A stretch of 64,000 bases of DNA, from NCBI RefSeq assembly GCF_033153115.1, contig NW_026889779.1:9052001-9116000 (forward strand), read 5' to 3'. This document shows, piece after piece, positions 1 to 64,000 of the stretch (within the stretch, counting starts at the first letter, position 1; each line of letters starts with the position of its first letter). The notes below the pieces were generated by a model. It was not told the DNA's origin. It saw only the letters and a list, made by a program, of their open reading frames with translations, and searched no databases. The position numbers were made by a program, and so were the translations under genes. This stretch comes from Saccostrea echinata (taxonomy: Eukaryota).

Positions 1-589
1 AGATTAAGTTATCTTAAAGATTCAATATAAATTTAAAAAACACAATGTTTCATTAGTTGTTGTTTCTACACGATGGATTTAAAACGTGATCACAGTCTTC
101 ACAGATATTTGTTTTGTTTACATGGTTTATGACCGCAGGTGGCTGGTCGATGGTGACCTCGGCAACGTGGGATCGCGGGTTGTGTTACATAACTAAAAAC
201 ATTTAGGTGAACATGGAGAAATGCGTACTGTTAATGATCATTAATTATTCGATGCTTAAAGTTTAATATTACTTATATAGTTATATAGATACATTTAATT
301 CCTTCCTTTATTTGAAGACGTGTTCCCTTTAAATCTAAATTAAAAAAGAAAAGAAAGTTGTAAAGAATAATTTATGAGTGAACCACAGAACACGTTTAAA
401 ACCTTATTTAGAAGAAAATTAGCATTAAATACAGTAGGGTATATAATTTATTGCAAGTTTGTTAAAGTTATACACATGAAGAGTTCCGATTTACTTGCCG
501 AATGAAAACGCTTACCTGTTTACGGGACCTGCTTTTTACCTACATATTACGACATATTACGCAATACTCGAACAAAACAACATTTGTAT

Positions 590-1207
590 GAGATCAATAA
601 GGTGTTAAAGAACAACTTTAATTCCGAAAGCCATATCGAAATATTTACCGTTTTTGAGTTATAAAGCGAAAACTTTCAAGGGCTCTAGATCCCTAATTTT
701 AGGGGCCAGCCCCTTTTAAATGATATCAAATGAAAGCTCATGCTATTATGCTCAACTTTTATTCTACATGTTTTAACAAAATATTTTTAGTTTTAAAGAT
801 ATAAAGGAAAATATGTCAAAATTTTTGCTCTTTTCCGCGTTCTAACTTTTGACCCCTCTCTAACGCCATTTTTAATGCAAAAATCAAAAAACAAAAACCG
901 ATGTGCACAACTTCAATGCTTCTTCTTTTCAATTTCAAAGGGTTTTGTGCTCCAATTATTACAGTCTCAGAGCCTTTGTCTGGAAACCAGAGGCATAAAA
1001 ATTTCAATCAAAGGGGAATAACTCGTGAACAGAAGGTAATTTCCGAATTGTATTACAGTATTCTGAGAGTGTTTTGCAAAGTCTAAAAGCTCTGAAAATT
1101 TGAACAAAATCCGTTCAGAAATGAGGAAGATATGAAGCTTCAAAGTTGGCGTCTAGGAAAAAAAAAAAAAGAATAATAAGAATAATCTTAACCATCAGAA
1201 TCAGTAG

Positions 1208-1238
<31 letters not shown>
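590..1238 (+). mobile_element. 3' part of a non-autonomous Helentron-type element
   Basis: Ends in an (AAT)-rich tract and the hairpin AAGGTCTTCCGTTggAAACGGAAGACCTT (~1208-1236). The internal ggggccagccccttt motif also occurs in the element at 53839-55635. Left boundary approximate. Confidence 0.6.
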
Positions 1239-1962
1239 ATAGGATAAAATTACGACAGCGATTAAATGCCAGCCTAGTCGTTACACAAATTAACTGCTGA
1301 ATACATTTTTCTAATTATTTTTACATAATTGCATAATATTGTCTAAACTCAATCTTTTTCAGGATTTCTGGAAAGCAATTGACTGTCTTAATAAAAAATA
1401 TAAGGAGCATGCACTTAATTAAAGAGAAATCTTCTTCATATTCCAAAAAAAACATTAGTATGATTCACCGACCTGACATAATAATTTTTTTTGTTGGTTA
1501 AAAATGCACGCCTTTCGGGGAGCCTGATAGGACATTACTTATGTTCTAACTTGGATCGCCTGATTTTTCTTTTATGAGCAAAATCTTTTTTTTTTCTAAG
1601 ATAAACAGTTCTAGATCTGCGGTTTATTTTTCAAAAAATGGACATAAGCATAAGATTATTGATTCAATTGCCCTAAACCTCATATTCACTGGACCAGGAA
1701 GTTGTCAAGGACTGTACAAATATGGTCATCGAAGGGATGTCACTAGTACTTATAAAATATTATATTGAAAGGATTAAATATTTGATGACGAAAGAGTAGA
1801 CAGTTTTTCATGGAAAACGAATTTATATTGTCAAGTTGGAACAAAATTTGATAGTCTGACGTCAATCCCACTAAACATGGGATTGGACTGTAGATTGTCA
1901 GAAACCCTTCAAAATTTGAATGAATCATTTTGAGAGCTTGAAACATAATCACACAACAATAA

Positions 1963-1965
<3 letters not shown>

Positions 1966-2032
<67 letters not shown>
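1966..2032. repeat. (TA)n microsatellite
   Basis: Perfect TA dinucleotide run of ~33 units. It explains the spurious YIYIYI ORFs. Confidence 0.98.
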
Positions 2033-2036
<4 letters not shown>

Positions 2037-2053
2037 ATCTTACTAAGAGAAAC

Positions 2054-2890
2054 TTTTTATGCCCCCGTATCGAAGATTCGGAGGTATATAGTTTTTGCCC
2101 TGTCCGTCCGTCTGTCTTGCTGTTTGTCCGCAAAAACTTTAACCTTGCCCATATCTTTTGATTGGTTAAAGCTATGGCTTTCATATTTCACATGTGTATT
2201 CCTTGTGACAAGACCTTTCTTTGGGTACCACCATATTTGACCTTTTGACCTTGGAGTTTGACCCAGTTTTGCAAAATTTTACCAAACTTTAACCTTGGCC
2301 ATAACTTTTGAACAGTTGGTGCTAGGACTTTCATATTTCACATGTGTAATCCTTGTGACAAGACCTTCCGTTGGATACCAACAACTTTGACCCTTAGACC
2401 TTGACCTTGGAGTTTAACCTACTTTTGGAAAACTTTAACCTTGGCCATAACTTTTGAACAGTTTGTGCTACGGCTTTCATACTTTATGTAATCCTTGTGA
2501 CAAGACCTTTCTTTGGATACTAACAACTTTGACCCTTTGACCTTGGAGTTTGACCTACTTTTGGAAAACTTTAACCTTGATCATAACTTTTGAAAGATTG
2601 GTGTTTCGGCTTTCATATTTCACCTGTGTATTTCTTGGGAAAAGGCCTTTCCTTGGGCACCATTAATTTAGACCATTTGACCTTGACCTTGATGTTTGAC
2701 ATACTTTTGAAAAAACGTTAACCTTTTCCATATCTATTCTATGGTTGCTACTGTGGCTTTATATTTCACAGATATATTCCTCGAGACAAGACCTTACTTT
2801 GGGCACCAACATATTTGATTTGCATTTGAGAAAGTTTAACCTTTGCTATAAGTTGTCAGGGGCATCAGTGTTTCACAAACACATCTTGCT
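2054..2890 (-). mobile_element. Non-autonomous Helentron-type element with an internal ~125-bp tandem array
   Basis: Starts ttttatgcccccg..., has a (CTGT/CCGT)n microsatellite, repeated gaccttgaccttggagtttgacctacttttggaaaactttaaccttggccataac units, and ends ggggcatcagtgtttcacaaacacatcttg. An inverted relative lies at 31160-32112. Confidence 0.75.
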
Positions 2891-5178
2891 CTATTTTGAT
2901 TTTTGTACTTCTTCTTGAGTTGTCATTCAAAAAATTTGGATCAATTTGCTTCCTTTTCTTCTGTTGAAGATTTCATTGTGGGGTAATTGACGGTGTCAAT
3001 TTTAAACAATATTTTATTCGCAAAAATGGGATTGGGCAGGCAGCAAGCTCAGCCTATTTTAGTCATCTCTCAACTGTGTTATAAGTTAATTATGGCCCTC
3101 ATCCCTGGGTCTTGAAAGGCGGGGCATCTTCTCTAAAATTATACCTTAAAAATCTCCTATAGTCCTGAACAGCAATCAGGCGAAAAGCCAGTTTTAAAAA
3201 TATGTTGTAGTTAAATTTTGAAAATCACCCTCTTAATCCAGACAAAGGCTCAAGTATGGACTATAAAATTTGAACAAGATATAAACATTACACTTATTTT
3301 ATTTTAACCAACATTTTTCAAATAAAAATATTGTAATACACTGTTTATACATGCAGCACTAAGTCTGATTAAGTTTTGTATATTTAACTGAATGTGCAAT
3401 TTTTGTTCACTAAATTTAATAATGTCCACCGAGGCCAACTTTAAAATAATGTTTTTTTGCCCTCTCCCGACTTAGGATGAAAAACTTGGGTCGGTAGGTA
3501 GGTGGGAGCAAATGTCAACATCAATGTTGAATTTTTAAAATCTATTCTCCAGAATGCATAAAAAATTATAGGTTTCAAGAGGTTAAAAAAGGTCTTGAGT
3601 CGGGCCATTTTTTGCCAGTTGGTCGGGTGAGGGTAAACAAACGCATTTTACAGATAGCCTGAATTATATGATAGTGACTGTATCGGATCTATGATTGATT
3701 CTTTAAAATAAAGTCTTCCATTCTGTTTTCATTGCCTTGAAAGTACTTTATGAAAAATGTCGGATGTGAAAACTGTAAAATGTCGGAAATGAACAGTTGA
3801 ATGTTTAAAAAAAAAAAAATCCGGAAATCAAATGAACCTCTTAGCTGTTTTTCTAGTGCCCATCAATATTCTTTTAAGGTAATGTGAGAGTTCTGTTATA
3901 GTCATCGACCTTTGCTTTGGTTAGGGATGCAAAACATTTCAGAGGCCATGGTTTGGTCACAATTCTGACAGGTATCACCCAAAAGGAAGGAGCTTAACAT
4001 ACTTTTTTTACCTGCTCCACTTTACTCTGTGTGCGCAGACAGCGGCGTGACAGGACTAAATGGACTATAATCACTAAGTTTGTCGCCTGTACAAGTTGAC
4101 AAATTCTTTACCGCACAAATGCACACCTAGGTAAACAGCTAATATCTACACAGAAATTTTTGCCCCGAGCAACTTCAGATGATAAGAAAGGTCTCTGTGT
4201 TTACTGTACATCTTTGGTCTGTTGTGGCTATCTCAGGTGTATTTGTTAGGGGCATGTGAATTATGACTGTTCCTAAACCAGTCATCGACAAAAACGAAAA
4301 GTTTTCATGCATCCGGATTTAGACAACATGGACGACTATGTTTTGAATTGTTTTACTATGAAATTATATACAGTTCGTTAGTTTACAAAATGTAAACGCC
4401 AACTTTTATAAGTTATACAAAGAAAAGAAAAAAAACCCATAAAAATCGTAAAACACTCCATATATTTTGGCAAGGAACATTGTAAACTTACTGCAACGAG
4501 TAGAACTCCTGATATGTAAGTAAAACAAATAATTCACATTCCGTTATTATAATTTCAAATTCAGCATTCATAGTTTTACAAAATGTCAAAGCTAAATCAA
4601 AAATAATGGTCACCGATTAGATGAATAGCACCATTACTGTGTGTAACTTCACATCAATGTTAATCACAGCGATTTACGAATAATGCCACGAAGCATACAA
4701 TTACGCCAAAAATACAAAATAAACAAACCGATTCTGCGACTGAAAAAATGTACATTGTATATCTATACAAAAACGGTTAATATCTTCGAATGTGAGTCGT
4801 TTTAAAAAATGCACTGGACCTTTACAAAAATCATGTTACTGATACCGGTAAGAAATGAGACACAACCCGACTATATATAACTGTTCCGTCTATTAATTTT
4901 CAACCTAAAGTTGAAAATTAATTTGTCATGTAATACATGTATATTTTTTTTTTTCAAATTCAGACTGACAATTAAGAAACGACATAACCATAGCACCTAA
5001 TAAAATTGTCTCTCCGATCAAAATTCGAAAGCATTCCTTCACATGAGCACTTTCCATCTTCTGGTATTCACAGTCTTGGGACTGTGGTCATGTCACTTCC
5101 GGGGAATCCGAAACACAATGGAAGTCGGACGAACTCTTCGTACCCCCTCGGTATTTGAGCAAGCACTCACTTGCAGAT

Positions 5179-6424
5179 CTAAGCTGAGCTGTTGTGAAGA
5201 TGGCCTCCTTCAAGAGGTTCTTTCTCGCTGTTCAAGAGAGGCTCGTCAATGTTGTTTGAATGTGGCTTGTGTTTGTCCTTAAAAATTTTCCAGAGTTCGT
5301 GCAACAGATCTGTAACAACCAGATTTGTGGAGTTTTTAGAAATCACATACATAAGGAATATACCGTCATTTCTGAGATATTCCCTGGAGAATTTAGCGCA
5401 CAACTTCTTATCGAAACCTGTATTGATTTCATTGTTTATTTTCAGGTACTTTTTAACATATTGCACTTTATTATTTTGGTATAGCTGGTAGAACAACCAT
5501 TTTAAAAGATTTATAGCTGTCAGGAAAGCGATTAGAAAAAACCAAAACCACAGGAAAATAAAGATTTTCTCGTTGAATAGATTAACAGGAAGTACGCATT
5601 GCACTGTCCAACGCTGAAGATTCTGTAGTTGTCTGATCTGAAAGTCGCATAGGGTCACGCGTGGAAATCGCGGAGACTCCATCATCGGTTCATTGTCAAT
5701 CAAATTTTGAATCACTTCAAAACCGTAAAGGTTGTACTTCGTTGCCATGAACGCATTAAGGATGAAAAATTGTCCAATTACGTTAGCCATGTAGACAACC
5801 TTGATTGTGATGAAGAGACCTATTAGATATGTCCCACCTCGGCGGTCACAGATGAAGAAGCAAAACCTCTCTGCTTTTTTCTTGGCACGGACAAAGATAT
5901 TGTTTCTGTACTCCTGGTAAGTTCCCAGCCACTTGTCCAGGTAGCTGGCGAGATTTTTGATCGCTTCCGCTCTATCATCGGGAGAACCAAGTTGAGTTTC
6001 CTCCGCCATGGCGACAATCTTATCCAGATTCACACCGGAAGCGCTATGAGTAAATCGCCAGAAAAGATTCGGGACTTTAAACATTAGCGCCTGGAAAAGT
6101 AGAATGATGGGTACCCACTGATAGTATGTTATTTCCGCTTCCTGTCGCGTACGAATATCAATTGGAATGGTTTCCTCCATGGGAATATAGTACGTATTAG
6201 AAATCCAGCAGATGTATGTAGTGTAGGCTTCATATGCATCTGTAAATTCGGCCGGGCACCAGCACTGAATTGGTTCGCCCACAAATTGGCCCGTACTGAC
6301 GACAACAGCGAAGATAACAAGGAGGATAACTGTGTAACGATGATTGAGACGATCAATCCAGTCATCGTTGTTGGTCCCCCGGAGTTTAGAGATAGAGGGA
6401 ACCGCGCCTAATATACCTTCCACC
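5179..6424 (-). CDS. Innexin (gap-junction protein, unc-9-like), main coding exon
   Basis: Contains the innexin signatures DDWIDRL, CWCPAEF, YYQWVP, FPRVTLC and NEKIFIFLWFW, with four hydrophobic segments. The ORF 'start' is GTG, preceded by the acceptor ttttttag|G at 6424, so the true N-terminus comes from an upstream phase-2 exon. Confidence 0.96.
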
Positions 6425-7502
6425 CTAAAAAATAGAAGACAGAGGGATGTAGAAATTACATCAATGATTGATTTAGTATTTTAGTTTTGTACATCTTTTA
6501 TATGAATTAAACTGATTCCTCGTTTATTCTTTAAATGTTCTAAAAGAATATCGTCGACTTATACTTAAGTTTTATATCTCTGAGTATTTAATTTAATAGT
6601 TTTGAGTAAGAACACAAAAACAGTCAAAATTATTATGATATGTATAATTAATAGTATGTATAGTGACGTTGTTTTGTAGCAAAAATTACTTAATAAAATA
6701 CAAAATACCTAAAATATTTAAAAAAGACTAGGTAACTGCATTTTCCCAAACTGTTTGAGTAGGTAAATTTACAACACTCAAAAACCTATAAACTTAAGAT
6801 TTAAAGGCATATTTAAAAGGGGACGTTTGTTTGTCCAAGGGCGTGAGCTCTTGACAAGCACATATGTTTGAGACTTCCTGCACTAGTCCATTTAAGTTAC
6901 TTTTTATCTGTGTGTAGGCTGATATATCAGATAGATCGTGATAATTCTTTCACCTGTTCCCCTTTTTAAAGTTTCTTTTTAAAAATCATATTAATCAAGC
7001 GCGATCAATTTATCGATTTAATAAACACCTATCAATAGGTGAATAAAACCCCTTTTCGTTATAAGTAAATTGCCCATATTTAAAATTCCATTCTATTTAT
7101 GAACATATAACAGAAAAATCGAGCAAAACATTGCGTGGGTTCATCACCTGTCACGTTTACCTTTCTTGTATTAAATAATCTGAATAATTTTAAATAAACA
7201 TGAAATTTACCGGTTTCTATTACAACCTATTGACAATAGCAAAGAACTTTCAATATGATTTTGCAAAATGATTCAACTATAAATATCAAACTTTAAAAAA
7301 AAAAAACAACAACAACAACAGCCATGCATGCACACGCAAGTGGTTTTTTGCAAATTAACAATCAAATCAAAAGTTAATCCTTTCAAAATTATACAAAGAG
7401 TAAAAAAAAAAATTAAAAGGTGTTAGAAAATTCTAATTTATTCAAATTAAGCATTAGGGAACAACTCGCTAGTAAGAAGAGCGGATCCAACAATATACTC
7501 AC

Positions 7503-7529
7503 GCCGTGGGCGATGCCAAAGGAAAAAAG
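7503..7529 (-). CDS. Candidate 27-nt symmetric (phase 2-2) microexon of innexin 1, encoding (x)FFPLASPTA
   Basis: Long polypyrimidine tract, then cctttag|C TTT TTT CCT TTG GCA TCG CCC ACG GC|gtgagt. Frame-compatible with the acceptor at 6424. Confidence 0.6.
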
Positions 7530-7725
7530 CTAAAGGACGGGACAAAACAAAAAATTCAAAAACGACTGACGAAGTTTCGGCCTAGCTGACTTTATACTCT
7601 TTTTTCTGTTTGTGGTACAAACGAAGACTGGTTATTTTCAAACTAAGCAAAAAAACTAAGCCGTCAGGCAGCGGTTGATTAGTTAACGTTAGTTGAGTTG
7701 TTCAGACGGTTATTTGTATACTTAC

Positions 7726-7835
7726 GCCGTTGGGTCTCCCCCAATATCATAGATCTTGTGTCTATGGAAACCGGCGGAAATATTTTTAACACTAAACTTA
7801 TCATTTTGCAGCAATAAACTGGCAAAAACCTTCAT
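7726..7835 (-). CDS. Candidate alternative first coding exon of innexin 1 (MKVFASLLLQNDKFSVKNISAGFHRHKIYDIGGDPTA)
   Basis: ATG at 7835, 36 open codons, then GC|gtaagt. Phase 2 joins in frame to G GTG GAA at 6424. Confidence 0.65.
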
Positions 7836-8815
7836 AATTTTCTGTGTTTAGACACCCCCACACCCTTTACATTTAAATTCAACAAATCCTTGGAATTTTT
7901 TCACTACAACTTGAAATTATCACACTTTTCTGTCATAAATTTGTGTTAATTTTACTTACATGTAGGAAACACACCCTATCTAACGCTGATCTTGTAAGAA
8001 TATGAACTTATAAAAGAGCTAACTTTTATATTGTGAAACTTTAAAAGCTTAAGTACAGGGATTTCGCAATATCTGTACAACTGTACCTTATCCATTCTCT
8101 AGCGGAAATTTCTAAGTAGATATAAACGGTACAAAATGTTAGTTACATTTTGTATGTTCTAATATATACACACCAGGATTTTCCACTTAATTTGGTGAAT
8201 TTGAACTGAAAACAATTTAAACCATAAATAAAATTGATTCACACCACTGCTCCTCTACATCTAATTTATGTGTGTTCAATGGAGTATGCCTTATAAATGT
8301 GTCACCATTTTCCAATGCCCCACTTTATCACAACGAAGAGAGATATGGACCTAGAATATTAAATGGTACTTCATCAAATGCGACATGTGTGCGATAAACA
8401 TTCGTTATACTTATCAATTCAGTCGCCTAGTCAAAGATAGTTGTACCAATAATTTAGGGATAGGATAAGTCTCCAACCCTAGCATTTTTTAAAAATCTTT
8501 TTTTAAAAGTATTTTTTGCCTAAGGGCTTAACGCATCTTCTCTTAAACTCCATTCCATGTATTTTTTTTTTTAAATTTTAACTGGTATACACATTCAGAA
8601 AAATGCTGAAGGTTTGCATAAAAGTGCACACATCCGGAAGGTGAAAACTAAACACAATGTTTAACCTACCTGTAACCCTGAAATACAATATACATGTGCT
8701 AAAACAATCATAACAATCATTTACAATTTGTCCTCAAACAAAACCTAAGATATCAACACAAGTTTGTGGTATATACATGTAAATCGGTCTATTAGTCTCG
8801 AATTTGAATACCTAC

Positions 8816-8900
8816 ATGGTTCAGAATACTTCCCCTGATTTGTCCTGGGGTTTATGATCTTCAATACCCACTACACCCGGTCTTGGACCCTCCGTAAGAG
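8816..8900 (-). other. Candidate alternative first exon of innexin 1 ending in a split start codon AT|G
   Basis: tctgaaccAT|gtaggt with an in-frame TGA just upstream. The donor is weaker than consensus and the upstream boundary is unknown. Confidence 0.35.
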
Positions 8901-11900
8901 TGTTCGGTCAAAAGTTCCACAAAAGTCCCCCAATTCACGTCTCACTTATCAATGGAAACCAAACAGACGAGAAGTAAACATTTCTCTGATTTAGTCACAC
9001 ACACACCCACAAATTTGATGTCACGCTTGGTCTGAGCGGATACTCAGTAAGGTACAGTCAAGAAAAAATGTGCTGTTCTGCGGGTTTTTAAAAATCTCGA
9101 GCAGAAATCCTGATAAATTATGATCCCCGTTAGGCCCGTGCACCTTTATTCTCAAGTTACAGGTATCACAACTTCTGTGGAGGTTTGGTATACATGTATG
9201 TAGGTGATCATGGTAGATTTTTTGTACAAAAAGGAGAGATGAATCATTTTTGTTACGTCATGAATAACTTGTCGAATGTATAGTCCCCTACATCAAGTAT
9301 CAAATTCTTGACATATATAGATCTTGTTTTATGGTGTTTACACCTTATTTGTTTTTTGTACAAATAGAATGGGACCGGTCATTCACCCTTTTCTACCCGT
9401 ACGGTAGACAGCGGTGTAACGTAGAAAAGCTTGCCATCTTTGTATTTATTGTAATCATTAATAACATAATTAAATTTGATTTTCAAAAATTCATAAAAAA
9501 TGACCATTTTCAACCTCAAATTGAAAATCAAGGACAAAAGTGAGATTCAAAAGAACACTTTGTAACATTTGTTTCTGTGGTCAACAATCTAAAAGGAATG
9601 TTCAGACAAGAATTAACTTCTACTCAATAGTCTATCATTCGCTCTTTTTTCGTTTGTTTGTCTTTGCCATTCGTTTGTACTTTGAGTTGGGTTGAGCAAC
9701 AAAACCCCACTTAGGAATTAATTTATTACTAGCGTTTACAGCACCAATCCTGAATAAAGTTTTTAAGTACATGTATTGCATACTTTGATGTACCGGTAGT
9801 CACTGGAGTCGAGAATCAGAACGCTGGTAAAAGTACTTCATCAGCTGTTTCAAAACAACTTATATATATCAGATTGTGGGTTTTCCCTCGCTCTTGAAAT
9901 TGAAATTGATAACTAAAGTCTTAAAAACAACCAAAATAGAAAACAACAGTATCACCGGCAACAAAATCAAACAGATTTGTTCTTTTCATTGATGGCGAAG
10001 GAAGAGGTTTAGCGTATGTCTTGGTTTGTTCAGGTCCTTTCTTAGCTGTCCTTTTAGTGAACAATAAAATTGAACCCCATACCTCCTGACTGACAACATG
10101 AACAGACTGGCTGCATAAAAGTTTGTTGTTAAAAAGAGTTGTGCATTTGACAATTTTATTATTTTATTCTGCTGTCAGAGTACAATCTTAAAATAAAATG
10201 GCTTGAGAAAGTGGTAATTGTTTATAAATCTCATGGCGTGACTGTCTGTATTTCGACCAATATCTTTAATACAGCTGAGAATTTTCATTGAAGTAGTCGT
10301 GTATGGAAAAACAGGAAGCGTTATATCTTTTCTCATATTACGTCCTTGAAAACGAGAGAGTTCGTCAGGTTTATTCCCATTCCAATAAAGATCCCCAAAG
10401 AATGAAGTGAATCTGAGAAAGATTTTAAATTTAGATCATTTTAAGTGCGATCATATGCACTGTAAAGGAATTAAAGTTAATTTTCAAAAAAAGACGATGA
10501 TTTCACATGGAAGTCAAAGTTATTTAAAGTTCTGGAGCTAAACCCGGTGATTTAAAGAGGTCAATGTCCAGGGTCTTGATTACATTGAAAGATTAGAACT
10601 GAAAGGAATTGATATCACAAGAAAAAGAATTGAAAATGAACAATAAATAAGGATATCGTTTTTATGAGGATATTGTAATTTTGGTGACACACGATAGAGC
10701 GTTGACACAGATTAGTAAGTACCCCCATAATAAAGAATCTGACATTTTACATCAGTACTGAGGAGAAATAATTGAGTCATATTAATTTTTTCAATTACGA
10801 TTTTGTACATATAATAATGAAAAGAAAATAAGGTCTATTTCAAATGTTATTAATATGAAGAATGAATTTAAACTTGTTGGTCTTTGATTTCGAAAAAAAA
10901 AAACAACACATGATTTATTATTATACATATTCCAAGTATATTTGTGTAAGAAAAAATATGCGTCTTAATCGGAACAATCGACTTTAAATGCGTATTCTGT
11001 GATATCTACATAGTTACATAACTAGCTTCCTAAAATTAAACTCCGAAAACCTGTTTAAATTTGCTGTGTTCATGTACCATGGTAACCGTGTTTATACAGC
11101 CGGGTATTACAAACATGGCTGGTTCAGAATTTGATGACCTGTATGTAACCGAGGATTATAATCTCATACTATCCAAAGTTGATAAATTGGAGATAACCGG
11201 CCAGTATTCAATAACCCCCGACTGTGAGAGGTCAATGGCGTAATAGTTTATGAACCTTTTCAATGTCTTTTTATGTCTCTTTAAGTGTTGATTTGGTAAC
11301 CATGGAAATAATTATAGCATATCACGAATGGTTATTATCCCCCATAAACAGCAGAATGTCCGAAAACTATAGAAATATAACTTTGAACATTTGTTATTCG
11401 GTTACTATGGCTGTGTAATATAGAACATATTGTTTTAGGCACAAGGTCTGTATCAAAGATGCTAAAGAACACTATTTTGGATTGGTTCTAAACAAAAGCA
11501 AGGACATGCAAAAAAATATGTAAAGTTTCTTTGTTTATGACATAATGGCTTTCATGTTTAGGGTTCAATCATTGGGTCATTTCAATAGTTGATCTGCAGA
11601 CTCTTTGTTCTTCCGTTAAATACAAAAACCGACACCCAATATTACATAGTGGAAATTCAATCAGGATTTTTTCTACTACATAAGGACATCTATTTAAATT
11701 CACATGGTTTTTATAAATGATATGCTTACATTCTTTTGTTTGCTTTTGGTTTTTTTAGGTCAAGGAGTCACAGACGGTGTCTGTTTCAACTTTACAGGGT
11801 ATGGATGTGGAAAGGCCAACAAAAACCGCAGCATGTAGGACAAGTTAACAAAAGTCGGGATGCAGAGGAAATGCATTAAAAAAAATATCACAAATTCTTC

Positions 11901-12507
11901 CAGACTGGGTCACGACCCAGATCGATCGTTATTTGATCTATGCTTTGATTTGTAGATAACAGCATGAACATTATCCCAGCGGTTCAACAAGGAGCAACGT
12001 TAGCTAGCTTTGTTTTAATGTTGGAAGATGACGGGTCCATTTTCCGTGGGTAGATTGTTACGTGATATTACATGACCTGGCCTTTTGGTAATTCCTTTAT
12101 AGTTATCTGATTGACAGATCTATTAATTAGCATACAGATAGCAAGAAACTCATTATGATTTAACGTTTAATTAGATTACTTATCGCTGACGCATGGTGCT
12201 AAACTTAGAAGATTTACACATTGTGTTTTGTGATAAGAAACTTTAACATTGTTAATAAACGAGATAAAGAGACTAAGAATCAAGGTACGTACCTTCACAA
12301 ATCGTGACCAAAAAATAAAACAAACTGAAAGCATGAAATATATATATATATAATTAAAAAAATATAGGAAAGATACACCCGATTACCTAACATAACTTTC
12401 TTATGAACCATCGTCGTCCCTTATAGATCATTCAAAGGGTCACTAATTTCAATCTATTTAAAAAAAAAGCTTCATTAACAGAATATGGAGACCTTTGATT
12501 AACTTAC

Positions 12508-12620
12508 ATTTTCGCCGCCTTCTGTCCTCTGTCACGAATTGGACACTAATCCAAAGGGAAGGGAATGGTCAGTTTAAGCGATTATAGACTTCGAACTGCT
12601 TGTTTGCTCAGAGACGTTTG
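12508..12620 (-). other. Candidate alternative first exon of innexin 1 ending in a split start codon AT|G
   Basis: ggcggcgaaaAT|gtaagt: consensus donor, A at -3, in-frame TAG upstream, in a relatively GC-rich patch. Splicing to 6424 gives MVEGILGAVP. Upstream boundary unknown. Confidence 0.55.
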
Positions 12621-13196
12621 TTCACTGTCAGAAAGCGGGAATTCTCCTTATCTCGCGGAAAGATGGCCGTGCTAGGTCAAAACTGGGTCGTTAACGTACA
12701 TCCCATATGCATAATTTTTGGTCTGGTGAAAGGGTACCCCATACAGACTCTCTTGAGCAATTTTAATTTTAACAAAAAAATTTTCTTTTGAAGAAAAATA
12801 TACAATTTACAATCATACCAGATACAAATAAGAAAAATTCAATTCAAGAAATCTCTAAAGTTTTACATACACAAAGTCTTCAGTTATAAAATCTTTGTTT
12901 ATGGTGATTTTTGTTTTATTTTCTTTATCAGATTGTGTGTCCTACAAAACACTTTAAAGGAAGAAAACGTATGAAAAACTTTACAAAAAATTGGACAAAA
13001 AGGAAATATTTTTTCTTTAATTATATTGTAATGGATAATATCCAAAATAAAAAGATATTGTTTTTTATCATTTGATCGATCATTTAATTTTCATTGTTTT
13101 TTTTTTTTTTTTTAATATCTGTTCTGAATACATGGTCTATGTAATATTTTGAGCGTTTTTTTTTCTCTCTCTCTCTCTCTTTGTTGACATTGCGAT

Positions 13197-13971
13197 CAGG
13201 CGCGTAACCAGAATGGAAATGAAGTGTACGCAGAGAACGGCAGGGTGTCTGGGGCCGCCTTGACCCCCCCCCCCCCCGATAGTGGGTCCAGGACGAAACC
13301 CTGATGGGGGCCTAGGGGGCGGAGCCCCCGGAAGCTCCTGAGTTTTATCATATATTTCACTCATTTTCTTGTAAAATAAAAATTATGCCATTTCGCCTTA
13401 ATTTTAGAAAATAAAAGACATAGTAATATTGTTTTTAACGCAAAGTTTATACTTCCATGTAAATTTATTGTACGTGCAGTTGAGGCTATATATTTTACTG
13501 TTATTTTGGTATCATAAACTCTTTATTAACGTTCAACAACAAGTATAATAAATGTTAGTTATTAACAAAGAATGCCGTATTTTAATCATTTGAATAGGAG
13601 TAGATCATAGCATTCAACGAAATGTTTGAATTATGATTTCTCAAAGATCTTTTTAAAAAAATATCCGTGTATCATAGAACAATTACAGATTAATCAATTA
13701 TTTATTTGGATTTGTCAATTATTTAATAAAAAAAATTCAAATTTGATTATAAAGACATGATAATATTAAATTTGATTCGAAACAGTATGACACAAAACAA
13801 TATGAAACACAAAAAATTGTTGGATGGTACCGAGATTTTTTTTCAGAATAACCTTCCGTCTCTCTCTCTCTCTTCTAATTAAAAAAAAAATTCTTTATTT
13901 ATTCATTTATTTTATTTTCGAAAATGATGTGTACGCACTTGCGTATTTGCGTATAGGCAGCTACGCGCCTG
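13197..13971. mobile_element. MITE with GC-rich ends
   Basis: TIR CAGGCGCGTA.../...TACGCGCCTG, flanked on both sides by the 5-bp direct repeat GCGAT. Confidence 0.7.
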
Positions 13972-16369
13972 GCGATGTGCTATCATTCACAATCAATGAA
14001 GGTATATTTAACATAATAAAAAAAAATACTTTTTCGTGATGTCATTAAGCTTAATTTAGTGATTGTTAATTTCAAGAAAAAAAAATAATAACGTTGAATT
14101 GTAAAAGATTATTTTAAAACATATGGTGCACAATTTAGCTTCTCTCTTTTCAAATTGAAGACATTTTTTATGTTTTCTGATTCACTGTGATTTGTGAATT
14201 GCTAGACGTAGGCTTGTTTTTACTTATGTTTTGATGGATTATCTTAGTTGAATTGCACTTTGCACAAGACCTAACAAAAATACATATATCAAAACTCCCG
14301 AAACCGATATCCTTTACACAGTCAAAAAGTAAAAATGCGTAATGGCCAAAAAAGATATTCTGACCTCCTGCGCTGGACCCCAGGGGAGAATTTCAGATCA
14401 TATTTGGAATGGATCGTAAGAGGAAGCTGTACTCTATCAGTTATTAAAATTATATAGCTCTGACTTTATTCTGTCTGATTTTATACAACCTTAGATACAC
14501 GACAGACATGAAAGCATTTTTGCGCATTTCCACACCCTTCAAACTTTGGCCGGTATAGGTTCCGCTTAATGCCGGGGCAGGTACACAATCTAGGCGTCAT
14601 AAGAAAATTAAGGAAAACTCAAGAAAAGGCGACAAAAAAAGGAAGGAGAAAAGGAGAGAAATTTCACCCTTAAAGCAAAAAAAAGTGTTTCGCGCATACT
14701 TTTTGTTCGCCTGACCTCTGTGCCGTGACCTTAAGATACTGTAGGATCGATCTCGATCTTCATTCTGTAACACATTAAACACATTTTCTTGATGCAGAGT
14801 ATTTTTTTGACACGGTGATTTATATATTTTTCAGATTTTTTTTCCGAACCACCCCTTTTTGGTGAACTTTCTTTACAATCTCCGCCCGTCGAAAGGATAA
14901 AGAATCGTTCCATGCAAAAAAAAAATTCCCGATCTTTATTCATATGTGTATATAGTTGGGGATTTCGATTCCTATAGCATAAATGATGTCTAATAAATTT
15001 TATTGTGAAAAGGGAATCCACAACAGCCCGGGCGTATACATCGAAGGGGTTCTGCCTACAAGTATCTCCGTGACACATAGTTTTCATCTCAGTAGTGTTT
15101 TCGTCGTCCCCTGATTTTTGTCGACCAAGTATATTTTATAGCTTAAGAATAAGGAGTATCTATTTTTATATTTTGCTATTTTTGAAGTAATTTTCACAAC
15201 TGCATTGCACGACTTGTACTTTATTTCTTTAATTAATCATAAAAAAAGTGAATAATTACTATGCAATTTTATGCACAAATGATGCGTTTGCGACAATGTA
15301 TGAGCATGGATATAGATTGTGTATTACGAGTAGTATAGTTGATAATGGGTCGAATTTCAAACAATCAGTAATGACTAAAAAACTCCGGTTACTTTATGGC
15401 TAACAAAGACAATATAATTTATTGAATTCTGAAGTATAAGAGGAGGGAAATTTTTGAAATTTATTTGAACTTCCGTCCATCCATAAATGCTGTCAATATC
15501 GAGATGGGCTCAAAATATTTCATCATTTTGGTATAAAACTAAGAACGTACTCCAATTCATCAATCGATCACCTGGGGTACAACGTGAAGTATTTCGGGTT
15601 AGAAGTTTACACCTTAGTATGAAGCATTTTATCTTTGTTTACATCAAAGGTAATCGAAGGCATCTCACTGACAAAGGGGATACCACGGTTCACACAATCC
15701 AATTTACCGCAAGGACACATAACATTCGGGCGTGAGGGAGTCAATTTCTAGTTCGAGAATGAAAACAGCTTGAAAATCATGTCATGTAATTTCCATGTAA
15801 TATACATTAAAAAGAAATAATGTATAAGCTGACAGCTGACATGTCGTTGGTTTATGAGAACTTATAAAATCGTATGTCAGGAAAAAAAAAATAAAAATAA
15901 AAGTCCGACCTCCTAGTAAACAAAGTTTTAAAGTGACCCAATTTATATAGTTTGAAATGTGTTGAGAAGGTTAAGACAATTTCAATGAACTAAATCCAGA
16001 AATTTCTCTAACATTACCAATCCAAATGACTTGATGTTGTATATCTGTGTAATAACGACCGAGAGAAAGAGAGAGAGAGAGAGAAACAGGTCATAAACAC
16101 AAAGGCCATCGCATCCATCAAATGACTAAACCCACAATCGCTATAGGCCATAATGTCGGAAACAGGCTGGACAACCAACAAAAATCTCCCAACTATAACA
16201 CAGCAAACTGTATGCAGTCACAATGTCGTAGCATTTTTTGTTTTAAATATTTTTATTTAACAAATGTCAAAAATTTTAATTTTTTTCGCACGAGTTCAAA
16301 CTTTGCCAATTGTGTGTCCCTTTCTTCGGGTGAAAAAACACATAAACAAACAAATGTCAAAACACTTAC

Positions 16370-16380
16370 CCTTCTCCCAT
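16370..16380 (-). CDS. Candidate alternative first coding exon of innexin 1 (MGEG)
   Basis: gagATG GGA GAA GG|gtaagt: consensus phase-2 donor with an in-frame TAG upstream. Gives MGEG-VEGILG. Confidence 0.6.
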
Positions 16381-17921
16381 CTCTGAGGACAAATGCTTCC
16401 TCTATCGTTTTTGGGTATTCCAAATTGTATTTCGCCTCAGAGACACTGAAATTAATTATCTCCACAGATTAGGTATAATCGGGGGACTGAATTCGTGACC
16501 CTCATCCAGAGCTTGAAACTTCGTTGGTCTAGCTGGCCCGACCTCTCGCGTGAATGTCCCAGTCGGGCAATAATACACCCACAGCGATCTTGACAAATGC
16601 TCGTATCCAATTAAAAAGAAATATACATTAATTAACGAACGCGTATTACGTACTGTTCTACGGAATTTCTATTAAAGCCTCGAGTGCATTTTTGGATGTA
16701 CATGTGTTTACAGGTGTTTCCTAAAAAGTGTGATTATATATCGTTTGCCTGTAGGAAATACGATCTCTTCTGAATTTTATGTAATGTGAGTTTACAAAGC
16801 TTTTCTCTCCAATGATTAAGTTAAAAAAAATGAGATAAGTTGAAACGTAGATGTATTCCTCATTTGTAATAAAATAAACGGGTAATCCAACCATAAAATT
16901 TCTTATCACGACAGCATCCTAGCTCTGCGCAGGCCCAGCAGAACATTTCATACACAAAAACAAAACAATTAATTTACTTTTTTATTATTTATTCGCATCG
17001 CTGAACAAAGTATTTTTTTTTAAATTCTGTATTACAAAAATAAGCATAAACCTTGATTTTCTATAAAAGGAATGCCTCTCTAATAAAACAGTTTCAACAA
17101 GAATTAAAACATCTCAATGACATGGATGACATCAAAAAAATCAAATGCAAGCTAATGCCATGAAGACAAGATGAACAAATGACAAAAAATAAAATATACC
17201 GAACATTGCGTGTCATTTAGATGAGATCACATTCTTAATACAGAAGCAAAGAAAAACAACAAAAAATGGGGATGTGGTTACATTTGGAGGAAAATATAAT
17301 CCGTTTACACAACATAAAATCGTTTCATACTAAATAAAATATCTTTTATTTGATGGATGCATTATTTACAAAACTAGCTACAGTGTTTTATACATAGATA
17401 TTATAGCATTTTCTATACAGAGGAAGACAAAGGATTCGTTGTTGAACCTTTCAGAAACTGAAGGCTAAATATCATAAAATAAGACTACATTAAAATGCTG
17501 AATCTCACAACCCAGATCTCACAAGCAACTTCCGAGCTTTTACTCCGGCTCTGTTAATATGCATTGTTTTAGGTGTGTCAGTGACACTGCTAAATACCAT
17601 TACCCAGATAATAATCCTTAATTGAGACTAGATTTTGTAATGCGTTGTTTCGTTATCTAAAAAGTTTACACTGCATATAATTATTAATTACATGTATTAG
17701 TACAACAACCATCATACAGAATTTTTAAACATATTGACTATGTATCTATGGAAGTTGAAAAAAGCACCAAGTCTGACGGGTGACTTTAAGATTGGCCTGA
17801 GAACTAACTAACATTCTGACATAAAACGACTCTAAAAATGGCGAAACTCGAAAGGCTAGAGGTCTCGACAATCGAGACATCACATGAATTGCTTGGGGGA
17901 AAAAATCTAGTCTACTAGCTA

Positions 17922-19148
17922 TCACGTGAGTGGTTCTTTGGCCTCGTCCAGCATACTGCTTTCTGGTTCCAGTTCTCTGTTCTTCTTTGTATTTTGTTTA
18001 TCTTTGAAGATACCCCACAACTCTTTGACAAGATCTGTGACGACAAGATCGGTGGTATTTCTAGCGATGATTCGAAGAAGGAAGACGCCATCATCCCGAA
18101 GATAACTCTCTGCGAATTTCGCTGCCAGTTTCTTGTCAAAGTTCGTATGCAGTTCGTTGTTTATCTTCAAAAACTTCTTGATGTAAGCTACCTTATTCCT
18201 GGTGAACATGATAAGGTAGATCCAGTTCAAAAGGTTAAAGGTGGCAATGCATGCAATAAAAATTAACCAGAACCAAATAAAAATGAAGATTTTCTCGTTG
18301 AAGAGGTTGATAGGAAGAACGCATTGTACTGTGAAGCGCTGCAGGTTCTGAAGTTGGCGAATGCGAATATCACATAGGGTGACGCGAGGAAACCTTGGGC
18401 TCTCTCTCCATGGACCACTCTGCCCCATGTTTTCCAAAAATTCGAATCCGTAAAAGTTATATGAAGTGGCGAGGAATGCGTTCAGTAAAAACAGTTGTCC
18501 AATGGCGTTTACGACGTACAAGACTTTGACAAACAGATACATGGCCGTGAGGTATCTTCCGGCGCGTTTGTTGCAGAAGAAACAGATGAATCGAGAAGCC
18601 TGATGCTTGGTGCGGACGAAAACGTTCCATTTGTACTCTTTGTTGGTATCCAGCCATTTATCCATGAATCTTGCAAGAGCATACAGATCTTTCTGTCTGT
18701 CATCTGGGTTGTCATACTGTGCCTTTTCTGCGAAGTAGACGCATTTATCCATGTTCAAGCCTGATCCGCCATTGAAAATTCTCCAGACCATGTTAGGAAG
18801 TTTAAATAAAAATGCCATGAAAAGTAAAATAATTGGCACCCATTGATAATACGTTAGTTCTGCCGACTGTCGCTGGTCGATGTTGACTGGAATTTCCTCT
18901 GTCATTGGAACATAGTAGGTGTTTTTCACCCAACAGTTCCATTTTGTATACGACTCCATATGGTCTTTGAATTCTGCAGGATTCCAGCATACTATCGGGT
19001 CTTTGAAGAACTGACCTGAGCTAATGGCAACGGTAAAAATTATGAGGAGGACGACTGTGACCACGTGACTCATACGGTCCAGGCCATCATCATTCGGCTT
19101 TCCACGAAGCTTCCGAAAGTTTGGGACGTGTCCCAGTAATTCAGACAT
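17922..19148 (-). CDS. Innexin (gap-junction protein, unc-9-like), 408 aa, single coding exon
   Basis: Contains DDGLDRM, CWNPAEF, YYQWVP, FPRVTLC and NEKIFIFIWFW, and is colinear with innexin 1. The acceptor ttttctcctctttacag|A ATG lies at 19149. Confidence 0.96.
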   Translation of the reverse strand: MSELLGHVPNFRKLRGKPNDDGLDRMSHVVTVVLLIIFTVAISSGQFFKDPIVCWNPAEFKDHMESYTKWNCWVKNTYYVPMTEEIPVNIDQRQSAELTYYQWVPIILLFMAFLFKLPNMVWRIFNGGSGLNMDKCVYFAEKAQYDNPDDRQKDLYALARFMDKWLDTNKEYKWNVFVRTKHQASRFICFFCNKRAGRYLTAMYLFVKVLYVVNAIGQLFLLNAFLATSYNFYGFEFLENMGQSGPWRESPRFPRVTLCDIRIRQLQNLQRFTVQCVLPINLFNEKIFIFIWFWLIFIACIATFNLLNWIYLIMFTRNKVAYIKKFLKINNELHTNFDKKLAAKFAESYLRDDGVFLLRIIARNTTDLVVTDLVKELWGIFKDKQNTKKNRELEPESSMLDEAKEPLT

Positions 19149-22100
19149 TCTGTAAAGAGGAGAAAATGCAATGATTAGCTACTTAAAGCTTAGTTTGCAA
19201 ACCTTTATCGGAAGAGGAAAAGACCTTGCTAATGATAGATACATGTACACTTATTTAGCAAGATTCATAATTCAGCGCCTCATGCCTTGTCAAAAATGCA
19301 CTAGCCCAAGATTACCGCCAGAATCCATATATGATTATTGTAAACGCATAACTATTGGTTGCGTTATGCAGATTGACAACTTATAATTTAGCGCCTCACG
19401 CGCTGTCAACACTAGTCCAAGATAACCGCCAAAATATGAATTCATCAGTAAGTGATTTTTTTGTAAATACAAAGATAAGTTAATTATTGATTGCGCTTAT
19501 AATTTTATAAATTACAGATGCGCTTATACACGACTTAGATTTCCTGTTGTGGGCGCAATATTCAAAGAAAAAAAAAAATAACTTCCCATTCAATTAGCCA
19601 ATGCATAAGGTTACACCGATATAATTAAAAGCTTTCACATTTTATCTCAATTATTTATCAACTTCCTACTTCTGATCAAATTTTTAAGATTAAAGCAAGA
19701 TTTTCATGAAAATTAAAGAAATATATCAATTATCACATGAAACCAAGAAAATAAAAGTTGGCCCTGAATTTGTTGATTGGGTTATGTATGTGAACTTAAA
19801 TGGTTTTTTATATTCTCTTATATCGTATGCATATCACATCAATCTTCTATCTTTTATCGCGGTGCTTGATAGCTGAACAAACGAAGCCAAGCATATATGT
19901 ATAAAAATAAACGACATAATCTGTATACATTGACAATTTTGCCTGAGGCAAGCCAGCTACAGACTTATCTTGGAGTGTGAAAGGACTGAGGCTCACCACG
20001 GGAGAAAATCACACTAAATCAACGGCTTTTCAAATGTCACTTGGTCTAAAGAGGGGAAGTGAATATTTGCCAAATTTAAGCTATATTTTGACAATCAACT
20101 ATATGCAAACTTTATTCCAAAATTCATAAAAATGCCATATCTGACATATGGAATTTGTGACGTCCTTATAACGAGCATGTACCATTTACAGAAAAAAATA
20201 CAATTTTCTAATCAATAAATTAATCTTTCTATTTAACATCATAAATTTCGCTTACTATTTTTTCTGCATGTGCTTTCATCATATAGTGTACTTATCTGAG
20301 GATCAGAGTTAAAATTCATAAAACTGTCAAACTTGACATACGGAATTACATGTATTTGACGTCCTAACATTTTACCACCCAATAAAATACCAAATTAACT
20401 CTTAATAACTTAATCTTTCTTTTCTAAATCACAAATTTGGCTTACTAATTTCTTTACTAGTGCTTTTTTCATCACATTGTGCCTTTTGATGCTAATAATA
20501 TCAAATACATGATCAACGTCAATATTTTGTCAATGTTTTACAAAAAAAGAATTTAAAGTATTGATTTCAATTTAAATTACATTTTTGATTGATACGAATC
20601 GGTGAAACGAATTATGACCAAGGAAAGCATACCACAAAATGTCTTGTTATTGACAAAGGGAAAGTGAATGCACTACCTAGAAATCATCAACCCATTAATT
20701 GCGACACTGTTACAAAAATAGAATTATAAGTACTCGAGTGTGATTCCTATGTTTTAACTCCTTAATGAGCAATTGAAAATACGACAGAGCAAACTTAGTT
20801 AAGTGTCACTTTGTTCAGTCATATAAGACCATGGGGATTAATTTTGTTAAGGCGCAATGAGTTGCAATCCCTCATTATATTTTTTTGAAAGCCACATGGA
20901 CTCGACATATTTACAAAACAATGTCATATAGCTATCCAAACAAATTATGCTTATTGTGACGGGAATTTAAAACATGCCAAACATTTTTAAATGGTTTCGA
21001 CTTTTTTCCCCCAGTGGTCCAAGGGCAGATAATTCTTGTATGGCTACCAGACCAAAAGTGAACAGGTGGATATTAAACATAAATTAGTACGTCGTTTAGA
21101 TTCACAGAAAAAGCCATGGAATATATTTTTCTGAAATACTTACAAACAATCTGAGAATACATAAACAAATATCGCCAAATTGCTTCCTTGTCAAACGGTG
21201 CATTAATTAACAGCTTAATTGACCTGTAAGCCGGGTGAATAACGGATTCAAAGCACCTATGATTAAACTGTTATACAATTTTACTGAAATTAGTCAAGAA
21301 TATACAAAAAACAGTATACATTTTTTTAAAAAAGAAGTGTGATAAATAATGGCTTTATATTGAAGTATATGAAGGCAGACTTACTTCAAGATCCCTTCTC
21401 AAGCTTAACAGTTACAAGACAACGAAAGTTTTTAAAGTCTTTATGAAAACTAAGACTGACGGTGTTTCAGTAAAATTGTTTTTGTCTGCAATATAAGCAT
21501 CGCGTGTGAAAATCGCGTCGTGTTAATAAAAACATGCAGTCTGAATATCCTACGGTCCTTATCAGCTGGGTGTAAATTGTTTTGACGGCCTGTGACAACT
21601 TTCAAAGTACCAAATTTTCCTATTTCAGAAATCTAACTTTCTTGTACTATAACTTTATTTAATACTTACCTTTTTATGTGTCAAAACTCCTCTGTATATT
21701 TGGTATCTTGTTTCCCCTGTCCGAAAGTGTGTTCCGAAGTAAAACCTGTAAAACTTTCGTGTCTGTTCGTCGACGTTACGGTTCACTGGTCGGCCAAAAG
21801 AGAGAAGGGCCACCGAAATACAAGTCGTGGGGCTCCTGCAGGGAACGTAAATAACAAGGTGACATTGTCCGCCGAATATTATTTCTATTTTATTCAAAAT
21901 ATACCGTGGATAAAATTCATGACCGATTGGATGCAGCAATTGAATTAAATAAATACATATAGAAATTTTGGTGAAATATTTTGAATACAATTTTATTGGG
22001 CGAGTGGATATGAACAATACGCCTCTCTCACTTGCTCTGGGCCCTGCTTACCCATTTATGTACCATTTCAGTTGACTTGGGTGAATACAGTGCTTGGGGG

Positions 22101-23013
22101 AAGTTCAAAATTATAATAAAACCTTAAAACTTTACAATATTAATAATTTCTTTACATTTTTTTAAATTCCCCATTGTATGCCCCAGGGACTTCTTGTTGA
22201 CAGACACGACAAACATCATAAACAAAATTCTAGCCCCTCCTATTCCAAAATTTCGTCATTTCATGCACACTTATCGAAATAGAATCCAATTATTGCATCC
22301 ATTGACTTAAAAAAGGATTGGCATAAGTGCACTTTCTAACTTATTTTGATGTTTTGAATTTTTGATGTTTTCAATTTTTTATTAATTTATTAAAACAGAT
22401 TTTACCTAGAATGATAAAAATCTCGATTTTTTTTATTATCAGATGAAAAAAGGAATAAAAAAATAGAAAAATTGAGATGAAAAAAATACAAAAATTGCGC
22501 TACAATCTGTCATGTTGATTGAACAGTGTAATATATGTTGACCCCCTCTAATAATAATAATGATGATAATAATAATAAATGGCAGTAAACGTTTGCTCTG
22601 CACATTTTAATAATTATCCGAGGTTTAGTTTCTTTTTGACTCCCTTGGCCATAAATAGTTAACGGGAGATAACTCTTATAAAAGTTCAAAATAAGACCAA
22701 TAAGAGTTGCATTGCTTGTTTCCTTCAAAGGATATTCTTCAGATAATCTCCTTTTCCGAAGATAACTTTTTCAACAATCTCCTCTTCGTGCATTGAACAT
22801 TGGCAACGTCATTAAGATGCACATTAACAATCTCATCAAAAAAAGTCCCCCCCCCCCCCCAGTGGTTTGGGTTTTCACTAATTAGAGGTATGTAATTTGA
22901 TTTCTTCTGACAATTAAGGAGAGAGACCAAAATAAAAAAAATCTGTTTGATATGAATGGACTCATAGAACACAAGGATGGCTATTTCTGATAATTTTAGA
23001 GCTGTGACCAACG

Positions 23014-23243
23014 CATGGCCGTAGGAACCCGGGGTGGGGTGGAGGGGGGCATTACTATACATTATTGTAGATTACTATAGAAAACATAGCTACTATATGC
23101 TGGTGCCCCCTTAATAAAATCGTCTGAAGACTTTTTTTCGCTTGTCAAGGAATATTTGGTTGTTGATAGTGCCCCCAACTGAAAACGTATGGCTGTGCCC
23201 CCCTCCCCCCTCACACACACTGAAATTGCTTCCTACGGGCCTG
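23014..23243. mobile_element. Small MITE with GC-rich ends
   Basis: Imperfect TIR CATGGCCGTAGGAA/TTCCTACGGGCCTG, with caac on both flanks. Confidence 0.5.
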
Positions 23244-23589
23244 CAACAATAAAAAAAAAATCATGAAAACATTTTATTTAACATAAAAATATAAATTATA
23301 AGAAGATATTTTAAAGATAGAAAGAAAATCTAATAAAACGTCAATAAAATCAGTTAAAGATCAGTTTAAGTTTATAAACATAGCTTATAAAGCTATAATT
23401 ATAAATACGGTGTAACAAAAACATTCTTGTTGATTTGATTACAGTTTTGCAACGAAATGCAACCATACAACAGCAATCTTACTGTTAGGAACGATTGAAA
23501 ACGTTAAATTCTGACATTGTAAATTTCCAAACTTTGTTAAGAAATCAGAAGTCCATGCATTTTGGTGGTATTAAGTATCACAAAACGAC

Positions 23590-24417
23590 ATTTTTGTGTC
23601 GCCTGCAGAGCAGAGATGCACTTAGGGATCAATTTACCCTGTCTGTCTGTCCGTCTGTCACACCCTTTATCTCGAGAATTGTAAGAGGTATGGATTTGAT
23701 ATTTTGCACATATACAGTATATATTGCTTGGTACTATGGCTTTTTAAATTACCATGGTTACTGACCTTGTGACCCTTGACCTACTTTTCAAAAATAGATC
23801 ATAGTGCCGATAAACGGAATATTTTTGACATTTAAGGGGTAGGTCTATGTTATTTAGCTTGTGCGCTGTTTGTCATGAGATATTATGAAAAAATATCAGC
23901 ATTACAATCCACTCATATAGATCATGTAGACTGACAATTGTAGTAAAGACAAACTGATCTCTTTTGGAGGATTGTTGAAAACACGTCGAGCTTATGATAC
24001 AGTGCTTTGAAACTGTATCGTATTCGCTTACCAAATAAACTTGTATTTAAATACTATAAAAATACATCGGGATTGGTATTCCAGGTGGATCATGTAGACT
24101 GACAATATTGCAGCAAATACAGAAAGAAATCCCTTTGGAGGATTGTTGGAAACACGCATTAATAAATGATAAATACTAGTAACCATTTCTAATATAATTT
24201 CTATTTAATTATTCATTTGAGGGTTAGGGAACAACATTTTCTTGTCAAATTCTATTGGAGTCTTATACTAATCCATGGATGTCATTTTTTCTTTGCAAGC
24301 GAATGCATAAACTATCATGCTAATAGTAAAAAGTAGCTGACTTCTTTAAGATTTATTTACATCTTTAAGGAAACTACAAAGCAGGCGACACATGAGTTTC
24401 TTGGAGCATTCCTGATT
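23590..24417 (-). mobile_element. Non-autonomous Helentron-type element with a ~167-bp internal dimer
   Basis: tttttgtgtcgcctgc... and its subterminal inverted copy gcaggcgacaca (~24381), a (CTGT)n tract, and duplicated gatcatgtagactgacaat...tttggaggattgttg units. Confidence 0.65.
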
Positions 24418-25499
24418 CAAAGAATCGCAATACACCGGTAAATAATTTAGTTTCTTTACTGTAAAGGTTTGCAAAAAAGGGACAAAACAAAACATAACCA
24501 CAAACACACAAAAACTAAACAACAAAAAGAAACAAAAACGGATATTAAGGGGTAGGGGGTAATGAAACTTCTGAAGGACTAGCCGATTACCTCCATAGCA
24601 TAAACTTAAATTCTAACAAGGGTTCCGTGTTACCTTGGAGGGTACTATTTCATTTACTACATATATGTAAGGAGATCCCTCTCCCACGCTCGATCCTCTT
24701 CTGAACAAAAGAAGTAAAAAGGCAGCCGTCACGAGAAAAGGGTGCTTAAGTATGGAGGATAATCGTGTTCAAATATCCAGTCTTGTAAGTTTGTAAATCC
24801 GAACTTACAATCGTAGCAGGTTCATAGTCTACACATGTAAGTAGGTAATTCTGATTAATTTTAGCATGTAGTTCCGAACATACATGTACAACTTCAGAAT
24901 TTACTGTAATTTTGCCCTGCTTGATATCATACTTGTACACTTCGTCTACTTGTAGTAAACAAGACATTAAACTTGCATGTGTTGTAAGTTATCCTTTCAT
25001 CCCTCTATACATGTTTTCTGCTATCTATTTGCCGAGAACACAAAGACAATTCACAAGTCTACAAATGTATAGTCTAGATTGTCAAATTTTAATAATGAGA
25101 AAGTATGGAGGAGTATCAGTACCGCATTTTTTAATGTTTTATTTTCTAGCTGTATTCTAACGTCTTGTTTTTCCAAATATCAATACCCCCTAAAACGTTG
25201 TCACGAACCCGCATTTACTGGATGGCTATTTTCAAAAACTTGATATCATTGCAATTAAATTAGGCACTGATCACAGTAGCCTAGTGTCTATGGGAGATAG
25301 CTTCGTACGCAATGGGAGCTCAGCGTTTGGTTGTCCAATCTTTCTGGTGCCGTGCCAAACCGAGATATTTTAAATACATGTAGAAAGTGACTATTCCTTT
25401 GGCATTGAAAGTCAATGGTCTTTCGACCCTAAAAACCGAAGCCCATCTAGATCCCCGCATGCCATGCATAAGCGGGAAATAATTCATATCATGAAATAT

Positions 25500-26765
25500 G
25501 GTGATAAAGAACAGTATTCAAGCTCAAAAGTCCATTCAAACGATAAAAATCAGGAGCAGAGCAAACAAGGACCTCTTAAACATCGGAGGAGGGATCAGGT
25601 GGCATGGAGAAGTGAGCATCCCTGCTGACCGGTCACACACACAGGGAAATAACAGAAAATCCAATCGACAAATCAGTGTGTAAATAATGGCATAACAATT
25701 AGTACGAAAAATGTCAGTCAGCATTTGACTTAATGGTAGATTTTTTTTTTTTGCTGACAAGGTCATTGTATCGACCGTAGAACTTACGAAATGATGACTT
25801 TAAACGAGACTGTTGATATCCTTTTTTCATCAACTTGTTTTGTCAATAACTAACCTCGTTTTAGAAATTGTCATACATAGCGCATGCTCTTGCGTAACGA
25901 ATCAACTGAGAGATATGCAGCTGATAAGAGTATATTGCTGCATAAGTAAGGGAAGTTGACGATTGAAAAGGTAAAGTCATCACGTTTATCATGAAGCTTT
26001 GTTGTTAGGTTATCATTAACGTCTTTTTCTAGTAAAATATCTAGGTATGAAACAGATGTGTCAGACTTTGTGGTATCTTTAATTTCAAGCTCACTGGGAT
26101 ATATCGTGTCGACATATGAACGGAAAAAACTATTGTTAATTGATAATATGTCGTCAATATATCTAAATGCCGAGTTGAAGGCCACAGCAAGTGTTTTCTT
26201 CTCATATATAAGATTTTTAATAAATTCTGCTTCATATGAGTACAAAGATAAGTCTGCTAATAACGGGGCGCAATTGGTACCCATGGGAAATCCGACAGAT
26301 TGTTGGAAGACCTGGTCTCCAAAAAACACATAGATATAGTCAATCAGAAACTCAAGTATATCTTTTTAATATCAACTTCAGAGTACTTGTGTTTACAAAC
26401 AGAATGTTTTTTAACAAAATAATTTTGTAAATGACCAATGACAAGGTAAATAAATTTTCGAGTTCCATTCTTATTGAAAAAGCAGCTGTCGATAATGTCA
26501 AAAAGCCTGGATTTTAATTTATCACTGGGAATGGTTGTATATAGAGTTGAAAACTCACACGTTTTTATGTTATTTTGGTAAAATTTTGTGATTTTAAATT
26601 TTTCCAAACGTTCCTTGCAATTTTTAAATATCCAGATCTGATTTACACAACTTCTCACAAATACATTGTTGCACAGTACTCCTGAAGTTTCTCCTTCACT
26701 GCTTTTTATATTTAAGTGAGGAGTAAAGAAAGAAGTTTGGAAGAACTCTTACTGGAACCCGCTAA
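25500..26765 (-). mobile_element. Degenerate Penelope-like retroelement, reverse transcriptase fragment
   Basis: Frameshifted ORFs contain FSTLYTTIP, QSVGFPMGTNCAPLLADL, FRYIDD and YLDI...TKLHDKRDDF, typical of Penelope-type RT. Confidence 0.85.
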
Positions 26766-27089
26766 TCGTTAAATATCGTTAAATAAATTGCGAACTTGTG
26801 AATTGCGCGGCATTATATATAGATACTGGAAAACATGTAGAGAACTGATTGGTAAGTTACACCACAATGAACACATTCAAGTTAACTTGCAACCCATTCA
26901 AGTTAAATATCTTGTTTTATACAAGTAGAAGAAATATACAAGTATGATATCAAGCGGGTCAAAATAAGAGTAAATTTTGAAGTACCCAGAAATGCAAAAT
27001 TTACAACATCAAAAATGCAAAAAAAAAAAGCCAGCTCAGTTATATATGCAAAAACGACTGACATAACTTTAACATGAAACTTAAACACT

Positions 27090-27360
27090 ACTCTCTCTCT
27101 CTCACCCCCCTGCAATTACTCTCCCTTTCTCTTTCACTCACTCTCTCCTCACCCACTCCTCTCTTTACTCCCCACTTACTGTCTCTCCCCACTAACTCTC
27201 TCTCTCTCTCCAACCACTCTCTCTAGACTCAGGCTCTCACCCCACATTCTCACACTCTCTCTCTCTCCACATGCTCACTCATTCTCTCTCCTCTCTCTCT
27301 CTCTCTCCACACTCTCACTCTCTCCCTGCCTCCCTCCCCACTCCATCTCTCTTTATTTCT
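27090..27360. repeat. CT-rich low-complexity polypyrimidine tract
   Basis: Degenerate (CT)n/(CTCA)n sequence. Confidence 0.9.
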
Positions 27361-30300
27361 TGTCCGCCTGTCTCAGTAACACTTTGGCCTTAGAAAATAA
27401 ATATATATAAGCCTGATACATATATGTTTCATAGTTTTTTTTCAATAAAAATAACGGGGAAAATACTTTTTCTACAACAAAGAGAAAATTTTTATCGTTA
27501 TTTTAAAATGAATTATAAAATGTTTATTCTTGATCTTTTTACTTTAAAATGGATTTAGCAGAAATGTTTATTTTTTGCAAAAAATGAATGCAATTTAAAA
27601 TTCTACGGGCGATAACTTCACACAACAGAAAATACTGCTTCCCAGTTCACAATTAGATCATTGCGTTGTTTGTTTGCATGTTTAATGAAGAAGAATTTTA
27701 TATGCTTGAAGAACAATACTTATATGTTTACTAACATGCAAGGAAGATGATATGTCAGTTTGAAATCCCAGTTGGATATTATTTATTATTTGTTGTACCG
27801 TTATGAAAAGTATCTAAATTATCCAATGCTGAGAGGAGGTCTATGAATTATTCTTTATTTGATCAAGTATGTAATATGGGTTTGACATTCACTATCCGTT
27901 TCCTATGCATGCACTCAGTTTACTTATATTTTTATAATTTTTGTCCAGTTCAGATATCGTGTCGTTGCGTTTAATGTTAGCCAAAATGCGTTTGCATCAT
28001 GACTCCCTGTTGTTCTACGCATTATCCGGTATGTCATATTTTCTCATTGCATATGAATGTTCGGTTGCTGCTTTATTCAAATGCGTACTGTTAATAAAAA
28101 CTACATATAACCTTTGTTAGAGAGCCATGCAAAATGTGTGCTTAAAATTGTTACAACGTTGCCTCTGTCGTGCATACCACCCTCCTCAAGTTATGTAACG
28201 TTAAAGAGATGAATTTGTAAATCTTAATGAATTTAAAACAACCTGCATTACAATGCACATATGTATTATGGAAATAAAATCCTTATAAGAGTATTTTCGG
28301 TAGAGAAAAGATTTCTTTTCACTTTTATACTAAAAAACCCTTTTATATTTTTATATTTTAAAACCTCGTTTCAGACAGCAAGAACGCTTAATTTGTTTAT
28401 AGGAAAGACGTACATGGCCAGAAAGGATTTTTTACCAATAGGCCACTAGTAAATTTAAGGAGTGGGTTACAACCCCGTAACCCCTTCAAAACTTGCCACT
28501 ATAGATACGCTTATACGAATCTCGCATGGTACTTGATTCTAACACAATGTGTTACAATACTTTTTTTTGTACAGTTCTATATTTTTTGCACACGCAACTT
28601 CAAATGTGCTAATATTGCCATTCATACTCAGGAAAAAATTATGTAAATTAGACTGAGAAGCTTTTTTCATAATACAACATTGTTTTTTCTATTGGTAATT
28701 CTTTTTTACATGTAACTAGAAAGGGGAAAGACGATACTACCTTGTATAAACTTGTGTCAATTCTTGGTATACCAAACACCTCTTTTTTTGAAGCAATCAA
28801 TTTTTATGTAAAAAGCCTCATTTTGCTGAAGACTTTGTTGACACTAACAAACGACAAAAAACATTGGTAAAGATTTTGAGCTAATCACTTTTTGTGTCCC
28901 TGATATCGAAGGTCAGAGGCATGTTGATTTAGTTCTGTGTTATTTTAATTTTTCACAAATGTAATCTTCAACTTTATTTTATGAGGAGAAGTTTTAAACT
29001 TTATTCATAGAAAATCAAAGATATTTACGAGATCGAATTTTCTTATTAATCTTCCATTTTTTTTCACGCAAATTTATTTGGGTATGGTTCCAAAGCGTTA
29101 ACCTTTCTTATAACTTCTAAAGAAAAAAGGAAGACTATATTTTTATTTGTTGCACATTATTTTCCCAGAGTAAAATCAAAGAGGATTAGAATTATGGAAG
29201 CTATACATTTTTTTATTTATATGTGTCTATTTCTTACACCGGCTAAGAAAAGCATCTTGATTTTTTAAATAATTACAGCTGTGGAAACTTATTTTATTAA
29301 ATGTGATAAAACAAATCAAAGAATGTGCGACCATATAACAGTGATAGAACATCATTTTAGTCTTGTTAGGCTTTCCTCTAATGGGGATAAAACATCTTGT
29401 ATTATTAATGTATAGTATAACCTTTTAATTTTGTCATTTAAACTTTAAAACTTTTAGAAATGAACACTTCATATCATAAGGCTGCGTGATCTAACCCCTG
29501 TGTATTTGCCTAACAAGAATTTTCCTACCAAAACCATGCAGTTTTTTTTCTGGTATCAAAAAATGACACAGGTCATTATTCTACAGGGTCATTTTTCTAC
29601 AATCCACGTGGAGAAAAATGACCCCAAGGCCGTAATTTCTACAAAAAATTGGGTCATTTTTTCTATGTAGAATATTGACCAGGGGGACAAATTTCTACAT
29701 AGACAAATATTCCCGGTCAATATTCTACGGGGGTCACTTTTCGTCCTTACACCGGCTTATGTTACGGTGTTCAACCGGAAATGCTGCTTCCTCACCGCCA
29801 AATCAAATTTACGAGTAAAAATATAGTACGTATGCTCAACCACCTTTGATGCAATACAAACTCTAAATTAAAAAAAATTAAGTTAACTAAGAAATTCTCT
29901 AAACAAAACAAAACAAAAACAAACAAACAAACAAAAAACATTAATGGTAATATACTTTCTTCCCTCTTCTTCAATTAATTTGTTTAAAATATTTCATCAG
30001 GTCTCCATGTCTGCGTCATATTCTATAAATAAAGGCTGTGTTACTAATGCGGGGAGCACGTGACCCGATGTATACCTTGATGCAAAACTGCCCGCTGAGG
30101 ACTCATCTGTACATAAACGTTTAACCTTGCTGCATCAATGTTTATTTACTTCTGTAAGTGGAATAAGACCCGAAACAATATTTAAAAAATGTTAAATTCA
30201 AACTACATTTTATTTTAAAACATTTTTTTGTTTATACTATATGTCATAAATATATTTTTTGCGTTTCATATTCGTCTAGTGTTATTTATCTGTTATTACA

Positions 30301-31159
30301 ATGTACATGTATCTTTCATGTAAGACAGTCTTTGTTCACTACTCTGTAAATGAGCCGGCTCTCTGTACTTCTGAGTACTTTTATTTCTAAACAGATTAAT
30401 TCCTTAAGTCCTGAAATTTAAAGTCTTAAGCCTTTTTTGTCAAGTACACTGTATATTTTTAATATGTACACAAAGCTTAATTAAAAATCAAAACAAAAAA
30501 TTGGGGTTTATATGCTTCTTTTGGCGCTATGGTACATTTAATATGACCTTTTTGTACTAAAATTGTCTTAATCATTATAAATCACAATTTCGAAATTTTC
30601 TCTCCAATATTTTTTATCCAAATATATCATGGGACAAAATATACTACTATTTTTTCTTAGAAAAGGCACATTAAAATTGTGACAAAGAAAAAGTTTCAAA
30701 TTGCTTAGCATAATCAACTATTTGACCTTTCTGACAAATGAAAGGTCAAATGACAAATTGTCATTTTTCGGGCATTAAAAATTTATCAAGCAAGAAAATT
30801 CTTTAAAAGTCTTAAACTTTTGTTGAATTTAAGCAAATAGATCAAAGCTATCATATATTCAGAAAAGAAAATCAAAAGTGGGGGTCTATGATGTAATTTT
30901 TTAGATATTACTAAAAAAGTGTTAATTTTAAGTTAAAACTGGCTCAATTTTCCCCTGTATTTTCAGAATATATTTACTATATTTGTCACAATATGATGAT
31001 AGAATTTAATATTAAAAATAATTTAATAGATATTTCAGAACCAGCATCAAACTTTCACTGCACACAATACAGCAGCACTGTGTGCAACCAGCATGGAAAA
31101 ATAGGGATTTATACTTAACAATACTTCATAAGGGAAAATTGTTCAATTTCTTCTAAAAC

Positions 31160-32112
31160 TTTGTGAAACACTGTTGCCCCCGTGTGTCAACTTATAGCGA
31201 AGGTTAAACTTTCTCAGATGCAAATCAAATATATTGGTACCCAAAGTAAGGTCTTATCCCGAGGAATATTCCTGTGAAATATGAAGCCCTAGCAGCAACA
31301 ATTGAAAAGATATGGAAAAGGTTAAAGTTTTTCAAAAGTATGTCAAACTCCAAGGTCAAAAGGTCAAATTTGTTGGTATCCAAAGGAAGGCCTTGTTACA
31401 AGGATTACATATGTGAAGTATGAAAGCCCTAGCACAAACAGCTCAAAAGTAATGGCCAAGGTTAAAGTTTTCAAAAAGTAGGTCAAACTACAAGGGCTGT
31501 AATTGTTGGTATCTAAAGGAAGGTCTTGTCACAAGTAATACACATGTTAAGAATGAAAGCCCTAGCACCAACTGTTCAAAAGAAGTGGCCAAGGTTAACA
31601 TTTTAGAAAAGTAAGTCAAACTCCCAGGTCAAGGTCAAAGGGTCAAAGTTGTTGGTATCCAAAGGAAGATCCTGTCACAAGACATATGTGAAGTATGAAA
31701 GCCCTAGCACCAACCGTTTTAAAATTATGACCAAGGTTAAAGTTTTTTCAAAAGTAGGTCAAACTCCTAGGTCAAGGTTAAAGTTGTTGGTATCCAAAGG
31801 AAGGTCTTGTCACAAGGATTACAAATGTGAAGTATGAAAGCCCTAGCCGCAACTGTTCAAAAATTATGGCCAAGGTTAAAATTGGGTAAAATTTTGTAAA
31901 ACTGGGTCAAACTCCAAGGTCAAGATCAAAAGGTCAAATATGATGGCACCCAAAGAAAGGTCTTGTCACAAGCAATACACATGTGAAGTATGAAAGCTAT
32001 AGCTCTAACCAATCAAAAATTATAAGCATTGTTAAAGTTTTTGCGGACAAACAGATAAACAGAAAAACAGACAGACAGACGGACGGACAAGGCAAAAACT
32101 ATATACCCCCGC
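31160..32112 (+). mobile_element. Non-autonomous Helentron-type element, inverted relative of 2054-2890
   Basis: tgtgaaacactgttgccccc..., ~125-bp repeats (ggccaaggttaaagttttcaaaaagtaggtcaaactccaaggtcaa), a (GACA/GACG)n tract, and aaaactatataccccc. Confidence 0.75.
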
Positions 32113-33079
32113 AACAAAATATAGTTCCCGGCTTAATCCTATTTGTATGGAATTTAATCGCCGTTTTTTTTTCTTGAATATAGTTTAATTTGCATTGTAG
32201 AATCCAAATTTGATGTAAGAACTTAAATAAGAAATAAAGGTCCAGACAAAAAATTATTCTAAACCTCAGGATCGAACTTCCTTAAAAATGTATTTTGTTG
32301 ATTATGCAGAGGTGTCAGCCATTTTTATGGAACTCTTCTGGTTTTATCCATCAAAATATGCATACATTTTTGCCCACTAACCCACTATTTTCTTTTCGCA
32401 ATTTGATTCTGATTGTTTTCATAGAAAGAACTCTGGTTTTTCGCCTTATATTCAATGCCTTGTATCTCAAAAATACGCTCACTAACTCATTTTTACGTCG
32501 TATTTTCTTTCAAATCATGAATATCATGAATATTTTGGCAAGATTGTAAAGTTAAATAAGTTATCTCAGCAGAATACATCTTTTAAAAATCTATAAATCA
32601 TACACAAAACAAACTTCATAGAATCGGTGCCTTGGGTGTATATGAATTTCGTGAACATTTATGCAATTTTTGTTATACGTGTAGATACATAGAGGATACT
32701 GAGTGATTTCATACTTGCTTTAAATATTCGCGAGGCTTCCCAAGCGGATATACATCAACGAGGTGGATGATGCAAATACATGGATATAAAATTAAAACAA
32801 TAATAGATGTTCTTTTATCTTTACTTCATTAATCTTTGATAGATATAGAATAAGAAAACTTGGATACTTTTAAAAATAAGTGAGGCAAATCTTAGAATAT
32901 TTATTTTTTACATACCTAATGACTGGACACTGTTATTTTCTTGGTATACAGACTAATGAATACTGATTATTCTGGATTTTCAGGAATTTCGATGAGCTTA
33001 GTATCTATTGGGTCCACGTAATTGATTAGTTCTATGCTTATTTTATTGTATCATGAAATGTGAAGATAAAGAAGTTAAA

Positions 33080-34175
33080 GAACAGTGATCATGTACAAAA
33101 GTCCCTATAAACAAAATATATTGCGAGCAGAGCCAAACAGACCTCTGAAAACAGGAATGGGATCAGGTGTCATGGAGGAGTAAGCATCTCATGTCGACCG
33201 GTCAAATCTGCCTTGTGCCTCTTGTAATGATCTGTTAAAAGGAAAAACCTGTACACGATTCAGTGTAAAAATAATGGCCTAACAATTTGTAAAAAAAAAA
33301 AAGGCTTTAATCAGTATTCGACCTAACGACAGATTGCATATGCAAACAAGGTCATTATATTTGCGGAATATTGACTTTATAAGAGATTGTTGATATCCTT
33401 GTATCATCAGCTTATTTGCCAATGGTCGGCTTCGTTTTAGAAAATGTTCATACGTAGAACATACCCTTGTGTTTCGAATCAGCTGGGAGACACAAACTCT
33501 ATGTACAAGTGATAATGGTATATTGTTACGGGGGAAAAGATTGTTGACGTTAGAAATGCTGAAGTCACCAGTTGTCTTTCTATAGTAAAATATCCTAATA
33601 TGAAGCAGATGTGTCAGACTCTGGTGTCTTTTATTTCGAGTTCACTGGGATATATAGAATCAATTTCGGAATGGAAATGAATATTGTTAATCGAAAAAAC
33701 GATAAAAACGATATATCTAAATGTTGAATTGAAGTAAAAGAGAGAGACTTCTTTTCATGTAGAAGACTAGAATGAATTCTGCTTCATAAGAATACAAAAA
33801 CAGGTCTGCTAACTTGTACCGATGACAATTTCAACAGATTATTTGAAGACCAGATCACAAAACTATATAGATATTGACAATGAGAAACTCAAGCATCTTT
33901 TCTATATCAACCTTGGAGTACCTGTTTCAGAATCAGAATGATTTTACATAATAAGTATAAGTTTGCAGATTACTAATGACAAAGTGTGCGAATTGAGTTC
34001 CATTTCTATGGAAGAAGCAGTTGTCTATGATGTCAAAAAGTCTGATCTGTGGAATGGTTGTATTAAGTATTGAAAAGTCATACATTTTGAAGCTATTGAT
34101 TTTGGTGAAATTGTATGATTTCAAATTTTCTAAAAGTTTTTTGTTGTTTTTAAGTATTCACATTTGATTACGATA
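33080..34175 (-). mobile_element. Degenerate Penelope-like RT fragment, second copy
   Basis: Colinear with 25500-26765 (gggatcaggtg, gaatcagctgggaga, gatgtgtcagactctggtg, aattctgcttcata). ORF remnant YDFSILNTTIP. Confidence 0.75.
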
Positions 34176-34478
34176 AGATAGAATTGAAAAAAGAGACTGA
34201 GTTTGCTTAGCAGAATTTTAAACATACAATGCATTCGGAGAATGATCTAGCAAAGTTATCCAAAAAAGTTAAATGACTCAATATTCTTACAGACTTTCCC
34301 CACAAACTAGACAGAAGTGTCCACTACTCACTCAGGGGCGCAACATTACAGTCCTTGTCTATCCTATCGTCAAGGTCATTGAAACAAAAGTTCTCAATGA
34401 TATACTATATACAATATCATTATGTTCTTGTATCCATAAATTCAACTGGTTCTCAAGCGCAGAGAACCAACAATTTGA

Positions 34479-34777
34479 TTGATTGTATGTTGTTTTACGT
34501 CCCATTCGAGAAGCTTTCACTCATATAGATGCGTCACCAAATACCGGGGAAGGGCTTCAAATTTAGACCTCTACTCAGGACCATTGAGCAGTGAGGTTCT
34601 CAGTTTTTGAGGTCTAATCCGAAGGATCCACAACTTTCACTTCAAAGTACCGAGCGCTTGGCGAAGGAACAGTTGCTACCTATTTTTTATCGACTTAAGT
34701 CAGTCGCAGCCGTGATTCGATCACACGACCTTCCGATCATGGAGTGGGCGTTCTACCGACTGAGCTACCGTGACGGT
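34479..34777 (-). mobile_element. tRNA-derived SINE with an internal deletion
   Basis: Minus-strand head with A box TAGCTCAGTCGG and a B-box-like motif, (AATC)n tail, and 14-bp TSD aacca[a/g]caatttga at 34465 and 34778. Confidence 0.85.
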
Positions 34778-34884
34778 AACCAGCAATTTGAAAAAGAATG
34801 GGGAAGAGCCACCACAGTTAAAAGGGAAAAAAATCCGCCTGAAAAAAAAAACTCTGAAGCAGCAAAAAATCCCATACCTTTTTG

Positions 34885-35697
34885 TAGTGTTGTCAACGAG
34901 TACTCGGTTAACCGGTTAATCATCGGTTAGTAAAACTGCTACTCGGTTACTAGGATAAATCGTCCTCTTACATAGTAAATCAGTAGAAAAAATGTAATTT
35001 TTTGTTTATTCATGCCTCCCCCTTTTATTTACCATTTTATTAACCGTTAGATCAATTTAAAGTAAGACCTAATGTTTTACCAATATGATCCATTTGTTTT
35101 GATTAGTTTTTTTTCACACTTTTTATAATTGATGGCTTTGATTGTCAAGGGGTGTGTATACACGTTTTTGAAGACTTGCGTTAATTATAACCAAATCAAA
35201 TAAACCTGTGTAATCTAGTCCGCATTACAACATGAAAGACGATACCGCCACGTGTATCAAAAGCATAGAAATATTTAAAAAGAATGGCTTATTTTAAATC
35301 CGTGAGGTGTTATTTATGTAAAATGGGATTAACATATATGCTAAACCACCGCAGACTGAAATTTAACTCTGAAACCCGCGATATGTAAAGGACATCCCGC
35401 AAAACAGACAACTTTTACAGTGTGTTTTGAGAACAAATTTATTAAGATAGTGTGTGTTTGTAATTATAAATAAAATTCACATGCCGTGCATTTCCGTTTT
35501 ACAAATGATAAATATAGAAATTGTAATGACTATGATGGCATTACATATAGTGTATATTACAGTCACTAATGAGTGTATACAACGTGAACAAGGATATTTA
35601 GAGGTCTGAAGAAAAAAAAACATATGAGTATCCGGTTACTCGATCGGAAAAGTAAGCGACCAACAGGTTACTAAAAATCTTCCGATTTGACAACATT
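34885..35697. mobile_element. Possible hAT-like non-autonomous element
   Basis: Short imperfect TIR tagtgttgtcaa/ttgacaacatt with clustered subterminal CGGTTA repeats at both ends. No clean TSD. Confidence 0.4.
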
Positions 35698-36074
35698 CTT
35701 TTTTTCACATTAGCAAATAATATGATGATCAAAGATCAAATCAATTGGAAATTGTTTAAAAAAGGAGCATGGTAAACATTTTTGGCCCGTAGAACACGGG
35801 ACACTTTTTTTCTGAGTATGGTATTTTGCTATAGTAATTTTTCATTTAGATGCTCCCCCCCACTTTTTGTTGTTGTAATGTCAAGCACTGGCAAATTCCA
35901 GGATTTGAAAAAGAAATGTACTAAAAAAGTAAGACAAAGGTCCAATCCCAAGAAATAGGATTTTCGAGTTTGGACAGTTTACATTCCATTTTTCAGATTT
36001 TTTAAGAGGTTAACCTATAGTGCATATTAGGAATTTTAAAAGGTGTGAGTACTTTTTTATCTCACTTATTTCAT

Positions 36075-36167
36075 TTACCGTTTCCTATAGCAGTCCCCCT
36101 CATCTACCTGGCCGTCACAATCGTTATCGATTTCATCACCCGGAGACATCATCTTCGCATGACAACC
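36075..36167 (-). pseudogene. Orphan copy of exon 3 of the IgGFc-binding-domain genes (GCHAKMMSPGDEIDNDCDGQVDEGDCYRKR*)
   Basis: Intact acceptor ttattgtag|GGT and high similarity to 39249-39336. The phase-1 donor is lost and the frame reads into CGG TAA. Confidence 0.8.
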
Positions 36168-36244
36168 CTACAATAACAAAGGGTAAAATTAAACAAATCT
36201 TTTTTAAATATACATTCACTATAATACTCCTTCCAAAAGACAGC

Positions 36245-36948
36245 AATACAATGAGTCACAACGCTCACCTGAGTTACTTTGGCTCTGCTTTTCATGATTT
36301 GAACAATTTAGAATCTACACTACCCCAGGATGCTTCCATATATGTTTCAGCTTTTCTGGCCATTTGATTCTTGAGAAGAAGGCTTTTTCCTATATATTTC
36401 AATGTAAAACTCAGTTTAGAATTAAGACTACCCCAGGAAGCATTCCCCATATATTTCAATGTAAGATTTTGATTCCCTATTATGGCCCCACCCTACCCCA
36501 GGGGCCATGATTTGAACAATTTGGAATCTACACTTCCCCAGATATCTTCCACATAAGTTTCAGCTTTTCTGGCCCAGTGGATCTTGAGAAGATTTTCAAA
36601 GATTTTTCCTATATTTTTCAATGTAAAACTTTGATACCCTATTGAGGCCCACCCTATTCCGGGGGTATGATTTGAACAATTTAGAATCCACACTACCCCA
36701 GGATGCTTCCACATAAGTTTTAGCTTTTCTGACCCAGTGATTCTTCAGAAGAAGATTTCTTAATGATCCCACCCTATTTTTGTCTTTTCTTGATTATCTC
36801 CCCTTGTAAAAAGAATTGGCCCTTCATTTTAACAATTTAATCTTCCCTTTACCCAAAAATTCTTTGTACTAACTTTGGTTAAAATTTAACCCATTGGTTC
36901 TTGAGAAGAAGTTGAAAATGTGAAAAATTTAAGGACAGACGACGGACA

Positions 36949-36999
<51 letters not shown>
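36245..36999 (+). mobile_element. Helentron-type element carrying Cg170/HindIII-like ~166-bp satellite monomers
   Basis: cgctcacctgag at the left, repeated catgatttgaacaatttagaatctacactaccccaggatgcttcc monomers, and terminal hairpin agctcacttgagctttcagctcaggtgagct. Confidence 0.8.
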
Positions 37000-37002
<3 letters not shown>

Positions 37003-37917
37003 TGAGGATTTGATCTTCAAATTCACTTCACTGTCCAATGCTTCTCAAAATGATAAATCTTACATAATTACACATAAATAAATTTTCACGTCTTTTTTCC
37101 AGAACTACGCTGAAGTTTTGATTCTTATATTTGGAAACGCCGCGTGCACCCTATGTCAAATGTCTTGTAAACCTTGGAACTCATATCGTATCAAACAAGG
37201 TCGTAGGTGTCATCAGTGGTAACCAAAAAAAGGCTTTAAACAGGATTGTTGAAATCCTTGTAACATCAACTTATTTATAAGTAGCTTCCCTCTGTTTAAA
37301 CATTAATCGTATTCAGAGCATGCCCTTGCGTATCGAATCAGTTGGGAGACATAAACATCATAGCCAGGTGATGTTGGAAAACTTGTACATAAATAAAAGG
37401 AAATTGACGATGGAAAACTGAAGTCATCTTGTTTGACATACAGTTTTGTAATTAGTTGTCCATTATCGTAAAACATCCACATATGAAACAGATATGACAG
37501 GCTCTATTTTCGACTTAACTGAGATATATCGACATATGAATTAAAGTAACTATTGTTAGTTAATTAAACGTCGCATTAATATCTAAATGTTGATTTGGAG
37601 GCCACAGCAAGAGTTTTCATGTCTGGTTTTTGGATAAAGTATGTTCATAGGAATATAAAAACAGGTCGGATAAAAAAAAACACATTTAGTGCTCATCGGA
37701 TTTCCAAAAGATTGTTGGAAGACCTTGGCTCCAAAAACTACAAAGATATTGTCAATAAGAACTCCAGCATCTTTTTAATATCAACTTCAGCGCACTGTTA
37801 TGTAGAATCAGAGTTATTTTAAACAAAGTAATTTTGTAGATGACCAATCACAAGATATGAAAATTTACGAGTTTCATTATATTGAGGAAGCTATTGGCTA
37901 TGTTGTTAAAAAGCCTG

Positions 37918-38139
37918 GGGCCCGTTTTACAAAAGAACTTACGACTAAGATCAAAATTTTATTCTGTTTATACCTTTTTAATTTACATTGAATTGAAAAT
38001 GGTTTTAATCTTTTTAAATGGAATGGAGAAAGATATTATTACGCTAGCAATTTTTAAACATAATTATTAATTTTGCAAAATTTTACAATTCAACTTAAGT
38101 TTTTGGTCTTAGTCGTAAGTTCTTTTGTAAAACGGGCCC
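37918..38139. mobile_element. PIF/Harbinger-type MITE
   Basis: Perfect ~33-bp TIR GGGCCCGTTTTACAAAAGAACTTACGACTAAGA with 3-bp CTG TSD. An empty-site equivalent aaaagcctggattttaatttatc is visible at ~26502. Confidence 0.88.
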
Positions 38140-38274
38140 CTGCTCTTAATTTATCGTGAGGAATGGTTGGATAAAGCGTAGAAAAAGTCATATGTTTTGA
38201 TGCTATTTATGCTTGAAAAGTTTTGAAATTTCTTTTTCAAAAATTCTTTGTTTTTAGAATCCACATTTGAACTA

Positions 38275-38667
38275 CACCACTTCGTGAAGATAGCTTATAG
38301 AACAATTATACGTCTGAGGTTTCTCCTTCACAACACTTCGTGAAGATAGCTTATAGAACAGTTATACGTCTGAAGTTTCTCCTGTACAGCACTTCGTGAA
38401 GATAGCTTATAGAACAATTATACGTCTGAAGTTTCTCCTTCACAGCACTTCGTGAAGATAGCTTATAGAACAATTATACGTCTGAGGTTTCTCCTTCACA
38501 GCACTTCGTGAAGATAGCTTATAGAACAATTATACGTCTGAAGTTTCTCCTTCACAGCACTTCGTGAAGATAGCTTATAGAACAATTATACGTCTGAAGT
38601 TTCTCCTTCACAGCACTTCGTGAAGATAGCTTATAGAACAATTATACGTCTGAAGTTTCTCCTTCAC
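38275..38667. repeat. 56-bp minisatellite, 7 near-identical copies
   Basis: The unit cagcacttcgtgaagatagcttatagaacaattatacgtctgaagtttctccttca recurs at exactly 56-bp period (ttcg at 38281, 38337, 38393, 38449, 38505, 38561, 38617). Confidence 0.97.
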
Positions 38668-38954
38668 TGCAGTTAATATTTTGATGAAGAGTAAGGCTAT
38701 AATCAAAATTTGATACAGTCGATTTAGATAGATATAAGTAAATCATCGTATTTATAAATGTGTTAAGAGCAGAAATTGAGTATTAAGTTTTTACTGGGAT
38801 AGGAATAAAACTGTAGATGGAGGCGTGTTTCGAAAAAAAAAATTACAGCCGAATAGTCAAACGGACGACGGACACCTTACCAATTAATTAGCTTTTCTTG
38901 TCGTACACCCAGAGGTAAAAAATGGATTTTTTGTTTTATTGACATAAAAAAAAA

Positions 38955-41900
38955 TCACTTTCGTCCAATAACCGCTGAAAAGAAAAGAAAATGAGAATTA
39001 ATTCATTATTCATTTGAAAGACAAACTAATAAGAATAGTTTTTTTCTACCCAAAACAAATGAATAAATTGGTAAAGAGAAGCAAATGCGACTCACTCAAG
39101 GGCTCTCCACTGCAGTCCTCGTCTATCCTTCCATCTGCATCATCGTCTGAAACAAAATTAAAATATACTGTTTTAGTGTCCTGTGCTTTTTGCATTGAGG
39201 AAATCTACCCTGTTACTTAATAATGGTACATAATTGATTTTAACGAACCTTTTCCATTGCAGTCCTCCTCATCTACCTCACCGTCACAATCGTTATCGAC
39301 TTCATCACCCGGAGACATCGCCTTCGCATGACAACCCTAGAATAACAAAATATATACTACTTCCAAATAAACAATGACGTACATAATAGTACTTCATTAA
39401 TTCTTATTGCCATATCTAAAAAAAAATCCTCTTACAATGTTCCTATGTGTTTAATAAACTTGAATGACAATTGATCAAGGTTAATTTATTTTTCTTTGAT
39501 TGTATATAGTATATGATTAAATGATTATTCCATAATTCACTCACAGAATTAACAGGTTTTGTTAGCAGACCAATAGGGAATCCATAAGACTCGAGGTTAG
39601 CTTTACCGAACACGATACCGCCAATTACTGTGTTCGGATTGCTGTGCGTGACGGTATGGGTACCAACTGATATGTTGACGTATCCCGCTGCTAGATTGGT
39701 GCCTGGGATGTGGACATACGTTTGATTTTGTGGCAGTGGTTTTCCGTCTAGAATCAGACCAGCGGTTTGACTGGAATCAACCACAAACATAAAAAAGTTT
39801 TGATACTCGCCTTTGGAGTATTGGGGTGTCGCAAAAGTGTAATCTGCAGCATACTGTTCAATGGGAGGAATTGTAATTAGGCACGGATCTGCTGCATCTG
39901 AAGGCAGATTGGAATGTTTTGCCTGTGTTGCCGAGAGCTGATACACAGCAATTGGATGATTAGATGTCACATGAGCGTACAACTTAGAGCTGTAATTCCT
40001 TTGCACATGTTGTCCAGCATGACTGAGAAAAAAATGGTCCGTAAAATTTTTACCATCAATGACTCCAGTTACTTTAACACTGGTGTGTCCTTGGCTGGCA
40101 ACGAATCTGAAAATGTCACCTACATCTCTTTCAGGAATTGGCACTGTAGCAAAGTTTTTACCCCAGGCCTGGACAGGTAGTAACATTTCTGTCAGATGGT
40201 CACGTGAATTACCAGTGCTGCCAGCAATAGCCACAACAGCCTTCTTGTTACCACTTATGACACCCACAGCTTTGTTTGATATGATGTGAGTTCCTGTGAG
40301 GTCCCCAACGGAAGAGATTTCAAGGGTGCTGAAGCGGTTAAGGGTAACGTTTATCCACTGGTTTCTGTGGTAGACATGACCGTGGAAATTCACGCTAATG
40401 TTTGGATGATTAGCTAGCTTGATATGAACACGAGTGTGGTCATGGACACCGATCACTGCAAACACACAATAATAATAGGACGGGGAGTAGGAAATGGTGT
40501 AGTATTCTTTCCCCAGGACATCTGTAGGCAGTGCCAAGTAGGCATCGTCCGAGTAGACCTCTCTATTTACTCCATATACTACGATTTCTTCATCAGCCGA
40601 GATCAAAATTCCTTTGGTGCTTAGCTCGGTGTGATTCAATCGGAAGTCCTGATCGACGGCAACTCGGTGCACAACTCCGCGAGTTACAACAAACTGTTGA
40701 TTTATATGTGGATTGCGAGATCGTGGTGACGTCACATTGACGTGTACAGGTTTATTGCTGGAAGTGGTAATGAAGATCTCGGGATTGATGTCTGTGTGCT
40801 GTAGAATCTTGTTATCCATAAACGTTATAATAAACTGTTTCCCTTTACTGTCCAGTGCTCCTAAAATGAGAAATCATACATGATTGTATACTTTAACAGT
40901 TATTTTCAAAATTGAGTAGGTATCAATTATGATTCTTGCAGTTGAAGAGCCCAGTTACATCCCATGACAAACATTCTGAACACTTTGCAAAGGCGACGAC
41001 ACATAATGGGAATTCTTATTCAGAAATATGAAGTCAGTATTTTTGATTCCTTTAAAATATTTTCAATGTTTTAGTAAATGCATCTTTAACGTTTGTTTTG
41101 GAATATAATACGAGAGAGAGATTGACTATGTGTGTGTTTCTTCTCAATCTGTCATTTGCTAGCATAACAATACCGCTTATGGTATGTTTTAGAAAGGATA
41201 CAATGTAAATACAAACATTTTATATTATTAAAATCATTTTAGAGTGCTACAACTCACACGATGTGTGCAATAAAAATCGTATGGTGTTGTAATCACTTGC
41301 TATTTCAAGTACCTTCTTATACACACCTAACTTTCACTAGTCATGCAACCCTTAATTTAAAAAAAAACTACAATTAAGATTCCTATAATTAACTATAATC
41401 TATTACAGGAAAGAAATGTAAAAGTAATCAAATGTTAAACAAAGAAGTTGATGTTAATGAAACAAGGCTCGAAATGCATTTAACAGTAATTAACTGAACA
41501 AATCACCTAAGTCAAAAAAGTACGTGAACTGTCTTTAACAAGATTTGATTTGTTTTTTTTTTGTTTTGTTTTTTTTTTTTTTCAATTTTCTAAATCTTGT
41601 AAATGAATTATTTTTAAATCTTTGGATTAAAATAGATTTTTTCCCTTCAAAAAGAAGAAGGACAAAGTTAATGGAATTTTGTTGAAGCTTCCATTTCTTT
41701 AGATTCATCACTCATACAAATAAACGATATAGCAGGGTAAAAACACTACGAATTATCGGAATGGTTGAAAGCATGATTTGTATGGCAGGATTTTTTTTGA
41801 AGCGTTTGAGGATACCTAGACTAGAACTTTTTGGTAGTTCATTTTCTCTTAGAATGGACTTTGTCTGGCAGGGGTTTTGTGAAGCACCGCCAAATCCTAT

Positions 41901-42004
41901 ATTTATTGATTCTTTTGATAATTGATGAACGTTGTACAGTTTTAGCATCGAATATAACACTGTTTTGTTTTGTTTGTTTCTTTGTTTTGTTTAACGTCCA
42001 TCTG

Positions 42005-42036
<32 letters not shown>

Positions 42037-42886
42037 CTTGCCGGGGGAGAGCAGCAAATTTTGACTCGGCACTGAGGGCAATTGAGCAGTGAAGGATCTT
42101 TTTCGTGCCAGCACCTACTGCGACACGGGACTTCGATTTATACGGTCTCATCCGAAGGACCGCATATAACACTGTGAAGAAATATCTTATTTGGTTTAAA
42201 TTTATTTGTTCAATGCTTATTTCATATCATTTCTGTTATAAGGATTATTAACTTGCATGAACAAATATAACCTTACATCAGATTCACTATTTAATAAGCA
42301 TTCTGAGAGTATTGCATAAGCAATACTAGTCCCTTACCGGCAAGTGTAATCTGGCTCCCGTTAAAAATTGAAAATGCCATAATCTCGTCATAAATCAATG
42401 AAGCGGAACGAAATGCAAACTTGATCTGTAACTCATCAAGGTAAAGTAACACGCCAAAAATCAGCTCAATATCTGCAAGCGTTTAGAGAAAAATGCGGAA
42501 AACCAAGAGGGACAGACTGACAGAGGGACAGACAGACACACAGACGGACAGACTCAGAGGAAACTTATTGCCCCTCCGGTTTCACCGGTTGGTGACTAAT
42601 AAAGCATCATTGTCGGATACCCACTGGTGATCTCGTCTTTTACTCATCACCCGTGGACAAACTGGCCGAAATATCGTCGTAAAATACGCTAATTATACGC
42701 TAATTTGTTGATTATAGTGGATATCTATATGATAAAACATTTGAAACACAATTTTGTACTTCGCTGTAAATGAGTGGTTAATTAATTGAATTTTCTCCTT
42801 CAGCTTTTGGCAAAACATATTTGATAGAGCTCACCTTTAACGAAGGGAAGCACCATCAGGGCAAAAATCCACAACTTGTTCGCCAT
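38955..42886 (-). CDS. Secreted IgGFc-binding (FCGBP N-terminal) domain protein with acidic DxDxDG tail, copy A (~508 aa, 5 exons)
   Basis: Exons: 42886-42835 (signal MANKLWIFALMVLPFVKG), 40860-39545 (ALDSKGKQF...SDDAYLALPTDVLGKEY...DHLTEML...ESYGFPIG), 39336-39249 (GCHAKAMSPGDEVDNDCDGEVDEEDCNGK), 39146-39096 (DDDADGRIDEDCSGEPL), 38974-38955 (TVIGRK*). All introns GT-AG with consistent phases 1,0,1,1. AATAAA lies ~15 nt after the stop. Confidence 0.9.
41960..42165 (-). mobile_element. 5'-truncated SINE in intron 1 of copy A
   Basis: gagaatttttcactcatatggagacgtcacc...ggtctcatccgaaggaccg core shared with the other SINEs, with a (CAAA)n-like tail. Confidence 0.75.
42295..42602 (+). mobile_element. 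Short non-autonomous Helentron-type element
   Basis: aagcattctgagagtattgc...aatactagtccc, a (GACA)n tract and a terminal ccggtttcaccgg hairpin. Same family as 46385-46710 and 59925-60385. Confidence 0.75.
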
Positions 42887-44374
42887 AATTGTAGAGGTAG
42901 CAGTACAGATAAAGGTTGTCCATGTAAATCAAAATAGGCTATCTCGAAGATAAGGATCGTTAGTATGCAGATGACAAGTTTACTTTTAATGCAAATCGTT
43001 TATTTATTCATTTATTTACTTTTGGTTGCTCTTTTGGTGATCGAAACGATAAACAATGCAACAACTACATGTACAAGAAACTCTTTTAAAACAATTTATT
43101 TTTTATTAATTTTGAAAATTTCTACTGGGCAACTAATTTCATTATTGTTTTTTTTTACGTCATAAATGTAATACTGATTTGGTAAGTCAGATGCTTTGTG
43201 CAGCAAATGAGGGGTGAGGCAAGAAGAAGCATCTGAAAGATCCACCAGAATTGCAGCGATCAAAGCCTTTTTTCAATCTTCAGTCACTGTTACTAGAATT
43301 GATTTATAACTAACCTTAGTTTAATGAGCCGCCACAAATGGATTAAAATTATATTTTTCAATATAGATAACTACATTTTATTCTAATTACCTAAACATTT
43401 TGAAATGATAGGGAGGACACTTAAAGACCTGGAAATGCCCTTCACAGAATTACTGGTTAATTTTCTTGTAGATTTGTGTAACTTAAGCTTACTTGAGCTT
43501 ATCAGGGAAGACGAGAGACAACTTTGTAATATTTTTGATGGTTTAACTATAACCAGTAAAATAAAAAAGAAATCAAAATTAAATCAATAAATAGTCAATT
43601 TAGCGCGGTGTTAGTTTCAGATAGAAATCAGCCACAATTAATTCATTCTTTCGGTGTTTTTAGCTCACTTGCTCTGAAAGCTCGTGAGCTTTTCTGATGA
43701 CCTGGTGTCCGGCGACCGTCTGTCTGTCTGTCCGTCTGTCAGCTTTTAACATTTTCGACGTCTTTTCAAGAAGCGCTGGGCCAATCTTAGCCAAAATCTG
43801 CACAAAGCATCCTTGATGAAGGGGATTCTTAATTATTCAAAATAAAAGACCAAGTCCTATTCCAAGGGGAGTTAATCAAGAAAAGTCAAAGTCAAGTCTT
43901 CTAAAAAATGCTGGACTAGAAGAAATGAAACTTATTCGGAAGCCTTATGAGGTACTTTAGATTCTAAATTGTTCAAATCATGACCCCTGGGGGTAAGGTG
44001 GAGCCCCAATAGGGGATCAAAGTTTAAATATTTACATTGAAATACCTAGGAGAAAAATCTTTCAAAATTTTCTTATCAAGAACCATTGCAGAAGAAAAAT
44101 GAATCTGGTGTGGAAAGTTTTCTGAGGTTATGAAGATTCTGAATTTTTCAGATCATAATCCCCTGGGGTATAGAGGGACCAAAATAGGGGATCCTAGTTT
44201 TACATTGAAAGACATGGGAAAAATTCTTTAAAAATCTTCTTCCCGAGAGCCACTTGGCCAGAAGAGATGAAACTTATGTAAAAGCTTCCCCAGGTAGTGT
44301 AGATTCTAAATTGTTCAAATCATGGCCCCCAGGGGAAGGATGGGGCCACAATAGGAATTCAGTTTTACATTGAT

Positions 44375-44719
44375 TGATTGATTGTATATTGTTTTACGTC
44401 CCATTCGAGAATTTTTCACTCATATAGAGACGTCACCATATACCGGTGAAGGGCTTCAAATTTTGACCTTTACTCGGCACTCAGGGCCATTGAGCAGTGA
44501 GGGATCTTTATCGTGCCAACGCCTGCCGTGACACGGGGCCTCGGTTTTTAAGGTCTCATCCGAAGGACCCGCAACTTTCACTTCTGAGTGCCGAGCGCAT
44601 GGCGAAGGAACAGTTGCTACCTATTTTTTATCGACTTAGGTCTGTCGCGGCCGAGATTCGAACTCACGACCTCCCGATCACGGAGCGAGCGCTCTACCGA
44701 CTGAGCTACCGTGAACGGT
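44375..44719 (-). mobile_element. Full-length tRNA-derived SINE
   Basis: Head accgttcacggTAGCTCAGTCGGtagagcg...gaGTTCGAATC (A and B boxes), (AATC)n tail, and perfect 14-bp TSD agttttacattgat at 44361 and 44720. Confidence 0.92.
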
Positions 44720-45087
44720 AGTTTTACATTGATGTACATATTAAAAAAATCTTTAAAAATCTTCTTCTCAAGAACCACTGGGCCAGAAGAAATGAAACTT
44801 AGGAGAAAGCTTCCTGAGGTTGTGTAGATTCTAAATTGTTGAAATCATGGCCGCCAGGGGTAGGGTGGGGCCACAATAGGGAATCAAAGTTTTACATTGA
44901 AATACCTAGAAAAATTCTTTAAAAATCTTCTTTAGAACCACTGGGCCAGAAAAGATGAAAATTATGTGGTAGCTTCCTGGGGAATTGTGGAATTTTAATA
45001 GTACAATTCATAACCCCCGTAGTAGGTTTGGGCCACATTAGGGGGATCAAAGATTTACAATAAAATATATAGGAACAATACTTTTAA

Positions 45088-45461
45088 GGACCCTCTATAC
45101 ACCGATGAAAAATGTTTTTTGGACTTTAAAAAAATTATATAACGTAAAGAAGGATATTTTGAAATTAACTAATTCATTTTTAATATAGGGAGCCTGCCTT
45201 TTTTAATCCGGGAAAAATCTTCAAAGACAATGAAGTAGTGATTAAGAAAAATCGCTTTTCCTTAATCAGATGGAGAAAATACATGCAAATAATGTCTTCA
45301 ACTAATCTATCTTGGTCTAATATAATGTTTAGAACACTTGAATTTATTTTAAATTATGTCATACAGTGCAGATTACAACTTATTCTATTTTATGTCAAGT
45401 GGCGGGTCAGTCTAACTACACAAAAGTACCCTCAAATTAGGGTGCAGTGTAGAGAGGGTCC
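45088..45461. mobile_element. TTAA-flanked MITE (Kolobok-like)
   Basis: TTAA|GGACCCTCTATACAC ... GTGTAGAGAGGGTCC|TTAA. Confidence 0.7.
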
Positions 45462-45961
45462 TTAAAGTATTGAAGTTTTACATGGGACTTAATTAATAGG
45501 AAATAAATTTTGAAAATCTTCGCAAGAACCACAATCATGCCACACATATACAAAGATTCCTAAACTGTGTGGATTAATTTTTTTTTAATTATGCCCCCAT
45601 GGGTTAAAGTTTACTAAAATGGGGATCACATTTTACAAAATGCATTTTAAAAAAATAATCTTAAAAACTGCAAGGCCAAGTTAATCATAATGATATTGAA
45701 GCATCCCAATGTTTTTTCACGCAGATTTTGTCATGGGAATCTTAAAGAACTTTTTAGATGATAGATATATAAACGAAATGCATAAGATGACTTTTTTCCA
45801 AATTATATCATATAAAAAGAAGTTTTCTTTGAAAAGTTATTTCTGTTAAAAATATTCCTAAATTCTGAATGTTTCACGTTGCTGGCCATAGAGTAGTTTG
45901 ATCTACACATTTATTTTTACGGAAACTTTGTTTTGTGTATAGTAATTTAGCTTAGATGAAA

Positions 45962-46215
45962 TTTTGTTTGCTTGCATGTTGTATAACGTCCCTCTTGAGA
46001 ATTTTTCAATCATTTGGAGACGCCACCACTTGCCGGTGGAGAGCTGCAAATTTTGAACTATACCCGGCTCTTAGGGCGATTGAGCAGTGGGGGATCTTTT
46101 TCGATCCAGCACCTACTGCGACACGGGACCTCGGTTTATACGGTCTCATCCGAAGGACCGGTCTCGACGTCCCTCAGTGGGATTCGAACCCGCGACGTAA
46201 GGATCAACTCCTTAC
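45962..46215 (-). mobile_element. SINE, related subfamily
   Basis: Shared core (gagaattttt...ggagacgccacc...ggtctcatccgaaggaccg) with B box GGTTCGAATCC on the minus strand. Confidence 0.75.
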
Positions 46216-46384
46216 TCTGCGACTCTAGAGCAAACGCTCTAAAATAAGTTTTAATGAAAGTAGATCTGTGGTTTATTATTATTTGTTAATTATCACTGGT
46301 AAATAACCTTGTTGTCCATGAGACCTTAAAAATCGATGTCTCGCGTCATGGCGTTGGCACGATAATGAACTATAGCTCTTTAAA

Positions 46385-46710
46385 CAAGCATTCTGAGAGT
46401 ATTGCATTAGCAATACTAGTCCCCTACCGGAAAGTGTAATCTGGTTCGCGTTAAAAATTGAAAATGCCATAATTCCGTCAAAAATCAATGAAGCAAAACG
46501 AAATGCAAACTTGATCTATAACTCATCAAGGTATAGTCACATACCAAAAATCAGCTCAATATCTACAAGCGTTTAGAAAAAAAAAGTGCGGAAAACCAAG
46601 TGGGACAGACTGACAGAGGGACAGACAGACGGACAGCTAGACAGACAGACGGACGGACAGACTCAAAGGAAACCTATAGTCCCCTCTGGTTTCACCGGTA
46701 GGGGACTAAC
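46385..46710 (+). mobile_element. Short non-autonomous Helentron-type element inserted into a plus-strand SINE remnant
   Basis: Same family as 42295-42602, with hairpin agtcccctctggtttcaccggtaggggact. SINE halves flank it (46318-46383 and 46711-46815). Confidence 0.75.
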
Positions 46711-47125
46711 AATGGCCTGAGTGCCAGTAAAGGTCCTAATCTGAAATCCTCAACCGGTATATGGTGACGTCTCGTATGACTGAAAAAAATCCTGCAAGGT
46801 ACGCTACAATCATTCAAACTGTATGAGACGTAACAGTTCGCAGAATATTCTATTTAAAGTAACCATGGTATTACCTTTGTTGAGTATAAAAAAAAAAATC
46901 ACGTATACTGTATGTCTATATACTGTATGTAATTGACTTCATAATCAGATTTAAAATCACACTTAAACTGAATGTAGAGTAGCATTTTAAAAGTTAACAG
47001 AAATTTCAATTTTTACTTACCATGACTACCCCTTGTGTCGAAATAAAAAAAAAATGGATGAATATCACGACTAGGAAAAGAAACACTCAGAAAAGCTTAA
47101 ATTTTGATTTATTGACATAAAAGTT

Positions 47126-50100
47126 TCACTTCCTTCCGATAACCGCTGTAAAGAAAACAAAGAAATATTTCACTCTTCATTATGAAGATAGGTTGTAAGA
47201 AGCAATAGATTTTTCTTTCAGAACATATTAATAAATGATGAAGGGAAGTGAATAAGACTCACTCAAGGGCGTCCCACTACAGTCCTCGTCTATCCTTCCA
47301 TCTGCATCATCGTCTGGAACAAAATAAAATGCTCTAAAATATTCTACTGAAGCATCTTTTGCTTTTATATTGAGGAAATCTTTGTTACATGTATTTATTA
47401 AAAGGGCACATAATTGATTTTAACGAACCTTTTCCATCGCAGTCCTCCTCATCTACCTCTCCGTCACAATCGTTATCTACTTCATCACCCGGAGACATCG
47501 CCTTCGCATGACAACCCTATAACAAAAGATGTACTATTTCAAATATATAATGAGACAAATAACTTAATTCTCAGAATCGTTTCCATCATTGCCTAAAAAT
47601 AGCTCTTGCAATGCATGAAACTAATCGCGAAGCAATTTTAAAAATCTGTCATTGAGTCATTTTATGGCATTATTTAAAGCATCTTTTTTTCATTTAGAAA
47701 TAGAAGGAATAGCAAACTTAAACATTTGTTTGCACAGGTACCTAATGAACTACTGCTAGACAGTGCTAGTGCTTATTAAGTAAAGATGAATTACAAATAT
47801 ACATTGTATTTGGGTTTCAGTCTTAAGGTTAAATACAGTGTAAGAAATTTTAAATTTTCAAATGTTTGTCTCTGTATATTTGAGCAACTTGAATAAACAA
47901 TTGCTGATGATCATAAGATATATACGTCGTCGTTTAATTTTTCAAATTTTATAATGCTTTATGTTTTGATCATTTTTTATATCGATTAATACTGGATAGC
48001 CGGAATACACTCACAGAATTAACAGGTTGTGTAAGCAGACCGATTGGAAATCCATACGACTCGAGTTTGGCTTTTCCGAACACTATACCACCAATAACCG
48101 TGTTCGGGTTGTTATGCGTGACGGTATGGGTACCCACAGATATATTCACAAATCCCGCCGCTAGATTGGTGCCGGGTATGTGGACATACGTTTGATTTTG
48201 TGGCAGCGGTTTTCCATCTAGAATCAGACCTGCAGTCTGACTGGAGTCAATTACAAACATGAAATAGTTCTGATACTCGCCTTTGGAGTATTGGGGTGTT
48301 GCAAAAGTGTAATCTGCTGCATATTGTTCAATGGGAGGAATTGTAATCAGGCACGGATCTGCTGCGTCCACGTGATTGTGACCCCTATCCTGTGTTGCCG
48401 AAATCTGATACAAAGCAATTGGGTTATTAGACACTACGTGGGCGTAAAGTGCTGAGCTATAATTCCTCTGTCTATATCCCCCAGCATGAGCTATGTTAAA
48501 ATGGTCTGTAAAATTTTTACCATTTATGACTCCTGTCACCGTTATATGCGTGTGGTCTTGGCTGGCGACAAATCTGAAAATATCACCCACTGCTCTCTCC
48601 GGGATTGGCACTGTGGCAAAGTTCTTACCCCAAGCTTGTACTGGAAGCAACATTTCTGTCAAATGGTCACGTGAAGGACCAGCAGTACCCACAACAGCTT
48701 TCTTGTTTCCGCTAATAACACCTATTGCTTTGTTCGATATGATGTGCGTTCCTGTAAGGTCTCCAACAGATGTGATTTGAAGGGTGCTATAGCGATTTAG
48801 TGTTACGTTAATCCAGTCATTGCCTTGATAGGTATGGTTACGGAAAATAACACTGACATTTGGATGGTTAGCCAGTTTGATATGAACTTTAGTGTGGTCA
48901 TGAACACCAATCACAGCAAACTCACAATAATAATAGGATGGGGAGTAGGAAATGGTATAGTACTCTTTCCCCAGAACATCTGTAGGCAGTGCTAAGTAGG
49001 CATCGTCCGACCAGACCTCTCGGTTTACCCCGTATGCCACAACTTCTTCATCTGCCGAAATCAAAATCCCTTTAGTGCTAAGTTCGGTGTGGTTCAGTCG
49101 GAAATCTTGATCTACGACAACCCGGTGCACAATTCCACGGGAGACGACAAAATGTTCGTTTATTCGTGGATTGCTTGATCCCGGTGACGTCACGTTGACG
49201 TGTACTGGTTTGGTGCTTGAGGTGGTTATGAAGATTTCTGGATTGATGTCGGTGTTCTGCAGAATCTTGTTGTCCATGAAAGTAACAATGAATTGCTTAC
49301 CCTTACTATCCAATGCTCCTGAAAACAATATTCTGTAAATGGTTACATATATATTTTATGATACACGAATACACGAGTGACACATTTTGAAATAGAATTT
49401 TATAATTTTTCTTTTCAATTTTTTTATTTCTGTCATTTTTATCATAAGAATCATTTGTGTCATTAGTTATAATAAAACGATAAAATATTGAAAATTGTAA
49501 CAATTCGTCTTTTGGTAAATGCAACCATTTTCTTTGTTTTGTGGCAATTTTAAGTAAGAATACGAGGGCTGTTCGGAAATTATTGAGACTTTAACTCCAG
49601 AGAAGAGAGATCAAGTCATGAAACTTCACCTGAATTTTATCAAGAACTTTTAATGCAAATATGCAAAATCTCTTGTTGATAACATCATAAGATAAGTCAC
49701 GGTGAAATTCTAAACTTTCATATGTCCATTGAATCGGAGCACTTTGCAGAATCGCAAAGTCATTTTAACGTTACTTCAGTGTTTGGTTCTTTTTTCTCAC
49801 ATTGAAATGATCAGGAAGCTCAATTGTTCTTTAAATTCTGTCATCACTTGATAACATTCTAGGAACCAAAATGGCGCAAATTTTCTCCTTTCTTTAACCT
49901 TAATTTTTTTTTTTTTTTTTTTTACAAACTTTTGTGTTGTTTCTACCCAAATGTCAAATAACTCTTACAGTCGGACGTGCCTTATTCGGTACCAAGACTG
50001 GTAAATTAATTTGTCCGCAATGACTGATGGTCGTCCAGCTCTTTTGCTTTCACTGTGGTTGAATGTTTTGTCAGAAACATGTTTAAATCAACGATAAACT

Positions 50101-51669
50101 AAAGCCGTAGCAGTTTCCTCTGTTTGTTTAAGGTCTTTTGTCTGAACAGTTCTACCTACTTAGGTCTGCACAAAAATTTATGTATGTCTACTGCTCCGCC
50201 TTGACGTTCAAATTCATTTTGCCACCATAATAAGATTTCTATACCTTCATGAAAAAACTTGAAGATATTTGTACTTCTAATTAAAATAATCTATCAAACA
50301 GAACAAGGTCAAGATAAAGATCAAAATATGGTATCTTTAATTTTATAAATTTCCATACATTCTCTAGGTCAACCAGAACTTAGTATACGAAGAGGCTACA
50401 GAATTCTAACATCTAATTTCGAGATTGCGCATGTAACCCTACCACCGACACGTCATTTAAAAGAAAAATTATAATATTTCTGAAATGTTCCTAGCTTTTA
50501 TATATTTTTTGGTGTTTGTTACATGTATAAACCAATTTTCACCCAAAAAATCGTTGATCAGATAGGAAAATATTTAGAATGTCTCAATAATTTACGAACA
50601 GCCCTCGTATATTAAAATATTAATACTATCGTAAATTAACATAAATTACAATAAAAATATGATAATTATTTGATGGATGTGCACGTGCAAAAAGAGGTAA
50701 AAATAAGGAAAGTATAAATATAAGTGGAGTGGTAGATTCGATTAATTAAGATCAATTAATATCAGAATTCAGTACTCAAATATATATATTTTGGTACTGA
50801 GATTTATATACAATGTAATTAGGGAAGGAAGGGAAACATGCGTAACGTTACTTTTATGACGAATTAGATTTGGTGGTTATCAATGAGATTCAGGACTGAG
50901 TATACAAGTTATTTCTTTATACAAAATGGATGAATAATCAAATTAAAAGGAAATACATATAAAAGACTGGCTTGTTTTAGGTCAGCAATGAGTAGATGTT
51001 TGTCTCGTGGTTATTGTTTCAAATATGCTTCATCATTTTAAATCTTTGCATATTTTCATTTGTCTATGCTGTTGGCACTTCAAAAAAATAGAAATACATG
51101 TATAAATATTGCTAATCAATGATTGAGATTGAGAATTTCGCTTGATGTTGATTATTCAATATAAAAAAAAAATCTGAAAGTTTCAATGTGTTTAATTTAA
51201 ACATGCTTTTAATCAAAGTTGCCAAACACCGTATGCGTTCCATAAAAGGCATACCATCTATGATCGTTGTTCTGAAGACTGGAATATCAACTTAACACTC
51301 ATAACATGTATTTTATACAAAATGATTCAATGACTCCAATATCAATACTTGCGCCAGATTTGTGATATAAACATATTAAAATATTTATTTATGAATGAGA
51401 AATTTATCGATGTTTTGCCACACAAAGATAACTGAATTTAAACACAGGAAAAAATTGTATACTCCTTTTATGCATAGTTCAAAGATAAAAGAATTTGATT
51501 TCACCTTAACAGCCTTACTTCTAGATCAGTGAGATAAAAGTCTTTAAGTAACCTATCTAGCTACTGAAGGTTTTATAGAATTAGTTACTTCCTTTTGATT
51601 TGTTTAATACAACTCACCTTTCACAAAGGGGAGAGCCAAGAGAAGAAAAACCCACATCCGGTTTGCCAT
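47126..51669 (-). CDS. Secreted IgGFc-binding domain protein with acidic DxDxDG tail, copy B (~504 aa, 5 exons)
   Basis: Exons: 51669-51618 (MANRMWVFLLLALPFVKG), 49318-48015, 47516-47429 (GCHAKAMSPGDEVDNDCDGEVDEEDCDGK), 47313-47263 (DDDADGRIDEDCSGTPL), 47145-47126 (TVIGRK*). Same phases and small-exon sizes as copy A. Confidence 0.9.
49563..50607. mobile_element. Tc1/mariner non-autonomous relic in intron 1 of copy B
   Basis: TA|CGAGGGCTGTTCGGAAATTATTGAGAC ... GTCTCAATAATTTACGAACAGCCCTCG|TA: ~27-bp TIR with one mismatch and a TA TSD. Confidence 0.88.
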
Positions 51670-51947
51670 ACTTGTAGAATGGTTTGTCCAAAATGGTTTG
51701 TCAAAATTCGCAAAAAAGAGTTATCTCTAGAAATATTGTAAGAGATAACCTCTATCTAATTTTGAAGGACATACGTTGGAACCAATAGTACATAGATGTC
51801 GAGTGTACTTTTGATTTTAGCAGAATGAGAAAGTTTATTGATAAGCTGTAGCAACACACCTAGCTACCGTACTTAGAAAGTACATGCGGCTTGGCCAAGA
51901 TCAGGTGCCCATGTTGGTTGCAGATTAACAAAAAATAGAGTTAAATG

Positions 51948-64000: not shown

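Follow-up and report, generated by a model that had tools for sequence, protein, structure and literature searches.

An innexin gene of the oyster Saccostrea echinata raises the question of how a channel subunit begins when its main coding exon has no N-terminal ATG, and whether it begins in more than one way. The gene lies in a window of 64,000 nucleotides (positions 9,052,001 to 9,116,000 of contig NW_026889779.1, assembly GCF_033153115.1), within which all coordinates are counted. A sequence-only reading had proposed four alternative first exons and, through promoter choice, electrically distinct gap-junction subunits. Our analysis leads to a modified answer, to which we assign a probability of roughly 0.6: a codon-splitting intron before the N-terminal helix, combined with at least two 5' exons and two optional microexons, would give what are likely four subunits, identical except for their first 1 to 16 residues, with predicted differences in gating.

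The main exon and its innexin identity

The body of the protein, innexin A, is encoded by a single exon that is defined by its open reading frame, a match to Pfam PF00876 and RNA contigs:

5179 to 6424, minus strand: main coding exon of innexin A

The exon consists of one G, the third base of a split codon, followed by 414 codons and a stop, and it holds the N-terminal helix, all four transmembrane segments and the tail. Its acceptor (6425/6424) is preceded by a pyrimidine tract, the single G is followed by codons for V-E-G, and an in-frame Met does not occur until residue 82 of 414. The earlier description of an exon that opens with a lone G and lacks an N-terminal ATG is thus borne out by the sequence. 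RNA contigs cover 4428-6423 of this region, and the 3' UTR runs on to about 4430.

Innexin A scores 326 bits against PF00876 (cut-off 25) and spans profile positions 1-332 of 333. In an alignment to INX-6, loop 1 of its translation shows QCWCP and ICW, loop 2 shows TLCDF and QCVL, and YYQWV is present as well. Innexins characteristically carry a YYQW motif ahead of TM2 and, according to passages of a review, conserved pairs of cysteines in the two extracellular loops. Innexin A and S. cucullata P0122 share 96.6% identity over 414 aa. For the C. gigas orthologue P0124 (90% identical), the AlphaFold2 model (mean pLDDT 80) has the innexin fold with four transmembrane helices in an INX-6-like arrangement, and its best Foldseek match is INX-6 itself (5h1q; E 4.9e-16, TM-score 0.67/0.79). 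Judged by profile and model, innexin A is a member of the innexin family PF00876, and it is predicted to form channels.

Alternative 5' exons and their donors

The four donors named in the sequence-only reading are all present and each completes the frame: 16370 (GG/GTAAGT), 12508 (AT/GTAAGT), 8816 (AT/GTAGGT) and 7726 (GC/GTAAGT). Their use was assessed in contigs from 4 of 12 listed runs. No run is recorded as RNA, and they were treated as such because their contigs bridge GT-AG introns and some bins are without cover. Three GT-AG joints were found in the 5' region of innexin A, in contigs of two studies: 8816 to 6424 in two of the four runs (X1 and X4), and both 16370 to 6424 and 16370 to 7761 in one run (X5). 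More than one donor is therefore spliced into 6424, the point on which a check had been asked for. Based on these joints and on orthologue isoforms in oysters and scallops, alternative phase-2 5' exons that alter the innexin N-terminus are real. Two such exons and one candidate are distinguished:

8816 to 9387 (furthest contig cover), minus strand: proximal 5' exon, joined to 6424, ending ACC-AT/G with A at -3
16370 to 16694 (furthest contig cover), minus strand: distal 5' exon, placed by the joints 16370 to 6424 and 16370 to 7761 and by contig 16413-16694, all from X5
12508 to 12700 (upstream bound approximate), minus strand: candidate further 5' exon, ending AAA-AT/GTAAGT

The proximal exon yields a 415-aa form that starts M-V-E-G; an in-frame stop lies two codons upstream of its AT/G start, and contigs over it extend to 9131 (X5) and 9387 (X4). 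The coding part of the distal exon (16380-16370) encodes M-G-E-G and yields a 418-aa form, or 430 and 427 aa with the microexons C1 and C2, respectively. That each 5' exon has its own promoter is something we infer, since contigs do not reveal transcription starts. In public contigs of C. gigas type the short M form dominates; rough, exact-sequence counts were 209 for the M form, 3 for MGEG, 1 for C1 and none from Logan for C2.

Donor 12508 has A at -3 and a GC content of 0.465 in the preceding 200 nt (top 1.6% of 561 GT sites), and the candidate exon has one match in the genome. Depth in its bin (12463-13113) is 0 in all four runs; this empty cover was not counted against it. It had been listed with 8816 as a source of different N-termini, which does not hold, as both would encode the identical 415-aa protein. 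Two further AT/GT strings, absent from the sequence-only reading, lie at 11730 and 7960. The former (AT/GTAAGC), a candidate, has A at -3, a GC rank of 11% and depth 0 in all four runs. The latter (AT/GTAAGT) was set aside as likely due to chance: its GC is at background (0.315, rank 66%), T stands at -3, and no joint was seen despite partial contig cover. In line with the earlier caution about chance ATGTAAG-type strings, donor motifs in 6425-16400 are not above chance in 200 dinucleotide shuffles (GTRAGT, 5 observed and 4.1 expected; AT/GTRAGT, 2 observed and 0.4 expected, P = 0.065). Support for the 5' exons thus comes from the RNA joints and the orthologues.

Two internal microexons

The segment 7835-7726 had been taken for a first exon encoding a 37-aa extension. 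The X5 contig instead joins 16370 to 7761 (one of four runs, depth 3.2), and 7835-7762 is intron there; such a first exon is also absent from all 15 listed members of the oyster cluster. Thus, of the four proposed first exons, 8816 and 16370 stand by their RNA joints to 6424, whereas 7835-7726 gives way to an internal exon. A second internal exon lies close by:

7726 to 7761, minus strand: microexon C1, 36 nt, phase 2-2, with the joint 16370 to 7761 in X5 and an orthologous insert in C. gigas P0124
7503 to 7529, minus strand: microexon C2, 27 nt, phase 2-2, with an acceptor of 87% pyrimidines, a GTGAGT donor and orthologue peptides

C1 adds 12 residues after MGEG (HKIYDIGGDPT and a split codon), among them one basic and two acidic residues and a His, while C2 adds nine uncharged residues at the same place (FFPLASPT and a split codon). 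C2 does not appear in the sequence-only reading. The match of C1 to the P0124 insert scores 55, against 30 for the next; P0124 carries only this 12-residue insert after MGEG, and the record is backed by a Logan contig. The C2 peptide is identical in S. cucullata P0122, whose C2 form has 427 aa as predicted, and identical at 6 of 9 positions in C. gigas P0125; its match ranks first among about 22,900 windows (score 47, next 24). In both inserts, frame, length and the P-T-A end are kept between Saccostrea and Magallana. Among the proteins listed, neither microexon was found outside oysters and none contains C1 and C2 together. The intron between them (196 nt) permits joint inclusion, so that mutual exclusion remains a candidate reading.

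The joints 7726 to 6424, 16370 to 7529 and 7503 to 6424 were seen in none of the four runs. Low-depth contigs cross both microexons unspliced (7484-7762 in X5, 7426-7758 in X4), and the C1 joint in X5 could therefore derive from partly processed RNA.

The first base of C1 is A and that of C2 is C. Joined to an AT exon, they would turn the split start codon into ATA or ATC, and only the distal MGEG exon can use the microexons productively. Four N-termini, in proteins of 415, 418, 427 and 430 aa, are therefore likely. Promoter choice, which had been proposed as the source of the variety, accounts for two of them (M- and MGEG-), and the rest arise through the two internal microexons.

Orthologues, paralogues and a shared intron position

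The oyster cluster has 173 members, and in the 15 listed, four N-termini occur that match the four predicted for the S. echinata gene, and both inserts are found only after MGEG. The MGEG tip is present in C. gigas and S. cucullata, and MGDG in all four scallop species listed; in a quick tree, the scallop orthologue groups with innexin A in a 12-row clade (SH-aLRT 98). Mussel tips are MTG/M, and innexin genes of scallop, mussel and octopus vary at the same N-terminal point. The MGDG/MGEG tips of chitons were rejected as orthologous, as they are one codon longer and fall into a chiton pair of their own in this tree.

Within the oyster genome, an acceptor at exactly the same codon was found in 9 of the 14 innexin loci examined (three are without it and two offer no anchor). 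The position is also shared by the neighbouring gene:

17922 to 19149, minus strand: paralogue innexin B (Pfam 306 bits), with the joint 21670 to 19149 in three of four runs

In innexin B the exon opens with A-ATG and thus has its own start codon, and a non-coding 5' exon ends at 21670. Arg stands at the acceptor codon in 15 of 38 hits with long N-termini, and the shared intron position explains the intron-derived, wrong N-termini of many molluscan innexin gene models. The long N-terminus of scallops and the extensions of two other relatives have no counterpart in 6425-17900. Upstream of 13 paralogue stretches of the same genome, no sequence shared with 6425-17000 was detected, nor an MG(E/D)G donor within 4-10 kb. 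A scan of metagenomes for the motif of the MGEG donor gave at least 120 loci, and none of the matches listed resembled the window by blastn.

Comparison with known innexin systems

The gene resembles unc-7 of C. elegans, for which passages of PMC7455501 describe N-terminal isoforms on a shared body and an isoform-specific first exon for unc-7b; in the oyster, joints and orthologue isoforms likewise place several N-termini on one innexin body through alternative 5' exons. According to the same passages, UNC-7 N-termini span 24-168 aa and have demonstrated differences in gating and rectification, whereas the oyster changes are far shorter (3-15 residues) with a predicted effect on gating. The oyster gene also differs in that part of its variety stems from internal microexons bound to one 5' exon by the split start codon. 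UNC-7b is described there as carrying a long, charged N-terminal 'ball' with HKK/DDD triplets. At 15 residues, the longest oyster extension includes H-K, replaced by H-R in C. gigas, as well as two Asp; it is much smaller than this 'ball' and is disordered in the model; an N-D-D run precedes TM1.

The variants of Drosophila shaking-B (ShakB-L, ShakB-N+16) also differ at the N-terminal end of one innexin locus, but they diverge up to TM2, the first third of the protein, as stated in sections of PMC5412853. The oyster forms are identical from the N-terminal helix onward, and only the tip varies. Splice variants of molluscan innexins are reported for Limax valentianus, whose innexins 1 and 2 fall into the Aplysia pannexin 2 cluster, in our quick tree a gastropod group next to the clade of the oyster gene; the Limax passages of PMC8049302 contain neither swappable N-terminal tips nor a split start codon, and the tree there has one variant per gene. 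The same N-termini are already listed in RefSeq as 'innexin unc-9(-like) X1-X7' of Magallana/Crassostrea, Saccostrea, scallops, Mytilus and Octopus, which are automatic gene models and database entries only. In the open-access literature searched, no description of these isoforms was found.

Proposed mechanism and alternative explanations

In the mechanism that we propose, the proximal AT exon builds the start codon with the first G of the main exon to give M-V-E-G, and the distal exon 10 kb away supplies M-G-E-G with one extra acidic residue, as the contig joints show. Transcripts from the distal exon may include C1, whose acceptor is seen in use here, or C2, as suggested by the orthologues, and the loss of the start on AT exons ties both to the distal exon. 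The 5' exons would represent separate promoters in different cells, with several AT exons widening the expression of one default protein. By analogy with INX-6, UNC-7 and ShakB, extra residues at the tip of the N-terminal funnel lining the pore may shift voltage sensitivity, conductance or rectification, and the isoforms would then be electrically distinct, most strongly in mixed or heterotypic channels. In the P0124 model the insert is placed immediately ahead of a helix that spans residues 14-22, with pLDDT under 50 for residues 1-15. Passages of PMC7015682 report that INX-6 activity is lost when residues 2-6 are deleted and kept when residues 2-3 are deleted; the voltage dependence of UNC-7 varies with N-terminal length and sequence (parts of PMC7455501), and ShakB swaps indicate that the N-terminus alone does not set gating (parts of PMC5412853).

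This tolerance of INX-6 would also suit a different and rather unlikely explanation, in which the 5' exons only supply several promoters and 5' UTRs and the extra residues are passengers that the channel tolerates without effect. The identical products of 8816 and 12508 fit such a scheme, as do the repeated accessions for one identical 416-aa sequence (three in C. angulata, four in C. virginica; mussels have 3-4) and the use of the shared intron position in innexin B, where the 5' exon is non-coding. Against it, MG(E/D)G is common to oysters and scallops, and the reading frame and most residues of both microexons are preserved in two oyster genera, a pattern that suggests selection on the peptide; promoter choice, moreover, does not need microexons.

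It is less probable still that the extra residues act in trafficking, assembly or partner choice (co-assembly, docking) rather than in voltage gating. N-terminal changes in connexin 37 disturb trafficking and oligomerisation (passages of a review), deletions at the INX-6 tip act as dominant negatives in mixed channels (parts of PMC7015682), and C2 is hydrophobic and uncharged; however, the varied residues lie at the end of the pore funnel, acidic residues are conserved in MGEG and the C1 inserts, and gating differs among UNC-7 isoforms (parts of PMC7455501). That the two 5' exons alone are functional and the microexons are rare splicing by-products in gene models is very improbable, because the shallow C1 joint and the unspliced read-through are set against strong splice sites, lengths divisible by three, peptides conserved in two genera and a Logan contig that encodes the full C1 form in C. 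gigas.

Significance

Molluscan electrical synapses are classic preparations, yet the papers found do not explain the tuning of their channels in molecular terms. As a tentative and broader extension of the preferred reading, molluscan innexins may share an ancient socket, a phase-2 intron lying one base ahead of the N-terminal helix, in which the pore-lining tip is swapped by promoter choice and microexons while the split start codon acts as a lock that limits microexons to one promoter. Such a socket, which takes four tips in the oyster gene and as many as 11 types of tip in a single octopus gene, might chiefly account, at the molecular level, for the gating polarity and rectification of these synapses, and the acidic M-G-E/D-G tip might be a voltage-polarity switch kept since the oyster-scallop split. 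If the isoforms proved electrically the same, the locus would have an ordinary multi-promoter gene structure. As it stands, its four likely subunits form a small natural series, identical in body and with tips of 1, 4, 13 and 16 residues, and thereby offer a cleaner test of the role of the innexin N-terminal tip than shakB does, where a third of the protein differs between variants.

Gene structure and the missing start codon

Two tandem innexin genes, both on the minus strand, were identified in the window by an ORF survey, and a profile search scored their Pfam domain PF00876 at 326 bits for gene A, the innexin under study, and at 306 bits for its paralogue, gene B.

Features of the innexin locus (window positions)
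6424-5179, minus: main coding exon of gene A, a single large coding exon (ORF and PF00876)
7529-7503, minus: microexon C2, 27 nt, acceptor with 87% pyrimidines (the best in the region), GTGAGT donor; missed by the sequence-only reading
7761-7726, minus: microexon C1, 36 nt (joint 16370 to 7761 and match to a C. gigas insert)
17922-19149, minus: gene B, tandem paralogue
21670-22035, minus: non-coding 5' exon of gene B (joint 21670 to 19149)

The acceptor of gene A follows a pyrimidine tract, and the exon opens with a single G, then V-E-G-I-L-G, without a start ATG, as the sequence-only reading had stated. The earliest in-frame methionine is residue 82, and the start codon is therefore necessarily supplied upstream. 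Over 414 residues, the protein shares 96.6% identity with a Saccostrea cucullata model and about 90% with Magallana/Crassostrea models, a likeness that points to a rock oyster.

Contigs from four of twelve sequencing runs (at most three samples from two studies, none recorded as RNA) were aligned to 4000-23500. They were taken as spliced RNA because GT-AG introns are spliced out in them and several intron bins have no coverage; they report presence only, and transcription starts and levels are not readable from them. In all four runs, the same approximately 15 positions, clustered within 5806-6109 of the coding exon, differ from the window, which therefore represents either a divergent allele or a close sister lineage.

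Alternative 5' exons

All four upstream donors that had been proposed are present and in phase 2. Between 6425 and 16400, GTRAGT occurs 5 times against 4.1 expected and AT|GTRAGT twice against 0.4 (P = 0.065, 200 shuffles). These counts do not exceed chance, and the motifs by themselves settle nothing. The joint from 8816, where an exon ends in AT, to 6424 was found in two of the four runs (X1, X4), and that from 16370, the donor of the distal MGEG exon, to 6424 in one (X5). Run X5 also joins 16370 to 7761 (depth 3.2), so that 7761-7726 is an internal exon of 36 nt. The proposal that alternative first exons feed into 6424 consequently holds for 8816 and 16370 but fails for 7726, since RNA enters at 7761 rather than running through a 37-aa first exon at 7835-7726. 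No joint from 7726 or at C2 was present among the four runs; low-depth unspliced contigs span both microexons (7758-7426 in X4, 7762-7484 in X5). For gene B, the joint from 21670 to 19149 was seen in three of the four.

No run contains a joint from 12508, but depth there is zero in all four, which gives no evidence either way. The 200 nt preceding this donor have a GC content of 0.465, in the top 1.6% among 561 GT sites, and the confirmed 5' exons rank in the top 0.9% (16370) and 4.5% (8816). The would-be ATG has an A at -3, as in both confirmed exons, and the donor sequence has a single match in the genome. In Crassostrea and Mytilus, several accessions exist per identical short protein, which is compatible with multiple AT exons. 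Donor 12508 probably marks a real 5' exon, which would add a promoter for a protein already encoded. Further AT|GT strings, absent from the earlier list, occur at 7960 and 11730; the former, with background GC and T at -3, is likely due to chance. The intron between exons 12508 and 16370 contains, at 13240-13970, a repeat-like insertion that includes poly-G and draws many partial matches from the contigs.

Microexons and oyster orthologues

N-termini were compared among the 15 members listed of 173 in the oyster cluster (40 read). These include the tip M- (three C. gigas/angulata and four C. virginica accessions), MGEG- (C. gigas isoform X3), MGEG with a 12-residue insert (C. gigas isoform X1, also encoded by a Logan contig) and MGEG with a 9-residue insert (M. 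gigas and S. cucullata isoforms X2); the remainder are fragments or intron read-throughs. When the inserts were scanned against the intron (approximately 22,900 windows), the longer one matched best at 7760 (score 55, next 30) and the shorter one at 7528 (47, next 24). Joined in frame after MGEG, C2 reproduces the S. cucullata peptide exactly, with an equal length of 427 aa.

Both microexons close with P-T-A codons ahead of the donor, and this common ending suggests, without proving it, that the pair arose by exon duplication. The first base is A in C1 and C in C2, so that splicing to an AT exon would yield ATA or ATC; hence, their productive use is confined to the MGEG exon, and among the oyster proteins listed the inserts are found solely after MGEG. 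We consider this gene structure well supported, with a probability of about 0.9 that the two 5' exons and both microexons are real. Such isoforms are already present in public gene models; a literature search found no description of them for molluscs.

Neighbouring genes

The 3' UTR of gene B ends near 17000, about 300 nt ahead of the MGEG exon, and further innexins lie 36-57 kb past the left end of the window.

Other features of the window
25871-26748 and 33279-33641, minus: broken reading frames, noted by eye in the ORF survey, resembling reverse-transcriptase remnants left by a retroelement
39443-40873, 47970-49355 and 58263-59606, minus: three similar large exons forming a tandem family; the one scanned contains an IgGFc-binding domain (PF17517)
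61129-62935, plus: BTB-BACK-PHR protein gene, masked at 61563-61714

The same intron position in other innexins

A survey of the same genome gave 22 matches to the gene A protein, and 14 loci were examined (12 paralogue N-termini, A and B). An AG acceptor lies exactly one base and 19 codons upstream of the D-D-x-x-D-R anchor in nine; two of these (B and L011) also contain an ATG of their own immediately within the exon. Three loci are without this acceptor and supply their own methionine, and two lack the anchor. Three divergent neighbouring innexins without the shared acceptor (L008-L010, G000:C30:8995250-9008041) carry longer N-termini of their own in the same exon, with a stop inside the match in two. 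Two near-mirror pairs of divergent innexins, oppositely oriented on two contigs (C4:12016432-12022599 and C43:3186159-3194007), are possibly haplotype copies.

The clade of gene A in a quick tree of 56 proteins is pteriomorph, comprises 12 rows (SH-aLRT 98) and includes genes from scallop, mussel, pearl oyster and ark shell. According to automatic, uncurated gene models, the tips of scallop orthologues at the corresponding position are of four kinds, namely MGDG (four of four species), M (three), MPE/MSE (three) and a 28-residue form (three); tips listed for mussels are MTG and M, and other paralogues vary there in chiton and octopus. For an Octopus/Argonauta cluster (P0120, P0290-P0303; 15 listed of 31 members), these models give 11 tip types of 2-46 residues at the same acceptor, and its oyster counterpart, L004, is identical in the first 19 residues and the acceptor. 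In Mercenaria mercenaria, three equal-length isoforms of one innexin (P0201, P0203, P0204; XP_045180021-25) differ at 20-26 positions confined to residues 3-93 and are identical beyond; they may represent either shakB-like alternative exons (N-terminus, TM1, loop 1) or merged tandem duplicates.

Possible consequences for channel gating

An AlphaFold2 prediction for the C1 form of C. gigas, based on an alignment of 71 rows, has a mean pLDDT of 80, with residues 1-15 below 50 and a helix at 14-22, and its closest structural match is INX-6 (E 4.9e-16). In a HMMER alignment (offset 12), the first residue of the MGEG form falls opposite INX-6 residue 1, and that of the short form opposite approximately residue 4. 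In connexins, gating polarity is set by charge near residue 2. Excerpts of PMC7015682 describe the INX-6 N-termini as a funnel lining the pore, where deletion of residues 2-6, but not of 2-3, abolished current and was dominant negative. Excerpts of PMC7455501 report that N-terminal length and sequence govern the voltage dependence of UNC-7 and that UNC-7b rectification requires charged residues; for ShakB, the N-terminus is a contributor and not the sole actor (PMC5412853, in part). On the basis of these findings, the tips of gene A may alter channel gating. The MGEG tip adds one conserved acidic residue, the C1 insert one basic residue and two acidic ones, which both genera retain, and the C2 insert hydrophobic bulk. 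Gene A resembles unc-7 in joining several N-termini to one shared body and does not follow the shakB pattern, and the odds that its isoforms differ in gating may be put at even or slightly better.
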